Assembly: GCA_963715895.1 (NCBI GenBank)
Contig: OY970284.1
Coordinates: 4,771,892 to 4,835,891, forward strand
Source: Thermoanaerobaculia bacterium
GTDB lineage: Bacteria; Acidobacteriota; Thermoanaerobaculia; Gp7-AA8
Reading direction: 5' to 3'
Length of the DNA: 64,000 nucleotides
Of the stretch, positions 1-64,000 are shown in pieces. How positions within the stretch are numbered: the first letter of the stretch is position 1; every line of letters begins with the position of its first letter. The notes under the pieces are model-generated. The model did not search any database. It was not told where the DNA came from and saw only the letters and a list, made by a program, of their open reading frames with translations. Both the position numbers and the translations under genes were made by a program.

Positions 1-1125
1 CCCACCACCTACGGCGCGGAGCCCTTTCGCAACCGCATCCCAACGGCGGATTCCGCGGTCGTGCGCAGGCTGAATGACGCTGGTGCCGTGTTGATCGCGA
101 AGCTCTCCCTCGGCGCGCTGGCGCTGAACGATATCTGGTTCGGCGGCCAGACCATGAACCCGTGGCTGCTCGAGGAGGGAGCCTCGGGATCGAGCGCGGG
201 CCCCGGCGCGGCGACGGCGGCGGCACTGGTCGGCTTTTCGGTCGGCAGCGAGACCGGCGGCAGCATCGTCAGCCCGGCAATGCGCTGTGGCGTCACCGGT
301 CTGCGTCCGACCTTCGGCCGCGTGGCACGCACCGGTGCCATGACGCTCTGCTGGTCTCTCGACAAGCTCGGGCCGATGACGCGGAGCGTGGAGGACGCCA
401 TGCTGGTCCTCCAGGCCATCACCGGTCCCGACCCCGGCGATCCTTCGAGCCTCCCGAGCCATTTCGATTTCGACGCCTCAGCGCCCATCGCCGGTCTCAA
501 GGTCGGCTACATCGCGCAATGGATGAAAGAGAGCCCGGCCACGGACGTGGATCGCTCGGCCATGGAGACGATGAAGAAGCTGAAGCTGGAGCTCCGAGAG
601 GTGACGCTGCCTGATTGGCCGTACGACTCCCTGATGCCTGTGCTGTTCGCGGAGGGGGCGGCGTCCTTCGAGGAGTTGACGCTCACCGGCCAACTGGGCT
701 CACTCAAGGCTCAGGTGAAGGACGCCTGGCCTAACCTGTTCCGTCAGGCGCGTTTCCTCTCCGCCGTCGACTTCGTCCAGGCCGACCGGTTGCGGCGCAA
801 GGTGGCGCTGGAGATGGCCCGTCTCTTCAACGAAGTGGACATCCTGCTCGTACCGTCGTTACGCGACGAGCAGCTGACCATCACAAACTTCACCGGCCAT
901 CCATCGCTCACCATGCGCGCCGGCTTCATCGAGGTTTCGGAGGCGCGAAGCGACTGGGCTCCCGACCCGGCCCATCCCCTCCCCCGGTTCAACCCGCCGC
1001 GCCGCGTGCCCCACGGAATCACGCTCCTCGGCCGTCTCTTCGAGGACGGCATCATCGGCCAGGTGGGCGTAGCACTCGAACAGGCATTTGGCGTCGTCCA
1101 CGAGCATCCGAAAGGATTTTCGTGA
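1..1125 (+). CDS. Amidase-signature family amidase, 5' end cut by window edge
   Basis: ORF in frame from position 1; contains the Gly/Ser-rich amidase signature (GASGSSAGPGAATAAALVGFSVGSETGGSIVSPA) and a catalytic Ser-containing block; stop at 1125. Confidence 0.8.
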   Translation, partial: PTTYGAEPFRNRIPTADSAVVRRLNDAGAVLIAKLSLGALALNDIWFGGQTMNPWLLEEGASGSSAGPGAATAAALVGFSVGSETGGSIVSPAMRCGVTGLRPTFGRVARTGAMTLCWSLDKLGPMTRSVEDAMLVLQAITGPDPGDPSSLPSHFDFDASAPIAGLKVGYIAQWMKESPATDVDRSAMETMKKLKLELREVTLPDWPYDSLMPVLFAEGAASFEELTLTGQLGSLKAQVKDAWPNLFRQARFLSAVDFVQADRLRRKVALEMARLFNEVDILLVPSLRDEQLTITNFTGHPSLTMRAGFIEVSEARSDWAPDPAHPLPRFNPPRRVPHGITLLGRLFEDGIIGQVGVALEQAFGVVHEHPKGFS

Positions 1126-1481
1126 TCACGATCTTCAAGAATCTGAAACTGCGACGCAGGGTCATTGCCATCGCCATTGCGCTGCTGGGCTTTGGAAGCG
1201 CACTGGCGATTTTTCTGACTGCCCCGCCCGACGAGCCGCCCGGCTGGGATCCGATGCAATCGAAGCAGTATCTCCGGCAGTTGGAGATCATCGGGGGGAA
1301 GAGCGCGGTGTTCGGGGCTGAACTGCAGGAGTGGTTCTCCAGCCTCTGGCATGGTGAGAATCTCGCGTTCACGGTGGCCTTCCTCACGCTGGTCGTCGTC
1401 TCCGTCTATCTGTTCGCGTCCAGGCCCCTCCCACGCCAATCCCACGCGGTCCACAGCGTCAGGAGGGAGAAGGCTCCGTGA
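1122..1481 (+). CDS. Hypothetical small membrane protein
   Basis: GTG start overlapping amidase stop; one hydrophobic helix (IAIAIALLGFGSALAIFL) and a second near the C-terminus; no recognisable family. Confidence 0.35.
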   Translation: MITIFKNLKLRRRVIAIAIALLGFGSALAIFLTAPPDEPPGWDPMQSKQYLRQLEIIGGKSAVFGAELQEWFSSLWHGENLAFTVAFLTLVVVSVYLFASRPLPRQSHAVHSVRREKAP

Positions 1482-1527
1482 CGACTCCGGTTCGACGTTA
1501 GGCCGAATCACATTTCAGTGGTGCGCC

Positions 1528-1875
1528 TCAGGTGAGGCCGAGGACGAGTTTCAGACCCGAATCGACTCTGGCAATCGTTTCCGGCGAGACGCGGCCGATG
1601 CGTTCCCGCAGGAAGGTGCGATCCGCTGTGATGACTTGCGAGACGTTGACAACGGACGGCTGTTTGAGACCTGTGCCGCGCGGCGTAAGGGGAACGTTGC
1701 CGGGCAGGGTGGCCAGACGCTCGTTCGTCGTGATGACAGCCACGAGGATCGTTGCGATGCGGCTACGGTTGAAGGCGTTAGCCTGAACCACCAGGACGGG
1801 CCGGGTACCGCCGGGGTCGGATGCTACGGGATCTGGTAAGTCAGCCCACCAGATGTCGCCACGCGCTATTTCCAC
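1528..1875 (-). CDS. MazF/PemK-family endoribonuclease toxin (type II TA)
   Basis: 115 aa; GDIWWADL...RPVLVVQ N-terminal motif typical of MazF/PemK; overlaps upstream antitoxin ORF by 10 nt. Confidence 0.8.
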   Translation of the reverse strand: MEIARGDIWWADLPDPVASDPGGTRPVLVVQANAFNRSRIATILVAVITTNERLATLPGNVPLTPRGTGLKQPSVVNVSQVITADRTFLRERIGRVSPETIARVDSGLKLVLGLT

Positions 1876-2105
1876 TCGCCCTTCTTGATGGAACGTGCCT
1901 GAATGCTCTGAAGGACCGGATCGAGAGCCGATGATTCGTGGTCATAGATTTCGTTCAGTTTGGCGGTGATGGCCTCCTCGTCGTGATCCTGTACGAAGCG
2001 CTGGATCGCAACACTATAGAGGTGACTGCGCGAGACGCCCATGCGCTGCGCGAGCTTGTCGGCCGCCTGGAAGATGGGGTCGGGAATGGAGACTGCTGCC
2101 TTCAT
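1866..2105 (-). CDS. Ribbon-helix-helix / MazE-like antitoxin
   Basis: 80 aa from internal ATG at 2105 (MKAAVSIPDPIFQAADKLAQRMGVSRSHLY...); small, acidic C-terminus, immediately upstream of and overlapping the MazF-like ORF. The long 134-aa upstream extension is Arg/Ala-rich GC-frame noise. Confidence 0.6.
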   Translation of the reverse strand: MKAAVSIPDPIFQAADKLAQRMGVSRSHLYSVAIQRFVQDHDEEAITAKLNEIYDHESSALDPVLQSIQARSIKKGEWK

Positions 2106-2461
2106 GCCCTGGAGTATGACACGAGTATGACCGGCGCGTAGCGCCCTGTCCCGGATGCGCGCGAAGGCGCGCTCGGCAATCCAGCCCCGCGCTCGGCGTA
2201 GCACGAGCGCGGGGTACGAGGGTGTCGCCAATTTCCCGGCCGCGGAGGCGGCCGTGACAACGCCAGCCAATTCGCGACAGAAGCGCGATCACCGCAGCCT
2301 CTGTGGCGGCCGCCTCCGCGGCCGCACTTCACATCCCCACCGATACCCCGCGCTCGCGCTGCGCCGAGCGCGCAACCAAAAATTTCGCGGCGCGCGCAGA
2401 ACCACTGGCAAGTAGAGGACAGAGAGAAACCGCCTCCGTGTCTCTGTGGTGAACAGGCTCT

Positions 2462-3001
2462 TCAGGCCTGCGCCACGGCCGGTGTCGGCGTCGGAGTCCG
2501 TCTTCGGAGGATCGCGGCCGATACCAGCGTCACGATCAATCCGACCGGGAAGGGCTCGATGAAGGTCATGGCGACGTTCATCAGAGGGTTGTCGAGCGTG
2601 ACCTTCAGCTGATCCATCTCCTTCTTCTTCGCCGCGATGGCCGCCTCGGTCGCTCCCGTCGCGCGCATTTCACCGATCTCGCGCGCGGAGTACTTGTCGA
2701 CGAAGTCGGGCATCATCGTGAAGTAGATGATCTCCCACGAGGCCACATAGAGCACGCTCGAGATGAGGGTGATGAGCAGGCCCACCGCTGTGGCGCGGCC
2801 GAAGGTGATCGTGCCGCCGATGTTCTCCCGATACGAACGGATGCCGAAAAAGACCAGCAGGAAGGAGAGGAAGATGGCGGAGTAGCCAATGAGCTCGCCG
2901 CTACGGCTACTGATCTCTGCCTCGAGGGGGAGGGTGAGAAACATCATGGCCGAGGAGATGGCGCCGGAGAGGAGGCCGAAGACGATGACGACTTTTCTCA
3001 T
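2462..3001 (-). CDS. Hypothetical multi-pass membrane protein (DUF4199-like)
   Basis: 179 aa; 4 predicted TM helices; balanced amino-acid composition unlike the GC-noise ORFs overlapping it. Confidence 0.5.
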   Translation of the reverse strand: MRKVVIVFGLLSGAISSAMMFLTLPLEAEISSRSGELIGYSAIFLSFLLVFFGIRSYRENIGGTITFGRATAVGLLITLISSVLYVASWEIIYFTMMPDFVDKYSAREIGEMRATGATEAAIAAKKKEMDQLKVTLDNPLMNVAMTFIEPFPVGLIVTLVSAAILRRRTPTPTPAVAQA

Positions 3002-3109
3002 TTGCGTGTTTCCTTTCGCGGCCCAAGGTACGGCCTGGTCATGGCCGTTGTCGGCCTACTTTCGGGTGATTTTCGGGTCAACTAAAGTATGAATCAGGCA
3101 AAGTATGAA

Positions 3110-3745
3110 TCAGGGGATCAGCCTCAGATCCTTCCCCTTCTGCACGGCCTGGACGCGCCTGTTGACCTGCATCTTCTCGAACAGGCGGGAGGAGTGCGTC
3201 TTCACCGTATTCTCGGAGACGAAGAGCTTCTCGCCGATCTCGCGGTTGCTCAGACCCTGGGCGATGAGACCAAGGATCTCGTGCTCGCGGGCGGTGAGAC
3301 CGACTTCCTTCAGCTTCTCGGAGTTGAGGGTAAACGGACCGTCCATCCGCACCGGAACTTCCCGGATCACCACCACTTCCTTCGCGCGTGTCCATCGCAG
3401 CCCGAAGTAGATGCCGAGGGCGGTGAAGATCAGGGCGACCAGACCGCCGTAGATCTCGGAGGGGTATTCGTGGACGAAATGCTTGTACTCGATGATCTTC
3501 AGCAACGCGATTAGGACGCCGCCAACGGCTCCGTAGAGAACGACCTGTCTGACCATGGATGGAGGAAGTCTACCAATCGCCGAGGCGATTCGTCGCTCCT
3601 CCGTGAGCCAGGTCACCGCGTCCTTTTCGTTCCGAACCGAGAATGGTGCGAGACGAACCGGCAACGTCTCCCATCGCGTCTCCGCCTTGGCCACCTCGAA
3701 AAAACGACCCATAAGGAGCTTCCTCTTGCGCTGTCTGTCTGTCAT
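3110..3745 (-). CDS. LuxR/FixJ-family HTH transcriptional regulator with N-terminal membrane segment
   Basis: C-terminal LuxR-type HTH (LTAREHEILGLIAQGLSNREIGEKLFVSENTVKTHSSRLFEKM); central hydrophobic helices. True start is uncertain: Met at 3745, 3712 or about 3552. It may be shorter, because the 3745 start would overlap the divergent ATG at 3744. Confidence 0.65.
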   Translation of the reverse strand: MTDRQRKRKLLMGRFFEVAKAETRWETLPVRLAPFSVRNEKDAVTWLTEERRIASAIGRLPPSMVRQVVLYGAVGGVLIALLKIIEYKHFVHEYPSEIYGGLVALIFTALGIYFGLRWTRAKEVVVIREVPVRMDGPFTLNSEKLKEVGLTAREHEILGLIAQGLSNREIGEKLFVSENTVKTHSSRLFEKMQVNRRVQAVQKGKDLRLIP

Positions 3746-5045
3746 GCGTCATTCCGTTGTGCGGCTGTTCGTTCTTACCAGCGTTGCGGTGTTTCTCTCC
3801 ACTTCTGCAACCGCCGGGGTGGTGGGGAGCGGGACACCGACCTCCTGCACCGAGGCGGCGCTGACCGCGCAGTTCGCGGCGGGAGGCACGGTGACGTTCA
3901 ACTGCGGTGCGGGGCCGCAGACCATTCCGATCACCTTCACGATGTTCATCGGCTCGACGAACCCGAAGCTCACCGTCGACGGCGGCGACACCATCACCCT
4001 GGACGGGACCGGCATCACCTCGGGGATGCTGGCCATCAACGCCAGCGCCACGACCCTGCCGGATGTGACCTTCAAACACATCACTTTCGCCAACGGCAAC
4101 ATCAACACGGGGCTGGTGGCCGGCGGCGCCATTCAGAACTTCGGAAAGCTGACCATCGATACGGTCACCTTTACGAAGAATCAGGCGCTCGGCAGCGGCG
4201 GCGGGATCTTCCAGGAGCCGTGCACCGGCTGCCTCGACCCGTCGCTCACCGTCACGCACTCGCTTTTCCAGAACAACAGCGGCGGCAGCGGCGCGGCCAT
4301 CAGCATGGAGGGGGGATTCGCGTCGGTGGCCGATTCAACGTTCAGCGGAAACACGGCACCGTTCGCCGGCGCCATCGAGGTCTTCAGCAACTCGACCTTC
4401 AAGGTCATCATGACCATCGACCGCTCCACGTTCACCGGCAACGCCTCCACCTTCGGCGGCGGCGCGATCGGTGTCGACAATCTCAACAGCGGAAGCAGCG
4501 TCACGATCACGAACGACACCTTCACCGGCAATACCGCCACCGGCGCCGGCGGCCAGGGGTCGGCGCTGAATCTCTCCGCTTCGCCGGTGACGGTCACCAA
4601 CTGCACCATCGCCGGCAATACCGCCGCGCCGTCAGGCGGAGCCGTTGCGTTCGGTAACCGCACGCCGCTGAACGCGGTGATCAACACCATCATCGCCGGC
4701 AATACCGGCGGCAACTGTTCGTTCTCCGGCGCCAGCATCTTCGCCGGAGGACACAACATCCAGTTCGGCGATTCGACCTGCATCGGAATGACGGTGGCCA
4801 ATCCCCTGCTCGGCCCGCTGGCGAACAACGGCGGACCGACGCAGACGATGGCGATCGGCGCCGGCAGCCCGGCCATCGACGGCGGCGACACGGTCAACGC
4901 CCCCCCGACCGATCAGCGCGGCGTCCCGCGGACAGACGGCAACGGCGACGGCATCATCTCCGTCGATATCGGCGCCTTCGAGGCGCCGGCGTTTGGCGGG
5001 AGCGCCAGTCCGGCGCCGAGACGGCGTCGCGCCGTACGGCCATAG
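3744..5045 (+). CDS. Secreted right-handed parallel beta-helix repeat protein (CSLREA / choice-of-anchor-Q-like)
   Basis: ATG at 3744 followed by a signal peptide (MRHSVVRLFVLTSVAVFLSTSATA). Gly/Asn/Thr-rich repeats (TFTGNTA...) typical of pectin-lyase-fold beta-helices; C-terminal ...NGGPTQTMAIGAGSPAIDGGD...DQRGVPR...GAFE block. Confidence 0.7.
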   Translation: MRHSVVRLFVLTSVAVFLSTSATAGVVGSGTPTSCTEAALTAQFAAGGTVTFNCGAGPQTIPITFTMFIGSTNPKLTVDGGDTITLDGTGITSGMLAINASATTLPDVTFKHITFANGNINTGLVAGGAIQNFGKLTIDTVTFTKNQALGSGGGIFQEPCTGCLDPSLTVTHSLFQNNSGGSGAAISMEGGFASVADSTFSGNTAPFAGAIEVFSNSTFKVIMTIDRSTFTGNASTFGGGAIGVDNLNSGSSVTITNDTFTGNTATGAGGQGSALNLSASPVTVTNCTIAGNTAAPSGGAVAFGNRTPLNAVINTIIAGNTGGNCSFSGASIFAGGHNIQFGDSTCIGMTVANPLLGPLANNGGPTQTMAIGAGSPAIDGGDTVNAPPTDQRGVPRTDGNGDGIISVDIGAFEAPAFGGSASPAPRRRRAVRP

Positions 5046-5091
5046 AGCTGCCGCGCCGGACGCCGGGGACTTCTGATCTAATCCGTCGCGC

Positions 5092-6501
5092 ATGTCCGAT
5101 CTGAAACTGTTCAACACCCTGACACGGGAGAAAGAGACGTTCGAGCCGCTCGTGCCGGGCGAAGTGCGCATGTATTCGTGCGGGCCGACGGTCTACAACC
5201 ATCTGCACATCGGCAACATGCGCACCTTCGTCTGGGGCGACGTCCTGCGGCGCTACCTGGAGTGGCGCGGGCTGCGGGTGAAGCAGGTCATGAACGTCAC
5301 CGACGTCGAGGACAAGATCATCCGCAACGCCGCGGCGGCGGGGAAGGATCTGACGAGCTACACGGCGCCGTTCATCGAGTCGTTCCACACGTCACTACAA
5401 AAACTCCGCGTCCGCCCCGCCGACGCCTATCCGCGGGCCACGGAGTACATCCCGCAGATGGTGGCGCTGGTCCAGCAGCTCACCGAGCGCGGCCACACGT
5501 ACGTCGCCGATGGGTCGACCTATTTCAAGGTCTCGACGATGCCCGGCTACGGCAAGCTGTCGCGCGTCGAGATCGACGAGACCAGCGAATACAGCCGCGT
5601 CGAGTCAGACGAATACGAGAAGGAATCGGCGCGCGACTTCGTGCTCTGGAAGGCGAAGAAGGAGAACGAGCCGGCCTGGCAGACGCCGATCGGCGAGGGG
5701 CGTCCGGGTTGGCATCTCGAGTGTTCGGCGATGTCGATGGATCTCCTCGGCGAGACGTTCGACATCCACACCGGTGCGGTCGACCTGATCTTTCCGCATC
5801 ACGAGAACGAGATCGCGCAGAGCGAGTCCGCAACCGGAAAACCGTTCGTGCGTTACTGGGTCCACGGCGAGCACCTCAACATCGACCAGCAGAAGATGTC
5901 GAAGTCGATCGGCAACATCTACACCGTGCCGGAGATCGAGGGGATGGGTTACGACCTCCTGGCCCTCCGCTACGCGCTGCTGTCGGTCCCCTACCGGACG
6001 AAGCTCAACTTCACGACGCATTCGCTCGACGACGCCAGGAACGCGCTCTCGCGGATCGGGTCGTTCCTCATCCGCCTCGACGAAGTCTCGCGCTCCGCCG
6101 CGCATGACGCGAAACACTCCGACGGCGCCGCTGACGATTTGATCGGCAAGTTTCTCACCGATTTCGAAACGGCGATGGATGACGATCTGAATACCGCCGG
6201 CGCCCTCGGCGCACTCTTCACGCTGATCCGCGAAGGCAATACCGCCCTCGACGACGGCCGCATCCTGGCCGGCGACGCCGAGGGGCTGAAGACGGCGCTG
6301 ATGAAGATCGATCCGGTGCTGGACGTCTTTCCGAAGCGCGAAGAGAACCTCGACGCCGAGATCGAGGCACTGATTGCGGCCCGGAACGCGGCGCGGAAGT
6401 CGCGTAACTTCGCCGAGAGCGACCGCATCCGCGACGAGCTCCTCGCGCGCGGCATCCTGCTGGAAGACACGCCGGGAGGGACGCGGTGGCGGAAGAGCTG
6501 A
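5092..6501 (+). CDS. cysS: Cysteine--tRNA ligase
   Basis: 469 aa; class-I aaRS HIGN motif (HLHIGNMRTF), KMSKS motif (QQKMSKSIGN), Zn-binding Cys residues; full-length. Confidence 0.95.
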   Translation: MSDLKLFNTLTREKETFEPLVPGEVRMYSCGPTVYNHLHIGNMRTFVWGDVLRRYLEWRGLRVKQVMNVTDVEDKIIRNAAAAGKDLTSYTAPFIESFHTSLQKLRVRPADAYPRATEYIPQMVALVQQLTERGHTYVADGSTYFKVSTMPGYGKLSRVEIDETSEYSRVESDEYEKESARDFVLWKAKKENEPAWQTPIGEGRPGWHLECSAMSMDLLGETFDIHTGAVDLIFPHHENEIAQSESATGKPFVRYWVHGEHLNIDQQKMSKSIGNIYTVPEIEGMGYDLLALRYALLSVPYRTKLNFTTHSLDDARNALSRIGSFLIRLDEVSRSAAHDAKHSDGAADDLIGKFLTDFETAMDDDLNTAGALGALFTLIREGNTALDDGRILAGDAEGLKTALMKIDPVLDVFPKREENLDAEIEALIAARNAARKSRNFAESDRIRDELLARGILLEDTPGGTRWRKS

Positions 6502-6520
6502 CGGAGCGCGGTACCGAATC

Positions 6521-7117
6521 ATGATCGGCTACCTCGAAGGAACGCTCAAACAACTCGACGCCACGCGCGCGCTCGTGCTCGCCGGCGGCGTCGGCTACGA
6601 AGTGCACATCTCGCTGCAGACCTACTACAAGCTGGAGGGGCAGAAGAGCGTTGCGTTGCAGATCTTCACGCACGTCCGCGAGGATGCCCTTTCGCTCTAC
6701 GGTTTCGCCAGCGCCGAGGAGAAGTTCGCATTCGGGAAGCTGATCTCGATCTCCGGTATCGGGCCGACGCTGGCGCAGAAGATCCTCTCCGGCATCGATG
6801 CGCCGGACCTGGCGGAGGCCGTAACCAGAGGCGACGTGCGCAAGCTCTCGTCAATCCCGGGCGTGGGCAAGAAGACGGCAGACCGCATCATCCTCGAACT
6901 GCGCGACAAGCTGCTGCTCCCGGAATCCGCCCGCGAGCAGGCCACGCCTTCGGCGCGCACATCGATGGATGACGACGTCCACTCAGCCCTCATCAACCTC
7001 GGCTACAAACCGAGGGACGCCGAGGCCGCGCTCGAAATGGCCCGCAAAGAGCTCGGCAACGACGCCGAGCTCTCCGCGCTGCTGAAGGCCGCGCTGCGAC
7101 AGCTCACGCGGTCGTGA
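6521..7117 (+). CDS. ruvA: Holliday junction branch-migration complex subunit RuvA
   Basis: Internal ATG at 6521 gives MIGYLEGTL...GVGYEVHISL...LISISGIGPTLAQKILSG (HhH motifs) typical of RuvA; upstream ORF extension is Arg-rich noise overlapping cysS. Confidence 0.9.
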   Translation: MIGYLEGTLKQLDATRALVLAGGVGYEVHISLQTYYKLEGQKSVALQIFTHVREDALSLYGFASAEEKFAFGKLISISGIGPTLAQKILSGIDAPDLAEAVTRGDVRKLSSIPGVGKKTADRIILELRDKLLLPESAREQATPSARTSMDDDVHSALINLGYKPRDAEAALEMARKELGNDAELSALLKAALRQLTRS

Positions 7118-7526
7118 CCACCGGCGTCTTCCGGCGAAGAGCGTTGTCGACGCTCCAGATGCCGGCGCCGTGCGCGGCGACGAACAGCCATACGAAGCAG
7201 TAGAGCACCGCCAGCTCGCCCTGATTCTGGACAGGCCAGAAGCCGCCGTGTGCGTGGGCGATGAAATACGCGGCCGCCATCTCGCCGCTGGCGATGAAGG
7301 CGGCGATCCCGGTGAAGAAGCCGATGGCGATCAGAAAACCGCAGATCAGCTCCAGGCCTCCTGCCACCATCATCAACGGCGGCAATGAGCCGCTGCCGCT
7401 CATCCCCGCGGGCATCGGCGGGTAGCCAAGGAGTTTCTGCGTTCCATGCAGCGCGAACATCAGTCCCGCGACGATCCGAAGGATGGCAAATGTCTGGGCC
7501 GAAAAACGCCCCATAAGCTCAGCCAT
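7104..7526 (-). CDS. DoxX-family membrane protein
   Basis: 140 aa from ATG at 7526 (MAELMGRFSAQTFAILRIVAGLMFALHGTQKLLGY...); 4 TM helices characteristic of DoxX. The 505-aa ORF extending upstream to 8621 is rejected (see noticed_but_rejected). Confidence 0.8.
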   Translation of the reverse strand: MAELMGRFSAQTFAILRIVAGLMFALHGTQKLLGYPPMPAGMSGSGSLPPLMMVAGGLELICGFLIAIGFFTGIAAFIASGEMAAAYFIAHAHGGFWPVQNQGELAVLYCFVWLFVAAHGAGIWSVDNALRRKTPVVTTA

Positions 7527-7580
7527 TACTGTACCCCCGACTCGCAGGCGTTCACGTAACGGGCCAACCGGGCGCGGCGA

Positions 7581-8555
7581 TTGCTCTACCAGAGGACGAT
7601 GCGCATTTCCCAGACGACGGCTCGCATCCTCCCTCTCCTCTTTCTGCTGGCGACCTCGGCGGCCGCGCACGACACCGGCCCGACTCTGCTCGACCACGCC
7701 TGGCCGGCCATTCCCGTTCGCAGCGTGAGCACGATCGGGAGCGGAATCGGCGTCGTCTTCAGCCCCGATCTCTCCGTGGCCGACAACTGCCACTTCTATG
7801 AGGCGCTCGGATTCGCCTGCTTTCAGGGAGCGGACTGGGAGACGATTCTGGACGACGTCCATCGCCATAACGTTCTCTATCCGGAGCGGCGGGTCTTCAC
7901 CCTGATCCTGGAAACCCACGGCACGAACGGCAACGGCCTCAAGCTCCAGACGAGCTACAACCCCGACGCGGACCGCTCGTACATCGCCGCCGGTGCACTG
8001 CAACAGCGCCTCGAGCCGGAGGGGATCTATTACGTGATCATCAGCGCGTGTAACTCCGGGCGGCTCCTGCGGCCGGCGATTTACAACCAGCTCGATCCGA
8101 ACAACGGTGACAAGCTCTTCCTCCCCGCGACCAAGGGGATCGTCGATGCCTCGCCGGACTTCGTGGCGTCGCGAAGCGCCGTCACGATCATCACGCCGCT
8201 GTCGAGCCACATCGAGACGACGCTGGTCGGCAAACTGCCGGAGCTCTCCGCTTCGGCGCGCCGCGCCATCATCGAGTCGTCCAGGAACCTCGGCTTCACT
8301 CCGCCGAAGGAGTTCGCCGTCTCCGACATGATGGTGGCGATGTTGACGCGCGATTCCAAGCTCCAGCTCACCGCGGGCAGTTACGTCGATGAGCTGAACC
8401 GTCAGATGGACCCTGTCGACCGCAGCGAACAGCTCTTCCGCAAGTTCGTCCGCTACGTGAACGGCGTCGCCGCCAGGCAATATCCGCCGCCGGCGAAGAA
8501 GGCGACCGTGGCGCACAAGACCGCCAGAAAAAAGAACGCCTCCGCCGGACGTTGA
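7581..8555 (+). CDS. Hypothetical secreted protein
   Basis: N-terminal signal peptide (ILPLLFLLATSAAAHD); normal amino-acid composition, whereas the opposite-strand ORF is Arg/Gly noise; no family recognised. Confidence 0.55.
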   Translation: MLYQRTMRISQTTARILPLLFLLATSAAAHDTGPTLLDHAWPAIPVRSVSTIGSGIGVVFSPDLSVADNCHFYEALGFACFQGADWETILDDVHRHNVLYPERRVFTLILETHGTNGNGLKLQTSYNPDADRSYIAAGALQQRLEPEGIYYVIISACNSGRLLRPAIYNQLDPNNGDKLFLPATKGIVDASPDFVASRSAVTIITPLSSHIETTLVGKLPELSASARRAIIESSRNLGFTPPKEFAVSDMMVAMLTRDSKLQLTAGSYVDELNRQMDPVDRSEQLFRKFVRYVNGVAARQYPPPAKKATVAHKTARKKNASAGR

Positions 8556-8592
8556 CACTGGAGCACTTCGTGCACAACAGCCGGACCGCACC

Positions 8593-9279
8593 GTGACACG
8601 AAAGGAGATTAGACAAACCATGAGAAGGATGAAAACGCATCGCTGGATCTTCGTGCTCTTCTGCGCACTGGCGCTTATGGCATTTGCCTGTCACAAGGAG
8701 AGCACCGAAAACACAAGCACCACGGACACCTATGCCACGAGCAGCAGCAGCGCGACCGATACCTCCGCCACGGCGTCGACGATCGATACCAGCGGCACGG
8801 CGACATCGGGGACGACCAGCACCGCGAGCACCACATCGAGCTCGGTTGATCCGGGCGACCAGGACTTCATGACGAACGTAGCCCAGGGCAGCATGGCCGA
8901 GGTCAGCCTCGGGCAGTTGGCGTCGTCGAAAACGGCCAATGCCGATGTGAAGGCGTTCGCCGACCGCATGGTGACCGATCACACCAAACTGAACGACGAT
9001 CTGAAGCAACTGGCGCAGACCAAAGGAGTGACCCTTCCCGCGGACGTCGACCAGGCCAGCAAAGACGCCGCCGACAAACTGTCGAAGAAGAGCGGCAAGG
9101 ATTTCGACAAGTCCTACATCGGCGATATGGTCGCGGGCCACGAAAAAGTTGTGGCGGCGTTCGAGAAAGAGGCCAAAGACGGGAAGGATCCGGATTTGAA
9201 AACGTGGGTGACGAATTCGCTCCCGACGATCAAGGATCACCTGAAGATGGCGAAAGAGACGAAGGCGAAGTTGAAGTAA
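8593..9279 (+). CDS. DUF4142-domain lipoprotein with Ser/Thr-rich linker
   Basis: Signal/lipobox (LALMAFAC), a 60-aa S/T-rich low-complexity linker, then a DUF4142-like helical domain (DQDFMTNVAQGSMAEVSLGQLA...KAFADRMVTDHTKLNDDLKQLA...GDMVAGHEKVVAAFEKEAKDGKDPDLKTWV). Confidence 0.8.
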   Translation: MTRKEIRQTMRRMKTHRWIFVLFCALALMAFACHKESTENTSTTDTYATSSSSATDTSATASTIDTSGTATSGTTSTASTTSSSVDPGDQDFMTNVAQGSMAEVSLGQLASSKTANADVKAFADRMVTDHTKLNDDLKQLAQTKGVTLPADVDQASKDAADKLSKKSGKDFDKSYIGDMVAGHEKVVAAFEKEAKDGKDPDLKTWVTNSLPTIKDHLKMAKETKAKLK

Positions 9280-9303
9280 ACGTTCCCGGCTTCGATTGAA
9301 TGA

Positions 9304-9337
9304 AACGCGCCGGCAAATGCCGGCGCGTTGTTTTTGG
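9304..9337 (+). terminator. Rho-independent terminator after DUF4142 gene
   Basis: Perfect 11-bp GC-rich stem AACGCGCCGGC / GCCGGCGCGTT with AAAT loop followed by GTTTTTG. Confidence 0.6.
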
Positions 9338-9387
9338 CGTCAACGAATGCGGCGTGACTCCGTCATTTCCTGCAAGGAGACCTAGTC

Positions 9388-9597
9388 ATGAAACGCCTGA
9401 TCTCAATCGCAATGATCGTCGCGAGCCTCGGGGCCGCGGCATGTACAACCGCTGTCGTCGTTCGTCCGCGTCGCGCTGGATTGGTTCTCGTCAATGGCGT
9501 CTGGGTGGTACCGCCGAGGGCCGGCGCCGTCTGGATCGCACCGCATTGGGAGCGCCGCGGATATGAGAGGGTCTGGATCGAAGGATTCTGGCGTTAA
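9388..9597 (+). CDS. Small secreted/lipoprotein with W-x2-G-x-W-type Trp repeats
   Basis: 69 aa; RBS-like AGGAGA upstream; signal peptide; periodic Trp (GVWVVPP, AVWIAPHW, RVWIEGFW). Confidence 0.45.
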   Translation: MKRLISIAMIVASLGAAACTTAVVVRPRRAGLVLVNGVWVVPPRAGAVWIAPHWERRGYERVWIEGFWR

Positions 9598-9610
9598 TGA
9601 GCGCCGGACC

Positions 9611-10045
9611 TCAGCTCTTTGAGAACTTCCATCCTTGATCGAGCAGGGGCACGGTGGCGCAGGCGGGACCTCCGTCGCGCGCCGTGCCCGCGATTCCCGC
9701 CTCGATGAAACCGCCAATGACCGCTTTCGCGATCATCGGCCAGGTGATTCCAGCAAGCGGGATCTTCGCGCGGCGCGTCCAGCGCGACACCGTTTCACCA
9801 GCCATCGTGCCGGAATTGACGTAGACGAATCTGCCGTCGACCGGACCCTGCGCGAACGGCCCGAGGAAGTTTGGACTTCCATCGGGCCGGTCGTTGCGGA
9901 CTCGCATCGGGAGCTCGAACACCATCTCGCGCGCACTGGCGCGACGCGGATCGAGGAGCTCGCTCTTGCCGCGCTGAACCTTGAAGCAGACCCCAGCCGG
10001 CGGCTCCCTGACGGTGATCCTGATCGAAACTTCCTGATCGTCCAT
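9611..10045 (-). CDS. Hypothetical protein (DUF-type), co-oriented downstream of the GT39 glycosyltransferase
   Basis: 144 aa, balanced composition, no TM; begins MDDQEVSIRITV... Confidence 0.45.
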   Translation of the reverse strand: MDDQEVSIRITVREPPAGVCFKVQRGKSELLDPRRASAREMVFELPMRVRNDRPDGSPNFLGPFAQGPVDGRFVYVNSGTMAGETVSRWTRRAKIPLAGITWPMIAKAVIGGFIEAGIAGTARDGGPACATVPLLDQGWKFSKS

Positions 10046-10090
10046 GCCGGCTTCGATCTTATCTAAACGGAGCGCTGGCGTCTCGCCGGC

Positions 10091-11848
10091 CTACTCCGGA
10101 CCGAAGGAAAGGCATTTGACCGACATGCCCATCGCCGGCGGATCTACCGATAGATCGAGCATGTTCGGCATACCCTTCGGAGCGGGAGTGAGGTGGTATT
10201 CGCGGTCGTCGTCATCAATCGACGGCGTGAACCGATCGACGAGCTGCCCGTTGAGCGTGATCGAGACCGTGACATGCGCCGCAAGCAGCGCCTGCGGAAA
10301 ACGAAACTCGATGCGCAGAATCGTGGGGCCGGCCGATGGCGGAAGTCTCGTCAGCGAGTGGCCGGACATCGTACGCAGCTCCACCGATCCCTGGCCGTGT
10401 GGTGCCTCCCAGCCGGCCATGAATTGAGGCATGGCGCGCACGGGGATCAGTCCGGCGTCGAAGTAGTGCCGGCGGGCAATGTTCCAGAGGTGTCCGCGCT
10501 GGCGATGGAAGAGGAATCCATCGCGGTCGTCAGAATCGGCCTCCGCCAGGATCCAGGCGCGGCGGTTGTCGATCGAGAGCGGCAAGGCGCGCTTGTCGAG
10601 GACGTGGACGAACGCATAGTCCGGCAGCAGATACTGGAAGAACGGGTCCATGTCGCGGGCCACGAAGAGCTGGTCGGCGCGCGGGTCGAGATGCTGCGTC
10701 ACCGCTTCGACGGCGAGCAACGACGGCGCCATCGTCTCCCGAACGGATGCCAGGGCCGGCAGGGTCCAGAAAAAGAAGGAGACGATGAGCGCCGCGCCGG
10801 CGACCGGCTCCGCGCGCGGCCAGGCGCGGGTGAGCCGGCGGATTCCATCCGCGGCAAGGATGGCGAAGAGCGGACAGTAGCCGATGGAAAAACGGTTGAT
10901 GCTATAGCGGTCGAGCATCATCCAGGCGAGAACGGCAAAGGGTCCGAAACAGAGTGCGAGCCAGCCGATGGCGCGGTCGCGCGACGCAATGGCTCCGGCG
11001 ATGGCGACGGCGACGAAGATCGAGGTGATAAAGCCCAGCGCCAGCGATTCGTATTGCTTGATGAAGAAGCGGTCGAAGAGGCGCCAGAGCGGCGGGCGGG
11101 CCGGACTGCGGAAGGAGTCGACCCGGGTGATGTATTCGCCGTGCTCCTTCGCCGCGTCGAAATACGGCCGGGCGCCGCCCGTGGCCGCCATGGCGCCGCC
11201 GAAGGCGACGCCGACCGTGACCGCGCCGACCAGCGCGGCGAAGACGACATCGCGCCACGCGGCACGCGCGCGATACCACGTCGCCAATGCACCAGGGGCC
11301 AGACCGATCAGGAAGTTCTGCGGACGGATGCCGGCTGCAAGCGCCAGCAACGCCGCTCCGATGAGATAGGCGTTGGCGTCGCGGCATCCGCGAAAGAGGA
11401 AGCCTACGGCGAAGACGACCAGGACGAGCGACGGGATGTCGCTGAAGGCTCCCCCGCCGAAGAACCAGACGTTCGGGAAGAAGGCGCACAGCGCGCCGGC
11501 GATGGCCGCCGTGACGAATGGCAGGCGAAGCTCGCGCGCCAGAAAGAAGATCGCCGGAAAGACGAGCATCCCCGCGATGAGGTTGACGGCCTGCAGCGCA
11601 CGGAAATCGCTGTGGATGACGGTGCGGGCGATGCGGCCGAGGGCGATGTAGACCGGGAAGCCGGGTGGATGGGGATGGTGGCTCGTTACGTCATACGACC
11701 GCATTCCGAGGCAGAAGAGCGCCTCGTCCCAGTCCCAGAGAGTGCGCGCCATCGCCAGGAAGCGCGTCGCCGCGCAGACGAGCGCGATGAGGCCGAAGGT
11801 CCGGCGCTGGCGAGGCGTCAGAGTTGGTGGTGGTTGGGTGAGGTCCAT
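10091..11848 (-). CDS. Glycosyltransferase family 39 (ArnT/PMT-like) integral membrane protein
   Basis: About 586 aa from ATG at 11848 (MDLTQPPP...). More than 10 TM helices in the N-terminal half with the DE-containing first-loop motif (LWDWDEALF) typical of GT-C/GT39 enzymes; C-terminal soluble domain. Confidence 0.7.
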   Translation of the reverse strand: MDLTQPPPTLTPRQRRTFGLIALVCAATRFLAMARTLWDWDEALFCLGMRSYDVTSHHPHPPGFPVYIALGRIARTVIHSDFRALQAVNLIAGMLVFPAIFFLARELRLPFVTAAIAGALCAFFPNVWFFGGGAFSDIPSLVLVVFAVGFLFRGCRDANAYLIGAALLALAAGIRPQNFLIGLAPGALATWYRARAAWRDVVFAALVGAVTVGVAFGGAMAATGGARPYFDAAKEHGEYITRVDSFRSPARPPLWRLFDRFFIKQYESLALGFITSIFVAVAIAGAIASRDRAIGWLALCFGPFAVLAWMMLDRYSINRFSIGYCPLFAILAADGIRRLTRAWPRAEPVAGAALIVSFFFWTLPALASVRETMAPSLLAVEAVTQHLDPRADQLFVARDMDPFFQYLLPDYAFVHVLDKRALPLSIDNRRAWILAEADSDDRDGFLFHRQRGHLWNIARRHYFDAGLIPVRAMPQFMAGWEAPHGQGSVELRTMSGHSLTRLPPSAGPTILRIEFRFPQALLAAHVTVSITLNGQLVDRFTPSIDDDDREYHLTPAPKGMPNMLDLSVDPPAMGMSVKCLSFGPE

Positions 11849-11850
11849 GT

Positions 11851-11998
11851 AGGTTGCTGGGTTGCTAAGTTGCTGGGTTGCTTGGTCTCGCAGTCTCGCG
11901 GTTTCGCGGTCTCGGGGGTGTTTTGGCCGAATGTCACCCCGCGCGACTTCCAAACCACGAGACCTCGCAACCCAGCAACCCTGCAACGCAGCAACCCA
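11851..11998. repeat. Dispersed GGTTGC/GCAACC inverted-repeat element, copy 1
   Basis: Left arm AGGTTGCTGGGTTGCTAAGTTGCTGGGTTGCTTGGTCTCG and right arm CGAGACCTCGCAACCCAGCAACCCTGCAACGCAGCAACCCAG are reverse complements; arms are built from tandem GTTGCT(G/A)G octamers; about 65-bp GC-rich centre. Confidence 0.65.
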
Positions 11999-12005
11999 GA
12001 AACCG

Positions 12006-14141
12006 TCACCGATAAAACTTCCCATCCTTCTCCGCCAGCTTCCGCAGGGCAGCTGTGGCCAGGAAGCGCTTGCCGTGTTTCTGGGCCAGATCGTCGAGGC
12101 GCGCCAGGATGTACGGCAGGCCGAGCGTGTCGGCGTAACGCAGCAGACCACCGCGGAAGGGCGGGAAGCCGGTGCCCATGATCATGGCCAGATCGAGCTC
12201 GGCGGCCGATGCGACGATCTTCTCGTCGAGGATCATCGCTGCTTCGTTCACCATGGCGAAAATCATCCGCTCCACGACCGCCTGCGCATCGGCGGGATGC
12301 GTCGACTTGATGTTGAGGAGCTTGTACACCGAGGGATCCGGACCCTGGCGCTTGCCGGCTTCGTAGAGGTAGAGACCCTTGCCGTTCTTCTTGCCGAAGC
12401 GTCCGTCATCGTAAAGCGCCGCTACGACGTGCGACGGCTCCATCCGCTCGCCGAACGCGGCGCTGAGGATTTTGGCCACCTTCGCGGCGACGTCGATCCC
12501 CACCTCGTCGAGAAGTGCCATCGGCCCCATCGGCATCCCGAAGTCGACCATCGCTTTGTCGATCGACTCGATGGCGTTCCCCTCTTCGAGGATGAAGCCG
12601 GACTCGTTCATGTAGGGCCCGAGGATGCGGTTGACGACGAAGCCGGGTCCGTCGTTGCAGTAGACGACGGTCTTTCCGAGCTTGCGGGCGAAGTTGGCCA
12701 CCGTGACCATGGCGGCGTCGGAGGTCTTGGCGCCGCGGATGACTTCGACGAGCGGCATGCGGTCGACGGGATTGAAGAAGTGCATGCCGACGACGTTCTG
12801 CGGTCTGGCCGCCTGCGCGGCGATGTCGGTGATGGGGATGGTTGAGGTGTTCGTGGCAAAGACGGCGTTCGGGCCGGCCACCGCCTCGAATTCGCTCAGC
12901 ACCTGGCGTTTGATGTCGATGTTCTCGACGACCGCTTCCACGACGAGGCCGACCCGTTCGAAACCGTTCCAGTCGATGGCCGTCGTAATGCGGGCCAGCT
13001 TGCGCTGCATCTCACCGCGGGTCATGCGCCGCCGGTCGACTTTCTTCTTCCAGATTCGGGCGGCAGCTTTCAATCCGCCAGCGATCGCTTTCCAGTTGAT
13101 GTCGCGCATGCGCACCGCGGCGTCGGTCTTGTCGGCGATGAGCTGCGCGATCCCGCCGCCCATGATCCCCGCCCCAAGCACGCCGGCATCACGGACCTCG
13201 GCGGGCGCCGCCGCGATCCGCTCCTTCTTCGACTCCTCCATCATGAAGAAGAGGCGGATGAGGTTCTGGGCGACGTCGCCGGCCGCGCCGGTGATGAGCG
13301 GAACGACCTCCTCGACTTCCCGCGCCAGTCCGCGCTCGACGCCGTTGGACATGCCGTACTCCATGACGTCGATCGCTTTCAACGGCGCCGGGTAGTGGCC
13401 GTGTGTCGCTTCGAGAACAGACTTGCGCGCTTTGCCGAAAATGACGCGGCGCGCCAGCGGATTCCCCTCGACGTAGAACTTGGTCCGGTCGCTTCCCCTC
13501 CGTTTCGGTTTCAAGGAGAACTGTCTGGCGATGTCGAGCAGGATCGGAGCGGGGACGACTTCATCGACCAGTCCAACGCGTTTGGCCCGCTTGCCGTCGA
13601 GCGTCTTTCCCTGAAGGATGATGTCGAGCGCTCCCGGAAGGCCGATGAGGCGCGGCAGCCTGGTCACGCCGCCCCACGCGGGGAAGATGCCGAGCTTCGT
13701 CTCCGGCAATCCGATCTGCGCCTTCGGGCTGTCGGACATGACGCGGTAGTCACAACTAATGGCCAGCTCGCAGCCGCCGCCGAGCGCGGCGCCGTTGATG
13801 GCGGCAACGGTGACCTGCGGCAGTTTCGAGAAGCGATGAATGGTTTGCTGTCCGAAGCGGGTGTACTCCGCGGCCTGGTCCGCCGAGGTGACCTTGGAGA
13901 ACTCGCTGACGTCGGCGCCGGCGATGAAAATGGACGGTTTGCCTGAAGCGAGGATGATGCGTTTGACCTCGCCGTCGCGCTCGAGCTCATCGACGACGGA
14001 GGCAAACTCCACCATCACCGTCGAGGAGAATTTGTTGACCTTCTCGCCGGGGAGATCGAACCAGACGATGGCCAGGTTGCCGTCGCGCTCGATCCGGAAT
14101 GCGGACGCCGTCCGCGGGGGCGTTTCAACCAGGGTAGTCAT
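12006..14141 (-). CDS. fadB: Fatty-acid oxidation complex alpha subunit (enoyl-CoA hydratase / 3-hydroxyacyl-CoA dehydrogenase)
   Basis: 711 aa; N-terminal crotonase fold, central NAD-binding GxGxxG (GAGIMGGGIA), C-terminal 3HCDH domain; FadB/FadJ architecture. Confidence 0.9.
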   Translation of the reverse strand: MTTLVETPPRTASAFRIERDGNLAIVWFDLPGEKVNKFSSTVMVEFASVVDELERDGEVKRIILASGKPSIFIAGADVSEFSKVTSADQAAEYTRFGQQTIHRFSKLPQVTVAAINGAALGGGCELAISCDYRVMSDSPKAQIGLPETKLGIFPAWGGVTRLPRLIGLPGALDIILQGKTLDGKRAKRVGLVDEVVPAPILLDIARQFSLKPKRRGSDRTKFYVEGNPLARRVIFGKARKSVLEATHGHYPAPLKAIDVMEYGMSNGVERGLAREVEEVVPLITGAAGDVAQNLIRLFFMMEESKKERIAAAPAEVRDAGVLGAGIMGGGIAQLIADKTDAAVRMRDINWKAIAGGLKAAARIWKKKVDRRRMTRGEMQRKLARITTAIDWNGFERVGLVVEAVVENIDIKRQVLSEFEAVAGPNAVFATNTSTIPITDIAAQAARPQNVVGMHFFNPVDRMPLVEVIRGAKTSDAAMVTVANFARKLGKTVVYCNDGPGFVVNRILGPYMNESGFILEEGNAIESIDKAMVDFGMPMGPMALLDEVGIDVAAKVAKILSAAFGERMEPSHVVAALYDDGRFGKKNGKGLYLYEAGKRQGPDPSVYKLLNIKSTHPADAQAVVERMIFAMVNEAAMILDEKIVASAAELDLAMIMGTGFPPFRGGLLRYADTLGLPYILARLDDLAQKHGKRFLATAALRKLAEKDGKFYR

Positions 14142-14144
14142 CGG

Positions 14145-15971
14145 TCAGGCCCGTTTTCCTTCACGTTCATCTTCCAGGTTCTCGTCGATGAAGAGCTGGT
14201 CGATGATCTCTTTGTATTTCTTGTCGATCATCTTCCGCTTCACCTTCAGCGAGGGGGTGATCTCATCGTCGTCGATGGTGAAGTCACGCGGCAGAAGGGC
14301 GAAGCGGCGGATCTTCTCCTGGCGGTCGAGGTTCAGATTGAAGCGGTCGACCTCGGTCTGGTAGATCTGCTGAACCTTCTCGTCGGCGATCAACTCCTGG
14401 CGCGAATTGAACTGCACGCCCATGCCCTTGGCGTCGCGCTCGAGCTTGTCGAAATTGGGGACGAGCAGCGCCACAAGGTATTTGCGCCGGTCGCCGATGA
14501 GAACGGGCGTGCCGATGTACGGGGAGCTCTTCAGCAGTGCTTCCAGCGGCTGCGGCGCGATGTTCTTTCCGTAGGCGTTGATGATGATGTCTTTCTTCCG
14601 GTCGGTGATCTTGAGGAAGCCGTCGGCATCGATCTCGCCGATGTCGCCGGTGTGGAACCATCCGTCGGGATCGATGGCCTGGCGCGTGGCGTCGTCGTTG
14701 TTCCAGTAGCCCTTCATGATGTGCGGGCCGCGGCTGAGGATTTCGCCGTCTTCGGCGATCTTCACCTCCACTCCGGGGATGATGCGGCCGACAGTGCCGA
14801 CCCGGCGCGCCCCCGGCGTGTTGACGGCGATGACCGGGGATGTTTCGGTGAGACCGTAGCCTTCGTAGATATCGAGCCCGGCTCCAATGAAGAACGCGGC
14901 CAGCTCCGCCGACAAAGGAGCGCCGCCCGAGAGAACCATCTTCACACGGCCACCGAGACGGTCGAGGATCTTGCGGAAGACAAGCTTGTCGGCGATGGCC
15001 GATTTGAAGCTGAGTCCGAACGGCATCGGCTTGCCGCTGAGGCGATACGGCAGGCGCTGCTCGGCGATTCCCAGCGCCCACCGGAAGATCTTCTGCTTCG
15101 ATGCCGGCTGGACGGCCACGTTGTCCAGAATGGCCGTGCGCATCTTTTCGAAAAGGCGTGGCACGGCGGCGAAGAGGTGCGGCCGTATCTCGCGCAGGTT
15201 ATCGCTGACTTTCAGGACGCTCTCGGCATAGGCGATGGTGCACCCGCGGTAAAAGTAACAGTAGTCGCCCATCCGCTCGAGGATGTGCGAGAGCGGCAGG
15301 ATGGAGAGGCCGATCATGCCGTGCGCGATCGGCAGCACATTGCAGGTTGCCAGCACGTTGCTGGCGACGTTGCCGTGCGTCAGCATGGCCCCCTTCGGAT
15401 TGCCGGTCGTCCCCGAGGTGTAGACGAGCGTTGCTACGTCGCCGGGCGCCGGCTTGGCGCGCAGATCGTCGAAGCGGGCCCGGGCGGCGGCATCATCGGC
15501 GCTCCGGCCGGTGCCGACGACCGCTTCGAAGCTGAGCACGCCGTCCGGCAGCGTCGCCGGCCGGTCGCAGACGATGACGTTGTGGATGTGCGGGCAGTGG
15601 TCGCGGATGCCGGCCACCTTCTTCATCTGTTCTTCGTTCGAGCAGATGACGGCCACGGCGCCGGAGTCGTTGAGGATGTACTCGATCTGCCAGCCGAGCA
15701 GCGTCGGGTAGACCGGAACGGTGATGGCCGCGCTGGCCAGGATGGCGAAATCGGCCATCGCCCACTCCGGGCGATTCTCCGAGAGGATGGCTACGCGGTC
15801 GCCGGGCTTGAGACCGAGATGGAAAAGGCCGGTTGCGAAGTAGCGAACGGTGTCACGGAACTCGTCGACGCTGGTGTCGACCCAGCGACCGCCGCGTTTG
15901 TACTTGGTCGCCGCCGGCCGCTCCAGCGCGCAGGTGACGGTATAGATGTCGTTGAGAGTCTTGATCTCCAT
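14145..15971 (-). CDS. fadD: Long-chain fatty acid--CoA ligase (AMP-dependent synthetase)
   Basis: 608 aa; AMP-binding signature (YTSGTTGNPKGAMLTHGN), long-chain FACS-type linker; directly downstream of fadB-like gene. Confidence 0.9.
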   Translation of the reverse strand: MEIKTLNDIYTVTCALERPAATKYKRGGRWVDTSVDEFRDTVRYFATGLFHLGLKPGDRVAILSENRPEWAMADFAILASAAITVPVYPTLLGWQIEYILNDSGAVAVICSNEEQMKKVAGIRDHCPHIHNVIVCDRPATLPDGVLSFEAVVGTGRSADDAAARARFDDLRAKPAPGDVATLVYTSGTTGNPKGAMLTHGNVASNVLATCNVLPIAHGMIGLSILPLSHILERMGDYCYFYRGCTIAYAESVLKVSDNLREIRPHLFAAVPRLFEKMRTAILDNVAVQPASKQKIFRWALGIAEQRLPYRLSGKPMPFGLSFKSAIADKLVFRKILDRLGGRVKMVLSGGAPLSAELAAFFIGAGLDIYEGYGLTETSPVIAVNTPGARRVGTVGRIIPGVEVKIAEDGEILSRGPHIMKGYWNNDDATRQAIDPDGWFHTGDIGEIDADGFLKITDRKKDIIINAYGKNIAPQPLEALLKSSPYIGTPVLIGDRRKYLVALLVPNFDKLERDAKGMGVQFNSRQELIADEKVQQIYQTEVDRFNLNLDRQEKIRRFALLPRDFTIDDDEITPSLKVKRKMIDKKYKEIIDQLFIDENLEDEREGKRA

Positions 15972-16013
15972 CCGCGGACCCCCCGATTGTGGAGTAAGCC
16001 CGGATCATAGCTC

Positions 16014-17339
16014 CTAAGCGACTTTGATCCATCGCCACAATTCGGGAATGGTCGGACGCTTTCCGTAGGAGAGGATGCCCACCCGGAAAATCTTGGCCGT
16101 GACGTAGAAGAAAACGGCGATGGTGGCGATGGAAACGCCGATGGAAACGAGAATGTGCCATATCGGCGGCTCGGAGACCAGCGTCCGGACGAACATCGTG
16201 ATCGGTCCGTAGACCGGCGCCATCGAGAGCGCGACGGAGAGAGGCGAGTCAGGGTTGGTGATGATGGCGAACATGATGAACCACGGCAGCATCATCACCA
16301 TCTGGATCGGCGCGACGAGTTGCTGCGCCTCCTTGTCGGTGTTGCAGGCCGCCCCGGCGATGGCGTAGATGCAGACGAAGGTCAGGTAGCCGAGGATGAA
16401 GAAAAGGGCGAAGTAGACAAAGACCATCGGCCGCAGGAACTGGGAGATGTCGAACCCGGCCATCATGGCGCTGGCGGCGCCAAACGCGCCCACCGCGGCG
16501 ATGAGGGTCAGCCAGACGGTGACCTGGGTGAGGCCAACCGCGGCCACGCCAAGGATCTTGCCCGTGAGCAGCTCGCGCGGCGACATCGACGAGATCAGCA
16601 CTTCCACGATGCGCTCGCTCTTCTCCTGCACGATGCCGCGCATCGTCTCCAGTCCATAGATAAAGGAGGGGATGATGAGAAGGGCGGCGAAGATGAAGCC
16701 GATGATGAAATTGGCCTCGCTCCCCTTCTTCTGCTGGCCGCTTCGCGAAAGCTGCACGCTGTCGAATGGAACTTCGCGCGTCAGGGTGTCGACGACATTG
16801 GGGTCGATGCCGCGCCCCGTGAGCCGCTGACGCTGGATGGAACGGTTGGCGACGGAGGCCAGCCGCTCCTGCGTGAAGAGATCGGTTGACGACCGGCTGT
16901 AGAAGGTCATCTTTGCATCGCTGCCGTCGAAGGCGTTGGCAGGAATCACCAGGACGGCGTCGAGTCCGTTGTCCGCCTTCTTGTCGACGTAGAGGCGGTC
17001 GAGATAGGGCTTCGAGGCCGCGGTGAGATCGGACAGCCGGTGCGCATCTTCATAGACGACGTCGATCGACTGGGGCAGTTGTCCGCGGTTGCCGCCGGAG
17101 AGCGCCTTCTTCGGATCGGGGGCGGCCGGCTCGAGTTGGTGTGAAAACGAGCCGCGCAGCTCGCCGGTTCCATCGATGACCGCCACCTTCTTGCCGCCCA
17201 GACCCCGCGCCACCATGAGGCCCGGCACGATGAAAAGCGCGGCCATCAGGACCGGAAAGAAGAGGGTCATGAAGATGAACATCTTCTTCCGGACAGCCTG
17301 GAGATACTCGCGCTTGATGACTGCCAGCATTTTGTTCAT
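16014..17339 (-). CDS. ABC-2 family transporter permease
   Basis: 441 aa; N-terminal TM, large extracytoplasmic loop, then 5 C-terminal TM helices; start overlaps the ATPase gene stop (ATGA). Confidence 0.8.
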   Translation of the reverse strand: MNKMLAVIKREYLQAVRKKMFIFMTLFFPVLMAALFIVPGLMVARGLGGKKVAVIDGTGELRGSFSHQLEPAAPDPKKALSGGNRGQLPQSIDVVYEDAHRLSDLTAASKPYLDRLYVDKKADNGLDAVLVIPANAFDGSDAKMTFYSRSSTDLFTQERLASVANRSIQRQRLTGRGIDPNVVDTLTREVPFDSVQLSRSGQQKKGSEANFIIGFIFAALLIIPSFIYGLETMRGIVQEKSERIVEVLISSMSPRELLTGKILGVAAVGLTQVTVWLTLIAAVGAFGAASAMMAGFDISQFLRPMVFVYFALFFILGYLTFVCIYAIAGAACNTDKEAQQLVAPIQMVMMLPWFIMFAIITNPDSPLSVALSMAPVYGPITMFVRTLVSEPPIWHILVSIGVSIATIAVFFYVTAKIFRVGILSYGKRPTIPELWRWIKVA

Positions 17340-18253
17340 CGAATGGACTCCATCGTCTCGGCGCCGACCTGCTCGATGAAGATTTCCTCGAGAGAGGGCG
17401 AGGCAATCTCGAATCTGCGGATCCGCAACCGCCCCATCGTCGCTTCCAGGATGTGCTGGGGATCGGCGCCTTCCACGAGGCTCAGTTCGGCGCCATTGTT
17501 GCCGATCATGGCGCGCTTGACCTCCGGAAGATTCTCGAGGAAGGCGCCATCGCCTTCGTAGTCGATGTGCAGCGTGTTCTTACCGAAGGAGTTGCGGACC
17601 TCGTCGAGACCTCCGGAGAGGACGATCTTCCCTTTGTGAATGAGGATGATGTCGTCAGCCATCCGCTCGGCTTCCGCCATCATGTGAGTGGAGAGAAGGA
17701 TCGTCCTCCCCTCCTCCTTCAGTTCACGAAGAAGGTCGCGGACGAGAAGCATGTTGACGGGGTCGAGACCCGACTGCGGCTCGTCGAGGATGATGAGGTC
17801 GGGATCGTGCAGAAGGGTACCGATGAGCTGGACTTTCTGCTGGTTGCCCTTCGACAGCTCTTCTACCTTGGCGTCCCGCTTGTCCCACAACTCGAAGCGT
17901 TTGAGCCATCGCTCCGCTGACGGGGCGACGGAACTGCCGCGGCACCCTTTGATCTCGGCGAGAAAGAGAAGGTGCTCCTTCACTTTCATCTGCCGGTAGA
18001 GCCCGCGCTCTTCCGGAAGGTAGCCGATGCGGTCCCGCGCATCCCTTTCGCTGCCGAGCCACTCGATCGATCCGGCATCGGGGAAGAAGACACCGGTAAT
18101 CATCCGGATGGTCGTCGTCTTCCCGGCGCCGTTGCGGCCGAGCAACCCGGTAATCGTGCCGCGCTGGACGGTGAACGAGATTCCGTCCACCGCCCGCACG
18201 GCGCCAAAAGTCTTCACTACGTCCCGCACGGACAAAACGACCGACATACGCAA
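17336..18253 (-). CDS. ABC transporter ATP-binding protein
   Basis: Walker A (GRNGAGKTT), ABC signature (LSKGNQQKV), Walker B (ILDEPQSGLD), H-loop. Confidence 0.9.
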   Translation of the reverse strand: MRMSVVLSVRDVVKTFGAVRAVDGISFTVQRGTITGLLGRNGAGKTTTIRMITGVFFPDAGSIEWLGSERDARDRIGYLPEERGLYRQMKVKEHLLFLAEIKGCRGSSVAPSAERWLKRFELWDKRDAKVEELSKGNQQKVQLIGTLLHDPDLIILDEPQSGLDPVNMLLVRDLLRELKEEGRTILLSTHMMAEAERMADDIILIHKGKIVLSGGLDEVRNSFGKNTLHIDYEGDGAFLENLPEVKRAMIGNNGAELSLVEGADPQHILEATMGRLRIRRFEIASPSLEEIFIEQVGAETMESIR

Positions 18254-18309
18254 TCTCCCTGGAGGCTGAGGTCGGCGTATTGTACGAGAGGGCGGAGAGT
18301 GGGTTCTGA

Positions 18310-18492
18310 TCAGGGATGCGGGAATGACGGATCTTCGGTCACCACCGGCATGAAGATCTTCTTGAGCTTCAGGATGATCCGCTCAATCGGACCTGTCGGC
18401 GAATCGCTCTTCGGCGCAGCAAAAGCTGGAGCGACCGCAAGGAAAACAGTCAGAACGAGAACAGAAATGCGAAGTGCACCACGACGATACAT
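18310..18492 (-). CDS. Possible small secreted peptide
   Basis: 60 aa with clean signal peptide (ISVLVLTVFLAVAPAFAAP); in a 360-bp gap; weak support. Confidence 0.25.
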   Translation of the reverse strand: MYRRGALRISVLVLTVFLAVAPAFAAPKSDSPTGPIERIILKLKKIFMPVVTEDPSFPHP

Positions 18493-18612
18493 ACACCCTC
18501 CTCGGGGGCTCGTATGAGCCGATTAGTTTGAGGGCGCCCTACAAGGAGGAGTGTTTGAGCGAGACTTTTCCCTACCCTAAACTTTGAAGAAACTTGCCCG
18601 ACGCCGGCGGAC

Positions 18613-19956
18613 TCAGCTTGGCAGGCTGGCGAACATCGTGTGCGGGCCGCGGGGCAGGCACTCGAAATACGCACGCGAATCCCGGATATCGGCAAGCGTG
18701 AGCGTGCTGCGGGCAGCAGCCTCCCTGAGCGTCGCCAGGGCCGTCAAAGCTCCTTCCGTGAAGGCCAGATTCGCCGAATGGAAGTAATCCATGGCCACTT
18801 TGCAGGCGTCGGGAATCTCGGCGACCCGATCGAGCGCGAGCAGCGACTCGGCCATGTCGACGGCGACGAGCGCGACGTCGACCTCCATGCCGAGGTCGCG
18901 GAACTCGTCCTGAATCTCCGGGAGGATCTTGAGCGCTTCGACGTGGCGCTGTTGCGCCGCGAGAAGCCGCGCCAGGTTCCAACGCGATTTGACCCGATGC
19001 GAAACCATCTGCTGGCGGTCGAAGGCGTCGATGGCCTTCATCGTGTACTGAATCGATTCATCGAAGGCACCGAGCTCGCGATAGCACAGCGCGGCGTTGT
19101 GCATGGACGAGGCGCGCCAACGCGGGTCGACACGGTGGTCGTCGGCCAGAGCCGTGTGGATGGCCACCGCCTCCTGATAGCGGCGGGCGTGGTACAGGAT
19201 GATCGCTTCGGCCGATCGGGCCGCGGCATGACGGCCGAAATCGTCGTACTCCTCGAATACCCGTCCGGCATCGTGAGCGATGAACAGAGCCTCGTCACGC
19301 CGCTCCAGCGTCCGGTACACCAGAACGCGCACGAGATTGAGACGTGCCCGGTCGAATTCCGATCCGATGGTCGGCTCGAGAGCATCGGCCGCGGCAAGCG
19401 CCCCCATGGCCTCCGTATACGCTCCGGTGCACATGAGCGCATACGCCCGCTCCAGAAGAGCGGCGAAGCGGAGACGCGCCACGAATGTGGCCGGGTACTC
19501 GGCGATCAGCAGACCGTCGGCGATCTCGACCGCCAGGCGGGTGATTTCGACGGCATCGGCCGGCATCATGTCGATGGCCCGGTCCGTGGCCGCGATCAAC
19601 TTCCTGACCACGCCCGCCGTCCGCCACTCGGGATGCTGCGCCAGCCGAGGCGCCCAGGTGTCGCGCGATCCGGCCAGAAGCTGCCTGGCGTAGAGGTCCG
19701 CGGCGGCGTCTTCGCTTTTCATCGCTTTCTGGACACCGCGCAGGAAGGCCAGGCTCTCCGCGCGAGGGGTATTCGAAAACGACTGCGGCTCCCACACATC
19801 GCCGTGTTTCAGGAGCGTGGCCGTGCCGCGGAGGGAATCGAGTGTCCGCTTGCAGAGCGAACAGCCGGCGAGATGCTTGTCCCGCGCCGCGGAATCGATC
19901 GGCTCGCCGAGGAACCCGGCAAGCACTTCCTCATCGTAGTGCTGTTCGATCATCAT
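18613..19956 (-). CDS. Anti-sigma factor with zf-HC2 zinc finger and TPR-like helical domain
   Basis: N-terminal H-x3-C-x2-C motif (HLAGCSLCKR) typical of zf-HC2 anti-sigma factors; long all-alpha, TPR-like remainder; start overlaps ECF sigma stop (ATGA). Confidence 0.65.
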   Translation of the reverse strand: MMIEQHYDEEVLAGFLGEPIDSAARDKHLAGCSLCKRTLDSLRGTATLLKHGDVWEPQSFSNTPRAESLAFLRGVQKAMKSEDAAADLYARQLLAGSRDTWAPRLAQHPEWRTAGVVRKLIAATDRAIDMMPADAVEITRLAVEIADGLLIAEYPATFVARLRFAALLERAYALMCTGAYTEAMGALAAADALEPTIGSEFDRARLNLVRVLVYRTLERRDEALFIAHDAGRVFEEYDDFGRHAAARSAEAIILYHARRYQEAVAIHTALADDHRVDPRWRASSMHNAALCYRELGAFDESIQYTMKAIDAFDRQQMVSHRVKSRWNLARLLAAQQRHVEALKILPEIQDEFRDLGMEVDVALVAVDMAESLLALDRVAEIPDACKVAMDYFHSANLAFTEGALTALATLREAAARSTLTLADIRDSRAYFECLPRGPHTMFASLPS

Positions 19957-20525
19957 CGCTTCACCGCCGTAATACTGAGATAGATCTCCCGAACGCGTTT
20001 GAGGCAGTTATGGATCAATTTCTCCGCGTAGCGCGACGTCGTGTCGAGCGAGACCGCAACATCGTTCGCGGAGCGGCCCTCGTAGTAGTGGAGGTAAAGC
20101 GTCTCGCGGCAGCGCGGCTGCAGATAACCCAGCGCCTGCTGCATCGTGATGATCATGGCCATCTTTTCGGCGATACCGCTCGACGAAGGATCTGTGTGCT
20201 CGTCGAAATCCTCGGGCAACCCTTCGGTGCGTCCCTGGCCGCGCCAGTAGTGGCGGCTGGCGTTGCACATCGCCGCCACCAGCCAGGCCCGGATGTTCTC
20301 GACCCTGGTCGTCGTGGTCATGAACGAGAGGAAGACTTCCTGGATCAGCGACTCCGCTTCCGATTCAGGGATACGGAACTTACGGCAGCCGACGTGAAGC
20401 AGCAGCGGCCGGTGCCGTACATAGAGCTCGCCGATGTCCTCCGGCTGAGGCTCCTCGAACGGCCCGAGCGGCGGCAGAGCGGCATCCACGTCCGTGACCG
20501 GAAGTGTGGCCGGGGAACCTGTCAT
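19953..20525 (-). CDS. ECF (sigma-70 family) RNA polymerase sigma factor
   Basis: 190 aa from ATG at 20525; sigma-70 region 2 (ELYVRHRPLLLHVGCRKFRIPESEAESLIQEVFLSF) and region 4 HTH (YYEGRSANDVAVSLDTTSRYAEKLIHNCLKRV). Confidence 0.8.
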   Translation of the reverse strand: MTGSPATLPVTDVDAALPPLGPFEEPQPEDIGELYVRHRPLLLHVGCRKFRIPESEAESLIQEVFLSFMTTTTRVENIRAWLVAAMCNASRHYWRGQGRTEGLPEDFDEHTDPSSSGIAEKMAMIITMQQALGYLQPRCRETLYLHYYEGRSANDVAVSLDTTSRYAEKLIHNCLKRVREIYLSITAVKR

Positions 20526-20829
20526 CGTTTCCAACACATTCGGATCGAGCACGACCGCTTCCCTCTTCCTCTCTCTCGGAAGTTGCGAGTCGATAATTAT
20601 GGACGCGTTCTCACGAAGATACCATGAAACGTGAAAAGAGCGACATTCCTTCGGTACGTCAGTTTTCTTGAACCCGGACCCGTCTGGGTAATGCCAAGCA
20701 TACCCGATGTAGTAGCGGAAAGGTGTCGGTAATCTGTTAGACGGCCAGACAGCCCGTTTTTCCCTCGAAGTTCGGGATCTGATGCTATCCTCCGCCGTCG
20801 CAAAATGCCGCCCGACAGAAGGTAAGTCG

Positions 20830-22239
20830 ATGAAATCAGAACAGATCGCCACGAGCGTCGGTCAGATTTGGGACTCGTCCATCGTCCCGACACTCGAGCG
20901 ATACATCCGCATCCCCAGTCAATCTCCCCTCTTCGATCCGGATTGGAAGCAGAACGGTCATATAGACCAGGCGGTTGCGCTTGCGCGCGCCTGGGTCGAG
21001 GAACAGCAGATCGAGGGGCTTCGGATCGAGACATGCGAGATCGAGGGCCGCACGCCGCTGATCTTCATCGAAGTCGACGGCGACGATTCATCCACCGTAC
21101 TGATGTACGGGCATCTCGACAAGCAACCGGCCATGGTTGGTTGGGATGCCGGCCTCGGCCCCTGGACGCCGGTGCTTCGCGACGGCAGGCTCTTCGGACG
21201 CGGCGGCGCCGATGACGGGTACGCCATCTTCGCCGCGGTCTCCGCCATCCGCGCCGTCAAGGAGCAGAACGCGCCGCACTCACGCATCGTCGTCATGATC
21301 GAATGCTGTGAAGAGAGTGGCTCGGTCGATCTCCAGGCATACATCGACCTGCTTTCCGAGAGGATCGGCACACCGCGACTGGTCATCTGTCTCGACAGTG
21401 GCTGCGGCAACTACGATCAACTCTGGATGACGACGTCGCTCCGCGGCTCGATCGTCGGCAATCTCACGGTCGAAGTGCTGAGCGAGGGGGTCCACTCCGG
21501 CGACGCCAGCGGCATCGTCCCCTCGAGCTTCCGCATCATCCGCATCCTGCTGGACCGGCTCGAAGAGGCAAGCACCGGCCGGATCATCCCGGAGTGGCTG
21601 CACGCCGAGGTCCCGCCGGATCGCATGGCCGAGGTCCGCGAAACCGCCCGCATCCTCGGCGACGAGATCTACAACAAGTTCCCGTTTCTGCCAGGCATGC
21701 GTCCGATGACCGACGATCCGGTCGAACAGTTGCTCAACCGGACCTGGCGCCCGATGCTGTCCTACACCGGTCAGGCCGGCCTCCCCGATCTCGTGCAGGG
21801 CGGCAACGTCCTCCGTCCGAAGACATCGATCAAGCTCTCGCTCCGCGTTCCGCCGACGCTCGAAGCCTCGAGTATCGACCGGAAACTGAAGGAGCTGCTG
21901 GAAAGCGACCCCCCCTACGGCGCCCGCGTCGAATTTGAACCGGAAAAGGGTGCCGGCGGTTGGGAAGTCCCGAAGGTCGATGCCTGGCTGGAGAAATCGA
22001 TCGACTCCGCCTCGAAAACCTACTTCGGCAAACCCGCCACCACCTGGGGCGAAGGCGGCTCGATCCCGTTCATGGGGATGCTCGGCCAGCGCTTCCCGAA
22101 CGCGCAGTTCCTCATCACCGGCGTCCTCGGACCACACAGCAACGCCCACGGACCGAACGAGTTCCTCGACATCCAGACCGGGAAGAATGTGACCGCGTGT
22201 GTGGCGCAGGTGCTTGCGGACGAGAGAAGCTCGGCGTAA
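20830..22239 (+). CDS. M20-family metallopeptidase (dipeptidase/deacylase-like)
   Basis: ATG at 20830 preceded by AAGGTAAG; metal-binding blocks HLDKQP...GRGGADDGY...CEESGS and dimerisation domain. Confidence 0.85.
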   Translation: MKSEQIATSVGQIWDSSIVPTLERYIRIPSQSPLFDPDWKQNGHIDQAVALARAWVEEQQIEGLRIETCEIEGRTPLIFIEVDGDDSSTVLMYGHLDKQPAMVGWDAGLGPWTPVLRDGRLFGRGGADDGYAIFAAVSAIRAVKEQNAPHSRIVVMIECCEESGSVDLQAYIDLLSERIGTPRLVICLDSGCGNYDQLWMTTSLRGSIVGNLTVEVLSEGVHSGDASGIVPSSFRIIRILLDRLEEASTGRIIPEWLHAEVPPDRMAEVRETARILGDEIYNKFPFLPGMRPMTDDPVEQLLNRTWRPMLSYTGQAGLPDLVQGGNVLRPKTSIKLSLRVPPTLEASSIDRKLKELLESDPPYGARVEFEPEKGAGGWEVPKVDAWLEKSIDSASKTYFGKPATTWGEGGSIPFMGMLGQRFPNAQFLITGVLGPHSNAHGPNEFLDIQTGKNVTACVAQVLADERSSA

Positions 22240-22241
22240 CC

Positions 22242-22316
22242 GGTTGCTAGGTTGCAAAGTCTCGCCGTCTCGACCCCGAGACCTTGCAACTCAGCAACCC
22301 AGCAACCTCGCAACCC
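22242..22316. repeat. Dispersed GGTTGC/GCAACC inverted-repeat element, copy 2
   Basis: GGTTGCTAGGTTGCAAAGTCTCG ... CGAGACCTTGCAACTCAGCAACCCAGCAACCTCGCAACCC; fills the whole gap between convergent stops (22239 and 22316). Confidence 0.65.
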
Positions 22317-23206
22317 TACCCGTGCCCGCCCGCGTACTTCTTCTCCCCTGCTTCGATCCGGATCGGCAACCGGTTCTGCGGCGGAGGCAACGGGCAGGTC
22401 GCATACGGCGTGAACGCGCACGGCGGGTTGTAGGCTTTGTTGAAGTCGACGATCGTCTTCCCGCTGGCGTCGGGCGGATGGGCGTAGAGGTAGCGCGCCG
22501 CACCGTAGGTCTCTTTCCCGCTCGTAGCGTCTTTGAAGATGATGAAGTAGTCGGTCTCCCCCTGCTCGAGAATCGGATCGATGCGGAACTCCTGGCCCTG
22601 CAGCGTGAAGACGAGCGCGCCCGGCGAGACCTCGTCGCTGGTCATGCCGAGGACGTTCGTGATCGGGATCTTTTTGGGAGGGTTGTACGGCTCGAACCGC
22701 GCTTCGACGCGTGATCCTGCATCGACCGGAAAGTACTCCAGTCCCAGGAAGTGCTTGCGCGCCTCGGCGTCCGTATCGCGCACGCGAATCCCGAAGCGCG
22801 GTCCGTGCGTGGCGTCTTCGCGCCGGATGGCGACGAACGACAGCGTCCCCGTGCGGACGACGGTCGGCTTCGGCTCCGTATCGTTGCTCAACGCAACCGC
22901 CGCGGTCACCGGCTTTCCCTCGATCGTCAACGACGGGTTCGGCTGGAGGTTCACCTTTCCGTCCTGGAGAACGAACTGCGCCTGAACGGGTGGTTTCGCA
23001 GGAAGGGAGACATCATTGTTCCCGTCGCTGAGCCAGTAGAGACCGGCCAGAGTCAGCCAGCCGTCCGGCGCTTTCAGCCGTTCAGCACGGTGCGCACGCC
23101 ATGCCTCGACATCTTTTTGCAGCGATGAGCCGTCTATCGATCCGGCGGGAGGTTCATAGCGGCAGGCGGCGAACAGGAGGAGGAGGATGGCGACGGAACG
23201 TTTCAT
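22316..23206 (-). CDS. DUF1684-domain protein with signal peptide
   Basis: 296 aa from ATG at about 23206 (MKRSVAILLLLFAACRYEPPAG...); conserved C-terminal block ...YNPPCAFTPYATCPLPPPQNRLPIRIEAGEKKY typical of DUF1684. Confidence 0.7.
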   Translation of the reverse strand: MKRSVAILLLLFAACRYEPPAGSIDGSSLQKDVEAWRAHRAERLKAPDGWLTLAGLYWLSDGNNDVSLPAKPPVQAQFVLQDGKVNLQPNPSLTIEGKPVTAAVALSNDTEPKPTVVRTGTLSFVAIRREDATHGPRFGIRVRDTDAEARKHFLGLEYFPVDAGSRVEARFEPYNPPKKIPITNVLGMTSDEVSPGALVFTLQGQEFRIDPILEQGETDYFIIFKDATSGKETYGAARYLYAHPPDASGKTIVDFNKAYNPPCAFTPYATCPLPPPQNRLPIRIEAGEKKYAGGHG

Positions 23207-23266
23207 CGGTCGGATAGGATACTCAAACCTTGGTTTCCAAATGTCGCAGAGCCGTGTCCAATCAGG

Positions 23267-23881
23267 GTGAGCAATGTTGCACCCTTCCCCGCCCGGCTGC
23301 GGGAGCTTGATGCGGTGATCCCCACTTTTAATGAGGAGCACCGTCTTCTTGCAGCCATTCGCGGCGGCGATCGCAGCGCCGCGGAGGAGCTCGTCGATCG
23401 AACCTACTCCTCGGTCTTCGCATCGCTCTTCCGCCTTTGCGGCGACCGCGACCTGGCCGCCGATCTGACACAGGAAACGTACCGGAAGGCGTGGGAAGCA
23501 CTTCCCGGATTCGACGGCCGGTCGCAGTTTTTCACCTGGCTCTACCGCATTGGCTACACGACGTTTCTCAATCACATCCGCCGGCCGCGGCTGATGAAGT
23601 CGCTCGACGACGAGAACGCGCCGGAGATGCCGGACGACGCACCCGCCGCCGACGAGGTGCTGAGCAACGCCGAGGAGGGCGAACACCTTCGTGCAGCCGT
23701 GCTTTTACTCCCCGAAGATCTGCGTTTTACAGTGACCGCCCATTTCTGGGGCGGTCTGGCAGTCAAAGAGATCGCGGCCATCGAAGAGATCACTACCGTC
23801 GCGATCCGAAAACGGCTGCACAAGGCGTTCTCCCTGCTGGAAGAAGCCCTCGGCGGGAACGTTGAGGAAGAAAGACAATGA
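23267..23881 (+). CDS. ECF (sigma-70 family) RNA polymerase sigma factor
   Basis: 204 aa; region 2 (ELVDRTYSSVFASLFRLCGDRDLAADLTQETYRKAWEAL...FFTWLYRIGYT) and region 4 (FWGGLAVKEIAAIEEITTVAIRKRLHKAFSLL). Confidence 0.85.
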   Translation: MSNVAPFPARLRELDAVIPTFNEEHRLLAAIRGGDRSAAEELVDRTYSSVFASLFRLCGDRDLAADLTQETYRKAWEALPGFDGRSQFFTWLYRIGYTTFLNHIRRPRLMKSLDDENAPEMPDDAPAADEVLSNAEEGEHLRAAVLLLPEDLRFTVTAHFWGGLAVKEIAAIEEITTVAIRKRLHKAFSLLEEALGGNVEEERQ

Positions 23882-25122
23882 CACGGAACCGCAAAGCTGA
23901 CCTGCAGCGGAAGCTGACCATGGCGCCGGTGGCGACACCTCCCGCCGGGCTGGCCGACCGCATCAAGAGCGAAATCCCTTCCCATCTGGGATTCGAATCC
24001 GAACGAACGCAATCGCGGAAGTCCGCGATGTTCAATCTCCGCATCGCCGCATCGATCATCCTGCTGGTCTCATCGCTCTACCTCGTGCTGCATCTTCTCT
24101 CGCCGACCGATGCGAACCTGCGATCGATGCCGAACCTGGCCGACAAGACTGCTGCCACGACGCCCCGCGCGGCGGTAGCGCTCCCGAACTCACCCCCGGA
24201 ACCGGGAAGCGCCCGCGAGCAGCCTCGCACTGATCTTCCGGTGATGCCGAGCACGCCGCCGCCGACAAGTGTGGCCGCCATTCCGAACCCCCGGATCGCG
24301 GAAGCGAAGCGGAGAGAAGTGGTCGACGGCTTGTCGACCCCCAACGCCTCCTACACCAGCTCCGTTGAGAACGAAGCGCCGGCCATCAAGCCCCAACCAA
24401 TCGTCGCGGAGGCGGCGCCGGCCGCCGCCGCCACGCCTCCGCCTCCCCCTTCCCTCGCTCTGGATCAGGCAGCGCCGGCGGGTGCCTACGCCGAGGGGCG
24501 CTTTGCACCGGAACGCTCGGTCGCCAAGGCTGAGGCTCCTCAGGAGCGCCGCGCCGCGCGCGACGACGCTCCGGTCAGGAACTTCGTGGCCATCCAGGAG
24601 GCAATTTCCCACGGCGCCACGCTGCGTCATCTCGACACCTCGGCGATCGTGCAGCATTTCGCAGCGCCCGAGCGCCCTCCGGCCGATCTACGGGTCGAGC
24701 TCGAAGCGTCCGCGGCACCTCTCAATGCCTCGAAGTGGCTGCTGCGCGTATCCGTGGATGGTCCCGCCACGAACACCTCGATCGATCTCGAGTTCGGCGA
24801 CGCGGTCGCCGCGCATCACGCGCTGACAGGCTCGCCCGCTGCCAACGAGACGGCGTTGTACGAGATCGAATTCAAACCGAGCGCAACGCTCGACCAGACC
24901 ATCGCCACCGTCCGGGCTGGTAAAGCCGAGGGCATCGTCCGCGTAACCGATCTCCGTCGCTGGAACGCCGCCTCGACGAGGATGAAACGCGCCTCGCTGG
25001 CGGCAACGTGGGCGCGCACGCCGCAGTCACACACGCAATCCGAGGCGATCGTAGCCAAAGCGCGCGAGGCGCACATCGACGACCTGGCGGACATCGTTGA
25101 GCGCGTCGAGAGGAATCAGTGA
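23878..25122 (+). CDS. Putative membrane-anchored anti-sigma factor (Pro/Ala-rich)
   Basis: ATGA overlap with sigma gene; short cytoplasmic N-terminus, one TM (IAASIILLVSSLYLVLHLL), then long Pro/Ala-rich low-complexity extracytoplasmic region and a structured C-terminal domain; no family recognised. Confidence 0.5.
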   Translation: MTRNRKADLQRKLTMAPVATPPAGLADRIKSEIPSHLGFESERTQSRKSAMFNLRIAASIILLVSSLYLVLHLLSPTDANLRSMPNLADKTAATTPRAAVALPNSPPEPGSAREQPRTDLPVMPSTPPPTSVAAIPNPRIAEAKRREVVDGLSTPNASYTSSVENEAPAIKPQPIVAEAAPAAAATPPPPPSLALDQAAPAGAYAEGRFAPERSVAKAEAPQERRAARDDAPVRNFVAIQEAISHGATLRHLDTSAIVQHFAAPERPPADLRVELEASAAPLNASKWLLRVSVDGPATNTSIDLEFGDAVAAHHALTGSPAANETALYEIEFKPSATLDQTIATVRAGKAEGIVRVTDLRRWNAASTRMKRASLAATWARTPQSHTQSEAIVAKAREAHIDDLADIVERVERNQ

Positions 25123-25123
25123 G

Positions 25124-25198
25124 GGGTTGCTGAGTTGCTTGGTTGCTTGGTTCGGCGGCGGTACTCAGCAACCTTGCAACCGAGCAACCCCGCAACCC
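25124..25198. repeat. Dispersed GGTTGC/GCAACC inverted-repeat element, copy 3
   Basis: GGGTTGCTGAGTTGCTTGGTTGCTTGGTTCG ... CTCAGCAACCTTGCAACCGAGCAACCCCGCAACCC; again fills a convergent intergenic gap (stops at 25122 and 25200). Confidence 0.65.
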
Positions 25199-25199
25199 T

Positions 25200-25454
25200 T
25201 CACCTCGGCCGTCCCCCACCAAAGTTACGTACCGACTGAAAGTGCACGTCGAAGTAACGCGCCGCGGCGCGGACCGCGCGGGAAACGGTCCAGGCGTCTT
25301 TCGATGGGATCCGCTCCAGCGCCAGGCGCATGTTTTCGGGCAGCTTGGCCCGGCAACTGCGGCAGAGGGCGGTGCCGATGGTCTTGTTGAGGTCGCAACG
25401 GGGACAACGCGGCGTCCTGGCGAGCCCGGAGACCTGCTCCTTCGTCAATGTCAT
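25200..25454 (-). CDS. Small zinc-ribbon protein (CxxC...CxxC)
   Basis: 84 aa from ATG at 25454 (MTLTKEQVSGLARTPRCPRCDLNKTIGTALCRSCRAKLPENMRLALERI...); purine-rich stretch upstream; the 3' end runs into repeat copy 3. Confidence 0.4.
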   Translation of the reverse strand: MTLTKEQVSGLARTPRCPRCDLNKTIGTALCRSCRAKLPENMRLALERIPSKDAWTVSRAVRAAARYFDVHFQSVRNFGGGRPR

Positions 25455-25579
25455 CGTATCCCTCTCTCTTTCTCCGGGCAGGTTATTGTTACATGAATAC
25501 GAGCCCGCCACACCATCAGTTACTGGCAGCGGTTCCCGGTGCATTAGAATCCGCGCCGATTTCCGAGGAGGACATCGGC

Positions 25580-26242
25580 ATGGGCGAGCGCATCGAATTC
25601 CCATCGAACGGTCACACCTGTCAAGGGTATTTCGCCGGCAAGGGGCCGGGTATCGTCGTCATTCAGGAGTGGTGGGGGCTGGTGCCCCACATCGAGCAGA
25701 TCGTCGATCGTTTCGCCGGCGAAGGATTCTCCGCCATCGCTCCCGACCTCTTCCACGGCAAGACCACCACCTCCCCTGACGAAGCGGGACGGCTGCTGAT
25801 GGAGCTCGATGCCGAGCGCGCCGAAAAAGAGATCGCCGCCGCAGGCGACAATCTCCTCGGCCGTCCCGAATGCACATCGAAGTCGTACGGCGTCATCGGT
25901 TACTGCATGGGCGGCGCGCTGGCGCAGTTCACGGCGACGAAGGAGAAGAACGTCGGCGCCGCGGTCAGCCTCTACGGCGGGTTCAAGAAGACCGACTTCC
26001 CGTGGGAAAACCTGGCCGCGCCGATCCTCCTGATCTATGCCGAGGACGACCAGGGCGTTCCGGTCGAGAAAGGGCGCGCGCTGGCTAAACGGCTGGAAGA
26101 GATGGGGAAGAACGTACAGCTCGTGAGCTACCCCAACACCAACCACGCCTTTTGCAATGACACCGGCAAAAACTACAACGCCGAGGCGGCGGCCGACGCC
26201 TGGAAGAAAGCAGTGACCTTCTTCCGCGCCAACGTGACGTAG
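25580..26242 (+). CDS. Dienelactone hydrolase family protein
   Basis: ATG at 25580 after GAGGAGGAC RBS; alpha/beta-hydrolase nucleophile elbow (GYCMGG), DLH-type blocks (IVVIQEWWGL, ILLIYAEDD, H near C-terminus). Confidence 0.85.
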   Translation: MGERIEFPSNGHTCQGYFAGKGPGIVVIQEWWGLVPHIEQIVDRFAGEGFSAIAPDLFHGKTTTSPDEAGRLLMELDAERAEKEIAAAGDNLLGRPECTSKSYGVIGYCMGGALAQFTATKEKNVGAAVSLYGGFKKTDFPWENLAAPILLIYAEDDQGVPVEKGRALAKRLEEMGKNVQLVSYPNTNHAFCNDTGKNYNAEAAADAWKKAVTFFRANVT

Positions 26243-27165
26243 TGCAGGCGCTTCGCGTAGTCGTCTTCGTTTCGCTGCTCGTCTTCTGCGTCACCCCGTG
26301 GGGATCGCCGCCGGTCGCGCTGGCGCTCGGACTGGCTCTGGCGCTGACGCTCGGCCATCCATTCCCGGCGCGCAATTCGAAGGCGACGAAGCTGCTGCTC
26401 CAGGCCTCGGTGGTGGCTCTCGGTTTCGGGATGAATCTGCAGAAGGTCGTCGAAGCGGGACGCACCGGCATCGTCTTCACCGTCATCACCATCACCGGCA
26501 CGCTGCTCCTCGGCTTCCTGCTCGGGCGGGCCATGGGCATCAACCACACCACGGCGCATCTCATCTCGTCGGGAACCGCCATCTGCGGCGGAAGCGCCAT
26601 CGCCGCCGTCGGCCCGGTCGTCAATGCCAGCGACGAGGAGATGTCCGTCGCCCTCGGCACGGTCTTCATCCTCAACTCGATCGCGCTCTTCATCTTTCCG
26701 ATGATCGGCCACCGCCTGGGACTGACGCAGCCGCAGTTCGGCGTCTGGGCGGCTATCGCCATTCACGACACCAGCTCCGTCGTCGGCGCCGCCGCGAAGT
26801 ACGGCGCGGACGCGCTGCAGATCGCCACGACGGTCAAACTGACGCGCGCCCTCTGGATCGTCCCCCTGACGCTGGCGACGGCATTCTTCTTCAAGCGCAA
26901 GTCGGCGCGCGTGGCCATCCCCTGGTTCATCGGCGGCTTCGTCATCGCCTCGGTGATCCGGACCTACGTGACCGCACCACCGGAGGTGTGGTCGACGCTG
27001 ACGATGCTGGCCCGCATCGGCCTGACCATCACCCTCTTCCTCATCGGCGCCGGCCTCTCCCGCAAGTCGATCGCCGCCGTCGGCGCACGGCCGTTGATCC
27101 TCGGCGTCGTGCTCTGGATCGTAATCTCGTGCGTATCGCTGTTCGCCGTGATGCGGACGCTGTGA
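26242..27165 (+). CDS. YeiH/UPF0324-family putative sulfate-exporter-type membrane protein
   Basis: 307 aa, about 9 TM helices; family-typical blocks (LISSGTAICGGSAIAA, GVWAAIAIHDTSSVVGAA). Confidence 0.8.
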   Translation: MQALRVVVFVSLLVFCVTPWGSPPVALALGLALALTLGHPFPARNSKATKLLLQASVVALGFGMNLQKVVEAGRTGIVFTVITITGTLLLGFLLGRAMGINHTTAHLISSGTAICGGSAIAAVGPVVNASDEEMSVALGTVFILNSIALFIFPMIGHRLGLTQPQFGVWAAIAIHDTSSVVGAAAKYGADALQIATTVKLTRALWIVPLTLATAFFFKRKSARVAIPWFIGGFVIASVIRTYVTAPPEVWSTLTMLARIGLTITLFLIGAGLSRKSIAAVGARPLILGVVLWIVISCVSLFAVMRTL

Positions 27166-28371
27166 TTACTCCTTCTCCACCAGCAGATCCCCCGAGTGGA
27201 ACGACCTCCCGTGGTTCTCGCGGCCCAGTAGCAGGATGATCGTCAGCACCACCATCACGAAGATCTCGAAGCCGGCCAGGGCCCAGGAGTAGCCGAAGCG
27301 GTCGCGTAGCGCGTCTTCAATCGAGTTCGTCGGGGAGGCGAAGAGGATTCCGAACTGGTAGGCCAGACCGGGCATCAGGCCGCGGACGGCGTCAGGAGCA
27401 AGCTCGTTGAGATGGATCGGGATGATGCCCCATGCGCCCTGCACGCCGACCTGCATCAGGAAGGCGCCGGCGGCCAGGATCACCAGCGATCCGCCAAAGG
27501 CCCACATCGGGATGACCAGCAGCGACACCACCAGGGCCGCGATCATGCTGTAGCGCCGGCCGATCTTCTGCGAGAGCTGGCCGAAGATGATCGCCCCGAT
27601 CACGGCACCGACGTTGTAGAGCATGGCCACGTACGGCACCGTCGTCGCGGCGATTCCATGCGCGTGTTTGAGGAAATCGGGATAGAGATCCTGCGTCCCG
27701 TGCGAGAGAAACATCATGAACGTCATCAGCAGCACCAGGTAGAGGAAGCCGCGCGCGTGTCCCTTGGCCGCGCGGAACATCGCCGCGAAATTGGCGACGC
27801 GATGCTCTTTCCATGCAGCCGACTCCGGCACGTTCCTGCGGATGTAGAGCGCCAGCAGCGCCGGCAGCGCGCCGATCCAGAACATCCACCGCCAGCCGAA
27901 ATGCGGCAGCACGGTGCGCGTGGCGATCGCCGCCAGCAGATAGCCGACCGAATAGCCGCTCTGCAGGAGTCCGGAGAGAACGCCGCGCCATTTCCGCGGC
28001 GTGTTCTCCAGCGCCAGTGACGCGCCCACCCCCCACTCCCCCCCCATCCCGATGCCGAACAAGGCCCGCAGGATGAGGAACTGCGTGTAGGTTGACGAGA
28101 AGCCGGAGAGCAGTTCGATGATGGAAAAGTAGACGACGTTCGCCATCAACGGAATGCGCCGGCCGTACCGGTCGGCAAGCATGCCGAAGATGATCGCGCC
28201 GACCGGACGCAGCGCCAGCGTGGCCGTCAGCGTGGCGATGATCCTCGTCTTGGGGACGCCGAACTGCAGCGCCAGCGTGTCGAGCAGGAAGACGACCACG
28301 AAGAAGTCGAAGGCGTCGAGCGTCCATCCGAGAAAACCGGCGGCGACGGCGTGTCGCGAGTTCGATTGCAT
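27166..28371 (-). CDS. MFS transporter
   Basis: 401 aa, 12 TM helices; MFS motif A (GMLADRYGRR, GQLSQKIGRR). Confidence 0.9.
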   Translation of the reverse strand: MQSNSRHAVAAGFLGWTLDAFDFFVVVFLLDTLALQFGVPKTRIIATLTATLALRPVGAIIFGMLADRYGRRIPLMANVVYFSIIELLSGFSSTYTQFLILRALFGIGMGGEWGVGASLALENTPRKWRGVLSGLLQSGYSVGYLLAAIATRTVLPHFGWRWMFWIGALPALLALYIRRNVPESAAWKEHRVANFAAMFRAAKGHARGFLYLVLLMTFMMFLSHGTQDLYPDFLKHAHGIAATTVPYVAMLYNVGAVIGAIIFGQLSQKIGRRYSMIAALVVSLLVIPMWAFGGSLVILAAGAFLMQVGVQGAWGIIPIHLNELAPDAVRGLMPGLAYQFGILFASPTNSIEDALRDRFGYSWALAGFEIFVMVVLTIILLLGRENHGRSFHSGDLLVEKE

Positions 28372-28418
28372 GAGGGCGGCGATTGTAATGGAGCCCGCGC
28401 GCTACAATCGGCGCTTCG

Positions 28419-29645
28419 ATGAACGAGCCCTCTCTTCGCGGGAGTCTTGCATCCTTTCGCTTGCCGGATGTCCTGACCTTTCTGGCATCGACGCGGAAGA
28501 GCGGCACGCTGACGCTCACCAACGGCTCCAGCGAGGCCACCGTCTACTTCGACGCCGGCGCGGTCGTCTACGCCGGCTCGAACCAGGAGACGCTCCGCCT
28601 GGGCGCCGTCCTACTGCGCAAGAAGCACATCTCGGTCGCGCAACGCGATGCCATCGATGAGCTGATGAAGGCCGAGGGCGGCCGCTTCGGCCAGCTCGCG
28701 GTGAACCAGGGTTTGCTGACCGACGAGCAGCTCCGGGACTTTCTCAAGGTGCAGGTCTCCGAGATCCTCTACGACTGCTTCGTCTGGCCTGGCGGGACCT
28801 TCGTCTTCATCGACGGTACCGAGCTCCCTCCGTACGCGGTCACGATCTCCGTCGATCTCGCCAACCTGATCATGGAGGGGGCGCGGCGCATCGCCGAATG
28901 GGAAGAGTGCGTCCGCCTGCTCCCCGACAGCACCACCGTCTTCCGCGTCGTCTCCAACCCCGAGACGGAGAAGATCACGCTGTCGCTCGATGAGTGGAAG
29001 ATCCTCTTTCTCATCAACGGCCGGCGCACGCTCGCCGAGCTGCCGCCCGACGCCGACGACGATCCGCTCCACGTGTATCGCGTCGTCTACGGTCTCTTCG
29101 CGAACAAGCTGATCGAGGCGGTCACGCGCACGCTCTCGCCAGACGACACGGGCCGCTCCCGTCCGGCCACGGCGCTCATGGAAGATACGATGCGCCAGAA
29201 GCCGGCCACGTTCAGCGCCGACTCCACCGTCCGCGAGGTCGGCGACGACACCAACCTCCTGGTCTCGGTCGAGGCGAAACTCTCGTACAAGGACATGGTC
29301 AAGCCGACCATCGCCCAGCTCACCATCGTCAGCGGCGAGGATACGGGCCTGATGTTTCCGCTCACCGAGGCCGAGTATCTGATCGGGCGGCAAAGCGACA
29401 ATCAGATCTCGCTCGCGGACCTCGGCGTTTCCGGTCACCACGTCCGCATCTATCGCGGCCCCGAAGGCTACGCCATCGAGGATCTCAAGAGCCGCAATGG
29501 CACGTGGCTCAACGGCGCGCGCACGTTCCACGCCCTCCTCCGAACCGGCGATCAGATCCGCCTCGGCGCCACCGAGCTGCGTTACGAGGTCCTCTACGAC
29601 GGCGGGACCACGCCAGCCTTCCCGGTCGAGCCGCCGGCGTCGTAG
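28419..29645 (+). CDS. DUF4388 (PATAN-like) domain + C-terminal FHA domain protein
   Basis: N-terminal GSLASFRLPDVLTFLASTRKSGTLTL (DUF4388 signature); C-terminal FHA (YLIGRQSDNQISLADLGVSGHHVRIY...SRNGTWLNG...GDQIRLG). Confidence 0.8.
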   Translation: MNEPSLRGSLASFRLPDVLTFLASTRKSGTLTLTNGSSEATVYFDAGAVVYAGSNQETLRLGAVLLRKKHISVAQRDAIDELMKAEGGRFGQLAVNQGLLTDEQLRDFLKVQVSEILYDCFVWPGGTFVFIDGTELPPYAVTISVDLANLIMEGARRIAEWEECVRLLPDSTTVFRVVSNPETEKITLSLDEWKILFLINGRRTLAELPPDADDDPLHVYRVVYGLFANKLIEAVTRTLSPDDTGRSRPATALMEDTMRQKPATFSADSTVREVGDDTNLLVSVEAKLSYKDMVKPTIAQLTIVSGEDTGLMFPLTEAEYLIGRQSDNQISLADLGVSGHHVRIYRGPEGYAIEDLKSRNGTWLNGARTFHALLRTGDQIRLGATELRYEVLYDGGTTPAFPVEPPAS

Positions 29646-29681
29646 AATCCCCTCAATCCGGTCACTTTTTGAGGAGGCAAC

Positions 29682-31301
29682 ATGCGTATGCTCCGCGTTC
29701 TCCTTCTTTCGTTGGTCGTGGCGATGCCGGTGCTCGCCCAGCACGACATGCCGCAAGGCACCGCCAAGCCGATCACCCTTGAGCCGGGCCTGGGCAATGT
29801 GCACTGGCCCGTCTCGACGAAGAACGTTCAGGCCCAGCGCTTCTTCGATCAGGGGATGAAGTACGTCTACGGCTTCAACCACGAATCGGCGGTCAGCTCC
29901 TTCGGTCGCGCCACGCAGCTCGATCCCGATCTGGCCATGGGCTACTGGGGCGCCGCGCTGGCACTGGGGCCGAACATCAATCTCGACGTCGATCCCGACC
30001 GCGAGAAGCAGGCTTACGAGAGTGTTCAGTCGGCGCGCGCACACGAGGCGCACGCCAGCGCCAAGGAGCGCGGACTGATCGCCGCGCTGTCAAAGCGCTA
30101 CAGCAACGATCCGAAGGCCGATCTGAAGAAGCTCGCCGTCGACTACAGCGAGGCCATGGGAGCGTTGACGAAGAAGTACCCGAACGATCTCGACCTCGCC
30201 ACGCTCTACGCCGAAAGCCTCATGGACCTCCATCCCTGGAAGTTCTGGTCGCACGACGGAAGGCCGAACGAAGGGACGACGAAGATCGTCTCGGTCCTTG
30301 AGTCCGTCCTGCGCCGCGACCCCAACCACCTCGGCGCGAATCATTACTACATCCATGCGGTCGAGGCGTCGTCCCATCCCGAGCGCGCGCTTGCCAGCGC
30401 CACCCGTTTGAAGACGCTTGCCCCGATGTCCGGCCATCTCGTCCACATGCCGGCGCACATCTACCAGCGCACCGGCAACTACGCCGGCGCGGCGCTGGCG
30501 AACACGAAGGCCGCCGAGACCGACCGCGTATTCATCAAGCATCACGGCGGCGAAGGCGTCTACGCGGCGATGTACTACAACCACAATCTCCAGTTCGGCC
30601 TCACGTCGTATTCGATGATGGGACGCTTCGCCGAGGCCAGGAAGATGGCGGACGAGTTCTCCTCCAACGCCGCGGCGATGGCGAAGGAGATGCCGCCGGT
30701 CGAATACGCCGCCGCAAGCACGCTGCTGCTCTTCCTCCGCTTCGGCCGCTGGTCCGACGTGCTGCACGAGAAGCCTGCCGAAGCCGGCCCCCTCTCGACG
30801 ACGTTCACCCACTTCGCGCGCGGCTCGGCGTTCGCGAAGCTTGGCAACATCGCCGGCGCGGAGTCGGAACAGAAAGCCTTCGAAGCCGCCCGCGCGAACG
30901 TCCCCGACGATCCCGGGATCTTCCAGAACTCGCAGAAAGCCGTCGCCGAAGTGGCCACCCACCTCCTGGCCGGCCGCATCGCCGAAGCGCGCGGCGATTC
31001 CAAGCAAGCTATCGCCGAGTACACAAGAGCCGTGGCGCAGGAAGACACCCTCGACTACGACGAGCCCACCGACTGGTTCTACCCCACCCGCGAAACCCTC
31101 GGCGCCGCGCTGCTCCGTTCTCACCTTTATTCGGACGCCGAAAAAGTCTTCCGGGCCGACCTCGCCCGCAACCCCCACAACCCCCGCTCCCTCTTCGGCC
31201 TCGCCGCCGCCTTAGGCGCACAGAAGAAGGATGCGTCGTCACCGACAGCGGAGTTCGGGCGGGTTTGGAAGGGAGGGAAGTTGAATTTAGCAGCCTATTA
31301 G
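29682..31301 (+). CDS. Secreted all-alpha (TPR-like) protein of unknown function
   Basis: GAGGAGG RBS; signal peptide (MRMLRVLLLSLVVAMPVLAQH); helical-repeat composition throughout; conserved His-rich block (HYYIHAVEASSHPE...LVHMPAHIYQR). Confidence 0.6.
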   Translation: MRMLRVLLLSLVVAMPVLAQHDMPQGTAKPITLEPGLGNVHWPVSTKNVQAQRFFDQGMKYVYGFNHESAVSSFGRATQLDPDLAMGYWGAALALGPNINLDVDPDREKQAYESVQSARAHEAHASAKERGLIAALSKRYSNDPKADLKKLAVDYSEAMGALTKKYPNDLDLATLYAESLMDLHPWKFWSHDGRPNEGTTKIVSVLESVLRRDPNHLGANHYYIHAVEASSHPERALASATRLKTLAPMSGHLVHMPAHIYQRTGNYAGAALANTKAAETDRVFIKHHGGEGVYAAMYYNHNLQFGLTSYSMMGRFAEARKMADEFSSNAAAMAKEMPPVEYAAASTLLLFLRFGRWSDVLHEKPAEAGPLSTTFTHFARGSAFAKLGNIAGAESEQKAFEAARANVPDDPGIFQNSQKAVAEVATHLLAGRIAEARGDSKQAIAEYTRAVAQEDTLDYDEPTDWFYPTRETLGAALLRSHLYSDAEKVFRADLARNPHNPRSLFGLAAALGAQKKDASSPTAEFGRVWKGGKLNLAAY

Positions 31302-31359
31302 CGTTGGAAAAGGCTTCCACCACAGCTTCTTGGACGCAAGCGCCGTCCCAAGGCGCTTC

Positions 31360-31680
31360 TCAAGGTGTCTTCGCACCTACAACCCGTCCGAGATCGCGCC
31401 GGTTAGCTCCCGCTGCTAGCAGCGAACGAACAAGGAGGTCCACACTTACCGTAGGGTCGGCCGCCTCCATCTTTGCTACTCGTGACTGGCTGGAGCCAAC
31501 GTGCTTTGCCAGCTCGGCTTGTGTCCAATGATGTTGCTCTCTCAGCGCACGCAGGCGTCGCGCGAGAGCAAGTTTGATTTCCACGAACTCGGCTTCCTCC
31601 GGCGTGAGAGCGAGAAACTCGCGCACCCCGCCAACACTCCAACCCGCCGCTTCGAGCTTTTTCTTTTTCTCTGCCTTCAT
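31360..31680 (-). CDS. HigA-like XRE-family HTH antitoxin
   Basis: 107 aa from ATG at 31680 (MKAEKKKKLEAAGWSV...LRALREQHHWTQAELAKHVGSSQSRVAKMEA); starts 3 nt after the upstream toxin stop. Confidence 0.7.
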   Translation of the reverse strand: MKAEKKKKLEAAGWSVGGVREFLALTPEEAEFVEIKLALARRLRALREQHHWTQAELAKHVGSSQSRVAKMEAADPTVSVDLLVRSLLAAGANRRDLGRVVGAKTP

Positions 31681-31682
31681 TT

Positions 31683-32024
31683 TCAGTCCTCCTGGACGAT
31701 CCGCAAGTACCCTTTCAATCGTCGTTTCGCGGCTGTAGCCACTTTGGCCGGCAGCGTCCGCGTTTTCTTGCTGAATACCTCGAGCACCACGATTGCATCC
31801 TCGGCGACGTGATACACGATGCGCCAAGTGGCTTCGCGATCGATGACGCGAAGCTCGTGACAATTCGCTCCGATTTCAGGAAGCGGACGAGAAGCCGGCA
31901 TCCCGAGCAGTTCGCCACCTTGCAACCGGCGAAGCAGGAAACCTGCTTCGAGACGCGCTCCATGCGAGAACGGGGGCGTCTTGATCTCGCCCTGCAACCA
32001 AACGAGCGGCTTCGACACAAGCAT
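31683..32024 (-). CDS. HigB/RelE-ParE superfamily toxin
   Basis: 113 aa; toxin-first order with XRE antitoxin downstream (HigBA arrangement); conserved ...ELRVIDREATWRIVYHVAEDAIVVLEVFSKKTRT block. Confidence 0.7.
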   Translation of the reverse strand: MLVSKPLVWLQGEIKTPPFSHGARLEAGFLLRRLQGGELLGMPASRPLPEIGANCHELRVIDREATWRIVYHVAEDAIVVLEVFSKKTRTLPAKVATAAKRRLKGYLRIVQED

Positions 32025-32135
32025 CGAATGACAGCATATGCCGAAACAGACATATCGACAAACGAACTGTCAGGCCACTGGACGGAGCGGAACCCGCCGC
32101 TCCAAACTCCGGCTGATGTACCATCCCCTCCACCC

Positions 32136-32816
32136 ATGAAACGCCTCGGCGCCGCCCTGCTCCTGCTTTCGACTGCACTTCCGGCAATGGCGTGGACGAG
32201 GGCGGCGGATCAGCGCATCGCCGCGAAAAGCGCGGAGCTGGCGCCCCCCGATCTGCGGCTCATCATCAGCAAGTACAACAAGGAATACCTTCACGGCGTC
32301 GATGACGCGCTGGCCAGCGAAGGGACCGACATCCATCGCCGGCGTCTTCGCGAGCGCATCGACGCGCAGGCGCGCGGCATCGTGAAGATGATCCGTACCA
32401 ACGAGCCGATGAGCGCCGTCGTCGGGGAGCTCGGCAACCTTTCTCACCTCGTCGGCGACGCCAACAACCCCTTCCACATCGGCGACGACGATGCCGCGGA
32501 GCGCATCGACTTCGAGCAGTACTTCGAGCGCCGGCTGGCCCGTTTCGCGCCGGTCTTCTACGGCCTCGACACGAACCTGGTCCTGAGCACCTATCTCGAC
32601 AAGATGTTCGCGCGCACGACGCGCTTTTCTCCGCTGATGGCCGAGGAGTATTCGCGAGGGAGCGGCGCAACGTTCGACGATCGGTCGACCGCCTTCGGCG
32701 TGGCCTCGGTCTGTTACTCCCACGCCATCACCGACAACGTCAACATCTTTTACTTCATCTGGAAGGCGGCGGGCGGCAGCGTACGCACCCCGCCGCGCCT
32801 CACGCATGCGAATTGA
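32136..32816 (+). CDS. Secreted protein with Zn-dependent phospholipase C / S1-P1 nuclease-like His/Asp motif
   Basis: ATG at 32136; signal peptide (MKRLGAALLLLSTALPAMAWT); HLVGDANNPFH motif resembling the H-x3-D-x3-P-x-H zinc site of the PLC/P1 nuclease fold. Confidence 0.45.
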   Translation: MKRLGAALLLLSTALPAMAWTRAADQRIAAKSAELAPPDLRLIISKYNKEYLHGVDDALASEGTDIHRRRLRERIDAQARGIVKMIRTNEPMSAVVGELGNLSHLVGDANNPFHIGDDDAAERIDFEQYFERRLARFAPVFYGLDTNLVLSTYLDKMFARTTRFSPLMAEEYSRGSGATFDDRSTAFGVASVCYSHAITDNVNIFYFIWKAAGGSVRTPPRLTHAN

Positions 32817-34362
32817 GCGAGCGATCCTCTCCGTCTCCGACAAGACCGGCATCGTCGACCTGGCCCGCGCGCTTCGGGCAAAGGACGTCGAGATCCTCTC
32901 CACCGGCGGCACCGCCAGGCACCTGGCCGACAACGGCATCGACGTCACGCCGATCTCCCGTTGGTCCGGCGCTCCGGAAATCCTGGGCGGCCGCGTCAAG
33001 ACGCTCACCCCGCGCGTCTTCGGTGCGATTCTCTTCAATCGGGACGAGGATTCCCACCGCGCCGACGTCGAACGGCTCGACATCCCGCCGATCGATCTCG
33101 TCGTCGTCAACCTCTACCCCTTCGAAGCGACCATCGCCAAAGAAGGGGTAACGATCGCCGAGGCCATCGAACAGATCGACGTCGGCGGCCCGTCGATGCT
33201 GCGGGCGGCGGCGAAGAACCATCGCTACGTTCTGCCGCTGTGCGATCCGTCGCTCTACGCCGATTTCCTGCGCGAGCTCGAAGCGGGCGAGATCAGCGAT
33301 GCCTTCCGTCTTCGCTGCGCCATCGAAGTCTTCCGCAAGACCAGCGACTACGACAACACGATCGCCAACTTCCTCGCCAACCGACAACCGATAACCGATA
33401 ACCTCGTTTTGAATCTCACCAAGTTCCAGGACCTCCGCTACGGCGAGAACCCGCAGCAGACCGCCGCCTTCTACGTGCCGAAAGGGAAGCACCCGTTCGA
33501 ACAGGTCCAGGGGAAAGAGCTGTCGTACAACAACATCCTCGACCTCGACTCCGCCATCCGCCTGGCGCACGCGTTCGCAACGCCTGCCGCGGTGATCATC
33601 AAGCACACCAACCCCTGCGGCGTGGCACGGCGCGACTCACTAGCCGAGGCCCTGCGCGCCGCCATCGAATCCGACCCAGTCTCCGCCTTCGGCGGCATCA
33701 TCGGCAGCAACCGCGAATTCGATGAGGAGAGCGCCCGCATCGTCGAGTCGATGTTCCTCGAAGTGATCGTGGCTCCGTCGTTCAGCGATGCTGCCCGTGA
33801 GGTATTGGCGAAGAAGAAGAACCTCCGTCTGATCGTGGCCCCGCCGCTGACCACCGCCACCGAATGCCGCAGCGCGGCCGGCGGCATCCTCGAACAGAGT
33901 GTCGACCGCGTAACGTCAAGTGCACAGGCCGAGCTCGGAGGGACCAATGTGGCACAGACACTCTTGTCTGTGCCCGGCGCTTGGAAGATCGTCACCTCCC
34001 GCCACCCCACCGCCGAGGAGCTTGACGGCCTCGAGTTCGCCTGGATCGTCTGCGCCTACGTGAAATCGAACGCCATCGTCCTGACCAATCAGTGGCAGTC
34101 CGTCGGCATCGGCGCCGGCCAGATGAGCCGCGTCGACGCGGCGAAGGTGGCCATCATGAAGTCGATCCTCCCCACCGCCGGCACCTACGCCGCCTCCGAC
34201 GCCTTCTTCCCCTTCCGCGACGGCCTCGACATCCTGGCCGATTCCGGCATCCGCGCCATCATCCAACCCGGCGGATCCGTGCGCGACGCCGAGGTGATCG
34301 AAGCCGCTAATGAGAGGGGTGTGGCGATGGTGTTCACAGGGGAGAGGCACTTCCGGCACTGA
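32806..34362 (+). CDS. purH: Bifunctional AICAR transformylase / IMP cyclohydrolase
   Basis: 518 aa; MGS-like N-terminal domain ([17 protein letters not shown]...ILSTGGTA) and AICARFT domain; full-length. Confidence 0.95.
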
Positions 34363-34398
34363 GTCACGCGGATTCCGTTTCGAAGCATCCCGAACTGG

Positions 34399-34630
34399 TA
34401 CCAGAAGGCCGTTAACAGCCTTTCAGAGGCAGTTAACAGCCTTCCAGAGGCAGTTAATAGCCTTTCAGAGGCAGTTAACAGCCTTTCAGAGGCAGTTAAC
34501 AGCCTTCCAGAGGCAGTTAATAGCCTTTCAGAGGCAGTTAATAGCCTTTCAGAGGCAGTTAACAGCCTTCCAGAGGCAGTTAACAGCCTTCCAGAGGCAG
34601 TTAACAGCCTTCCAGAGGCAGTTAACGGTA
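34399..34630. repeat. 21-bp tandem repeat (minisatellite), about 11 copies
   Basis: Consensus GCAGTTAACAGCCTT(C/T)CAGAG with AACAGC/AATAGC and TTCCAG/TTTCAG variants; between purH stop and next gene; reads as (LTAFQRQ)n in one frame. Confidence 0.85.
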
Positions 34631-34802
34631 TTCAACTGGTTGTAGCGCTACCGCACATGGTCGCGATGCCGCCAAGAATGACGCCGAAACCCAACGAATG
34701 CGGACCTCGTAAAGATCCTTTCGACACACCAACCAGCGAGTGGCCCCAACGTGTCCGGATTTTAGACGCTTGGGCCGGGCCGGAATGATTGGAGAACGTC
34801 CG

Positions 34803-35618
34803 ATGAAGAGATTTCTCAGCCTGCTCGCTCTGGCGCTCGGCGCTGCACTTCCCGCCATCTCGCAGCCATCACCCGCGGAGAAGCCTGCCCGCGCCGAAGT
34901 GCTGGTGCTCGGCGTCTACCACATGGCCAACCCCGGACACGACATCTTCAACACCCAGGCCGACGATGTCCTCGCACCGAAGCGCCAGGCCGAGATCGCG
35001 CAGCTCACGGCGGCTCTGAAGAAATTCAATCCCACGAAGATCGTGGTCGAAGGCGACGTCTTCGACAGCCGCAGCACAAAGAACTACGCCGACTACCTGG
35101 CCGGCAAGCACGAGCTGACGCGCAACGAGATCGAGCAGATCGGCTTCCGCCTGGCCAAAGAGCTCGGCCACAAGACCGTCTACCCCGAGGACTCCGACGG
35201 TGAGTTCCCGTTCCAGCGCATCGTCGACTACGCCAAGGCCAGCGGCCGCTCGAAGGAGCTCGACGCCCTCCTGGCCGAGGTCGGTGACATGGTCAAGGCG
35301 CAGAACGCGTACCTCCTCTCCCACACCGTCCTCGAGACGCTTCTCTACATGAACGCCGACGACAAAGTCACCCAGGACGTCGGCTTCTATTACCGCGAGG
35401 CTCACTTCGGCGAGCCCGGCGACTGGTCCGGCGCCGACCTGGTCGCCGACTGGTTCCGCCGCAACATGCGCATCTACAGCAACGTCGTCCGTCTGGCCGA
35501 CTCCCCGAACGAGCGCCTGCTGGTCATCTTCGGCGCCGGCCACCTCGGCTGGCTGAGGCACGATTTCGCCAGCGACCCGAGCATCCGTCTGCGCAAGCTC
35601 GCCGAGTTCGCGAAGTAA
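34803..35618 (+). CDS. Secreted protein, DUF5694-like
   Basis: ATG at 34803; signal peptide (MKRFLSLLALALGAALPAISQP); conserved VLVLGVYHMANPG block. Confidence 0.5.
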   Translation: MKRFLSLLALALGAALPAISQPSPAEKPARAEVLVLGVYHMANPGHDIFNTQADDVLAPKRQAEIAQLTAALKKFNPTKIVVEGDVFDSRSTKNYADYLAGKHELTRNEIEQIGFRLAKELGHKTVYPEDSDGEFPFQRIVDYAKASGRSKELDALLAEVGDMVKAQNAYLLSHTVLETLLYMNADDKVTQDVGFYYREAHFGEPGDWSGADLVADWFRRNMRIYSNVVRLADSPNERLLVIFGAGHLGWLRHDFASDPSIRLRKLAEFAK

Positions 35619-35625
35619 GTTTCAT

Positions 35626-35689
35626 GCGGAGACGCGGAGGCGCGGAGAGGAAATGCGTAATCCCTCTCTCCGCGCCTCCGCGTCTCCGC
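35626..35689. repeat. Long near-perfect hairpin (25-bp stem) 8 nt after gene stop
   Basis: GCGGAGACGCGGAGGCGCGGAGAGG / loop AAATGCGTAATC / CCTCT(CT)CCGCGCCTCCGCGTCTCCGC; no downstream T-tract. Confidence 0.6.
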
Positions 35690-35730
35690 GTGAAACAATG
35701 GTGTACTCTTTGTAGAAACAAGGAGAAGCC

Positions 35731-35973
35731 GTGAAGGCACGCATCCAGAAGTGGGGTAACAGCCTGGCTCTTCGCATCCCGAAGCCATTCGCGGAGGAAG
35801 CGAGTCTGCGTGAGGACTCTGCTGTCGATGTGACGGTTCTAAGCGGAAAGCTTGTCGTCGTCGCGATCGAGGAGCCGCAGCTAACACTGGAGGACCTCGT
35901 CGCGAAGATAACACCGAGCAACCGGCACGCCGAGGTCGAGACGGGGAAGGCCGTTGGCAACGAAGTCTGGTAG
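35731..35973 (+). CDS. MazE/AbrB-SpoVT-family antitoxin
   Basis: GTG start with AAGGAGAA RBS; MKARIQKWGNSLALRIPKPFAEE... swapped-hairpin motif typical of MazE/PemI. Confidence 0.75.
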   Translation: MKARIQKWGNSLALRIPKPFAEEASLREDSAVDVTVLSGKLVVVAIEEPQLTLEDLVAKITPSNRHAEVETGKAVGNEVW

Positions 35974-36316
35974 TGGCAACTACGTTCCCGATCGCGGGGA
36001 CCTCGTCGCGCTCACGTTTGATCCTCAGGCGGGCCATGAGCAGGCTGGCCGGCGTCCGGCGGTGGTCCTTTCGCCGGCGATCTACAACGCCAGGTCCGGT
36101 CTGGCGGTGTTCGCTCCTGTCACCAGCCAAGTCAAGGGCTATCCGTTCGAGGTGCTGATTCCGCCGGGCCTCGCGGTTGGCGGTGTGGTGCTCGCGGATC
36201 AGTTGAAGAGCTTGGATTGGCGAGCGCGCAACGTGCACTACATTGCGTCGTTGCCACCCGAGGTGCTTTCTGCGGTCCTGCAGAAGACGGGGCTGCTCCT
36301 GTCAATCCGGAGTTGA
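35954..36316 (+). CDS. MazF/PemK-family endoribonuclease toxin
   Basis: YVPDRGDLVALTFDPQAGHEQAGRRPAVVLSPAIYN... canonical MazF N-terminus; overlaps antitoxin by 20 nt. Confidence 0.8.
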   Translation: MATKSGSGNYVPDRGDLVALTFDPQAGHEQAGRRPAVVLSPAIYNARSGLAVFAPVTSQVKGYPFEVLIPPGLAVGGVVLADQLKSLDWRARNVHYIASLPPEVLSAVLQKTGLLLSIRS

Positions 36317-36460
36317 TGGCGCAGGCGAGCTCTCATCTGCGTACATCTGCGTCATCTGCGGATGAAAGCTTTTCCGCAGATTGCGCCATGAAAACAGTCA
36401 CTTGGCGGACTGAACTCTGCCCCAATGACTCGGTGGTAACCTCTTCCCACCAGAAACGTC

Positions 36461-38839
36461 ATGACCTCCTTCGACCTGATCATCGTCGGTTCCGGGCCGG
36501 CGGGGCTTGCGGCGGCGTCCCACGCGCAGAGCAATGGGCTCTCCTACGCGCTGCTGGAGCGGACCGACCATCTGGCGGACACCATCGACGCCTACCAGGC
36601 CCGCAAGTACGTGATGGCCGAGCCGATGCTGATTCCGGCTCGGGGGGAGGTGCCGTTCCAGGCGGGGTCGCGCGAATCGATCCTGGCGGCGTGGGGTGGG
36701 CACGTCAAAGAGAAGAAGCTCAACGTCCTCTTCAACGCCGAGGTCAAATCCATCAAGAAAGATGCTGGGCGGTTTCAGGTCGCCACCGCGAAGGGCGACA
36801 AGTTCGACGCCGCCAACGTCATCCTCGGCATGGGGACGCAGGGAAATCCGCGCAAACTCGGCGTACCGGGCGAAGACCTTCCCCACGTCCGCTACCGGCT
36901 CGTCGATCCGGCGGAGCATCGCGACCAGGACCTCCTCGTGGTCGGTGCCGGCGACTCCGCGCTCGAAATCGCTATCGCCCTGGCTGCTGAAAACCGCGTC
37001 GGACTGATCGTCCGAGGGACGGAGATCACCCGCGCCAACGACGTCCTGATCAAGGAGGTGCTCAGCCGGCAGGCCACGGGACAGATGACCGTCTACTTCA
37101 GCGCCAGCGTGAAGCAGGTCTATCCCGGCTATGCCGACCTCACCGTGCGCGGTGACGTCACGCGCGTGGCGGCGGAGCTGATCTTCCTCAAGCTCGGGGC
37201 CGACGCGCCGCGCAAATTCTTCGAGTCGATCGGCATCACCTACAGCGGCAGCGGCAAAGACTCGCGTCCCATCCTCAGCCAGGTCCACGAGTCGAGCGTG
37301 CCCGGGCTCTTCCTCATCGGCGCCGCCAGCGGGCGCGATCTCATCAAGCTGGGGATGAATCAGGGCTACGAGGTGGTCGAGCATCTGATGGGACGCGAGG
37401 TCGAGCCGGCCGACGAGGCGGTGCTGAAAGAGCGCCTGCCGTTCTGGGAAGGGACGGTGCGCGAGCGCATCGCCTTCCTGCGCACGCGCGTGCCCCTGCT
37501 GGCCGCGGCGGACGAGCAGCAGCTCCGCGAGACCTTCCTCTCCGCGCGCGTCCGCGAGTATGCGGACGGCGAGATCATCATCCGGCAGAACGACTACACG
37601 AACGACTTCCTCATCATCGCCGCCGGCCGCGTCGAGCTGTGGAAGAAGCCGGAGAAGACAAACACCGAGATCAAGATCGTCGAGCTGACGGCCGGCAACT
37701 TCTTCGGAGAGATGAGCCTCATCTCCGGACGCCGCCGCACCGCCACGGCCCGCGCGGTCGGAGCGACCCGCTTGATCGAGATCCCCCGCAAGGCAATCCT
37801 CAAGCTCCTCGGCGCAGCGCCGAGGGCCAAGGCACTCGTCGATCAGGCCTTCCTGCTGCGCGCCTTCGGCGGCTACCTCTTCCCCGGCATCCCCGAGTCG
37901 CAGCTCGGCGAGCTGGTGGAGCTGGCGGTGGTCAACAGCCTGGCCAAGGATGCGGTGGTCTTCCAGGAGGACACTCCGGCGGATGCCTTCTATCTCATCC
38001 GCAACGGCATGGTGAAGATCTCCAAGAAGTCGGGCGAGAAAGAGGTGGTGCTGTCGTACCTCGTGGCCGGCAACTTCTTCGGCGAGGCGGCCCTTTTCTC
38101 CGACACCGACCGGACGGCCACGGTGACGACGATCTTCCCGTCCGATCTGATCAAGCTCTCCAAGCGCGACTTCAACAACTTCCTGGCCGCCCATCCCGAG
38201 CTGCGCGAGGCGCCGCTGCGCAAGCTCGAGGAGCGCCGCATCGCCTCGCTCATCGCCGACGCCACCCCCGGCTCGGGCAACATCCTCAACGATCTGATCC
38301 GCGAGGAAGTGGTGATGGGGACGCAGACGCTCATCATCGACGAGCACAAATGCATCCGCTGCGGGAACTGCATCGCCGGCTGCGAAGGGGTTCACCGGGA
38401 CGGACAGGCGCGCCTCTCTCTAACCGGGATCAAGTTCTACAACCTGCTGGCGCCGAATTCCTGCTGGCAGTGCGAGAACCCGATGTGCATGCTGGACTGC
38501 CCGCCCGACGCCATCGTGCGCGACCCGCGCGGCGAGGTGTACATCAAGAGCAATTGCATCGGCTGCGGCAACTGCGAGCGCAATTGTCCTTATGGCAACA
38601 TTTTCATGATCCATAAGGAGCCCAAGAAGACGATTTTCTCCTGGGTGGCCTCGCTGTTCGGCAAAGGCCATGAGAACGAGATCGAGCAGACCGTGGCGGT
38701 GAAGTGCGACCTCTGCCGCGAGATCTCCGGCGGGCCGGCGTGCGTGCGGAGTTGTCCAACGGGAGCGGCCATCCGGTTGACGCCGGAGGAGTATCGGTCG
38801 ACGTTGGAGGAGTTGGTGATTACGCGCGGGGAGAGGTAG
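36461..38839 (+). CDS. Multidomain redox protein: FAD/NAD(P)-binding oxidoreductase + 2x cyclic-nucleotide-binding + 4Fe-4S dicluster ferredoxin domains
   Basis: N-terminal dinucleotide-binding GxGxxG (IIVGSGPAGLAAA) and second NAD(P) site (LLVVGAGDSALEIA). Two CAP-family cNMP-binding domains (GEIIIRQND...NFFGEMSLISGRRRTATARA and KDAVVFQED...NFFGEAALFSDTDRTATV). C-terminal Cys clusters (CIRCGNCIAGCEG; CWQCENPMCMLDCPP; CIGCGNCERNCPYG; CDLCRE...CVRSCP). Confidence 0.85.
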   Translation: MTSFDLIIVGSGPAGLAAASHAQSNGLSYALLERTDHLADTIDAYQARKYVMAEPMLIPARGEVPFQAGSRESILAAWGGHVKEKKLNVLFNAEVKSIKKDAGRFQVATAKGDKFDAANVILGMGTQGNPRKLGVPGEDLPHVRYRLVDPAEHRDQDLLVVGAGDSALEIAIALAAENRVGLIVRGTEITRANDVLIKEVLSRQATGQMTVYFSASVKQVYPGYADLTVRGDVTRVAAELIFLKLGADAPRKFFESIGITYSGSGKDSRPILSQVHESSVPGLFLIGAASGRDLIKLGMNQGYEVVEHLMGREVEPADEAVLKERLPFWEGTVRERIAFLRTRVPLLAAADEQQLRETFLSARVREYADGEIIIRQNDYTNDFLIIAAGRVELWKKPEKTNTEIKIVELTAGNFFGEMSLISGRRRTATARAVGATRLIEIPRKAILKLLGAAPRAKALVDQAFLLRAFGGYLFPGIPESQLGELVELAVVNSLAKDAVVFQEDTPADAFYLIRNGMVKISKKSGEKEVVLSYLVAGNFFGEAALFSDTDRTATVTTIFPSDLIKLSKRDFNNFLAAHPELREAPLRKLEERRIASLIADATPGSGNILNDLIREEVVMGTQTLIIDEHKCIRCGNCIAGCEGVHRDGQARLSLTGIKFYNLLAPNSCWQCENPMCMLDCPPDAIVRDPRGEVYIKSNCIGCGNCERNCPYGNIFMIHKEPKKTIFSWVASLFGKGHENEIEQTVAVKCDLCREISGGPACVRSCPTGAAIRLTPEEYRSTLEELVITRGER

Positions 38840-38845
38840 GGATGC

Positions 38846-38943
38846 AATGTTGAATGTTGAATGTTCAATGTTGAATGTTGAATGGACGGGAGACGGTCGC
38901 CTCCATTCAACATTGAACATTCAACATTCAACATTCAACATTC
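38846..38943. repeat. AT-rich heptamer-repeat palindrome (about 33-bp stem)
   Basis: Left arm (GAATGTT)x5-like CAATGTTGAATGTTGAATGTTCAATGTTGAATGTTGAATGG, 16-nt spacer, right arm its reverse complement; in the gap between the multidomain redox gene and the next gene. Confidence 0.75.
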
Positions 38944-38962
38944 GCCTTTCTCAGAGGCGTAC

Positions 38963-39796
38963 ATGCCAATAGCACGAAGCGGCGTCCTCTGGCGCCGGAT
39001 CTTCTTTCTTCTGCTCCTCGCCTTCACCGCGACCTTCATCTGGTACAAGAACCACGAATATCCGCACGGCGGCTCGCGATGGGGGTTGTTTTACGGGATC
39101 GTCGGCTTTTTCCTCTGCTATCTCCTGGCGTTCTTTGGAATCCGCAAGCGCTGGTACCGCTCGACGTTCGGCACCCTCGAACAATGGATGCAATCACACA
39201 TTTACCTCGGCATCCTGGTGCTGGTCATCCTCATTTATCACACGGGCGGACGATTTAACGACAAGATCGCCGTTGCCACGTTGATTCTGGTGGCCATTGT
39301 GGTATCGAGCGGGGTGTTGGGCGCGATTCTCTATGTGACCGTGCCGCGATTGTTAACCGAGGTTGAATCGAACCTGACGGTGGACGAGATATCGGAGCAG
39401 CTCAATCAACTCGCCAAACAGATGGCCCGTATTGCGTCGGGACGGTCGGCGCCATTTCAACGCATTTACAGCCAATTGATCCGCGAAGGCGAGCCGGGAT
39501 GGCTGGCCGGCTGGCGTCTGCTCTTCGCGCGGATGCGACGCGGTCCCGCGCCTATGGCTGGAGAGTGGACCAACCTCCTCAGCCTGGTGCAGAAGGACGA
39601 ACAGGAAGAGCTTCGTCAGCTGCTGGTCGTATCGCGGCAGCGAAAAGAGCTGCTGATCCGACTCATTTACCAGCAGCGCTACAAGAACGTCCTGGAGTTC
39701 TGGCTCTACATTCACATCCCATTCACGATTCTGCTGTTGCTGTTCGCGATCATCCACGTCGTGGCGGTGTTTTACTACGGGAGGGTCGCGTGGTGA
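38963..39796 (+). CDS. Polytopic membrane protein with two H-x13-H helices (putative di-haem b-type cytochrome)
   Basis: ATG at 38963; 5-6 TM helices, two of which carry His pairs spaced 13 residues apart (HIYLGILVLVILIYH; HIPFTILLLLFAIIH), as in bis-haem ferric-reductase/cytochrome-b-type domains. Family not recognised. Confidence 0.5.
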   Translation: MPIARSGVLWRRIFFLLLLAFTATFIWYKNHEYPHGGSRWGLFYGIVGFFLCYLLAFFGIRKRWYRSTFGTLEQWMQSHIYLGILVLVILIYHTGGRFNDKIAVATLILVAIVVSSGVLGAILYVTVPRLLTEVESNLTVDEISEQLNQLAKQMARIASGRSAPFQRIYSQLIREGEPGWLAGWRLLFARMRRGPAPMAGEWTNLLSLVQKDEQEELRQLLVVSRQRKELLIRLIYQQRYKNVLEFWLYIHIPFTILLLLFAIIHVVAVFYYGRVAW

Positions 39797-39928
39797 GGGA
39801 CTCTCTACGATTCCGCCCTCTAAATCCATCCGTTCCATTCCCTCTCGACGGAAGGGCGTGGCAAGAAATTCAACTGCACCGTGAGATTTCTCATACTCTG
39901 ACTGGAATCGTCGGCACCCTGTTACACG

Positions 39929-40112
39929 TCGAGAGCCTTCTCCCCCGCGGTTTTTTGCGGGGGAGAAGGTGCCGACAGGCGGATGAGGGGGCGCTTGGCA
40001 GGATGAGTCGCTATTTCCAGAGGAGTAACAAGGCATGCTGCTCAGCGCCCCCCTCATCCGCCTTCGGCACCTTCTCCCCCCGCAAAAAACCGCGGGGGGA
40101 GAAGGCTCTCGA
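39929..40112. repeat. Large nested inverted repeat (about 66-bp arms, about 50-bp spacer) upstream of the FHA-cytochrome gene
   Basis: Left arm TCGAGAGCCTTCTCCCCCGCGGTTTTTTGCGGGGGAGAAGGTGCCGACAGGCGGATGAGGGGGCGC; right arm its near-perfect reverse complement. Each arm also contains an internal 13-bp-stem hairpin (CCTTCTCCCCCGC ... GCGGGGGAGAAGG). Confidence 0.75.
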
Positions 40113-40199
40113 TGAAAAAGCCTGGGTAGAGGCTCAACAGGACCACGAGAAAGGTAGGGGCCAGCTACACCGGGCCGAACACCCGCGGGTGGCCACCCC

Positions 40200-42431
40200 A
40201 TGAGTTTCGTCATCCAGCGCGCTTCGGGGCGCGGGCTGGCGCTGACGCAGGTGCGGCGCGATCTGCTCCGCATCGGGCGGGGGACGAATGCCGAGCTGCG
40301 CTCGGAGAATCCTGCCGTGGCCCTCGAGCATGCCGTCATCGAAGGCGACGCCAACGGCTTCACCGTCACCGACAAAGGGAGCATCACCGGCACGTACGTC
40401 AATCGCCGGCCGGTGGAGACGGCGCGGCTGGCCAGGGGCGACGTCATCGAGATCGGCGACCTGCGCATCGAGGTACAGGTTCTCGAGCCGGGCAAGCCGC
40501 TCTTCGTCCGCGTCAGCACGACGTCATCCGTGGCGGGGGTATTCGCCGGCGATGACGAGGAGATCGTCCAGGGCGCGGGAGCCCGCGGCGGCGCGGTCAA
40601 GGCGCGGAAGATCGACTACGCCGACGCCTTTCGTCTCAAGCGCGCCTGGCTGACCAAGCTCTCGCTCATCGCCATCCTTCTGATCGTCGCGTTCCTTGTT
40701 GTGGCCGAGGTCACCAAACCGGAGAAACAGAACGCGTTCATGCCGGGAGGGATCTCGTCGGCGCACGCGCGGGCGAAAGATCCCAGAACCGGCGAGTTGA
40801 TCGGCAACAACTGCCGCGCATGTCACAACCCGTGGCGCGGCGTTTCCGACACGAGCTGCACCGAATGTCACGGCAGACTGCCGCATGCGGAGAACCAGAT
40901 CGGCGCTCCGGCATGCGCCGACTGCCACTCCGAGCATCGCGGCTTCGCCAAACTGGCCGCGGCCGCGGACGCCACCTGCATCTCCTGCCACGGCGACATC
41001 GCCGCTCATGTCAAGGATCCGGCCGCCCTGGCGACGAAACCGAAAGAGATCCTCCACATCCTCTCCTTCGGCGGCCAACATCCCGACTTCACGCCGCGGA
41101 GCGATCCCGACACCCTTCTCTTCAACCACGCCCTCCACCTCAAGGCGGGTGGCGTGTTCAACGGAGAAGGACGCCGCGAAGAACTTCAGTGCACGCAATG
41201 CCACAAGCTCGTCGAGACGAAGGGGAAAGTCGATCCCGCTCCGATCAGCTTCAAGAGCCACTGCCAGCGCTGCCACAAACTGACGTTCGATCCGCGCTTC
41301 CCTAACGTCGAAGTGCCGCATGGAGGCGATCCCGCCGACGTCTACGGCTTCGTCCTGGCCACCTACGCCGGCAACCGCGACATCATCGGCAAGAGTCCGG
41401 AAGAGGTCCGGCGCATTCTGACGCTGCGGCCGCCGTCGACTCCCGACCAGGGAGCGGTGCTCAACGCCGAGCAGGTCGTCAAGGTCAAATGCAGCAAGTG
41501 CCACATCCTCCAGCGCTCCGGCACCCGTCTGGCCGCGAAGACGCCCGAGATCCCGGCGCGCTGGTTCCTGAAGGCGAAATTCACGCACACGCCGCACCGC
41601 ACCCTTTCGTGCGAGTCGTGTCACGAAAATGTCCGTCAGAGCACCAATACGTCAGACGTGCTGATGCCTGTGCGCAAAGATTGCACCGGATGCCACGGCG
41701 GGCAGTCGGCCAAAACATCCAGTAGCTGCGCGACCTGTCATGAGTATCATGAGCATTCGAAGGTCTTGTTGACGAAATTGGGGGCTTCCTCCGGGAAAGG
41801 AACGCCTCTTGCCCCGAAGGAACATGGAGGCGGATCCCGGATGATCGAGACGGTTCTTCTGTGGGCCATCGTCCTGTTACTGCTGGTGGTGCTCGTGCCG
41901 GCAGGGTTGGCGCTGGTCCAGCGTATCCGGGCCGGCGAGCTCGATCGCGCCGCGGGCGTGCGCGCCGCGGCCGCGCAGCAGGCGCCGACAGCGAAGATTC
42001 CGCCGCTGCAGGGTTCCGAGACGCCGTCGGCTCCGCCGCCCGCCGCGCCGGCGAAGGCGCCGGACATCACGAAGATGGCTCCCGTCCCCACCGCCCCGGC
42101 GGAAGGATCGACGGTGATGGTGCAGTGGTATGGCCTCCTGCAGTGCACCGGCGGCGCGCTGGAAGGACAGCGCTTCGTCATCGAAGAAGGCGGCCTCTAC
42201 ATCGGCCGCGATCCGGCCATGTCGCAGGTGGCCATCTCGGACAAACGCATCTCCAAACGGCACGTGCGGATCATTCCGCGTGATGGTAAGGTAATGGCCA
42301 TCGATCAGAACTCGACGAACGGTACGTTCCTCGGCAAGGCCGGCGGCGAGCGGATCACCGAGGTACAGCTCAAACGGGGAGACGTTCTCGTCCTGGCCGA
42401 CAACGCGGCCACGTTTGTGTACCAGATATAG
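40200..42431 (+). CDS. FHA - TM - decahaem c-type cytochrome - TM - FHA protein
   Basis: 743 aa. N-terminal FHA (LLRIGRGTNAELRS...GSITGTYVN...GDVIEIGDLRI), TM1 (LSLIAILLIVAFLVVAEV), ten CxxCH motifs (CRACH, CTECH, CADCH, CISCH, CTQCH, CQRCH, CSKCH, CESCH, CTGCH, CATCH), TM2 (VLLWAIVLLLLVVLVPAGLALV), Pro/Ala linker, C-terminal FHA (LYIGRDPAMSQVAISDKRISKRHVRI...STNGTFL...GDVLVLAD). Confidence 0.85.
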   Translation: MSFVIQRASGRGLALTQVRRDLLRIGRGTNAELRSENPAVALEHAVIEGDANGFTVTDKGSITGTYVNRRPVETARLARGDVIEIGDLRIEVQVLEPGKPLFVRVSTTSSVAGVFAGDDEEIVQGAGARGGAVKARKIDYADAFRLKRAWLTKLSLIAILLIVAFLVVAEVTKPEKQNAFMPGGISSAHARAKDPRTGELIGNNCRACHNPWRGVSDTSCTECHGRLPHAENQIGAPACADCHSEHRGFAKLAAAADATCISCHGDIAAHVKDPAALATKPKEILHILSFGGQHPDFTPRSDPDTLLFNHALHLKAGGVFNGEGRREELQCTQCHKLVETKGKVDPAPISFKSHCQRCHKLTFDPRFPNVEVPHGGDPADVYGFVLATYAGNRDIIGKSPEEVRRILTLRPPSTPDQGAVLNAEQVVKVKCSKCHILQRSGTRLAAKTPEIPARWFLKAKFTHTPHRTLSCESCHENVRQSTNTSDVLMPVRKDCTGCHGGQSAKTSSSCATCHEYHEHSKVLLTKLGASSGKGTPLAPKEHGGGSRMIETVLLWAIVLLLLVVLVPAGLALVQRIRAGELDRAAGVRAAAAQQAPTAKIPPLQGSETPSAPPPAAPAKAPDITKMAPVPTAPAEGSTVMVQWYGLLQCTGGALEGQRFVIEEGGLYIGRDPAMSQVAISDKRISKRHVRIIPRDGKVMAIDQNSTNGTFLGKAGGERITEVQLKRGDVLVLADNAATFVYQI

Positions 42432-42454
42432 CGAAGGGTGGAGGGAGACCGCGG

Positions 42455-44278
42455 ATGCGCTCCGGTGTCACGTCGATCCTCATGATTCTCGTCGCCACGG
42501 CCTGCCTGGCGCAGGGCCGCACGATCGGACGGCGCGACAGGGCGTTGGCGACCACTCCCGATCCCCCTTCGTGCGCCATCCCTCTGAACGCGGCCCTTCC
42601 CGACGTCTGCACCGACGGCGCGATCGGCCTCGGGACGCCGGAGCCATTCAGCGCCATTTCGAAAGCCGAGGCGATTGAGATCGTCAAGGCGGCGGCGACG
42701 GCGCTTGCCGGCGACACCGCCACCATCGCCATCGTCGACCGTACCGGCCGTCCGGTGGCGTTGTTCCGGCAAGCCAACGCCAACCCTGCCAACGATGACG
42801 TCGCCCTCGGCGTGGCCCGCACCGCCGCCTTCTTCAGCAACAGCCAGGCGCCGCTTTCCTCGCGCACGGTGCGCACCATTTCTCAAGTGCACTTCCCACC
42901 AGGCGTGGTCAACACGCCGGTCGGCGCTCTGTACGGGATCGAACAGTCGAACCGCGGATGCGATGTAAACGTGCTGTGGAACACGAATCAGTGCGTTCCG
43001 CGAGCGAAGTCGATCGGACAGTTCGCCGCCTTCACCGGCGCGCCGAAGCCCTGCCCGATCACTGATCGCTCCGGCTGCGGCCCCGGTCTCATCACCGGGA
43101 AAATCCTGCCGGACGATGCGCCGTATCCGCAGGAAGTCGATACCCGTCCCGTCAACGCCGGCGGCATCCCGCTCTACCGCGTTCTCGACACCAGTGCCGT
43201 CAAGCAGGGGATCGCCCGCACCGGAAAGCTGCTCGGCGCGATCGGCGTCACCGGCATCCCCGGCGATCCACAGCTCGCCGAATTCGCCGCCGTTACCGGC
43301 GCCTTTGGTCCGCTCAACGCCGGCGTGGCGCCGATCATCCCGCTGCCGAACTATCCGCTGCCGCAGCCGCAGAACGTCTTCATCGACGGAATCCGCCTGC
43401 CGTTCATCGGGCCGGATCAACAGCTGAAGTTCAATGCAGACGGACTGCCGATCGGTCTCCAGCAACTGCCCGGCACCTCGCCAGGTTCAGCCGCGGGATT
43501 TACCGCGGGCACCTTCGTCTACGGACCCTTTAACGGCGGCTGCCCGCCGAACGGCTATCTCGTCGGTCCCAACGCCAGCGTGCTGCCGGGCGGGCTGACG
43601 GCATCGGCGGTCGACGCCATCGTGCAGCGCGCCGTCGCGGCGGCCAGGCGCACCCGCGCTCAGGTGCGCCTCCCACTCAACAGCTACACCCGCATGATCA
43701 TCTCCGTAGCCGACACCGACGGAACGATCCTGGCGCACTACCGGATGCCCGACTCCCTCTTCGACGCCGTCGACGTCGTCCTGGCGAAAGCGCGCAACGT
43801 CGCCTACGTCAACGGCAGCGATCCGAACGTCCGCAACGATCTTCCCGGCATTCCCGCCGGCTATTGGGTAACCGGGCGCACGATCGGTTTCGGTGCGCAG
43901 CCGCTCTATCCGCCGGGCATCGATTCGCAGGCATTCGATGTCGGTCCCGGGCCGTGGTACTCCACTCTCTTTCTGCCAAACATCGCCAAGCCGTGCAGCC
44001 AGGGATCGCAGGCGCCGAACGCCAACCAGAACGGCGTCACATTCTTCGGCGGATCCACGCCGCTCGTCGACAACGGCAAACTCGTCGGTGGTCTCGGCGT
44101 CAGCGGCGACGGTATCGAGCAGGACGACTATGTCACCTACCTCGGCGCGGGCCCTCTCCTTCCGCCGACCGACAAATGGGCCGATCAGCTCAATGTCAAC
44201 GGCGCCCGTCTGCCGATGTTCAAGTTCCCCCGGAGCCCCGAAGGAGTCACGGAGTGCGGGGGGAAGCCGTGTTCGTAG
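42455..44278 (+). CDS. Secreted tandem GlcG/HbpS-like (DUF336) haem-binding protein
   Basis: Signal peptide; two DUF336-like modules (SKAEAIEIVKAAATALAGDTATIAIVDRTGRPVALFRQ... and SAVDAIVQRAVAAARRTRAQ...MIISVADTDGTILAHY...GGSTPLVDNGKLVGGLGVSGDGIEQDD). Confidence 0.7.
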   Translation: MRSGVTSILMILVATACLAQGRTIGRRDRALATTPDPPSCAIPLNAALPDVCTDGAIGLGTPEPFSAISKAEAIEIVKAAATALAGDTATIAIVDRTGRPVALFRQANANPANDDVALGVARTAAFFSNSQAPLSSRTVRTISQVHFPPGVVNTPVGALYGIEQSNRGCDVNVLWNTNQCVPRAKSIGQFAAFTGAPKPCPITDRSGCGPGLITGKILPDDAPYPQEVDTRPVNAGGIPLYRVLDTSAVKQGIARTGKLLGAIGVTGIPGDPQLAEFAAVTGAFGPLNAGVAPIIPLPNYPLPQPQNVFIDGIRLPFIGPDQQLKFNADGLPIGLQQLPGTSPGSAAGFTAGTFVYGPFNGGCPPNGYLVGPNASVLPGGLTASAVDAIVQRAVAAARRTRAQVRLPLNSYTRMIISVADTDGTILAHYRMPDSLFDAVDVVLAKARNVAYVNGSDPNVRNDLPGIPAGYWVTGRTIGFGAQPLYPPGIDSQAFDVGPGPWYSTLFLPNIAKPCSQGSQAPNANQNGVTFFGGSTPLVDNGKLVGGLGVSGDGIEQDDYVTYLGAGPLLPPTDKWADQLNVNGARLPMFKFPRSPEGVTECGGKPCS

Positions 44279-44290
44279 GGCGTAACGCAA

Positions 44291-44466
44291 CGCTACGTAG
44301 GTCGGACTCACGTAGGTCGGACTCACGTAGGTCGGACTCACGTAGGTCGGACTCTCTAGTCCGACCGGCGCTTGGGAGATCGGTAATTGATAACCCGCCT
44401 GTAGTTCAGAGCCGCGCAAGAACCGGTCGGACTAGAGAGTCCGACCTACGTGAGTCCGACCTACGT
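44291..44466. repeat. Composite tandem + inverted repeat element (MITE-like)
   Basis: Four tandem copies of ACGTAGGTCGGACTC (44295-44354), palindrome GGTCGGACTCTCTAGTCCGACC, about 57-bp spacer, second palindrome GGTCGGACTAGAGAGTCCGACC and two inverted copies GAGTCCGACCTACGT ending at the OMP start codon. Confidence 0.75.
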
Positions 44467-46454
44467 TTGGCTTCGCTCGTCTTTCTCATCCTCCTGTTCG
44501 CAACCTCGGCATTCGCGCAACCCGCAACCGCGCCCATCACCATCAACGACGACCAGCCCGTTTACGCCGAGGGTGTGCCGTTCCTGCTCACGGGAACATC
44601 GCTGCCCGGCGCTATCGTCACCATCGCCATCGAGAAATCGGGCAACGGCCAGACCACAGCCGATGCTTCGGGATATTGGACATTGATCTGGACACCGCCG
44701 GTAAAAACCGGCACGTGGACCATCACCGCCAGCTCGGGGGGCGTGACGGCGACGCAGCTTCTGCGCGTACAGATTCAGGGCAACGTACAGCGGCAGCCGA
44801 TCGTCGAGCCGGTCGTGCGCTACGGGACGCCGGAGATTCCGCATCCCGAGGCGTATCAGGAGATGACGGATCGGTGGCGCATCACGCCGCCGCCGTACGA
44901 GCTGACCGAGAAATCGAAAGGCCGCCCCATCGGCGACAAAGGCGCCTCGATCGATCCGTACAACCAGAACCTGATCAAAGGCGACCTGCCGATCTTCGGG
45001 AAGGACTGGTTCCTCGACTTCACCGGCATCAGCGACACCCTCGCCGAGTCGCGCACGCTGCCGACGCCGTCGGGCGTCAGCGCCGTCAAGCCGACCTCGA
45101 TCACCGTCTTCGGCAAAGACAACCAGAACCTCTTCAACGAGAACCTGATCGCCTCCTTCGACCTCTTCCAGGGCGACACCGCCTTCAAGCCCATCACGCA
45201 GCGCTTCAAGATCACGCTGATCGAAAACATCAACTACGTACACCTGCGCGAGAACGCTCTCGTCAAGCCTGACGTCCGCCGCGGAACGTCGCGCACCGAT
45301 GGGTATCTCTCGCTGCAGGAGATCTTCTACGAGCGAAAGATCCGCGATGTCTCGCCGAACTACGACTTCATGTCATTCCGCGTCGGATCGCAGCCCTTCA
45401 ACAGCGACTTCCGCGGGTTCATCTTCAACGACACGAACCTTGGCGCCCGCCTTTTCGGCAACTTCGCGTCCAATCGCTATCAATACAACGTCGCCGTGTT
45501 CGACCGGCTGGAAAAAGACACCAACTCCGGCCTCAACACAATGGAGCTCCGCGATCAGCAGGTCGGCATCGCCAATATCTACCTGCAGGACTTCCTCGTC
45601 CGCGGCTACACCCAGGAGTTCAGCGTCCACTATCTACGCGACGGCGCCACCTTTCACTACGACCGCAACGGCATCCTGGTGCGCCCTGCGCCGGTTGGGG
45701 TCTTCACGCCGCACGAGATCCGCGCCACGTACATCGGCGAGGCGGGCCTGGGACACATCGGCCGCTTCAACGTCGACCACGCCATCTACTACGTCTTCGG
45801 CACCGACGAGTTGAATCCGATCGCCGGCCCCGATCCGAATCTAAAGAACGGGAACGCCGTGAAGATCGGAGCCGGCAGCGCGGCCCTCGAGGTCTCCTAC
45901 GACCACGATTGGTATCGGCCGCGGCTGGCCCTTTTCTACGCCTCGGGCGACCGCAATCCGCGCGACCGCAACGCCCGCGGCTTCGACTCCATCTTCGACA
46001 GTCCTAATTTCGCCGGCGGCGGTTTCTCTTCTTCAACCGCCTCGGCATCCGCCTTCCGACGACCGGCGTCGCGCTCGTCGAGCGCGGCTCGCTCCTGACC
46101 AGCCTGCGCAGCTCGAAGGATGAAGGGCAGCCGAACTACGTCAATCCCGGCGTGCAGATCGCCAGCACGGGAATCGATGTCAACGTCACGCCGCGGCTGA
46201 CGGCAATCTTCACCGGCAACTACATCCGCTTCGACGCCGTCGAGTCGGTCGAGGCCATCCTCTTCCAGGGCAACATCCACAAGACGCTCGGCACCGATCT
46301 CTCCGCCGGCCTTCGCTACCGGCCGCTCCTCAACCAGAACATCGTCATCGTCGGCGGCACCGCCGTCCTCCTCCCCGGCCGAGGATTCAAAGACATCTAT
46401 GAAAAAGACCGGCCGCTCTACCACGTCTTCACGAACGTAATCCTGACCTTCTGA
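44467..46454 (+). pseudogene. Outer-membrane beta-barrel (porin-like) protein, interrupted by a -1 frameshift at about 46021-46025
   Basis: TTG start; signal peptide (ASLVFLILLFATSAFAQP); alternating-hydrophobic beta-strand composition; C-terminus ...HVFTNVILTF ends in Phe (OMP sorting signature). The reading frame switches at GGCGGCGGTTTCTC (3-T run): frame 1 ends at 46098, frame 0 continues as FLFFNRLGIRLP... to 46454. This may be a sequencing error rather than a true pseudogene. Confidence 0.6.
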
Positions 46455-49400
46455 TGAAACGGATAACGATCGCTCTCGCCGCAGTGCTCATCGTCACGCT
46501 GGCCGTGATCAGAATCCGCGCGCAGACATCCCCCGACCTCCCGCCGCTGATGCGCCAGACACAGGCCGAGGCCGATGCGAAGAGTGCCGGATGCCTCTCG
46601 TGTCATAACGGGATCGAACCGATGCACGCCTCGGCGGCGGTGAAGCTGGCCTGCACCGACTGCCACGGCGGCGACGGTTCGGCGCGGACGAAAGAGGCCG
46701 CGCATGTCAAGCCGCTCCATCCCGAGATCTGGAAGACCTCGGCCAATCCGCAGCGCAGCTACACCGCCCTTCTGAAAGAGACGCCGGAGTTCGTGAAGTT
46801 CGTCAATCCAGGCGACCTTCGCGTCTCGCAGGAGACCTGCGGCGGCTGCCATCAGCGCCAGGTCAACGCTGTACCGCGCAGCACCATGACGACGTCCGCC
46901 GTCTTCTGGGCCGCCGTCAGCTACGCCAACGGTCTCGTCAGCCGCAAGCAGGGACTCCTCGGCGAGAGCTACAACCGCGCCGGCAACGCCACGTCCATCA
47001 AACCGGCAACGCCGCCGACACCCGATCAGATCGCCAAAGGCGCGCTGCCGATCCTCGTCCCACTGCCGCGCTGGGAGGTCTTTCAGCCGGCCGAGTACTT
47101 CCGCGCTTTCGAGCGAGGCGGCATCTCGGGAAGCAGCTCCTTCCCGGATATCGGCAATCCCAGCCCCGAGGGGGAAGCGGGTAAGCCTGACATCCGCCTC
47201 GGCAACCGCGGACGCGGTACCGGCCTGCGCATCTCGCCCGCGCTCATCAATCTCAACAAGACGCGGCTCAACGATCCCCATCTCTCGTTCCTCGGCACGA
47301 ACGATCATCCAGGCGACTACCGCTCCTCCGGATGCACGGGATGCCACGTCGTCTACGCCAACGATCGCGATCCATTGCATTCCTCTAGCTACGCTCAGTA
47401 CGGCAACACCGGCCTCTCCATCACCGGCGACAAATCGATCCCGAAGAATGAGCAGGGACACCCGCTACGCCACCAGTTCACGCGCGCCGTACCAACGAGC
47501 CAGTGCATGACGTGTCACATGCATCAGCCGAACTCCTTCGTGAACACGTATCTCGGCTACACGATGTGGGACTACGAGTCAGACGCCGAGCTGCTCTGGC
47601 CGAAGAAACAGAAGTATCCGACCGAGGCCGAGAAGCGCGCCTCGCTCGACGCAAATCCAGAAGGCGCTGCGCCGAGGGGATTGTGGAGCGATGAGAAGTT
47701 CCTCGAAAACGTCTCCGGCCTCAATTCGCAGGCGAAGAACACCCAGTTCGCCGACTACCACGGGCACGGCTGGAACTTCATGGCCGTCTACAAACGCGAC
47801 CACAAAGGCAACCTGCTCGACGCCGACGGCAGAATCGTTTCGTTCGATGATCCCGCCAAGTTCAGCAAAGCCGTTCATCTGCAGGACATCCACCTCGAGA
47901 AAGGGATGCACTGCGCCGACTGCCACTTCTCGCAGGACGAGCACGGCAACGGCCAGATCTACGCCGAGTACGGCAACAACATCGAGATCGAATGCCAGGA
48001 CTGCCACGGCAACGTCGACGCCTACACCAACCTGCGCACCTCCGGCCCCGCCGCGCCGCCGGGAGGGACCGATCTTCGGCTCGGAACCACACCGTTCGGT
48101 CAACGCCGCTTCATCTGGGTCAACGGCAGGCTGTATCAGAGGTCGATGCTGAACCCCGGCATGCAGTGGGAAGTCATCCAGGTCAAAGACAGCATCACGC
48201 CCGGTAACGCGCATTACAACGAGCGCTCCGCGTATGCGAAGACGATCCAGCGCGACGGTACGACCTGGGGAACGTCATCCAGCGCGAATTTCGCCCACGC
48301 CGACGCCAGGATGACTTGCTATGCGTGCCACACCTCGTGGATGACCTCATGCTCCGGCTGCCATCTGCCGCAGGAGCAGAACGCCAAGACCGAGGTCCAT
48401 CACTACGAGGGGGGCGAGACGAGAAACTACGCCTCGTACAACCCCCAGGTCATCCGCACCGACGTCTTCATGCTTGGTGTCAACGGCACCACCAAAGGGC
48501 ATCGCCTAGCGCCCGTTCGGTCATCGTCCGCGCTCGTGATCAGCTCGACGAACGCATTGCGCGACCGCATCTACATCCAGCAGCCACCCATCTCCTCGCC
48601 CGGATATTCGAGCCAGGCCTTCAACGCCCACGTCCCGCACACCGTCCGCACCCGCGAAACGCAGGGGTGCGGAAGCTGCCACATCACCAAAGAGAACGAC
48701 AACAACGCCTGGCTCGCCCAGCTCCTGCTGCAAGGAACCAACTTCGTCAACTTCGTCGGCCGCTACGCCTACGTCGCGGAAGGAAAGGGCGGGTTCGAGG
48801 GCGTCTGCGTAACCGAGTGGGACGAGCCGCAGGCGGTCATCGGATCGTCGCTGCACAAGATCGTCTATCCCGACTACTACGCGAAGCACCAGGCCAACAA
48901 GCTGGAGCTGCAGACCGCGCACGAACATCACGGCGACTCGCGCTCACTGCAGATGCGCGGTGAGTTCATCTACAGCGCGAACGGCGAGGAAGGCTTCAGC
49001 GTCTACGACATCGCCAACATCGACAACAAAGACTTCTCCGAGCGCATCGTCTCCCAGCCGGTCTCCCCGCTAGGCCAGCGTACCTTCGTGAAGACGAAGT
49101 TCGCCTCGGCCGTGGCGCTGCCGACGACGATGCCGGTGGCCCCCACGCGCCAGACGCAGTTCATCAAGGAAAACGAAGAGCAGACGATTCACCCGCTGTA
49201 CAAATACGTCTACGTCGCCGACCGCGAAGAGGGGCTGATCCTCATCGACGTGACGACGCTGTCAGACGCCAATCCGTCGAACAACTTCCTCACGCGCGCC
49301 GTGACCTTCAATCCCGGCGGCGCGCTCAACGGTGCCCGATCGATCTACGTCGCCGGACGCTGGGTCTTCATCGGCGCAGCGGGTGGCTTGGTCATCGTCG

Positions 49401-50065
49401 ACGTCGACAAACCGCTCGAGCCGAGGATTGTCGCCACGATTCCTGAATTGAAGGATGCCACCGGCATCGGCGTGCAGTTCCGCTATGCCTTTGTCACCAC
49501 GCCGGAAGGATTGGCCAGCGTCGACATCACCGACCCGTCGCATCCGCGCGTGGCCGCGCGCCTGGCCGTTCCCGACGCCAGAAGCGTCTATGTCGCTCGC
49601 ACCTACGCCTACATCGGCGGAGGCGCCCGCGGGATGGTCATCGTCGACGTCGAGCACCCGGAGAAGCCGGCAATCCTCCCGTGGAGCGACGAGCTCCCGC
49701 ATGACGCCAACGACGTGAAAGTGGCCTCGACCAACGCATCGACCTTCGCGTACGTCGCCGACGGCAAGTACGGTCTCAAGGTCTACCAGTTCCTCTCCCC
49801 CGAATGGACGCCCGGATACGCCGGCTTCAGCCCGCGTCCCGAACCGCGCCTCGTCGCCACCCGCCGCACGCACGGCCCGGCGCTGGCGGTCTCGAAGGGC
49901 CTCGACCGCGACCGCGCCGTCGACGAAGGCGGCAATCAGGTTTCGATCTTCAACCGCATCGGCGCGCGCCCGATGACGCTCCCCGAGATGCAGCGGCTCT
50001 ACCTCCGCGACGGATCGCTCTACACCGTCAGCGAGACGCCGACTACGAAGCCGGTCACGAGGTGA
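46454..50065 (+). CDS. Secreted multihaem (about 10 CxxCH) c-type cytochrome fused to C-terminal LVIVD-repeat beta-propeller
   Basis: ATG overlaps OMP stop (ATGA); signal peptide. CxxCH motifs: CLSCH, CTDCH, CGGCH, CTGCH, CMTCH, CADCH, CQDCH, CYACH, CSGCH, CGSCH. C-terminal about 350 aa contain LVIVD-type repeats (LILIDVT, LVIVDVD, MVIVDVE, YAYIGGG). Confidence 0.85.
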   Translation: MKRITIALAAVLIVTLAVIRIRAQTSPDLPPLMRQTQAEADAKSAGCLSCHNGIEPMHASAAVKLACTDCHGGDGSARTKEAAHVKPLHPEIWKTSANPQRSYTALLKETPEFVKFVNPGDLRVSQETCGGCHQRQVNAVPRSTMTTSAVFWAAVSYANGLVSRKQGLLGESYNRAGNATSIKPATPPTPDQIAKGALPILVPLPRWEVFQPAEYFRAFERGGISGSSSFPDIGNPSPEGEAGKPDIRLGNRGRGTGLRISPALINLNKTRLNDPHLSFLGTNDHPGDYRSSGCTGCHVVYANDRDPLHSSSYAQYGNTGLSITGDKSIPKNEQGHPLRHQFTRAVPTSQCMTCHMHQPNSFVNTYLGYTMWDYESDAELLWPKKQKYPTEAEKRASLDANPEGAAPRGLWSDEKFLENVSGLNSQAKNTQFADYHGHGWNFMAVYKRDHKGNLLDADGRIVSFDDPAKFSKAVHLQDIHLEKGMHCADCHFSQDEHGNGQIYAEYGNNIEIECQDCHGNVDAYTNLRTSGPAAPPGGTDLRLGTTPFGQRRFIWVNGRLYQRSMLNPGMQWEVIQVKDSITPGNAHYNERSAYAKTIQRDGTTWGTSSSANFAHADARMTCYACHTSWMTSCSGCHLPQEQNAKTEVHHYEGGETRNYASYNPQVIRTDVFMLGVNGTTKGHRLAPVRSSSALVISSTNALRDRIYIQQPPISSPGYSSQAFNAHVPHTVRTRETQGCGSCHITKENDNNAWLAQLLLQGTNFVNFVGRYAYVAEGKGGFEGVCVTEWDEPQAVIGSSLHKIVYPDYYAKHQANKLELQTAHEHHGDSRSLQMRGEFIYSANGEEGFSVYDIANIDNKDFSERIVSQPVSPLGQRTFVKTKFASAVALPTTMPVAPTRQTQFIKENEEQTIHPLYKYVYVADREEGLILIDVTTLSDANPSNNFLTRAVTFNPGGALNGARSIYVAGRWVFIGAAGGLVIVDVDKPLEPRIVATIPELKDATGIGVQFRYAFVTTPEGLASVDITDPSHPRVAARLAVPDARSVYVARTYAYIGGGARGMVIVDVEHPEKPAILPWSDELPHDANDVKVASTNASTFAYVADGKYGLKVYQFLSPEWTPGYAGFSPRPEPRLVATRRTHGPALAVSKGLDRDRAVDEGGNQVSIFNRIGARPMTLPEMQRLYLRDGSLYTVSETPTTKPVTR

Positions 50066-51420
50066 TGACGATGAAGCGAATGAAACGAATGATGATTCTC
50101 TTCGTGCTGATGACCGCGGCCGCTGCGATCGCGCAGCAACCGAGCAACCCGGCAACCCAGCAACCTCAAACCCCAGCCCCGATGCAACCACCGTCTGTTC
50201 CCAACCACTACGACGGCGTCGCCTCCTGCGCCAACTCCGGCTGCCACGGCTCGACCCAGCCGCTCAACGCCGCGCACGTCCTGCAGAACGAGTACTACAC
50301 GTGGCTGAGCAAAGATCGCCACGCGCAGGCCTACAACGTCCTCTTCAGCGACCGCTCGGCGCGCGTCGCGCGCAACATGCGCCTCAAAGGAAAGGCTTAT
50401 CAGGAGACCGTCTGCCTCGATTGTCACACTACGAACGTCCCCGCGCGCCTGGTCTCCGGCAAAATGGACGTCGAAGACGGCGTCCAGTGCGAAGCCTGCC
50501 ATGGCCCCGCCAGCGGCTGGCGCGCCGAGCACACGCAGGCCGGCTGGACGCACGAGCAGTCGGTGGCGCGCGGGATGACCGACCTCCGAAACCTCCCCGT
50601 CCGTGCCTCGGGCTGCCTCTCCTGTCACCTCGGCAACGACAAGAAGGAAGTCGATCACGAGCTGATCGCCTCCGGCCATCCCATCCTCGCCTTCGAGCTC
50701 GACAACTACACCGAGACGATGCCGCCCCACTGGCGCCGAGACAAAGACGCCGTGGCCGCCGACACCCACGGCGCGCGTGCCTTCGCCGTCGGCCAGGCCG
50801 CCGCATTCAGCCAATCGCTCGACAATCTGGCCCGCCACGCCCGCGGCGATAAGTGGCCGGAGTTCTCCGACATGAGCTGCATCAACTGCCACCATTCGCT
50901 CGAGGGCAGCGGATGGCGTCAGGAGCGCGGCTGGCCCGGCCGGGCCGGCCTCCCTGCGTGGAGCCCGCAGCATTGGGCCGTCCTCCGTCTCCTGGTCGGG
51001 CGCGCCAATCCTTCCGCACGCGCGACGCTCGACAACGCCGTGGAGATCCTCGCCGTACGCGTCTCACGGATGAACGACTCCAACGGCGTTCTGCAGGCAG
51101 CCAACGAAGCCCGCCGCACCATCGACAGCGTCACGCCGCAGATCGCCGCCCTGAGCTGGCGCGATGACGATGTCCGCTCCATGATGCGCACTATCGCCGG
51201 CGACACCGACTTCCTCCTCAATTCCGACGTCCACTCCGCCGAGCAGACCGCGCTGGCGCTGCAGAGCCTTGCCTCCGCCCTCACCCGAAGCAACCCGCGC
51301 CTGCTCAAGAGCCCGATGACCGAAGCGATCGATGCTCTCTTCGAAGAGGTCAAGAGCCGCGAACGCTACGAACCGTCACGATTCGTGCAGAAGCTGGCGG
51401 CGGTGCGGGCGGCGTTGTAG
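50065..51420 (+). CDS. Secreted pentahaem c-type cytochrome (4x CxxCH + 1x CX4CH)
   Basis: ATG overlapping upstream stop (TGATGA); signal peptide (MKRMMILFVLMTAAAAIAQQ); haem motifs CANSGCH (CX4CH), CLDCH, CEACH, CLSCH, CINCH. Confidence 0.8.
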   Translation: MTMKRMKRMMILFVLMTAAAAIAQQPSNPATQQPQTPAPMQPPSVPNHYDGVASCANSGCHGSTQPLNAAHVLQNEYYTWLSKDRHAQAYNVLFSDRSARVARNMRLKGKAYQETVCLDCHTTNVPARLVSGKMDVEDGVQCEACHGPASGWRAEHTQAGWTHEQSVARGMTDLRNLPVRASGCLSCHLGNDKKEVDHELIASGHPILAFELDNYTETMPPHWRRDKDAVAADTHGARAFAVGQAAAFSQSLDNLARHARGDKWPEFSDMSCINCHHSLEGSGWRQERGWPGRAGLPAWSPQHWAVLRLLVGRANPSARATLDNAVEILAVRVSRMNDSNGVLQAANEARRTIDSVTPQIAALSWRDDDVRSMMRTIAGDTDFLLNSDVHSAEQTALALQSLASALTRSNPRLLKSPMTEAIDALFEEVKSRERYEPSRFVQKLAAVRAAL

Positions 51421-51515
51421 CCGCTTTGAGCGGCGATGGGAACCGATGCGTTACTAACCATTTCTGCCTCTTTTCTTCTGGCAAATACCGAGGTACCCTC
51501 GGTTGAGAGGCAGCC

Positions 51516-51725
51516 ATGAAAGAGCTCAAAGTCAAAGTCATTGTCATGGATGACGGCAGAATCGTCATCGATGATATCCCTGTGACCCAGGGCCAGCAGA
51601 TCGAGGTCACGATCGCGATCGAGGATCCCGTGTTGCCGAGATTTCCGCTTCGGGGCCTTCCCTTCCGGCTCGACGATCCGTTTGGTCCGGCCGTTGACCC
51701 ATCGGAGTGGAACGTTTTGAAGTGA
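51516..51725 (+). CDS. VapB-like (AbrB/SpoVT-type) antitoxin
   Basis: 69 aa; MKELKVKVIVMDDGRIVIDDIPVTQGQQIEVTI; directly upstream of and overlapping the PIN-domain gene. Confidence 0.6.
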   Translation: MKELKVKVIVMDDGRIVIDDIPVTQGQQIEVTIAIEDPVLPRFPLRGLPFRLDDPFGPAVDPSEWNVLK

Positions 51726-52132
51726 TTCTGCTGGACACGCATGTCTGGGTCTGGTGGGTTCACGGCGATCCGATACCATTCGAATTGAGTCAGGCCATCG
51801 AGTTGAGGGAGCACGAGGGGTTTGCCGTGAGTGCGATCTCCTGCTGGGAGGTCGCCAAACTCGTCGAGTACGGCCGACTGAAACTGCCGGTTTATATCGA
51901 CGACTGGTTCGATCAGGCACTCGGAGAATCCGGCATACGCCTGATTCCTCTCACACCACGCATCGCTACCGAAAGCGCCTCCCTGCCTGGAGACTTTCAT
52001 CGCGACCCGGCGGATCAAATCATCGTCGCGACCGCGCGCATCCTCAAACTCCCTCTCGCAACCTGCGATGAGAAGATCAGCCAGTATCCCTATGTGGACC
52101 TTCTCCAGGGTATGCAGATCAACGATCGCTGA
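51707..52132 (+). CDS. VapC PIN-domain ribonuclease toxin
   Basis: GTG start; acidic PIN residues in ILLDTHVWVWW ... DPADQIIVATA ... CDEK context. Confidence 0.8.
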   Translation: MERFEVILLDTHVWVWWVHGDPIPFELSQAIELREHEGFAVSAISCWEVAKLVEYGRLKLPVYIDDWFDQALGESGIRLIPLTPRIATESASLPGDFHRDPADQIIVATARILKLPLATCDEKISQYPYVDLLQGMQINDR

Positions 52133-52168
52133 GCGCTTCCGAGTACAGAAATTGCAGTAAGCGCCGGC

Positions 52169-52762
52169 ATGACGACAAAGACGTACGCCATAGCCTCGTT
52201 CGCGCTTCTTTTTGCAATCACATCTGCCGGCCCCGCAATGGCCCGCACCATCGTTCTTCCCGCGGGGACGCCGATCCGATTCAAGCTCCTGCGAACGATC
52301 TCCACCGCCACGGCAAAAAGCGGCCAGTCGGTACCGGCTGAATTGACGGCTCCGATCGTCATCAACGGCAACACCGTAGCCAGCGCGGGCGCGCCAGCCG
52401 TCGTTCACATCCGAAGCGTCGAAGCCTCGGGACGGATCGGCGGATCGGCCAGTCTCAACTTCTCTCTCAGCTCGATCAGGCTCGCCAACGGCAGCACCGT
52501 CGCCGTTCGAACATCGCACTACGCACGCGAGGGGAAAGCGCACGCCAAGCACAACGCCACCGTCATCGCTGCCGGTGGAATCCTCGGGGCGCTTGCCGGT
52601 CAGGCCATCGGCCACGATCGCGATGCCACAGCGAAAGGAGCCGCCATCGGAGCCGGCGTCGGGATCGCCGGGGCCGCCGCCACCGGCAAGTTCGACTTCC
52701 AGGTCCCGGCCGGAAGCCACTTCCGCCTGACCCTGAGGTCGCCCGTCCAGGCGACATTCTGA
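52169..52762 (+). CDS. Secreted protein with C-terminal glycine-zipper segment
   Basis: Signal peptide (AIASFALLFAITSAGPAMA); beta-rich N-domain; C-terminal GxxxG-rich stretch (AAGGILGALAGQAIG...GAAIGAGVGIAGAAATG). Confidence 0.5.
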   Translation: MTTKTYAIASFALLFAITSAGPAMARTIVLPAGTPIRFKLLRTISTATAKSGQSVPAELTAPIVINGNTVASAGAPAVVHIRSVEASGRIGGSASLNFSLSSIRLANGSTVAVRTSHYAREGKAHAKHNATVIAAGGILGALAGQAIGHDRDATAKGAAIGAGVGIAGAAATGKFDFQVPAGSHFRLTLRSPVQATF

Positions 52763-52805
52763 GGCGGCACCTAAACGCGGCGCCATCCGCGTCGTCTGAT
52801 CGTTG

Positions 52806-53615
52806 ATGGCCCGCCACCCACCCTCCCTCGCCGGAATCGCGGCGGCGCTGCTGGTACTGGCGCTGCTCTTCGGTATCATCGAGCGCATCGCGCCGGCGAT
52901 CCGAGGATCGTCGATCTGGCGATGGCACCGCCGGATCGATTTCCTCTACTGGTTCTTTACGCCCATGGTCACACGGACCGTGTCCACGATCGCCGTCGCC
53001 GCGACCGCCTTCGCGGTCATAGCCATGACGGGACGCGCCGGCCTGCTGCACGGCGCCGTGGCGGGCCAACCGCGTCTCGTGCAACTGCTCGGGCTTCTGC
53101 TCCTGGCTGATCTCGCCGGCTACTGGAGCCACCGGGCCTTTCACAAACAGCCGCTCTGGCGCATTCACGCCATCCATCACAGCTCGACGGATCTCGACTG
53201 GCTGGCTGCCTCCCGCGTTCATCCCCTCAACGAGATCCTCACCCGCTCCGTTCAGGTGATCCCATTCCTGCTCCTCGGCTTCCGCGGCGACGTCGTCGCA
53301 GGTCTCGTCCCTCTGCTCACGCTCTACGCCATCTTCCTCCATGCCAACGTGACATGGGACTTCGGCCCGCTTCGCTATCTTCTTGCCAGTCCCGCGTTCC
53401 ATCGCTGGCATCACACCTCGGAGGAAGCAGGCCTCGACCATAATTTCGCCGGCATGTTCCCCTGGCTGGACCTCCTCTTCGGGACGCTCCACCTCCCGAA
53501 AGGAAAACAGCCAACGACATTCGGCGTGGCCGGCGATGTGGTTCCGGCGACGTTCCTGGGGCAATTGCTCTACCCTCTGCGCCCCGCGCAACGCGAACGC
53601 GCCCGACCGGCGTAA
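52806..53615 (+). CDS. Sterol desaturase / fatty-acid hydroxylase superfamily membrane enzyme
   Basis: Histidine boxes HRAFH, HAIHH and HRWHH in a 4-TM context; TTG at 52803 is an alternative start. Confidence 0.85.
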   Translation: MARHPPSLAGIAAALLVLALLFGIIERIAPAIRGSSIWRWHRRIDFLYWFFTPMVTRTVSTIAVAATAFAVIAMTGRAGLLHGAVAGQPRLVQLLGLLLLADLAGYWSHRAFHKQPLWRIHAIHHSSTDLDWLAASRVHPLNEILTRSVQVIPFLLLGFRGDVVAGLVPLLTLYAIFLHANVTWDFGPLRYLLASPAFHRWHHTSEEAGLDHNFAGMFPWLDLLFGTLHLPKGKQPTTFGVAGDVVPATFLGQLLYPLRPAQRERARPA

Positions 53616-53888
53616 CCGGGCGCCCCTCGGCGCTCGACCGTCCCGATTCTCCAACCGCACGACTGCCAAACTGAACGACTCGCATTGTTGTCATTTTTGG
53701 TGGTGTGGGTTTCCGCTAATCCCAACACTCCTTAACTAATAAGACACCGATCGGCATTAGTTCCGTGACAACGGATGGGGCTGCTCGACGGCTCCTTCCG
53801 CTCTTCCATTGGCGTACCCCAGGCGAAGGGTCGCGTCGGCCTTTCGCTTCGTTTTCGTCTTTCTCTCAACCTTTTTGGAGGAGATGCC

Positions 53889-55301
53889 ATGACCACCAGA
53901 CGAGTCATCCCGGTCGCGTTGTTTCTCTCGTTATTCGTTGTCCTTCAGGTATTTGCGCAGACAGATCCAGGGGTCCGCGGTGGAGGAGCGGCCGCCGGAT
54001 CGCCGCTCACTTCCGTCGCTGCCAATAGTCCCGTCACGATCCTCGACTTCTTCAACGATGGCAAGTCCCGGTTCCAGGAGATCGACTCGGTCCAGGGAAC
54101 GATCAGTGGCGAGAACGGCGTAGGCCTTGGACCGCGCTTCAACTCGCGGAGTTGCGCGGCATGCCACGCCCAGCCGGCCGTGGGCGGAACTGCTCCGGCC
54201 ACGAATCCTCAGGTCGGCGACGCCACCGCTCACGGGGCACAAAACACCGTTCCATCGTTCATCACCTCGACCGGGCCGGTGCGCGAGGCAAGGTTCGTCT
54301 ATTTCACGAACCCGAACGGCACTCCCAACACCAACGCCCCGAATGGCGGCGTGGAGGATCTCTACACGATCACCGGCCGCACCGACGCCGGCCCCTGCTC
54401 CATCCAGCAGCCCAGCTTCGCAACGCAGTTGTCCAACAACAACGTCATCTTCCGCGTCCCAACGCCGACCTTCGGCACCGGTCTGATCGAGACCATCGCG
54501 GACGAGACACTGCTCGTCAACCAGCAGAACGCCTTCAACAATAACCAGGGCATCACGGGCACGTTCAACCACAACGGCAACGACGGTACGATCAGCCGTT
54601 TCGGATGGAAGGCGCAGAACAAGTCGCTGGAGCTCTTCACCGGAGAGGCCTATAACGTCGAGCAGGGCGTCACGAACGAGATCTTCCCGCAGGAGCGGCC
54701 GTTGCCAGGCGAGGACATGGGCATCATCGGCGGTCAGTCAACGACGAACGGTCTCCCCGCGAACTGCCGAGGGAATGCCACCCCGGAGGATCACACCAAC
54801 TTCAATACGACGGCCATCGGCACGCTGAGCGACCTCGCCCAGTTCGCGATGTTCATGCGTTTGCTGGCTCCGCCGACACCCTCAACCACGGTACCGGGCG
54901 GTGCCACCTCGATCACCAACGGCCGCAACCTCTTCATCTCCATCGGCTGCGCCATCTGCCACACGACGACCCTCACCACCGGGACGTCCTCATTTACTTC
55001 CAGTCTCAGCAACGCTTCCGCGAACCTCTACAGCGATCTCGAGATTCACCACATGGGAACCACGCTTGCCGACAACGTCTCCCAGGGCGGCGCCGGCGGC
55101 GACCAGTTCCGCTCCGCGCCGCTGTGGGGAGCCGGACAGCGCATCTTCTTCCTGCATGATGGGCGGACCAAGGACATCCAGGCCGCCATCCTTGCGCATA
55201 ACGCCAGCGGCTCCGAGGCCAACGGGCCGTCCTATACGTTCTTCGTCAACCTCAGTACCGGGCAGCGGCAGGACATCCTCAACTTCCTGAGATCTCTCTA
55301 A
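53889..55301 (+). CDS. DUF1111-family di-haem (2x CxxCH) putative peroxidase/oxidoreductase
   Basis: ATG at 53889 after GGAGGAG RBS; signal peptide; CAACH and CAICH motifs; RFGWKAQ block characteristic of the DUF1111 di-haem family. Confidence 0.75.
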   Translation: MTTRRVIPVALFLSLFVVLQVFAQTDPGVRGGGAAAGSPLTSVAANSPVTILDFFNDGKSRFQEIDSVQGTISGENGVGLGPRFNSRSCAACHAQPAVGGTAPATNPQVGDATAHGAQNTVPSFITSTGPVREARFVYFTNPNGTPNTNAPNGGVEDLYTITGRTDAGPCSIQQPSFATQLSNNNVIFRVPTPTFGTGLIETIADETLLVNQQNAFNNNQGITGTFNHNGNDGTISRFGWKAQNKSLELFTGEAYNVEQGVTNEIFPQERPLPGEDMGIIGGQSTTNGLPANCRGNATPEDHTNFNTTAIGTLSDLAQFAMFMRLLAPPTPSTTVPGGATSITNGRNLFISIGCAICHTTTLTTGTSSFTSSLSNASANLYSDLEIHHMGTTLADNVSQGGAGGDQFRSAPLWGAGQRIFFLHDGRTKDIQAAILAHNASGSEANGPSYTFFVNLSTGQRQDILNFLRSL

Positions 55302-55321
55302 CCGCGGTGGTTTACTAAGCC

Positions 55322-55357
55322 GGCCGCTGACGCGAACGCGTCAGCGGCCGGCTTCTC
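55322..55357 (+). terminator. Hairpin after DUF1111 gene (weak T-tract)
   Basis: GCCGGCCGCTGACGCG-AACG-CGTCAGCGGCCGGC followed by TTCTCG. Confidence 0.4.
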
Positions 55358-55370
55358 GAAGGAGGTACAC

Positions 55371-56291
55371 GTGTTCCGTTACCGGTTCGTCTGTCTGCTT
55401 TTGTTCCTCTGCTCAACCTCATCCCTGCTCGCGCAGTTGCCGGCCAACACCATTCTCATCAAGGGAGCGGAACCGAGCGCCAGCGATTCGAAAACCCCTC
55501 TGCCCGAAACAGGCAAGCTCGCCGGCAACGTCTACGAAAATCGATACTTCGGCTTTTCCTATCACCTGCCGGCCGACTGGTCAGAACCGTATGACGGTCC
55601 TCCCCCATCGGACAGCGGCAGCTACGTGCTCGCTGAATTCGTGCCGTCGAAGTCGTTCAAGGGCCCGATCAAAGGAACGATGCTCATCACGGCACAGGAT
55701 CTCTTCTTCTCGCTCGTTCCCCAGCGCGGTGCGAAAGAGATGATCAAGTACTCCAGCGATCACCTCCCGTCGTACTACACCCTCGAGCATCCGCCATCCG
55801 AATTGATGCTGGCCGGCCAGCCGTTTGCGCGGTTCGATTACATGTCGCCGGTGGCCGGCCTGCACTGGTACACGCTGGCCACACAGGTCCGTTGTCACGT
55901 CATTCAGTTCGTGCTCAACAGCCGCGATTCCGGTCTGCTCGACGGCCTCGTGCACGACATGGATCAGATGAAGCTGGGCGCGAACGACTCACCCCCGTGC
56001 GTGGCCGGCTACGCGGAGCAGAACGTGATCAGCAAGGTCGATCCCGTAATCAACGACCGTAAATTCAACTCCATCCCCGTCCGCATCATCATCGGATCCG
56101 ACGGCAAGGTGAAGCACGTTCACGTCATCAGCGCCTTTCAGGAGCAGGCCAGGATCATCACCGATGCCCTCCTGCAATGGAGGTTCAAGCCGTATCAGCA
56201 GAACGGGAAGGCCGTCGACGTCGAGACCGGCATCCTGTTCGGCTATTCGCCCCCTCGGCCACAAACGGCGTCGCAGTCGCCGTCACAGTGA
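55371..56291 (+). CDS. Secreted protein with C-terminal TonB_C-like domain
   Basis: Signal peptide (MFRYRFVCLLLFLCSTSSLLAQ); C-terminal about 80 aa (IPVRIIIGSDGKVKHVHVISAFQEQARIITDALLQWRFKPYQQNGKAVDVETGILFGY) resemble the TonB C-terminal fold. Confidence 0.45.
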   Translation: MFRYRFVCLLLFLCSTSSLLAQLPANTILIKGAEPSASDSKTPLPETGKLAGNVYENRYFGFSYHLPADWSEPYDGPPPSDSGSYVLAEFVPSKSFKGPIKGTMLITAQDLFFSLVPQRGAKEMIKYSSDHLPSYYTLEHPPSELMLAGQPFARFDYMSPVAGLHWYTLATQVRCHVIQFVLNSRDSGLLDGLVHDMDQMKLGANDSPPCVAGYAEQNVISKVDPVINDRKFNSIPVRIIIGSDGKVKHVHVISAFQEQARIITDALLQWRFKPYQQNGKAVDVETGILFGYSPPRPQTASQSPSQ

Positions 56292-56299
56292 GACCCCTC

Positions 56300-57121
56300 T
56301 CAGCGATGAGAAACCGCTCGCCGCCGGGTGGCGTCACGACAGACGCCGCCCGGTATCGGTGGCATGGAGGCCACCGGCGGTCTGGTGGCGCAGAAGCGGG
56401 GCGGGAAGGTCGTGTTCACCTGCGCCAGGAAGAACGACGCCGAGTCACTGAGATCGGCCGGCGGCTCGCAACCGATGCCGACGTCGATCGTCCCATCGAG
56501 CCACAACTTATTGAGCCACCATTGCAGCCCGTACGGCGAGAGATTGGCCTGATCGAAGGTGTCGTCGCAGCCATTCGTAGCGCCGCAACACGATGAATGC
56601 GGGAACCCGTCGACGTGCCGCGCCTCGTGCGCGTACACCGCCACGATGACCGATAGATAGATCCACTTCTTCTGCAATTCACGCGTGGCATCATCGTGCG
56701 CGCCGATGTTGATAAACGGCCTGCCATTGATCGTCGTACAACAACTCGGTCCGCCGCCGCTGCTGATGATGTTGACACCACCCACTTTCGACTTCATCCA
56801 GTCATAGAGATCACCCGGCGTCCACGGCAGATGGCCGCTCATTCCCTGATCCATGTAGTACGCCACCCGGAGCGCCTGCAGCAGCATCAACTCGTCCGTG
56901 TAGGCGTTCGACGGCATCTGCGACACCGGCTCGGAGCAGGATGGGAGCGCGGTCGGAGCCCCGTCACGCCGGATCTCGAAGTCACCGCGAATCCGGGCAA
57001 TCGCCGGATCGCTGGTCGGACATTGATCGAGGAACTTGTTGATGTTGCGAATCTCTCCCGATACCGGGGGGATGACGAGAAAGCTGATGCAAATCAGCGA
57101 AACAAGGACGATCGGGCGCAT
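56300..57121 (-). CDS. Secreted Cys-rich protein with HEXXH motif (putative zinc metallopeptidase)
   Basis: Signal peptide; YAHEARHVDGFPH contains HEARH; multiple Cys pairs (SCC, CC) suggest disulfides. Confidence 0.45.
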   Translation of the reverse strand: MRPIVLVSLICISFLVIPPVSGEIRNINKFLDQCPTSDPAIARIRGDFEIRRDGAPTALPSCSEPVSQMPSNAYTDELMLLQALRVAYYMDQGMSGHLPWTPGDLYDWMKSKVGGVNIISSGGGPSCCTTINGRPFINIGAHDDATRELQKKWIYLSVIVAVYAHEARHVDGFPHSSCCGATNGCDDTFDQANLSPYGLQWWLNKLWLDGTIDVGIGCEPPADLSDSASFFLAQVNTTFPPRFCATRPPVASMPPIPGGVCRDATRRRAVSHR

Positions 57122-57327
57122 GTAGGTCGAAGGTTGAGTATAGGCTCAATCAAAGCCATGGCCGTTCCGCCACGCCCTCAGCTCGTGATGAGCTGGTAGC
57201 CCTCAGAAATCCGGCCGATTCCGACCAATAACTGTCGGACCGAGCAAGAGTCGATATTAGAGAGTTCTAAGTATCTACCCATCAGCGGTTTAGCGTTAGC
57301 AAAAAAACGAAGGCCTGACACTCGCCA

Positions 57328-57436
57328 GATCTGAACGTCAGACGTCAGGCTCCTGAACCTGAACGTCACGGCCGCGAACCTGAACGTCAGGCTCCTGAGC
57401 CTGAACTTCACGTCAATGAACCTGAACGTCATGTCG
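57328..57436. promoter_or_regulatory. Array of about 5 direct repeats (CTGAACGTCA core, about 22-25-bp spacing) upstream of the M50 protease gene
   Basis: CTGAACGTCA at 57331, 57356, 57380, 57422 and the variant CTGAACTTCA at 57401, each embedded in (GAAC)CTGAACGTCAGGCTCCTGA-like units. Confidence 0.5.
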
Positions 57437-57472
57437 GTCGATCTGGGGCACCCACGTATACTCCCCCACCTC

Positions 57473-58141
57473 ATGGGCCGCATCCACCTCGGGACGATCT
57501 TCGGCACAACGATCACCCTCGACTTCAGCTTCCTCATCCTCATCGTCTTTTTCGTCATGATGAACGCTCAGTCGTCCGGGATGCCGTACGCCCTGATCTG
57601 GGCACCGGTACTGTTGATCAGCGTTCTCTTTCATGAGCTGGCGCATGCGTCCATGATCGGCAGCCTCGGGTTCGGATCGAGCGCGATCATCCTTCAGGGC
57701 ATGGGAGGCGCCACCTACAACGATCGGCGCGCCCGTCCGTGGCAGGACCTTCTCATCAGCGCCGCCGGACCGCTGTCGAACTTCCTGCTGGCATGGATCG
57801 TTACGCTGATCGCCGTCAATGTTCCGGCCGCGTCGCACGACCCATTCTTTCGCGCCCTTCTGCCGCTCCTTGCGTACGCGAACTGGTTCTGGGGCGTTCT
57901 GAATCTCCTGCCACTCGGCCCTCTCGACGGCAACAGCATCCTTCGGAACTTCTTCAGGCTGTTCCTGAAAGAGCGGCCGGCGTTCATCATCTCCATCTGG
58001 ATTTCGTTGGTGGTCGGCCTCGGCATCTTTGTCTTTTGCCTCGTCACACGGCAGATCTTCATCGCCATTCTCGTTGCCTGGTACGTCTGGACGAGCTGGA
58101 CGCAGTGGCAATTCTTCCGCTCCCACAACCGCACCGACTGA
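57473..58141 (+). CDS. M50-family (site-2 protease-like) membrane metallopeptidase
   Basis: HELAH zinc motif (FHELAHASMIGSLG) and NLLPLGPLDG motif in a multi-TM protein; start chosen at ATG 57473 because the 57416 start lies inside the repeat array. Confidence 0.75.
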   Translation: MGRIHLGTIFGTTITLDFSFLILIVFFVMMNAQSSGMPYALIWAPVLLISVLFHELAHASMIGSLGFGSSAIILQGMGGATYNDRRARPWQDLLISAAGPLSNFLLAWIVTLIAVNVPAASHDPFFRALLPLLAYANWFWGVLNLLPLGPLDGNSILRNFFRLFLKERPAFIISIWISLVVGLGIFVFCLVTRQIFIAILVAWYVWTSWTQWQFFRSHNRTD

Positions 58142-58183
58142 CGACAGGACGGAAACTCACCTAAAATAGCCCCCGAAGCCTTC

Positions 58184-61100
58184 ATGGAAGTTCAACCTCC
58201 CCCGCATCTCGCCAACGCTCGAAGCGCGCTCGCGCGCTGGCTTCGAGGCGGCCGGACACGCGCGTCGCACGAGTCGCTCCGTACCACCGTGGCTATTCTG
58301 CGTGCCCAGCAGGAAGCGACACTCGACGGAATCCTCGTCGTCGACGACCGCGGCTCGGTCCTCTCCTACAACCGCCGTTTCCTGGAGATGTGGGGCATCC
58401 CGGAGGAGACAGCCAGAGCCGCCGACGACAACGAGCTCCTCGGCTTTGCCTCGGAGAAAGTGGTCGACTGGGACGAATTCATCGAGCTCGTCAATCACCT
58501 CTACACGCATCCCGACATCGTCCGAAGCAACGATACGGTCGTGATGAAAGACGGCCGCGTGCTCTCGCGCGCCTCCGTACCGATCGTCTCGGGCAAGAAG
58601 ATCCGAGGGCGCGCCTGGTACTTCCGCGACGTCACCGACAGCGTTCGCAACGAGACCATGCAGTCGGCGCTCTTCCGCATCGCCACGCTCAGCCGCGACG
58701 CCCGCAACCTCGACGAGTTCTACGGCGCCGTGCATGGCATCGTCAACGGGTTGATGGAAGCGACGTACTTCTACATCGCCGAGTACGACGCCGCGCACGA
58801 CATCCTCACCTTCCCCTACTTCGTCGACAAATATGACCCGGCTCCCATCGGACGGTCGCCCGGCCGCGGGCTGACCGCGTACGTCCTGCGCACCGGCAAG
58901 CCGCTGCTGGCCACACCCGAGGAATTCGACGATCTGAAAAAGAGCGGCGAGGTCGAATCGATCGGCGCGCCCTCCGTCGACTGGCTCGGCGTGCCCCTAT
59001 CGACCGGCGACCGCACCTGGGGCGTCATCGGCGTACAGACGTATGACGAAGGCGAGCGCTACACGGAGCGCGACCGTGACCTCCTCGTCTTCGTAGCCCA
59101 GCACGTGGCCTCGGCCATCGAACAGAAGCGCCAGGAAGACGCTCTGCGCGAGAGCGAACGCCGTTACCGGCAGATGTTCGAGAACAACCGCGCCGTCCAG
59201 CTCCTCATCGACCCGGGCAGCGGCCGCATCGTCGACGCCAATGTCGCCGCCGCCGAGTTCTACGGATGGGACATCGACACCCTGCGCACGATGCACGTCT
59301 GGCAGATCAATACGCTCGACGAGGCAGCCGTCCGCTCCGAGATGACCAACGTGGCCAGCCAGGAGCGCAGCTACTTCGTCTTCCGGCATCGGCTCGCCAA
59401 CGGCGAGTTCCGCGACGTCGAGGTGCATTCCGGCCCGATCATCGCCAGCGGACGCACGCTCCTCTATTCGATCATCCACGACATCACCGAGCGAAAGCAC
59501 GCCGAGGAGGCGCTGCTTCTATCGGAACAGAAGTACCGCAACATCGTCGACTACGCCTCGGTCGGCATCTACCGTTCCAAGCCGGACGGCACGATCCTGA
59601 TGGCCAATCCGACCCTGGCCCGCATTCTCGGCTACGAATCGATCGAAGAGCTGCAGCGGCGCAACCTCGCCACCGACGTCTACGTCACCGAGGGCGAGCG
59701 CACCGATGCGCTGGAACGCTTTGCCGCCAACGGCTACGCCATCGAGGAAGAGTTGTTATGGCGCAGGAAGGACGGCACCCCGATCTGGGTCCAGCTCAAT
59801 GCCCACGCCATCGATCTTCACGCCGGTGCCGAGGTCTTCGAAGGCTTCGTCTTCGACATCACCGAGCGGAAGCTGGCCGACCAGCAGGTCGCGGCGGCGA
59901 ATGCGCAACGAAAAGCGGTGCTGGACGCCGCCACGCGCGTCTCCATCATCGCCACCGATCCCCTCGGCGTCATCACGGTCTTCAACGCCGGCGCGGAGAA
60001 GATGCTCGGCTATGCCGCATCCGACGTCATCGGCATCCGCAACGTCACCGAGCTGCACCTCGACACCGAGCTCGTGCAACATGCGCGGCGCTTGGCCTTC
60101 GAGCTCAGCGAGAGGCTGAACGGCTTCGACGTCCTCGTCCGGCGCGCCGCGAGCGAGGGACTCGAAGAGCGCGAGTGGACCTATATCCGCAACGACGGCG
60201 AGCCGGTCATCGTCCTCCTCTCCATCACCGCGTTGCGCGACGAGCTCGGCAATCTCACCGGATACCTCCACGTCGGCACCGACGTCACCGAGCGCAAACA
60301 CGCCGAGGAAACGCTGCGCCAGCAGACCGCGGCCATGACCGCGTCGATGGACGGCATCGGCATCCTCGACGGACGGCTCGACTTCTCCTACGTCAACGAC
60401 GCGCTGGCGAAGCTGTTCGGCTATCCGACCGCGGAGGAGCTGGTCGGCCGTTCGATCTGCGATCTCTACGAACCGCCCGAACAGGTCCGCTTCATCACCT
60501 CGGTCGTCCCTCTCGTGCAGCAGCGCGGTCGGTGGCGCGGCGAGGCCACTGGCCTGCGCAACGACGGCTCGCTCTTCCCGCAGGAGATCTCGCTCACCGC
60601 CATCGAAGGAGGCGGGATGGTCTGCGTCGTCCGCGACATCACCGAGCGGACCTACGCCGAGGAGCAGATCAAGCACCTCGCCTACCACGACGCCCTGACG
60701 ACGCTGCCGAACCGGCTGCTGTTCAAAGACCGCGTCAGCGTGGCCATCTCTCACGCGCAGCGCCATGAGGCGCGCGTGGCCGTGCTCTTCCTCGACCTCG
60801 ATCGCTTCAAGGTCATCAACGACTCCCTCGGCCACAACATCGGCGACCAGTTGCTGCAGGCCGTGGCGGCCCGTGTTCAGTCCTGCGTGCGCGACAGCGA
60901 CACGGTGGCCCGCCTCGGCGGCGACGAATTCACCCTTCTCCTGCCCGAGCTCAGTCACCCCGAGGACGCCGCACTCGTCGCGCAGAAGATCCTCGAAGCC
61001 GTCCGCTATCCGTTCCATATCGAAGGGCGCGAGTTCTACATCACCACTTCGATCGGCATCAGCATCTTCCCGGAGGACGGCATCGATGCCGAGACGCTCA

Positions 61101-61984
61101 TCAAGAGCGCCGACACCGCCATGTACCAGGCCAAGGAGCAGGGCCGCGACAACTACCAGCTCTTCAACGCCGTCGTCAATGCCAAGGCCCTGCAGAGGAT
61201 CGCCCTCGAGCACGGCCTTCGCCGCGCGCTCACCCATCACGAGCTGGCCGTGCATTACCAGCCCATCTTCGACTTCCGCACCGGCCGTATCACCGGCATG
61301 GAGGCGCTGATGCGCTGGACGCACCCGGAGATGGGCCCGATCCCGCCGGCGACGTTCATCCCGCTGGCCGAAGCGATCGGCGTGATGATCCCGATCGGCA
61401 CATGGGCTCTGCGTACGGCCTGCGCCCAAGCGAAGGAATGGCACGACGCCGGATTCAACACCCTATCGCTCGCTGTCAACCTCTCGGTCTGCCAGCTCCA
61501 GCAGCCCGACCTGGTCACCCTCGTCCGTGAGATCCTCGCCGAGACCGGCCTTCAGGCGCGCCTGCTGGAGCTGGAGATCACCGAATCGACGGCCATGCAG
61601 AGTCCGGAGGCCAGCATCCGCACGCTCTACGACCTCAAGAAACTCGGCATCCGCATTTCGCTGGACGACTTCGGCACGGGCCACTCCTCGCTGGCCTACC
61701 TGAAGCGCTTCCCCATCGACACGCTCAAGATCGACCAATCCTTCGTCCGCGACATCACCCGGGACCCCGACACCGCCGCCATCGTCACCGCCATCATCGC
61801 CATGGGCCACAGCCTGCGGCTGAAGGTGATCGCCGAGGGCGTCGAGTTCACCGACCAGGCCACGTTCCTTAAACGCCACAGTTGCGACCAGATGCAGGGC
61901 TACCTGATCAACGCCCCCATGCCCGCGGCCGAGCTCGGCGCGATCCTGGCGGCGGGAGAGGTGCGGGTGTTGGACGGGGCGTAG
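58184..61984 (+). CDS. Multi-PAS/GAF sensor diguanylate cyclase / phosphodiesterase (GGDEF-EAL)
   Basis: 1266 aa; several PAS/GAF modules. GGDEF domain (...RLGGDEFTLLL...); EAL domain (QPIFD..., ELEITES, DDFGTGHSSLAYLKRFPIDTLKIDQSFV). Confidence 0.9.
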   Translation: MEVQPPPHLANARSALARWLRGGRTRASHESLRTTVAILRAQQEATLDGILVVDDRGSVLSYNRRFLEMWGIPEETARAADDNELLGFASEKVVDWDEFIELVNHLYTHPDIVRSNDTVVMKDGRVLSRASVPIVSGKKIRGRAWYFRDVTDSVRNETMQSALFRIATLSRDARNLDEFYGAVHGIVNGLMEATYFYIAEYDAAHDILTFPYFVDKYDPAPIGRSPGRGLTAYVLRTGKPLLATPEEFDDLKKSGEVESIGAPSVDWLGVPLSTGDRTWGVIGVQTYDEGERYTERDRDLLVFVAQHVASAIEQKRQEDALRESERRYRQMFENNRAVQLLIDPGSGRIVDANVAAAEFYGWDIDTLRTMHVWQINTLDEAAVRSEMTNVASQERSYFVFRHRLANGEFRDVEVHSGPIIASGRTLLYSIIHDITERKHAEEALLLSEQKYRNIVDYASVGIYRSKPDGTILMANPTLARILGYESIEELQRRNLATDVYVTEGERTDALERFAANGYAIEEELLWRRKDGTPIWVQLNAHAIDLHAGAEVFEGFVFDITERKLADQQVAAANAQRKAVLDAATRVSIIATDPLGVITVFNAGAEKMLGYAASDVIGIRNVTELHLDTELVQHARRLAFELSERLNGFDVLVRRAASEGLEEREWTYIRNDGEPVIVLLSITALRDELGNLTGYLHVGTDVTERKHAEETLRQQTAAMTASMDGIGILDGRLDFSYVNDALAKLFGYPTAEELVGRSICDLYEPPEQVRFITSVVPLVQQRGRWRGEATGLRNDGSLFPQEISLTAIEGGGMVCVVRDITERTYAEEQIKHLAYHDALTTLPNRLLFKDRVSVAISHAQRHEARVAVLFLDLDRFKVINDSLGHNIGDQLLQAVAARVQSCVRDSDTVARLGGDEFTLLLPELSHPEDAALVAQKILEAVRYPFHIEGREFYITTSIGISIFPEDGIDAETLIKSADTAMYQAKEQGRDNYQLFNAVVNAKALQRIALEHGLRRALTHHELAVHYQPIFDFRTGRITGMEALMRWTHPEMGPIPPATFIPLAEAIGVMIPIGTWALRTACAQAKEWHDAGFNTLSLAVNLSVCQLQQPDLVTLVREILAETGLQARLLELEITESTAMQSPEASIRTLYDLKKLGIRISLDDFGTGHSSLAYLKRFPIDTLKIDQSFVRDITRDPDTAAIVTAIIAMGHSLRLKVIAEGVEFTDQATFLKRHSCDQMQGYLINAPMPAAELGAILAAGEVRVLDGA

Positions 61985-62106
61985 TCAATCCAGCACTTAT
62001 CATGGCATTTGGATACCGCGGGAGGTCAGAGTTGCCCGTGGACAGCGGCTCGCGCCCGCCATATGCTCGCCTTCCCGACAATCGAAACAGTGGAAAAAGG
62101 AAGGTT

Positions 62107-62586
62107 ATGAATCCTGTCCGGCGTCTTCTCCCACTCATCGCCTGTCTCATTGCCACCGCTGTTCTCGCCGCAACGACCAGCAACCTGCCCAAAACGAACA
62201 CACGCGATGCCATCAAGGCGTACGTAGAGAACGCAGCGAAGATCGTCAAGAAGAGCGGACCATCCTGCGCCACGTTCTCATCGCCGGAATGGCGGGGAGG
62301 TGACTATTACATCTTCGTCCTCGGGCCAGACGGCGCGCTCATCTGCCATCCCACGGCCAGCATGATCGGCAAGCCGGCCGCGACCATCGTGAACGCCAAA
62401 GGAGACAAAGTCGGGGAGTTGATCGCCGCGAAGGGGAAGGGAACGGGCACAGGCTGGCTTGAGTACCACTGGCCACAGCCGGGCAAGACCACCGAACAAC
62501 CGAAGAGCACCTACGTCATGGGCTTGACCGGTCCTGACGGGAAGCACTACGTCGTCGGCAGCGGCGGCTGGAACGTGAAGAAATAG
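62107..62586 (+). CDS. Secreted cache-like (sCache_2-type) small sensor-domain protein
   Basis: ATG at 62107 after AAAAAGGAAGG; signal peptide; GDYYIFVLGPDGALICHP...GWLEYHWPQPG pattern typical of single-cache domains. Confidence 0.55.
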   Translation: MNPVRRLLPLIACLIATAVLAATTSNLPKTNTRDAIKAYVENAAKIVKKSGPSCATFSSPEWRGGDYYIFVLGPDGALICHPTASMIGKPAATIVNAKGDKVGELIAAKGKGTGTGWLEYHWPQPGKTTEQPKSTYVMGLTGPDGKHYVVGSGGWNVKK

Positions 62587-62600
62587 CGTCCGGGAATGTG

Positions 62601-63914
62601 TTAGTGGAGCAACTCCAGCACCCCCAACGTCATCGCCTTGATCCCCCCGCGTAGCGTCGGGTCGGGGAGCGGCTGGAAGCCTGACGAATGCAGCGACGGC
62701 AGGCGCTGGCCGCTGGCGATTTTGGCGGGGTCGACGGCGCCGAGGTTGATCATGGAGATGGGGATCTTGCGGTCGAGGCCGAAGCGGCCGAAGTCTTCGC
62801 TGACCATCAGAGGGTCGATGCGGATGACGTTCGCGGCTCCCATGCCTTTGGTCAGCGCGGCGGCCAGGCGCTCGGTGAGCGCGGGATCGTTGTAGGTCGA
62901 CTCGACCGATTCGCCGGCGAGAAGTTCGAAGATCGGGGCGCGATCGTCGGGGACGCCGGCGGTCATGGCGATGCCGCGGGCGATCCGTTCGATCGATGCC
63001 AGCACTCGCTTGCGCACCTCGGGTTTATACGTGCGCACGGTCATCTGGAGCTGGACTTCGTCGGGGATGATGTTTCGCTTCGTCCCGCCGTGGATCGAGC
63101 CGACGGTGACGACGACCGGATCGAGCGGCGAGTCTTCGCGGCTGACGATCGTCTGCAACGCATTGATGAACTGTGCCGCCATCACCACCGGATCCTTCGT
63201 CGACTGCGGCGCCGCGCCGTGGCCTCCCATGCCGCGGATGGTCACGTTGACCGAGTCGGCGCTGGCCATGAAGTAGCCGGGCGTATAGCCGATCTGGCCG
63301 GCGGGCATGCTGGCGTTGTCGTGAAGGGCGATGATGAAGTCGGGTTTGGGAAAACGTTCATAGAAGTGGTCGCGGAGCATCCCCTCGGCGCCCTTGACCA
63401 CCTCCTCCGCCGGCTGGCCGATGAGCATCACCGTGCCGTGCCACTGCGACTTGAGCTGCGCAAGCATCTTGGCCGTGCCGAGGAGCGTGGTCATGTGGAT
63501 GTCGTGTCCGCAGGCGTGCATCACCGGCACGTCATCGCCCGAGGGGCTCTTCGCCCGGACGCTGCTGGCGTAAGGCAGGCCGGTCTGCTCCAGCACCGGC
63601 AGCGCGTCCATGTCGCTGCGCACCAGAACGGTCGGACCGGCGCCGTTCTTCATGATGGCGACCACGCCGTAGCACGTCGTCCCCGGCTCGGTGTATTGGC
63701 CGACGGGATAGGTGACCTCGTAGCCGAGCTCGCGCAGGCGCGACGCCACCAGCGCCGAGCTGTTCTTCTCCTGCATCGACAGCTCCGGCGCGGCGTGGAG
63801 CTGCTTGTAGGTCGCGACCAGCGAGGGGATCTCGCGGTCGATCATCTGATCGAGAGAAGACTGTGCGAAGGCTGACGATGCGATGAGAAGAGTGAGGATG
63901 GCGATTCGCTTCAT
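62601..63914 (-). CDS. M20D-family amidohydrolase (hippurate-hydrolase/aminoacylase-like), secreted
   Basis: ATG at 63914; signal peptide (MKRIAILTLLIASSAFAQS); metal-binding blocks HACGHDIHMT, GQPAEE, dimerisation domain. Confidence 0.85.
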   Translation of the reverse strand: MKRIAILTLLIASSAFAQSSLDQMIDREIPSLVATYKQLHAAPELSMQEKNSSALVASRLRELGYEVTYPVGQYTEPGTTCYGVVAIMKNGAGPTVLVRSDMDALPVLEQTGLPYASSVRAKSPSGDDVPVMHACGHDIHMTTLLGTAKMLAQLKSQWHGTVMLIGQPAEEVVKGAEGMLRDHFYERFPKPDFIIALHDNASMPAGQIGYTPGYFMASADSVNVTIRGMGGHGAAPQSTKDPVVMAAQFINALQTIVSREDSPLDPVVVTVGSIHGGTKRNIIPDEVQLQMTVRTYKPEVRKRVLASIERIARGIAMTAGVPDDRAPIFELLAGESVESTYNDPALTERLAAALTKGMGAANVIRIDPLMVSEDFGRFGLDRKIPISMINLGAVDPAKIASGQRLPSLHSSGFQPLPDPTLRGGIKAMTLGVLELLH

Positions 63915-64000
63915 GGGGTGATTATGCGGCTTCGCCGCGTTGTCCACGCTCCGCGCATCGTCTGCGATGACCTTCGCGGCGCCGCGATCGATCACTCTGT

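Follow-up and report, generated by a model that had tools for sequence, protein, structure and literature searches.

Introduction

Foldback (FB) transposons of Drosophila have long inverted terminal repeats, built from short tandem subrepeats, on either side of a variable centre; they are eukaryotic, kilobase-sized and transposase-associated. Among bacterial repeats, 7-bp STRR hairpins occur in intergenic regions, among them the one between hupS and hupL, where transcript stabilisation or translational coupling has been proposed for them (PMC2670836). Long simple-sequence repeats (LSSR) with units of 5-11 nt have been put down to polymerase slippage (Mrazek 2007, as relayed in PMC4679880), and TAACTGA heptamer repeats are found in Beggiatoaceae, Cyanobacteria and Bacteroidetes (PMC4679880). 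For REP, BIME and REPIN elements, roles in mRNA stabilisation and termination have been proposed (PMC3733652, PMC3116915).

Here we describe GGTTGC hairpins in a 64-kb stretch of DNA (the window) from the 6.64-Mb genome of a soil acidobacterium of the class Thermoanaerobaculia. We lean towards reading these elements as STRR/LSSR-type simple-sequence hairpins that arise by slippage and are transcribed, as stem-loops, at the boundaries of cistrons.

Results

Structure of the GGTTGC elements

Three hairpins with arms of tandem GGTTGCNN / NNGCAACC octamers were found where a first-pass annotation of the window had put them, and pattern matches, TRF and folds all support them. A one-armed array beyond those three brings the GGTTGC family to four loci in 64 kb. 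The copies (hairpins without assigned strand) and their neighbours are as follows.

11852-12004, no strand, copy 1, composite hairpin between two minus-strand genes
12006-14141, minus strand, fadB-like gene upstream of copy 1
10091-11848, minus strand, gene downstream of copy 1, ATG at 11846-11848
22242-22316, no strand, copy 2, two GGTTGC units, inner GTCTCG...CGAGAC stem, four GCAAC units
20782-22239, plus strand, M20 peptidase gene left of copy 2, convergent
stop at 22316, minus strand, DUF1684 gene (~295 aa) right of copy 2, convergent
25123-25198, no strand, copy 3, three GGTTGC units and one degenerate unit, 20-nt loop, four GCAACC units
23878-25122, plus strand, gene left of copy 3, following an ECF sigma factor gene
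25200-25604, minus strand, small conserved ORF right of copy 3
50134-50165, plus strand, one-armed array of four CAGCAACC-type units, in frame within the multihaem cytochrome gene 50065-51420

The repeat unit is 8 nt long, with GTTGC as its constant core and three bases that vary. Allowing one mismatch, the two-unit pattern GGTTGCNNGKTTGC has 22 matches in the window, where shuffles predict 0.72, and nearly all of these matches fall in the three hairpins and the fourth site; TRF reports a period-8 array in each arm, with 3.5-4.8 copies per arm. By both measures the arrays are longer than chance, with a unit in the 5-11-nt range of LSSR and STRR. The core is almost invariant within arrays and the 3-nt spacers are variable (1.25-1.9 versus 0.3-0.7 bits), a contrast that is partly built in, the core having been the search criterion for most copies. 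Spacers are only 48-65% complementary between arms. An invariant core with variable spacers argues against recent duplication alone, which would leave all eight positions equally alike.

Long stems are predicted on both strands of the three hairpins (-34 to -93 kcal/mol; z = -5 to -10 versus dinucleotide shuffles), and these are GC-rich stem-loops of the kind looked for in intrinsic terminators. Each arm is a direct tandem array unable to fold on itself, and unit numbers often differ between arms (2 versus 4, 3 versus 4, and 9 versus 2 in L006). Across the copies of the window and its relatives no full-length consensus was found; only the unit is common, and both loops and inner parts vary. 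All three frames are open in the C/A-rich arms, which read (L)ATQQ(P/L)SNPAT and extend spurious ORFs through copy 1, as the first-pass annotation had recognised from (L)ATQQPSN-like peptides.

Copy 1 has an outer 5' arm of four GGTTGCNN units (11852-11886), an inner arm of about four GGTCTCGC-type units (11884-11914), a small central loop hairpin (GGGGGTG...CACCCC), and mirror arms in which GAGAC-type units precede five GCAAC-type units (11967-12004), four with exact cores and the outermost a GAAAC variant. It folds at -86 kcal/mol on the plus and -93 kcal/mol on the minus strand (z -8.4 and -10.1). The elements had been described as arms around a short variable core; the arms stand, but the core of copies 1 and 2 proved to be a second octamer family (GGTCTCGC / GCGAGACC).

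That each copy fills its gap without spacer holds almost to the base. Copy 1 begins 1 nt past the TGA at 12006-12008 and stops 3 nt short of the ATG at 11846-11848, a start confirmed by a database protein (585 aa, 100% identical) and by many homologues 581-593 aa long. Copy 2 takes up all 76 nt from the TAA at 22237-22239 to the stop at 22316-22318, and the stem of copy 3 contains the stop codons of both convergent neighbours. Convergent gaps, between two gene ends, had been thought the rule. This is true of copies 2 and 3, but copy 1 is co-directional, running from a stop codon to the next gene's start with both neighbours on the minus strand, and relatives' copies lie in all three gap types.

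The fourth copy is a coding array

The array at 50134-50165 encodes AQQPSNPATQQPQ, directly C-terminal of the signal peptide. Across 17 cytochrome orthologues this linker is graded from none (AAQQ followed directly by GHYEG) to eight units, and the L119 orthologue has four perfect GCAACCCA units. The reading frame is kept; the 8-nt unit restores it only once per three units (24 nt, QQPSNPAT). The graded series shows that the array was expanded stepwise, in place, from an ancestral CAGCAACC seed encoding A-Q-Q-P (GCGCAGCAACCG).

Turnover and distribution

Copy 1 is present in relatives at 90% protein identity or more and absent at 82% and 76%. Its orthologues in L140, L141 and L144 differ in unit number (outer units: four in the window, L141 and L140, five in L144; inner units: between about four and one across the same set), and L142 and L143 have an empty site. 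Copies 2 and 3 are missing in relatives at 82-95% protein identity, where the gaps measure 5-20 nt. At the position of copy 2, an AGGCAGA array takes its place in L113, 46 nt of unrelated sequence lie in L117, and the empty gaps of L114 and L115 measure 12 and 15 nt; at that of copy 3, L113 (a 95% relative) has 20 nt without a hairpin, L115 and L117 have 5-7 nt, and L114 has an unrelated GTGTAG...CTACAC palindrome. Overall, relatives at 76-95% protein identity have empty orthologous sites, one gap can hold different unit families in sister lineages, and copy number changes by whole units, as in LSSR and STRR. No target-site duplication is visible between filled and empty sites, where the flanks are stop and start codons and ancestral spacers are unrecognisable.

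The expectation that this is a dispersed inverted-repeat family with further copies was confirmed by a genome-collection scan of 185,579 species, which returned at least 112 loci. Among the 112 matches listed, at least 30 are acidobacterial (at least 21 labelled Thermoanaerobaculia and at least 9 other Acidobacteriota), with further copies in L126 and L141; the family is enriched in Thermoanaerobaculia and other Acidobacteriota. The same unit recurs at many mainly intergenic loci in this genome and related genomes, as LSSR and STRR units do. No copies were found in viral contigs.

At the acidobacterial loci among the matches listed, crude gene calls place the family in 24 of 168 co-directional, 4 of 33 convergent and 6 of 41 divergent gaps, so that, as far as such calls allow, hairpin rates in relatives are similar in all three types. 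Two divergent cases were read directly in the sequence: L099 4446-4680, between the starts of an MBL-fold gene and murA, and L034 5046-5122, between the start of a minus-strand gene and that of another gene, which by our own reading is presumably a PLP-dependent Cys/Met-metabolism gene. At least 10 of about 16 co-directional acidobacterial cases have a flush fit, with the 5' arm beginning a few nt past the stop and the 3' arm ending no more than 10 nt from the start codon. A nearby hairpin-free operon junction (gap 42432-42454) has an ordinary GGAGGGAG Shine-Dalgarno sequence. One-armed arrays also exist, G/T-rich after stops and C/A-rich before starts.

Other unit families share the architecture

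The GGTTGC family is one among many unit families of the same build (GAATGTT, GCGGAGAC, GGTCTCGC and others), found in the window and in 530 kb of relatives chosen without regard to repeats. Three further hairpins built in this way from other units lie in the window, one of them a REPIN-like palindrome.

35619-35696, no strand, hairpin of GCGGAGAC units with a 31-bp near-perfect stem (-69 kcal/mol, z -13.9), between the stop of gene 34803-35618 and a mazE-like gene (Pfam) at 35731
38846-38943, no strand, GAATGTT heptamer hairpin with ~5.6 units per arm, between the stop of gene 36461-38839 and the start of gene 38963-39796
44295-44466, no strand, REPIN-like palindrome, each arm GTAG plus the hairpin GGTCGGACT-CTCT-AGTCCGACC

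The GAATGTT hairpin is kept at the orthologous gap in 9 relatives, with the 5' arm identical in 8 of the 9, whereas the 3' arm and loop drift and the 4-fold sites of the adjacent gene are only 0.59-0.83 identical. In L132, three whole units are gone from each arm, and a second, non-orthologous copy in L099 shares an odd GAATGTTC unit. Arm identity across lineages with near-saturated synonymous sites and the shared odd unit suggest sequence-specific constraint and copying between loci; they point to a hairpin that is not dynamic and thus count against slippage.

In the REPIN-like palindrome an outer 15-mer, ACGTAGGTCGGACTC, is tandemly duplicated (four copies left, two right); the element lacks this duplication in L105 and L124 (in L124 each arm has a single 15-mer), and L122 has a rearranged version. 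The GGTTGC copies differ: GTAG stands ahead of the array just at 11849-11852 and, on the opposite strand, where copy 2 has its TAG stop; copy 3 and most relatives' copies lack it. A Pfam scan found no Y1/RAYT transposase among the ~50 genes of the window.

Handedness and nesting

All acidobacterial hairpins among the matches listed (23 of 23) read 5'-GGTTGC arm...GCAACC arm-3'; two hairpins of reverse handedness come from other phyla. Across tandem-armed hairpins of many unit families, the 5' arm is the G-rich one in 12 of 13 clusters, versus 21 against 22 for ordinary hairpins. Families are nested in both orders: in copies 1 and 2 the GGTTGC units enclose GGTCTCGC, and in L099 and L020 they are the inner family.

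Discussion

Comparisons of orthologues and of copies show that arrays gain and lose whole units in each arm independently, that over a genus-level time span they arise at a gene boundary, vanish from it or give way to others, and that the GGTTGC hairpins are not copies of one master element. The motor would be slipped-strand mispairing in replication or repair on a small seed stem, with arm complementarity maintained by selection or by templating between arms. Transcribed within mRNAs, the elements would form long imperfect stems, predicted as 5-6-bp helices from the cores separated by partly mismatched spacers and lying flush from a stop codon to the next start or stop. Between convergent genes such a stem might block exonucleases as a 3' barrier or terminate transcription with no U-tract. 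Between co-directional genes its base would hold the upstream stop close to the downstream AUG, a closeness that would permit translational coupling; alternatively, the stem may be a processing site. Some copies may persist only because, at such positions, a hairpin is topologically neutral and so tolerated. An mRNA stem-loop role, which the first-pass annotation had also raised, remains plausible.

Slippage from random local seeds does not explain the recurrence of the core at ~23 independent hairpins with the same handedness in 23 of 23, and common-element descent or selection on the core may be involved; the handedness of tandem-armed hairpins in general is without explanation under slippage. 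We regard it as unlikely that these hairpins are not passive slippage products and instead are the footprint of an undescribed sequence-specific system of Thermoanaerobaculia and some other phyla. Possible forms are foldback-like mobile DNA with arrays of a 5-nt protein-binding core, or arrays put in place and maintained for a use at the RNA level, for instance intercistronic processing, translational coupling or Rho avoidance. If true, such a system would account for the strict handedness (G-rich arm 5' on both strands), the copying of odd unit variants to unrelated loci, the nesting of families and the perfect conservation of some arms, none of which slippage alone explains.

It is doubtful that the elements belong to an unrecognised mobile or templated system, either foldback-type DNA, whose terminal inverted repeats would be arrays of a short protein-binding core and which would insert at gene boundaries and into hairpin loops, or a repeat-adding enzyme acting at breaks. 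The acidobacterial handedness, the G-rich 5' arms of the wider set, the odd variant shared by non-orthologous GAATGTT hairpins, nesting in both orders, two unit families in one 12-15-nt gap of sister lineages, and the invariant core beside a variable spacer would all fit. However, filled and empty sites reveal no target-site duplication, the window encodes no candidate enzyme, viral contigs lack copies, the coding array documents expansion in place, and the two hairpins from other phyla have the opposite handedness.

Bidirectional termination as the main function, by U-tract-less (I-shaped) terminators, seems improbable to us. Very stable GC-rich stems directly after stop codons would suit it, as would the two of three window copies between convergent genes, and the different hairpin families in one convergent gap of sister lineages could reflect selection for some hairpin. 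The bidirectional terminator of the first-pass annotation, in its canonical form, finds no support, as none of the three stems is followed by a T-tract; a scan of 11000-26000 found no terminator-like site at the three elements, whose sequence has no T run. Copy 1 and most relatives' copies are co-directional and flush to the next start, where termination would silence the downstream gene, and close relatives do with empty gaps of 5-15 nt. The similar hairpin rates across gap orientations weaken the terminator reading by that annotation's own criterion, copies placed at random relative to gene ends, and the two checked hairpins that fill divergent gaps cannot be terminators or 3' barriers there.

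We see only a slim chance that the arrays are primarily binding sites for a DNA- or RNA-binding protein recognising GUUGC/GTTGC at 8-nt spacing ((GUUGCNNN)n), the hairpin being secondary. The information contrast between core and spacer, the one-armed arrays and the GAATGTT 5' arm conserved beside a drifting 3' arm and loop agree with this, and TAACTGA repeats upstream of start codons have drawn a comparable proposal (PMC4679880). Against it, core conservation is partly circular, the sites are missing in close relatives, we identified no candidate protein, and an 8-bp spacing would put successive sites on different faces of the DNA helix.

Mobile palindromes of REP/BIME or REPIN type that depend for their copying on a RAYT (Y1 HUH transposase) gene in another part of the genome are scarcely credible as an explanation: the elements are extragenic, palindromic and dispersed, differ in presence at orthologous sites and have the fixed handedness expected of descent from one element, and the GTAG-tagged REPIN-like elements of these genomes (44295-44466, L105, several families in L114 and L121-L136) make a RAYT somewhere in the genome probable, but the GGTTGC copies lack a full-length consensus and a hairpin inside each arm, have GTAG before the array only where a TAG stop or chance provides it, consist of variable-number tandem arrays, include a coding array that grew in place, and have no Y1 transposase among the ~50 window genes.

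Comparison with known systems

Like intrinsic (Rho-independent) terminators, the GGTTGC elements are GC-rich stem-loops directly 3' of stop codons; unlike them, they lack a U-tract, have far longer stems, and often lie inside operons or in divergent gaps. With FB elements they share inverted arms of tandem subrepeats around a variable centre, but neither a transposase among the window genes nor a target-site duplication between filled and empty sites was seen. REP, BIME and REPIN elements are likewise extragenic palindromes of high copy number that differ in presence between strains. The REP/BIME likeness drawn by the first-pass annotation did not hold up: REPs are 20-40-nt consensus units, themselves imperfect palindromes, with a GTAG/CGTC tag and a cognate RAYT whose gene REPs typically flank, whereas the GGTTGC copies yielded no such consensus, no consistent tag and no RAYT among the ~50 window genes, and the GTAG-bearing REPIN-like element in the same window looks unlike them.

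LSSR and TAACTGA repeats, so far as PMC4679880 relays them, likewise have tandem units of 5-11 nt, an attribution to slippage and a sporadic phylogenetic spread. TAACTGA arrays also lie a few nt from start codons in regions without a Shine-Dalgarno sequence and occur within genes only in frame-preserving numbers. They differ in unit and in arrangement: 169 TAACTGA sets are direct and one is indirect (PMC4679880), whereas the inverted, hairpin arrangement dominates here.

The GGTTGC hairpins resemble the little-understood STRR hairpins of cyanobacteria more than they do REP elements or classical terminators. Both are intergenic, dispersed and built of short tandem units (7 nt in STRR, 8 nt here) that pair with an inverted array, and both lie between co-transcribed genes and near 3' ends, where stabilisation, termination and coupling have only been proposed (PMC2670836). 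What sets the present elements apart is their acidobacterial host, the octamer with its constant 5-nt core and variable 3-nt spacer, the strict handedness, the nested two-family arrangements and the in-frame expansions in secreted-protein genes, features not described in PMC2670836 or PMC4679880. The GGTTGC family, an octamer of Thermoanaerobaculia, is thus an analogue and not a member of STRR1-3, the heptamers of heterocystous cyanobacteria.

GGTTGC hairpins at three gene boundaries

The inverted-repeat family that the first-pass annotation reported from the window is real, yet ordinary in kind. Its three copies lie where they had been placed. Their arms are period-8 tandem arrays (TRF), built of GGTTGCNN in the 5' arm and of the complementary NNGCAACC in the 3' arm. 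When one mismatch was allowed, a two-unit pattern had 22 matches in the window, where dinucleotide shuffles predict 0.72. On folding, long stems form on both strands in all three copies, and GGTCTCGC arrays are nested within copies 1 and 2. Because the number of units per arm varies and the loops are unrelated, a pattern scan was preferred to a covariance model; no loop or full-length consensus common to the copies was found, and no Rfam family matched anywhere in the window at the gathering threshold.

Coordinates, folding free energies and z scores (shuffles) of the three copies
Copy 1, 11852-12004: -86 and -93 kcal/mol; z -8.4 and -10.1
Copy 2, 22242-22316: -34 and -42 kcal/mol; z -7.0 and -5.0
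Copy 3, 25123-25198: -53 and -47 kcal/mol; z -7.0 and -6.1

The proposal that all copies fill convergent gaps fails for copy 1, whose flanking genes are co-directional: on one side a fadB-like gene (12006-14141, minus strand; ECH and 3HCDH domains) has its stop 1 nt away, and on the other the ATG (11846-11848) of the next minus-strand gene is 3 nt away. This ATG is backed by a 100% identical database protein of 585 aa and by dozens of homologues of 581 to 593 aa. Copy 2 makes up the whole 76-nt gap between an M20 peptidase gene and a DUF1684 gene. The longest DUF1684 ORF (456 aa, 22316-23686) is over-extended: every homologue has about 295 aa, and the surplus part overlaps with a plus-strand gene for an ECF sigma factor (23267-23881). 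Copy 3 lies between a 414-aa gene, which follows the sigma factor gene, and a small ORF with conserved synteny, and its stem takes in both flanking stop codons. The remark that the repeats inflate spurious ORFs was sound: every reading frame stays open through the C/A-rich arms, and copy 1 is traversed by two ORFs of more than 660 aa each. For annotation, this means that C/A-rich arms lengthen false ORFs and obscure true start codons. Assemblies, too, break within such arrays; in a 95% relative (locus L113, 6887-6923), the contig ends in an AGGCAGA tandem array exactly at the copy 2 gap; short-read assemblies are broken by these repeats.

Growth and turnover by whole units

Whole-unit slippage has probably shaped most of the GGTTGC hairpins' structure. 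In syntenic loci of other genomes, collected via homologues of three window proteins, copies 2 and 3 are young. In place of copy 2, the 95% relative carries the AGGCAGA-unit array between the DUF1684 and M20 genes, and this gap measures 12 nt in L114 and 15 nt in L115 and holds 46 unrelated nt in L117. The copy 3 gap is 20 nt long and free of a hairpin in the 95% relative, 7 nt in L115, and 5 nt in L117, and in L114 it contains an unrelated GTGTAG...CTACAC palindrome. Copy 1 is older. Three relatives, at 96, 95, and 90% identity, have it; in a fourth, at 91%, the gap at this site is 156 nt long (gap length only), whereas relatives at 82% (33 nt) and 76% identity have an empty site. Orthologous versions of copy 1 are separated by whole-unit differences. 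An additional GGTTGC hairpin stands 3' of the stop of the gene downstream of copy 1 (10091-11848, minus strand) in one compared locus (L141) and is missing from two others (L140 and L144) and from the window. The elements are a rapid source of variation precisely at gene boundaries.

The growth mechanism is revealed directly by a fourth array, overlooked in the first pass and recovered by pattern search.

50134-50165: four CAGCAACC-type units without an inverted partner, in frame in a multihaem cytochrome gene (50065-51420), encoding AQQPSNPATQQPQ right after the signal peptide

Over 17 cytochrome orthologues, the linker between the signal peptide and a conserved PGHYEGVASC motif forms a graded series.

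Cytochrome linker in representative orthologous loci
L130 and L135: none (AAQQ directly followed by GHYEG)
L132: QQPVPGHY
L119: four perfect GCAACCCA units
L128: two arrays, eight units in total

One CAGCAACC unit is already present in the ancestral A-Q-Q-P codons (GCGCAGCAACCG), so that the coding array grew in place by tandem duplication; three units of 8 nt add up to 24 nt (QQPSNPAT), which keeps the frame. Among in-gene arrays of acidobacterial loci, mostly 150 nt or less from the start, GCAAC is on the sense strand in 10 of 13, and the three others sit in probably spurious ORFs. In-frame 24-nt expansions of this kind generate low-complexity linkers (QQPSNPAT) in secreted proteins.

Short repeats also occur in other genes of the window. 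The signal-peptide region of the gene at 44467-46098 contains GCAACC seeds (AFAQPATAP; 44500-44528), and its orthologues (L119, about 14129-14226; L120; L122) have GGTCTCGC-type units either inside the first 19 codons or immediately 5' of them. The coding region of purH (AICARFT/IMPCHase) contains 3.7 copies of a heptamer, CAACCGA (33378-33403), which is also present in a 94% relative (L119, 1782-1809) and looks like another in-frame simple-sequence expansion.

A wider class of tandem-armed hairpins

The GGTTGC family belongs to a larger class of hairpins built alike, of which the window has further examples.

35619-35696: near-perfect GCGGAGAC hairpin, directly upstream of a mazEF pair
38846-38943: GAATGTT hairpin, of like architecture with a different unit
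44295-44466: REPIN-like palindrome, GTAG-tagged, with a tandemly duplicated outer 15-mer

In 530 kb of Thermoanaerobaculia loci chosen without regard to repeats (the window, L113-L136, and L140-L143), TRF and an inverted-repeat search returned dozens of distinct 7- to 9-nt units and 13 tandem-armed hairpin clusters. When 185,579 species genomes were scanned for four GTTGC cores set 8 nt apart, at least 112 loci matched; among the matches listed, 21 were from Thermoanaerobaculia and 9 from other Acidobacteriota, other elements of the window recurred in three loci (L020, L099, and L105), the non-acidobacterial matches were mostly plain 8-bp microsatellites, and hairpins of like design were few (Haliscomenobacter, Prevotella, Anaerolineae, and Gemmatimonadaceae). 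These shared elements and the names carried by homologues of window proteins assign the window to Thermoanaerobaculia. The hairpin pattern had no match in viral contigs.

Repeats of other kinds also occur in the window. At 34401-34626, flanked by purH and a DUF5694 gene, lie 10.7 copies (94% identity) of a 21-mer (CCAGAGGCAGTTAACAGCCTT), each unit partly self-complementary. In a divergent gap, a 21/42-nt tandem repeat (57342-57431) extends over the start region of a gene for an M50 peptidase. MazF/PemK-type toxins are encoded twice in the window, once together with a MazE antitoxin, and a PIN-domain protein once (1528-1791, 35731-36316, and 51722-52132).

Handedness, core, and constraint

Slippage alone does not explain the handedness of the hairpins, the contrast between core and spacer, the constraint on the GAATGTT hairpin, or the nesting of arrays. 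All 23 acidobacterial hairpins (22 independent sites) run from a 5' GTTGC array to a 3' GCAAC array, with none reversed; in other phyla the ratio was 8 to 2 among the matches listed. In the 530-kb set, G exceeded C in the 5' arm of 12 of the 13 tandem-armed clusters, representing about ten unit families, against a near-even split (21 versus 22) for 43 clusters of ordinary, non-tandem hairpins. The rule is general for tandem-armed hairpins, with exceptions such as the CAGAAAC arms in two of the compared loci (L006 and L032), and it holds for one-armed arrays as well. In every gap type the order on the sense strand is stop, G/U-rich arm, C/A-rich arm, start. Avoidance of Rho and the openness of the C/A-rich strand to translation in its frames were considered as explanations of the handedness rule. 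Given the handedness, transitions in the C/A-rich arm yield G-U pairs in transcripts of either strand, and the balance of G-U pairs and A-C mismatches is therefore not decisive on selection at the RNA level.

The handedness also prompted the idea of telomerase-like repeat addition at breaks, which is unneeded since the coding array expanded in place, and which fails on the mirrored order of two unit families. The GCTGGGTT motif in the arrays resembles E. coli Chi, and the arms have the orientation that would be active if the palindrome broke at its center. This reading was rejected because, in the co-oriented genes at 28 to 64 kb, the sense strand is poor in GTTGC and enriched in GCAAC, the opposite of a Chi-like skew; the motif is also missing from other unit families.

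Within units, the GTTGC core is near-invariant and the 3-nt spacer variable, with only 48 to 65% complementarity between the spacers of the two arms. This contrast is suggestive only, the core having been the search key; L126, detected without the core as key, also combines a near-invariant core with a variable spacer. When the orthologous gap of the GAATGTT hairpin was compared with the window (L119, L126, L128-L130, L132-L134, and L136), a 39-nt 5' arm, including one odd GAATGTTC unit, was identical in eight of nine orthologues; 4-fold sites of the adjacent gene were 0.59 to 0.83 identical across these lineages, and the loop was scrambled. A second GAATGTT hairpin with the odd GAATGTTC unit occupies a nonorthologous site, the murA-folP gap of L099 (5995-6215). 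These comparisons suggest that the GAATGTT hairpin is a constrained element that has been copied between loci. GGTTGC and GGTCTCGC arrays are nested in both orders at unrelated loci. The system is moderately interesting for its strict handedness, its constant core and variable spacer, its creation of protein linkers, and the evidence that some arrays are either copied between loci or strongly constrained.

Terminators and REP elements

The GGTTGC elements are probably neither classical bidirectional terminators nor a REP/BIME family, both of which had been proposed. None of the three stems is followed by a T-tract, and a scan for canonical terminators was negative there. By our GC3-based gene calls, with some cases checked by hand, the family is present in 24 of 168 gaps between co-directional genes, in 4 of 33 convergent gaps, and in 6 of 41 divergent gaps. 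Two divergent cases were checked in the sequence itself, L099 4446-4680, between the starts of an MBL-fold gene and murA, and L034 5046-5122, between the start of a minus-strand gene and one that, in our reading, resembles the start of a PLP-dependent Cys/Met-metabolism gene. As to REP/BIME, the copies share neither loop, full-length consensus, nor a consistent GTAG tag, and no Y1/RAYT or other transposase is encoded among the roughly 50 genes of the window. True GTAG-tagged REP-like families do occur in corresponding gaps of relatives, and they differ in appearance from the GGTTGC elements.

The palindrome at 44295-44466 has canonical REPIN-like anatomy, an inverted pair of GTAG plus a GGTCGGACT-CTCT-AGTCCGACC hairpin, also found in L105 (1230-1470), L122, and L124; in the window, tandem duplication has brought its outer 15-mer to four copies on the left and two on the right. 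This anatomy implies that the genomes probably encode a RAYT-type system separate from the GGTTGC family. An inverted pair of about 70-nt elements (CTTCTCCCCCGCGGTTTTTTGCGGGGGAGAAGGTGCCGACAGGCGGATGAGGGGG) lies at 39929-40112 and in the corresponding gap of L020 and L119; in L121 and L126 the pair sits elsewhere, in the gap after the orthologue of 46152-46454, where it displaces an overlapping TGATG stop/start. The pair behaves like a mobile palindromic element.

Possible role in operons and comparison with cyanobacterial repeats

In at least 10 of about 16 co-directional cases, the 5' arm starts a few nucleotides after the stop, and the 3' arm ends 10 nt or less from the start codon. With arms flush against stop and start, a free Shine-Dalgarno sequence cannot be accommodated; a neighboring junction free of a hairpin has a clear GGAGGGAG. 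We infer from this geometry that a ribosome terminating at the stem base would open the outermost unit, freeing the sequence beside the AUG. If a function in coupling, processing, or Rho evasion were shown, the hairpins would point to a common operon organization in bacteria without clear ribosome-binding sites or classical terminators.

The GGTTGC hairpins are an acidobacterial counterpart of the short tandem repeat (STRR) hairpins of cyanobacteria and of long simple-sequence repeats (LSSRs), turning over rapidly at gene boundaries. Translational coupling has been raised for STRR hairpins (PMC2670836), and TAACTGA repeats are located just upstream of start codons (PMC4679880); the predicted opening of the stem base matches both the coupling idea and the position of the TAACTGA repeats. 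On the role of STRR-type hairpins, the acidobacterial elements supply a large set for comparison and two leads that can be tested, namely, strict handedness and the placement of a stop and the next start at one stem base.

Follow-up and report, generated by a model that had tools for sequence, protein, structure and literature searches.

Genes at the locus

The gene described here (38963..39796, forward strand, ATG start) lies in a window of 64,000 nt, the whole stretch of DNA analysed, and encodes a putative di-haem b protein of 277 aa with five transmembrane (TM) helices. A mechanical ORF list gives this protein an earlier start at 38882, inside a palindrome. Since all homologues begin with MPIARSG, we take 38963 to be the start. 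The upstream gene (36461..38839, forward strand) encodes a 792-aa FAD/NAD(P)H-binding flavoprotein with two cNMP-binding domains and a 4x[4Fe–4S] ferredoxin domain (Pfam: Pyr_redox_3, 7.7e-37; cNMP_binding, 1.2e-40; Fer4_11 or PF13247, 7.4e-8). The protein has only 16 Cys, all of them in the ferredoxin domain and arranged in four Cx2Cx2-4Cx3C-type groups, and it has no signal peptide. An earlier reading of the DNA alone (the sequence-only reading) had suggested that the membrane protein could be a cytoplasmic-side entry for electrons, and the predicted cytoplasmic location and cofactors of this upstream partner speak for that suggestion.

The same reading had placed the gene directly upstream of an FHA-decahaem gene, as is indeed the case. 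This downstream partner (40200..42431, forward strand) encodes 743 aa, in the order FHA domain, TM helix, periplasmic decahaem c domain with ten CXXCH motifs, TM helix and a second FHA domain, so that an FHA domain stands at both ends. It is followed on the same strand by a conserved fourth gene of the module (42455..44278) for a secreted protein with a signal-peptide-like N-terminus and two HbpS-like domains, assigned by Pfam (HbpS-like, 1.5e-23) and synteny. A putative outer-membrane (porin-like) gene lies at 44521..46454 (forward strand). It was located by tblastn with the L003 orthologue, an intact protein of 694 aa ending in ...NVILTF, which matches in two frames and indicates an apparent frameshift near 46029-46044. 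The cytochrome cluster continues with a gene for a 1203-aa secreted decahaem protein with LVIVD repeats (46454..50065, forward strand), and also encodes 4-5-haem proteins besides this further 10-haem one.

The order flavo-FeS gene, 277-aa-type gene, multihaem c gene and HbpS-like gene is kept in 65 Thermoanaerobaculia/Acidobacteriota loci. The same four-gene synteny is found where the 277-aa-type protein is 52% identical, and also at 31% and 27%. In a branch of about 22-25% identity, in which some proteins are labelled Chloroflexota, a small 2x[4Fe–4S] ferredoxin and a Pyr_redox_2 flavoprotein are encoded by separate genes, and the multihaem c protein has no FHA domain. The neighbourhood of an NAD(P)H/FAD-FeS gene and a multihaem c gene is thus kept down to about 22-30% identity. 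Relatives carry the labels Nitrospinota, Nitrospirota, Bdellovibrionota and Chloroflexota, which shows that the family extends past the Proteobacteria, over at least five phylum labels. Among the homologue matches that carry an organism name, a minority of all matches, none is labelled as a proteobacterium. In one relative, genes for an FHA-GAF-cyclase and a Ser/Thr kinase adjoin the cluster.

Topology and conserved residues

We located the TM helices by hydropathy and in an AF2 model (pLDDT 91.5, pTM 0.83) at residues ~10-28, 40-60, 75-94, 103-127 and 246-270. The protein has six His residues (31, 35, 79, 93, 251 and 265), of which H79 and H93 lie in TM3 and H251 and H265 in TM5. The sequence-only reading had described two TM helices, each with a pair of His exactly 13 residues apart; sequence, hydropathy and model agree on this spacing and on its position in TM3 and TM5. 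The TM3 motif W75-x3-H79-x13-H93, with G83, spans 39185..39241 on the forward strand (His codons at 39197-39199 and 39239-39241), and the TM5 motif W247-x3-H251-x13-H265, with P253, spans 39701..39757 on the same strand (His codons at 39713-39715 and 39755-39757). Between them, TM4 carries a small-residue patch, S116-G117-x2-G120 (here S116-G117-V-L-G120; 39308..39322, forward strand), which would lie at the depth of the cytoplasmic-side haem. TM4 and TM5 are separated by a helical, predicted cytoplasmic insert of ~115 aa (residues 128-245; 39344..39697, forward strand), with DSSP helices in the AF2 model at 140-158, 163-175, 182-188, 199-206 and from 211 onward. This insert is found in every full-length homologue and is possibly a docking platform.

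A homologue search yielded 2757 representatives at E<=1e-3. Conservation was counted over 121 sequences of 23-53% identity, and the mean identity in the family is 31%. H79 and H93 are kept in all 121 sequences, H251 in 116 and H265 in 114. The remaining two His, H31 and H35, show no conservation. W75 (116/121), G83 (120/121) and W247 (117/121) are conserved as well, and both W-x3-H-x13-H motifs are present together in 108 of the 121 sequences. In the TM4 patch, position 116 is S or T in 118 sequences, and G117 and G120 are found in all 121. G41, G45, G83, G117 and G120 are invariant or nearly so across the family, and form invariant Gly patches on TM2 (G41, G45) and TM4. Given the conservation of the four His, the H-x13-H pairs are, judging from the alignments, more than a product of chance.

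The positive-inside count gives a family mean of 2.6 K+R for the N-terminus and 4.2 for the TM2-TM3 loop, whereas the remaining loops and the C-terminus have 0.7, 0.5 and 0.6; the mean for the TM4-TM5 insert is 18.9. This distribution indicates that TM3 and TM5 run in parallel from inside to outside, with their His paired at matched depths. These four His lie within the predicted TM helices and would pair at matching depths, and not outside the helices or on opposite faces of the membrane.

Remote homology

The 277-aa query has no significant match in Pfam or NCBIfam, with PF01292 (cytochrome b561, Ni_hydr_CYTB) at E 0.52 and 10.5 bits. Sub-threshold matches to PF01292 at E<0.01 are found in 28 of 66 diverse members. 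The strongest of these matches has an E-value of 3.8e-8, given without the bit score that the gathering cut-off refers to. The family consensus with the insert deleted aligns to positions 13-165 of the 179 positions of PF01292 (E 1.6e-4). The gathering score of 30.1 bits is missed by both the consensus (21-22 bits) and the best individually scanned member (26.5 bits). DUF4405 is matched by 7 of the 66 members and Ferric_reduct (PF01794) by 4 at E<0.01; the gathering threshold of the latter (28 bits) is missed, with 10 bits for the consensus and no match for the query. A relationship to the FRD, cytochrome b561 or DUF4405 families, which the sequence-only reading had proposed to look for, is thus visible at a sub-threshold level in the homologues, but not in a Pfam match of the query itself. 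No match to a non-haem family appeared in these HMM searches.

The family profile against PDB sequences returned only coiled-coil noise from the helical insert, the insert-deleted consensus matched no PDB sequence, and a Foldseek search of the PDB with the AF2 model gave nothing at E<=0.001. The top Foldseek matches, the TorS sensor and complex I ND1, were set aside, their resemblance being due to long helices only. A tblastn search of plasmids with the consensus gave no match. An hhalign comparison of the family with the single sequence of Escherichia coli FdnI was not significant (E 0.067) but plausible in register, and this weak alignment sets H251 and H265 on FdnI residues 155 and 169, both of them His and the haem ligands of FdnI. 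A comparison with the single sequence of E. coli MsrQ was likewise not significant (E 0.11), with TM2-TM3 aligned in a plausible register. For di-haem b proteins of the NarI / DsrM / HdrE type, neither the query nor the 66 members gave a Pfam match, and the His pattern differs, with both pairs here being x13 pairs on TM3 and TM5. Some homologues are named 'hemolysin III/YqfA', 'PreT', 'cytochrome b561' or 'Ferric reductase' by JGI, and we treated these names as weak automatic annotations. An identity as PAQR/HlyIII was dropped, since this requires seven TM helices and the 277-aa protein has five.

The conservation of the His residues, the topology, the Gly patches, the remote Pfam matches and the deep synteny all agree, so the reading of the protein as a di-haem b membrane protein, already offered by the sequence-only reading, is well supported by what can be deduced from sequence.

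The flanking palindromes

The gene is flanked by two palindromes, which the sequence-only reading had described and which do exist. The upstream one (38846..38943, no strand assigned) is a hairpin with tandem-heptamer arms, (AATGTTG)n / (CATTCAA)n; the 46-nt arms are 91% complementary and the RNA fold has an energy of -65 kcal/mol (z = -10.1). The downstream one (39929..40112, no strand assigned) is a composite nested inverted repeat with a variable centre, and both of its ends form short GC-rich palindromes of their own (CCTTCTCCCCCGC-loop-GCGGGGGAGAAGG). The 403-nt spacer that holds it folds at -228.9 kcal/mol (z = -12.7). This element is REPIN/MITE-like and hypervariable between close relatives, and its short GC-rich palindrome has no further copy within the window.

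The proposal that accompanied their description, namely that the two mark the gene off as a mobile cassette or as a regulatory unit of its own, hardly deserves credence. In its favour, both palindromes are real and very stable, and the downstream one is present in some close relatives and absent from others. However, the two elements show no relationship in sequence, many other genes in the window are also followed by such hairpins, and the upstream hairpin begins 7 nt past the stop codon of the preceding gene, just like its counterparts elsewhere. In related genomes, 53 of 55 periodic-arm hairpins follow genes. At both positions the sequence of the element differs between relatives. The relative L016, 95% identical, has only 17 nt downstream of the gene, and in many relatives the genes overlap; hairpins are absent where genes abut or overlap, and the gene order is unchanged. 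With or without palindromes, this order is the same in the 65 loci and in several phyla. Rfam returned only sub-threshold miRNA-precursor hairpin models for both palindromes, that is, generic hairpins, and a scan for promoters and terminators detected neither a promoter nor a canonical terminator at these two sites. The palindromes are lineage-typical intergenic hairpins placed after stop codons and are unrelated to the function of the protein. They should not be taken as gene-specific signals in annotation.

Comparison with known systems

The kind of protein is not new. He, Barco, Emerson and Roden (2017, Front Microbiol 8:1584; PMC5566968) described 'IMP' of the putative porin-cytochrome clusters PCC3 and PCC4, a protein of ~300 aa annotated as hypothetical, with five TM helices, W-x3-H-x13-H on TM3 and TM5 and S-G-x-x-G on TM4, and proposed it as a di-haem b carrier across the inner membrane. 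They modelled IMP with a link to the quinone pool, in a quinone-reactive and inward-directed role in Fe(II) oxidisers. The IMPs of that study come from Proteobacteria and Planctomycetes, and their genes adjoin those for a porin and for multihaem cytochromes of the periplasm. Clusters of PCC4 subgroup II include a 10-haem cytochrome and have a PF13247 Fe-S gene immediately upstream of IMP (PMC5566968). The protein described here has a similar length (277 aa), five TM helices and the identical motif set on TM3, TM4 and TM5. The PF13247 Fe-S gene upstream matches the arrangement in PCC4 subgroup II, the cluster contains a putative porin-like gene, and the decahaem gene here is directly downstream. 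Judged by motifs and architecture, the 277-aa protein belongs to the IMP type of PCC3/PCC4, and its putative di-haem b role was predicted from genomes in 2017. It differs in coming from Thermoanaerobaculia (Acidobacteriota) and in its partners, whose FAD/NAD(P)H and cNMP parts and FHA domains are unmentioned in that paper (PMC5566968).

A second look-alike is the FHA-nonahaem cluster of Ferrigenium straubiae, which encodes a multihaem cytochrome that bears FHA and is anchored by a TM helix, a five-TM protein and a cytosolic [4Fe–4S] protein (bioRxiv 10.64898/2026.01.22.701106). Compared by description only, the three neighbouring gene types are the same, with nine haems and one TM helix in the cytochrome there, and ten haems and two TM helices here. 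The five-TM protein of F. straubiae has no InterPro match and was regarded as probably non-redox (bioRxiv 10.64898/2026.01.22.701106).

The 277-aa protein also shares many features with the FRD of NADPH oxidases and ferric reductases (PF01794), namely a predicted cytoplasmic N-terminus, a basic TM2-TM3 loop, and H-x13-H pairs on two helices, TM3 and TM5, that each cross from the inside to the outside. In the FRD, which has six TM helices, the His pairs are found on TM3 and TM5 and are 13 (or 12) residues apart. These features are also cited by He et al. 2017 (PMC5566968). On the path proposed here, as in the FRD, a cytoplasmic NAD(P)H/FAD module supplies the electrons, which exit at the outer side of the membrane. 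Unlike the FRD, the 277-aa protein has five TM helices, a Pfam score far under threshold and a 115-aa helical insert between TM4 and TM5. The NAD(P)H/FAD part belongs to another polypeptide, which brings four [4Fe–4S] clusters with it, and the electrons would go to a multihaem cytochrome c instead of O2 or Fe(III).

The best remote sequence match, although below the gathering score, is to the cytochrome b561/FdnI/HyaC family (PF01292). In the weak FdnI alignment (E 0.067), TM5 is in register with the last helix of FdnI, and the partner, as in FdnI-FdnH, is a four-cluster ferredoxin-type protein. FdnI has four TM helices, with haem ligands from three of them (1+1+2). In contrast, the His pattern here is 2+2, and the Fe-S partner is predicted to be cytoplasmic. 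The Tmc, Hmc and DsrMKJOP complexes of sulfate reducers combine a periplasmic multihaem c protein, a membrane cytochrome b and a cytoplasmic Fe-S protein to move electrons across the inner membrane, and the three-part transmembrane logic is the same here. Their b subunits are of the NarI/HdrE type, with His on TM2 and TM5 at unequal spacings, and their cytoplasmic subunits are HdrD-like, without flavoprotein, cNMP or FHA domains. We detected no sequence relationship to these complexes.

Proposed mechanism and alternatives

The 277-aa protein is probably the membrane-spanning di-haem b subunit of a conserved three-part module for transmembrane electron transfer. Its N-terminus would be inside, and of its five TM helices TM3 and TM5, running from the cytoplasm to the periplasm, would each donate one His to each of two stacked b-haems. 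The cytoplasmic-side haem would be held by H79 and H251 and the periplasmic-side haem by H93 and H265, with TM2 (G41, G45) and TM4 (S116-G117-x2-G120) offering small-residue surfaces at the two haem depths. Electrons may pass from NAD(P)H through FAD and the four [4Fe–4S] clusters of the 792-aa partner to the inner haem b, then by way of the outer haem b to the ten c-haems of the FHA-anchored periplasmic cytochrome, and onward to the cluster's remaining cytochromes and its porin-like protein. The module could be likened to an NADPH oxidase divided into subunits, or to redox complexes of the Tmc/Hmc/Dsr type. We infer the direction of electron flow, and likewise any involvement of quinone. Judging by its cNMP-binding and FHA domains, the module may be controlled by cyclic nucleotides and by Ser/Thr phosphorylation.

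The protein could instead be a quinone-reactive cytochrome b, whose two b-haems link the multihaem cytochrome to the quinone pool for electron exchange, without direct conduction to or from the cytoplasmic partner. This alternative is unlikely. In its favour, the nearest Pfam family, PF01292, includes quinone-reactive anchors such as FdnI and HyaC. Such a protein might be a CymA/CbcL-like quinol dehydrogenase or, in metal oxidisers, a quinone reductase (He et al. 2017); the latter is the published model of IMP, and PCC4 subgroup I and PCC3 clusters were described without an adjacent Fe-S gene (PMC5566968). However, wherever the flanking DNA sufficed, a cytoplasmic flavoprotein and Fe-S protein are encoded directly upstream, often by overlapping or abutting genes, and a pure quinol:cytochrome c oxidoreductase has no need of such a partner. 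No quinone-site residues are identifiable. The quinone-reactive and direct-conduit roles are compatible and not mutually exclusive.

It is improbable that only one haem is bound, or a haem and another cofactor in the manner of MsrQ or STEAP, with the second site holding something else or nothing. Single-haem members exist in the FRD superfamily, and TM2-TM3 align weakly to MsrQ in hhalign, yet the four His are about equally conserved and most sequences carry the full motif on both helices. Still less probable is a non-redox scaffold that only anchors and organises the FHA-multihaem cytochrome and the Fe-S protein. Such a role was suggested for the look-alike gene of F. straubiae (bioRxiv 10.64898/2026.01.22.701106); an InterPro/Pfam assignment is absent, and the large helical cytoplasmic insert could serve as a docking surface. 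However, the four membrane-embedded His at matched depth and the neighbouring Gly patches are the most conserved residues in a family of 31% mean identity, a pattern for which a scaffold offers no reason. Without a membrane redox carrier, moreover, the cytoplasmic Fe-S wire and the periplasmic haems would be left unconnected.

Within the preferred reading of a di-haem b subunit, we tentatively consider a further possibility, which is open to considerable doubt. The module might be a quinone-independent, NOX-like exporter in which electrons of cytoplasmic NAD(P)H move by way of FAD, four Fe-S clusters and two b-haems directly to periplasmic and extracellular multihaem cytochromes, and which is switched by signals. 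Cyclic nucleotides would act through the two cNMP domains on the flavo-Fe-S subunit, and phosphothreonine signalling through the FHA domains on the cytochrome, a reading to which the FHA-GAF-cyclase and Ser/Thr kinase genes beside the cluster of one relative belong.

Implications

The family bears on the passage of electrons through the inner membrane in porin-cytochrome pathways other than Mtr/CymA. Although predicted in 2017, the protein type is missing from Pfam and NCBIfam, and also from InterPro (bioRxiv 10.64898/2026.01.22.701106), and it merits an annotation profile of its own. The four His, the Gly patches and the position between NAD(P)H/FAD-Fe-S and multihaem c genes are conserved down to about 22-30% identity, and the partner proteins bear cNMP and FHA signalling domains. 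Together with the spread over phyla, these features yield a definite model that is open to laboratory tests. If the exporter reading is true, the module would be a new, signal-gated entry to extracellular electron transfer in several phyla, opposite to the inward direction assumed for PCC3/PCC4 in iron oxidisers.

A five-helix membrane protein with two conserved histidine pairs

The gene at 38963-39796 (+) encodes a 277-residue protein with histidines at positions 31, 35, 79, 93, 251 and 265. The sequence-only reading had picked out two pairs spaced 13 apart as candidate ligands of two b-haems, and both are exact (H79-x13-H93 and H251-x13-H265). Hydropathy places TM segments at about 8-26, 42-60, 80-98, 107-125 and 252-270. 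In an AlphaFold2 model from an alignment of 66 sequences (mean pLDDT 91.5, pTM 0.83), the helices are 5-31, 39-62, 72-94, 101-134 and 211-276, with short ones within 140-206. From these two lines of evidence, the protein is predicted to have five TM helices, with a helical insert of ~115 residues separating TM4 from TM5. In the topology check, the two histidine pairs fall inside TM3 and TM5.

A mechanical ORF list gives a longer reading frame, starting at 38882 inside the upstream heptamer palindrome. We rejected this start because MPIARSG forms the first residues in every homologue; the frame through the palindrome is a spurious, repeat-derived leader on the window protein. A GAGG lies 8 nt 5' of the ATG. 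Public gene calls for close homologues (P0002, P0007, P0021 and P0041; 297-303 residues) sometimes have N-termini longer by 20-27 residues. A small stem-loop, CGCCUUU-CUC-AGAGGCG, lies right after the big hairpin at 38943-38959, and the likely Shine-Dalgarno sequence of the gene (AGAGG) is paired in it.

When 1.84 billion cluster representatives were searched exhaustively, 2757 relatives came up at E<=1e-3 and 734 at E<=1e-10; their length is nearly always 260-300 residues. Conservation was counted over 121 aligned sequences, namely the query and 120 representatives at 23-53% identity. H79 and H93 are invariant (121/121), H251 and H265 are kept in 116 and 114 sequences, and H31 and H35 show no conservation in this alignment. 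Also kept are W75 (116/121) and W247 (117/121), glycines 41 (113/121), 45 (119/121), 83 (120/121), 117 and 120 (both 121/121), and serine or threonine at 116 (118/121). The same holds for the basic residues R61 (118/121), K62 (116/121) and R63 (110/121), as well as Y124 (112/121), P128 (117/121) and P253 (110/121).

In this family, lysines and arginines together average 2.6 in the N-terminus, 4.2 in the TM2-TM3 loop and 18.9 in the insert, whereas the TM1-TM2 loop has 0.7, the TM3-TM4 loop 0.5 and the C-terminus 0.6. By the positive-inside rule, this places the N-terminus and the insert in the cytoplasm, so that TM3 and TM5 would both cross the membrane outwards, towards the periplasm. H79 and H251 then lie 4-5 residues inward of the cytoplasmic boundary, with H93 and H265 14 residues further out. 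Along a helix, 14 residues cover ~21 Å and end on almost the same face, which is the geometry of the bis-His haem pair of cytochrome b and of NOX-type domains. Small residues may also line both predicted haem levels, on helices that supply no ligand, as they do in cytochrome b: the invariant glycine of TM2 lies towards the periplasmic end of its helix and the S-G-x-x-G of TM4 towards the cytoplasmic end.

Relationship to known cytochrome b families and earlier descriptions

The query has no significant match in Pfam or NCBIfam. Among 66 diverse homologues, 28 match PF01292 (prokaryotic cytochrome b561), seven DUF4405 and four Ferric_reduct. The best PF01292 match has an E value of 3.8e-8, and none of the members scanned individually reaches the Pfam gathering score. 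Against PF01292, the family consensus reaches 21 bits; once the insert is deleted, it aligns with positions 13-165 of the 179 in the profile (E 1.6e-4). With hhalign, only TM5 aligns with Escherichia coli FdnI, at a non-significant E of 0.067, placing H251 and H265 on histidines 155 and 169, which we take to be haem ligands of FdnI. The alignment with E. coli MsrQ is weak and covers TM2-TM3. These distant matches and weak alignments point to a family remotely related to the di-haem cytochromes b, as yet unclassified and outside every current Pfam family. Together with the four conserved histidines, the topology and the synteny, they support the proposal of a di-haem b membrane protein, and the protein probably carries two b-haems.

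A protein of this kind has been described before. In PCC3 and PCC4, both putative porin-cytochrome clusters, He et al. [quoted passage not shown] It is ~300 residues long and annotated as hypothetical; of its five TM helices, TM4 carries S-G-x-x-G, and TM3 and TM5 each carry W-x3-H-x13-H. It was proposed to bind two b-haems and move electrons across the inner membrane. In subgroup II of PCC4, a PF13247 Fe-S gene lies directly upstream, and the cytochromes have 4, 5 or 10 haems. Compared by motifs and architecture, the window protein shares every listed IMP feature; the di-haem b idea is therefore a sound rediscovery, in a new phylum, of a central idea published in 2017. The FAD/NAD(P)H, cNMP and FHA domains and the Acidobacteria of the present case are not mentioned in PMC5566968. 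Later work keeps the name 'a conserved inner membrane protein'.

A 2026 preprint on Ferrigenium straubiae (bioRxiv 10.64898/2026.01.22.701106) describes an FHA-nonahaem cytochrome, a combination of FHA and multihaem domains that it gives as previously unreported, adjoining a five-TM protein and a cytosolic [4Fe-4S] protein. The five-TM protein, with 'no matches ... in the InterPro database', was taken as a probable scaffold. By its description, this cluster looks like the same module.

A conserved redox gene cluster

The gene directly upstream (36461-38839) encodes 792 residues with FAD/NAD(P)H, cNMP and ferredoxin domains. An FAD Rossmann motif starts at residue 8, a second dinucleotide motif reads GAGDSA, and Pyr_redox_3 (7.7e-37) and two cNMP-binding domains (1.2e-40) are matched. 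The C-terminal, HydN-like ferredoxin domain matches Fer4_11 (PF13247) and holds all 16 cysteines, which make four cluster-binding groups. No signal peptide was found. These features mark it as a cytoplasmic protein that binds NAD(P)H and FAD and carries a 4x[4Fe-4S] wire. This thioredoxin-reductase/YpdA-like flavoprotein cannot be a disulfide reductase, because there is no cysteine beyond the ferredoxin domain. The flavin and 4x[4Fe-4S] modules are separated by the two inserted cNMP-binding domains.

Directly downstream (40200-42431), the FHA-decahaem gene has two FHA domains, one at each cytoplasmic end, two TM helices and ten CXXCH motifs. Further downstream are genes for a secreted protein with two HbpS-like domains, a porin-like protein (about 44521-46454), a 1203-residue LVIVD-repeat decahaem protein and a C554-like cytochrome. 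Judged against the intact 694-residue orthologue of relative L003 (C-terminus ...NVILTF), the porin-like gene is apparently frameshifted (tblastn frame 1 up to 46029, frame 3 from 46044), either by an assembly error or as a pseudogene. A few kb past the cytochrome cluster lie genes for a DHOR-type di-haem oxidoreductase/peroxidase-like protein (PF06537, 1.5e-28) and a TonB-C protein (53775-55301). Immediately upstream of the redox cluster, 35731-36316 holds a gene for a MazF/PemK toxin (PF02452, 4.9e-25) with a small ORF ahead of it; this pair is also found in L003, a 96% relative.

The order flavo-FeS, five-TM, FHA-multihaem c and HbpS-like is kept in 65/65 Thermoanaerobaculia/Acidobacteriota loci with enough flanking DNA, and in relatives at 52% (L005), 31% and 27% identity. 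In a branch ~22-25% identical to the target, with some proteins labelled Chloroflexota/Anaerolineales, an 87-residue 2x[4Fe-4S] ferredoxin and a 434-residue Pyr_redox_2 flavoprotein are encoded separately, followed by the five-TM homologue with an overlapping start and a 545-residue multihaem c without FHA. Other relatives are labelled Nitrospinota, Nitrospirota and Bdellovibrionota. The five-TM protein is always encoded next to an Fe-S wire on the cytoplasmic side and a haem wire on the periplasmic side, a strong argument that it is the redox link across the membrane. The Chloroflexota-type version lacks the cNMP and FHA domains, so these are add-ons outside the module core.

Palindromes in the flanking spacers

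The gene had been described as bracketed by two palindromes, which could have meant either tight structural regulation or a mobile cassette. Both palindromes exist. The upstream hairpin (38846-38943), with 46-nt arms of AATGTTG/CATTCAA heptamers, folds at -65 kcal/mol (z -10.1), and the spacer containing the downstream nested repeat (39929-40112) at -228.9 kcal/mol (z -12.7). The former resembles the STRR heptamer repeats of cyanobacteria and the latter REP/REPIN elements. The scan for promoters and terminators found no promoter and no canonical U-tract terminator at either palindrome, and Rfam returned only generic hairpin noise for the two.

Inverted pairs of short tandem repeats follow many window genes (11852-12004, 25125-25198, 35626-35691, 38846-38943 and 44295-44466). 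In 975 kb of related loci, we found 129 hairpins with arms >=20 nt. The arms are periodic in 55 of them (36 with period 7, 4 with period 14 and 11 with period 8), and no fewer than 35 different repeat units occur. Nearly all of these periodic hairpins, 53 of 55, begin -15 to +60 nt from a stop codon. These counts are not independent, because many hairpins sit at two homologous positions beside the target, to which the sample is biased. The unit upstream of the target varies by lineage (AATGTTG, GAGTCGG, ACGCAGA, AATGCAG, GGATTGA, AAATTGA and others), and the spacer length varies between -4 nt, where the genes overlap, and 840 nt. Among 95-96% identical relatives, the downstream spacer, 403 nt here, is 17 nt in L016 and carries another hairpin with 44-nt arms in L007, and L003 (10880-11110) shares the composite element except for its centre. 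More distant relatives have unrelated nested palindromes of ~300 nt. The stop-codon positions and the variation in unit and length between relatives therefore identify the palindromes as fast-evolving, lineage-typical post-stop elements that belong to the intergenic spacers rather than to this gene, and the reading of them as a meaningful bracket is rejected.

Composite nested palindromes of 180-300 nt occur at 39929-40112, in L003 and in the downstream spacers of L009, L011, L012 and L020. Each end is a short GC-rich palindrome around a variable centre, and they come and go among close relatives. They look REPIN/MITE-like; no second copy of the 39929-40112 element lies within the window. Longer tandem arrays were also seen just after the purH-like gene (34401-34626; 21 nt x 10.7 copies) and between divergent genes (57342-57431; 21/42 nt).

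Proposed electron path and regulation

The sequence features, their conservation, the topology statistics and the synteny are direct results; haem binding, docking, the direction of flow and the lack of a quinone step are inferences from them. Electrons would most likely pass from NAD(P)H to FAD, the four Fe-S clusters and the inner haem b (H79/H251), and then through the outer haem b (H93/H265) to the decahaem c and further cytochromes, with the neighbouring gene products as presumed docking partners. That this path leads directly from NAD(P)H to the periplasm, with no quinone step, we consider an evenly balanced proposition. An inward, quinone-linked role, as proposed for iron oxidisers, would reverse the flow and is the less likely alternative. 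The outward direction is favoured on energetic grounds: NAD(P)H donates electrons at low potential, and their export goes with the membrane potential.

The cNMP and FHA domains suggest that the module is regulated. In L005, an FHA-GAF-guanylate cyclase and a Ser/Thr kinase are encoded directly upstream of it (1392-6026); with FHA on the decahaem cytochrome, this suggests phosphothreonine and cyclic-nucleotide control of the electron-transfer complex. This type of protein is unannotated in public family libraries and has recently been overlooked; its deep synteny with a flavo-Fe-S partner, together with the signalling domains, provides a sharper, testable model.

Follow-up and report, generated by a model that had tools for sequence, protein, structure and literature searches.

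The 184-bp inverted repeat at 39929-40112 of the window, by which we mean the whole 64-kb stretch of DNA that was analysed, is in our judgement probably a non-autonomous, gene-less palindromic doublet of a dispersed repeat family, recently inserted in a co-oriented, operon-like gene cluster. The original prediction had seen in it a gene-specific riboregulator or attenuator of the downstream FHA-cytochrome gene, and had added that it could equally be a MITE. The second suggestion is supported, in that the arms are members of a dispersed family and are matched by the terminal inverted repeats that bound a cassette carrying a gene for DUF559, a very common domain of unknown function. The first was contradicted, since the structure is absent at the orthologous site of two relatives (L121 and L304) and unrelated palindromes are found there in other relatives.

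The two arms of the repeat, at 39929-39994 and 40047-40112, are 66 nt long each and are separated by a spacer of 52 nt, in agreement with the near-identical arms about 50 bp apart that had been described. They differ by four single-base indels (C5/C6, G5/G6, GACAGG/GAAGG and again G5/G6) and by no substitution, and the earlier count of one indel and one substitution has to be corrected accordingly. Each arm does contain a hairpin of its own with a loop of 8 nt, although the 13-bp stem assigned to both is found only in the left arm (39936-39948 paired with 39957-39969, loop GGTTTTTT), the stem of the right arm being 14 bp long (40070-40083 paired with 40092-40105, loop AAAAAACC). When folded as RNA, the region 39900-40200 reached about -200 kcal/mol on both strands (-203.6 for the + strand and -198.7 for the - strand, z = -14), and none of 100 shuffles of this region folded as strongly. 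The 184 nt taken alone can adopt an extended hairpin (-157.5 kcal/mol), a cloverleaf that keeps both hairpins (-139.3 kcal/mol) or the two local hairpins only (-61.9 kcal/mol). The nested alternatives foreseen for this RNA, two hairpins or one long stem, are thus possible but unbalanced, and the extended hairpin so far exceeds the two local hairpins in stability that they do not make a balanced switch. A search across the 64-kb window found no second copy of the repeat. Several further long intergenic hairpins were observed in the window, with sequences unrelated to that of the 184-bp repeat.

Each arm is a copy of a module of about 55-65 nt, which consists of a hairpin (CCTTCTCCCC/GGGGAGAAGG) and a tail (TGCCG..GGCGGATGAGGGG). 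The 5' arm of the hairpin is made of pyrimidines and the 3' arm of purines, and the G-rich tail, which ends in GGATGAGGGG, carries a mini-hairpin of the form GCC-loop-GGC with a variable loop. An exact-match scan with the pattern GAGAAGGTGCCG-N0-4-GGCGGATGAGGGG, in one genome per species, detected the module in at least 120 loci from Thermoanaerobaculia/Acidobacteriota, Rhizobiales (including, among the matches listed, Mesorhizobium, Rhizobium, Ensifer/Sinorhizobium and Shinella), Xanthomonadales, Legionella bononiensis and unclassified Gammaproteobacteria; a scan of this kind is biased towards the tail variant chosen, and the taxonomic spread and copy numbers that it gives are minimum values. 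The scan pattern left CCTTCTCCCC, the 5' half of the stem, unspecified, and this half is present in nearly all of the listed copies. Loop and upper stem exist in 75 distinct versions among 106 copies, and pairing is kept in these variable hairpin tops (2.39 extra pairs, compared with 0.42 in shuffles), so that hairpin formation itself is constrained. Several loci per relative MAG are found among the matches listed (for example L006, L035, L045, L056 and L094 in SMAG_U3271), S. meliloti megaplasmids hold 19-26 module places each, and Rhizobiaceae replicons together hold 2152 module places in 324 records, mostly without an annotated gene beneath; repeat features are not annotated in the gene tables of the plasmids. 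Viral high-GC contigs gave 88 exact module matches, with no DUF559 gene nearby. Clustering of all ORFs of the 120 listed loci, as a search for a protein family shared beside the module across phyla, returned ordinary genes only, such as ABC transporters, and DUF559 is absent from this clustering because it is too rare among orphan copies of the module. A literature search with the sequence strings of the module gave no match.

Profile searches in Thermoanaerobaculia revealed the module as singlets, as divergent doublets (L003, L079 and L025) and as convergent doublets of the type seen in the window (L049, L040 with two in tandem, L042, L072, L084 and L088), the spacers of the latter ranging from 11 to 156 nt and differing from one doublet to another without conservation. 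In the window, the left arm is a single module on the + strand (nhmmer E 3e-14) that begins with TCGAGAG, continues with the hairpin at 39936-39969 (CCTTCTCCCCCGC / GCGGGGGAGAAGG) and ends with the tail TGCCGACAGGCGGATGAGGGGG. It is of the GACAGG subtype, and its outer extension at 39886-39928, also on the + strand (ATTTCTCAT..ACTGGAATCGTCGGCACCCTGTTACACG), is part of a repeated unit common to L049, L108 (- strand), L001 and L131. The right arm is an inverted module on the - strand (nhmmer E 2e-15) with its hairpin at 40070-40105; it belongs to the GAAGG subtype with C6/G6 runs and is 94-95% identical to the copies in L119 and L040. Since the two arms come from different subtypes, the four indels between them are subtype marks and not random decay. 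The same left and right subtypes are combined in L049, where the doublet has other neighbouring genes and is nested inside another palindrome family. Outside the right arm, the flank at 40113-40155 (- strand), as read from the sequence, weakly resembles the left extension (TTTCTCGT / CCTGTT) as well as the right flank of L049 (GAAARRGCSTGG), and further upstream, at 39838-39868 (+ strand), lies a remnant that looks like the outer end of a further right arm with its linker (CCCTCTCGA CGGAAGGGCGTGGCAAGAA), which matches L049 2145-2171.

Importantly, the site itself can be compared between relatives. The spacer in question, 39797-40199, lies between the gene of a predicted membrane protein of 277 aa that matches no Pfam family (38963-39796, + strand; the orthologues have 276-277 aa, and the start is likely ATG 38963 rather than 38882) and the gene of the FHA-domain multihaem cytochrome c (40200-42431, + strand), in a cluster that runs from a 792-aa flavoprotein/cNMP-binding/4Fe-4S gene through these two genes to an HbpS-like gene, all on the + strand. 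Homologues of the FHA-cytochrome were retrieved together with their neighbourhoods, and gene order was conserved in all of them. The spacer of the window measures 403 nt and contains the doublet, its flanks and the remnant, whereas that of L121, with 92% protein identity, measures 16 nt and contains no element; similarly, L304 (84%) has 13 nt and no element. Among the other relatives, a doublet of a GTAG-tagged REP (GTAGCCCCCGGCTTCAGCCGGGGG) is present in L303 (87%, 274 nt), L124 (82%, 307 nt), L126 (79%, 112 nt) and, along with other repeats, L127 (77%, 403 nt), a different GC-rich inverted repeat is present in L122/L123 (85%, 163 nt), and the spacer of L125 (80%, 61 nt) is short and unrelated. 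In the alignment with L121 the window has 387 extra nucleotides (39797-40183), which begin after the stop codon and run up to a conserved stretch of 16 nt that abuts the start codon (40184-40199, + strand, CGCGGGTGGCCACCCC) and corresponds to the whole intergenic spacer of L121; the doublet, its outer flanks and the remnant of another unit all fall within this block. Given spacers of 13-16 nt in some lineages, 403 nt in the window and unrelated palindromes in others, we read the doublet as a lineage-specific insertion in a spacer with fast turnover, which, judged by these alignments, entered after the split from L121, the closest relative sampled. It probably arrived together with fragments of neighbouring repeat units. 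Against this reading, no target-site duplication is evident at the junctions in the window, and the 64 kb contain this one copy only. Long direct repeats do flank the doublet of L049 and the cassette of L136, and these may be neighbouring repeat units.

These comparisons bear directly on the hypothesis of a leader RNA that would control the FHA-cytochrome gene by alternating between a pair of local hairpins and a single long stem. The right arm ends 87 nt upstream of ATG 40200, very near the distance of about 90 nt that had been given, the fold is very strong on either strand, and nested alternative hairpins upstream of a start codon are indeed what attenuators and riboswitch leaders have. Unlike such leaders, however, the doublet is not conserved with the gene, its arms are dispersed repeats found beside unrelated genes, the loop sequences are not conserved in the family, no U tract or terminator-like site follows either stem, and the fold energies are very unequal. 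Rfam returned no family, either at the gathering score for the window and 18 loci or at E <= 10 for the region, where generic miRNA-hairpin models stayed below threshold. A conserved leader RNA is ruled out by the lineage-specific insertion at the orthologous site, and we consider control of the cytochrome gene by such a switch extremely unlikely. Rather than a 5' leader with its own promoter, the region is the spacer between two cistrons of a conserved co-oriented cluster. Neither promoter-like nor terminator-like sites were detected in 39797-40199. In two relatives the spacer measures 13-16 nt, which suggests, as far as gene spacing can indicate it, that the genes may be co-transcribed across it.

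If so, the element would be transcribed within a polycistronic mRNA as a near-perfect duplex of about 80 bp, and could be a substrate of RNase III or a block to exonucleases. This raises another possibility, which is compatible with our main explanation and also qualifies it, namely that an intercistronic hairpin is retained here for mRNA stability or processing and that each lineage recruited whichever palindrome was at hand. Some palindrome is present in the spacer in 8 of the 10 lineages sampled, from at least three unrelated families, a pattern that could reflect selection for a hairpin between the two cistrons, and REP/BIME sequences have been hypothesised to play such roles, as mentioned in PMC3733652. 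On the other hand, two lineages, the closest relative included, manage with 13-16 nt, and these two empty sites argue that a structural role is not required; moreover, other spacers of the same gene cluster collect repeats too, which argues for a general tolerance of insertions and against a hairpin retained at this place. We therefore regard retention for such a function as unlikely, and any effect of the doublet on the cytochrome gene or its operon would most likely be incidental, a by-product of the insertion.

The family of the arms led to a gene. Copies of the module in Legionella were followed by the apparent start of a DUF559 protein, and a DUF559 probe matched L108 exactly between two inverted modules; the matches of this first probe were confirmed by Pfam and by the K-12 annotation. 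The ORF of L108 at 7215-7688 is a DUF559 protein (PF04480, E 2e-33), and the right module supplies the codons for its last 30 residues or so. When metagenomes were searched with this protein, 80 loci were retrieved. In all nine of the closest metagenomic homologues (62-88% identity) a module lies 60-160 nt upstream of the gene and an inverted module at its 3' end, so that for one DUF559 subfamily the gene is bracketed by two inverted modules in 10 of 10 loci. The cassette occurs in at least eight unrelated contexts, with outer flanks that are unrelated save for one duplicate pair, and the arms of the window are about 95% identical to the cassette termini of L108, L130 and L136. C-terminal peptides encoded by the module (such as PPHPPVGTFSP, PPHPPSAPSPP..GEK and PSSACRHLLPR) are present in 41 of the best 120 protein homologues and in 24 of the best 30. 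Most DUF559 homologues are on very short contigs, as is expected of multi-copy DNA. The spacers of the window and of L049 retain the first 10-30 nt or so of the cassette interior; in the inter-arm spacer of the window (39995-40046) it is the first 10 nt or so (GCGCTTG) that resemble the beginning of this interior. Taken at the level of sequence, the doublet of the window looks like a gene-less, MITE-like counterpart of the DUF559 cassette of about 0.7 kb found in related Thermoanaerobaculia. Three observations weigh against this explanation: the window contains no DUF559 gene, none of the best 120 protein homologues lies on its 6.64-Mb source contig, and no remnant of such a gene was recognisable in the 52-nt spacer or in the other gene-less doublets.

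We further found evidence that the link between hairpins and DUF559 extends beyond this subfamily. At least one hairpin with pyrimidine and purine arms is located near DUF559 in 72 of 77 diverse loci, E. coli ycjD among them. The density of such hairpins is 7.2 per kb up to 250 nt from DUF559 and 0.24 per kb at distances above 500 nt, in controls that compare the flanks of genes with mostly coding DNA, and when ORF-free positions only are considered the values become 11.3 and 1.9 per kb, with a control of just 3.1 kb. Furthermore, the two flanks of DUF559 match each other, in inverted or direct orientation with a score of at least 25, in 25 of the 45 loci that have enough flank, and among 87 control intervals obtained by shifting in 1 (p = 3e-13). 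In S. meliloti Ak57, an inverted repeat of 114 nt, composed of CCCTCTCCCC/GGGGAGAGGG and TAGGGTGAGGGG modules, flanks a DUF559 gene, and similar modules were seen beside DUF559 in Azospirillum lipoferum, Picosynechococcus PCC 7002, Shinella and Sinorhizobium K101. No description of DUF559 or ycjD as tied to repeats was found in the open-access literature, which cannot exclude one.

In E. coli, the spacer between ycjD and fabI holds GGTCCCCTCGCCCCTCTGGGGAGAGGGTTAGGGTGAGGGG and adjoins the only DUF559 gene seen there, and across 5426 E. coli genomes the median number of places of this repeat is 17 per genome. It is probably BoxC, to judge by the copy number and by the location, since BoxC was reportedly first described near envM, that is, fabI. 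Like the module, the ycjD-fabI repeat has a C-rich/G-rich hairpin and a tail ending in GTGAGGGG beside a DUF559 gene; unlike it, the stem sequence is different, and only the architecture and the ..GAGGGG end of the tail are common to both. A table in PMC2267715 gives BoxC as 56 bp in length with 32 copies. For the rhizobia the likeness is closer, since the exact module with its TGCCGGCAGGCGGATGAGGGG tail is abundant in Rhizobiaceae and often adjoins a second palindrome. This rhizobial module is presumably the RIME or the Sm-repeat, and RIMEs are said to sit beside a second palindrome. In distinction from RIMEs, which are named as Rhizobium-specific, the module is also present in Acidobacteriota and Gammaproteobacteria. 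RIME (Rhizobium-specific intergenic mosaic elements) and the Sm-repeats of Sinorhizobium meliloti are mentioned in PMC2573895, and a search of the literature for consensus sequences of RIME1, the Sm-repeat and Bru-RS1 found none.

What the DUF559 protein might do is suggested by its relatives. YcjD-like proteins are predicted to be PD-(D/E)xK nucleases related to Vsr (PMC1189080), the only solved homologue being the structural-genomics entry 3HRL. We hypothesise that such a nuclease would start DNA-level events at the hairpin or cruciform, by nicking followed by copying or repair, through which copies would spread, and that it could act in trans on gene-less doublets, by analogy with the way RAYT transposases are thought to act on REPINs. 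This proposal, of copying initiated by DUF559 at the hairpin and of gene-less doublets moved in trans, is a tentative one to which we would give somewhat less than an even chance. DUF559 is not a known transposase, and it may instead enter repeats that are already in place, either as cargo or through homing. In the latter case the doublet of the window would be an empty or emptied homing site, and DUF559 would home into the spacers of doublets by cut and repair, as a parasite and not as a mobiliser. Such homing would agree with the position of DUF559, which is always between the tails of a convergent doublet, with the fact that gene-less doublets are commoner than filled ones, with the traces of cassette interior kept in two spacers, and with the multi-copy character suggested by the short contigs. 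It leaves unexplained, however, how the doublets themselves would spread, and the direct-repeat flanks that many DUF559 loci possess are not the usual signature of homing, so that we consider it improbable as an account of the doublet.

The non-autonomous doublet that we favour has much in common with the REP/BIME/REPIN-RAYT systems of Proteobacteria, in which short intergenic palindromes occur as singlets, inverted doublets and clusters, doublets fold into long structures, copies are often placed within operons, and a small nuclease or transposase gene is flanked by the repeats (PMC3116915, PMC3337134, PMC3733652). The inverted doublet with its spacer, accompanied by singlets and clusters, fits the descriptions of REPINs and BIMEs, and the same genomes contain doublets of GTAG-tagged REPs, which makes it natural to ask if this is a classical REPIN, that is, two inverted REPs mobilised by a RAYT. 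A REP is defined by an unpaired GTAG or CGTC tetranucleotide directly beside the stem (PMC3733652), but no such tag is next to the stem of the module on either strand: one strand has AGAG/GCGC at this place and the other has GGCA, and CGTC is located 5 nt away, in one subtype only. With its conserved G-rich tail, the unit of 55-65 nt is also longer than REPs of 20-40 bp, and the 27-28 specified bases of the tail are conserved across phyla, while REPIN-RAYT systems are described as mostly vertically inherited in the RAREFAN preprint. Finally, what the modules bracket is a gene for a Vsr-like PD-(D/E)xK DUF559 protein instead of an HUH Y1 transposase, and a RAYT probe, in what is a weak test, had no match in the window or in the 120 listed loci. 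A classical REPIN is, for these reasons, very unlikely. Membership in the family of CGTC-tagged REPs was considered as well and rejected, the stems of that family being 8-9 bp long and beginning with A/T, with loops of 4-5 nt.

The comparison with MITEs, such as the Correia/NEMIS elements of Neisseria, is likewise partial. As MITEs do, the doublet is small (below about 600 bp), non-coding, close to genes and present or absent between relatives, and it has terminal inverted repeats in common with a longer element that carries a gene. It differs from them in the lack of a visible target-site duplication, in a partner gene that is no recognised transposase, and in its inverted repeats, which are whole structured modules that are also found singly. 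In kind, the doublet is REPIN/BIME/MITE-like; it falls outside the definition of a REP and has part of the features of a MITE.

For the source genome, these results remove a false regulatory lead, the structure being a recent insertion and not control logic of the cytochrome gene. The interest is centred instead on the cross-phylum module and its nuclease partner, and not on riboregulation. We know of no enzyme tied to BoxC-type or RIME-type repeats. Both are known as families of unknown function (PMC2573895). We regard it as possible, and as rather less probable than the contrary, that BoxC-type, RIME-type and module repeats together with DUF559 form a second cross-phylum system of repeat plus enzyme, parallel to REPIN-RAYT, in which a PD-(D/E)xK nickase, itself flanked by the repeats that it acts on, creates or maintains the dispersed copies. 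If this were true, the doublet of the window would be a non-autonomous member of the system, and horizontal spread of the cassette would account for the near-identical tail in Acidobacteriota, Alpha- and Gammaproteobacteria. If repeats and DUF559 are consistently linked in E. coli, rhizobia, cyanobacteria, Legionella and Acidobacteria, each of the two would gain a testable role, and such a link would explain why nearly the same repeat is found in unrelated phyla and why DUF559 ORFs so frequently have odd proline/glycine-rich tails and are found on very short metagenomic contigs.

The spacer between the 277-aa protein gene and the FHA-cytochrome gene, in which the doublet lies, is a hot spot for palindromic elements. 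In the orthologous clusters L303 (916-1189), L124 (2694-3000), L126 (2889-3000) and L127 (2598-3000), two units of the GTAG-tagged short palindromic repeat (REP) GTAGCCCCCGGCTTCAGCCGGGGG fill this spacer as a doublet, with GCCCGCTAAAGCGGGC hairpins on its flanks. The corresponding spacer of L122 holds an inverted repeat different from this REP, and those of L304 and of the closest relative, L121, contain no palindromic element. A second presence/absence difference lies at the end of the window, where positions 62602-63930 are 87.5% identical in nucleotides to the relative L001. Immediately past the shared gene, L001 carries a GTAG REP unit and one module copy (3425-3560), whereas its counterpart in the window (63930-64000) is unrelated sequence.

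Palindromic elements of other families occur along the window and in the comparison loci. Tandem AATGTTG units form the arms of a hairpin (window 38846-38942) in the spacer between the genes for the 792-aa flavoprotein and the 277-aa protein; the hairpin is kept in L121 (2038-2133), and L127 has a copy in the other spacer. This hairpin overlaps the 5' end of the ORF at 38882-39796, the true start of which is probably the ATG at 38963. At window 35619-35696 and 2188-2372, intergenic DNA holds more long inverted repeats, unrelated in sequence, namely units of GCGGAGAC type and a GC-rich nested repeat, and two further families, one with arms of GGGGTCGGGAGTCGGGGGTCGG type and the other a GTAGCCAGGGGTGCGAGCG...CGAGCACCCCTGG doublet, densely occupy a 630-nt spacer in L304 (830-1490). 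A hairpin of tandem GGTTGCT units is present at window 11852-11996, and since hairpins of this same family bracket the module doublet of locus L049 on both sides (1868-1903 and 2243-2275), one palindromic element is there inserted within another.

The module pattern was also matched exactly in 88 viral or prophage contigs of IMG/VR (L215-L302), which are of high GC throughout (55-70%), and a DUF559 gene was found near the module in none of the 88. In Legionella bononiensis, GC-rich modules stand in AT-rich DNA (L031 6805-7245, L070 4170-4330) as an inverted repeat of about 110 nt around a truncated DUF559-like reading frame, a clear case of the module within a foreign base-composition background. 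In E. coli K-12, the spacer between ycjD, a DUF559 gene, and fabI (L214, NC_000913.3 1351040-1351406) contains several copies of a hairpin-plus-TTAGGGTGAGGGG repeat, of which one is intact and two or three are decayed. Across all 5426 complete E. coli genomes, the median number of places at which a genome carries the intact 46-mer is 17, and no annotated feature lies beneath it among the five matches listed.

The module tail (e.g. window 39970-39991) includes TGCCGGCA in its Rhizobiales version, which fits YGCCGGCR, the motif reported, in a paper on a Vsr-like protein, to be methylated by Caulobacter ScmA; the fit may be a coincidence.

A doublet of a GTAG-tagged REP (GTAG GTCGGACT CTCT AGTCCGAC) with tandem ACGTAGGTCGGACTC units lies at window 44295-44466, 3' of the HbpS-like gene, and is found at the same position in L121, L122/L123 and L127; the family is found also in L001, L010 and L108. 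Because this REP family is present in the window and its relatives, these genomes probably possess a classical system of REPs and their associated transposase (RAYT) as well.
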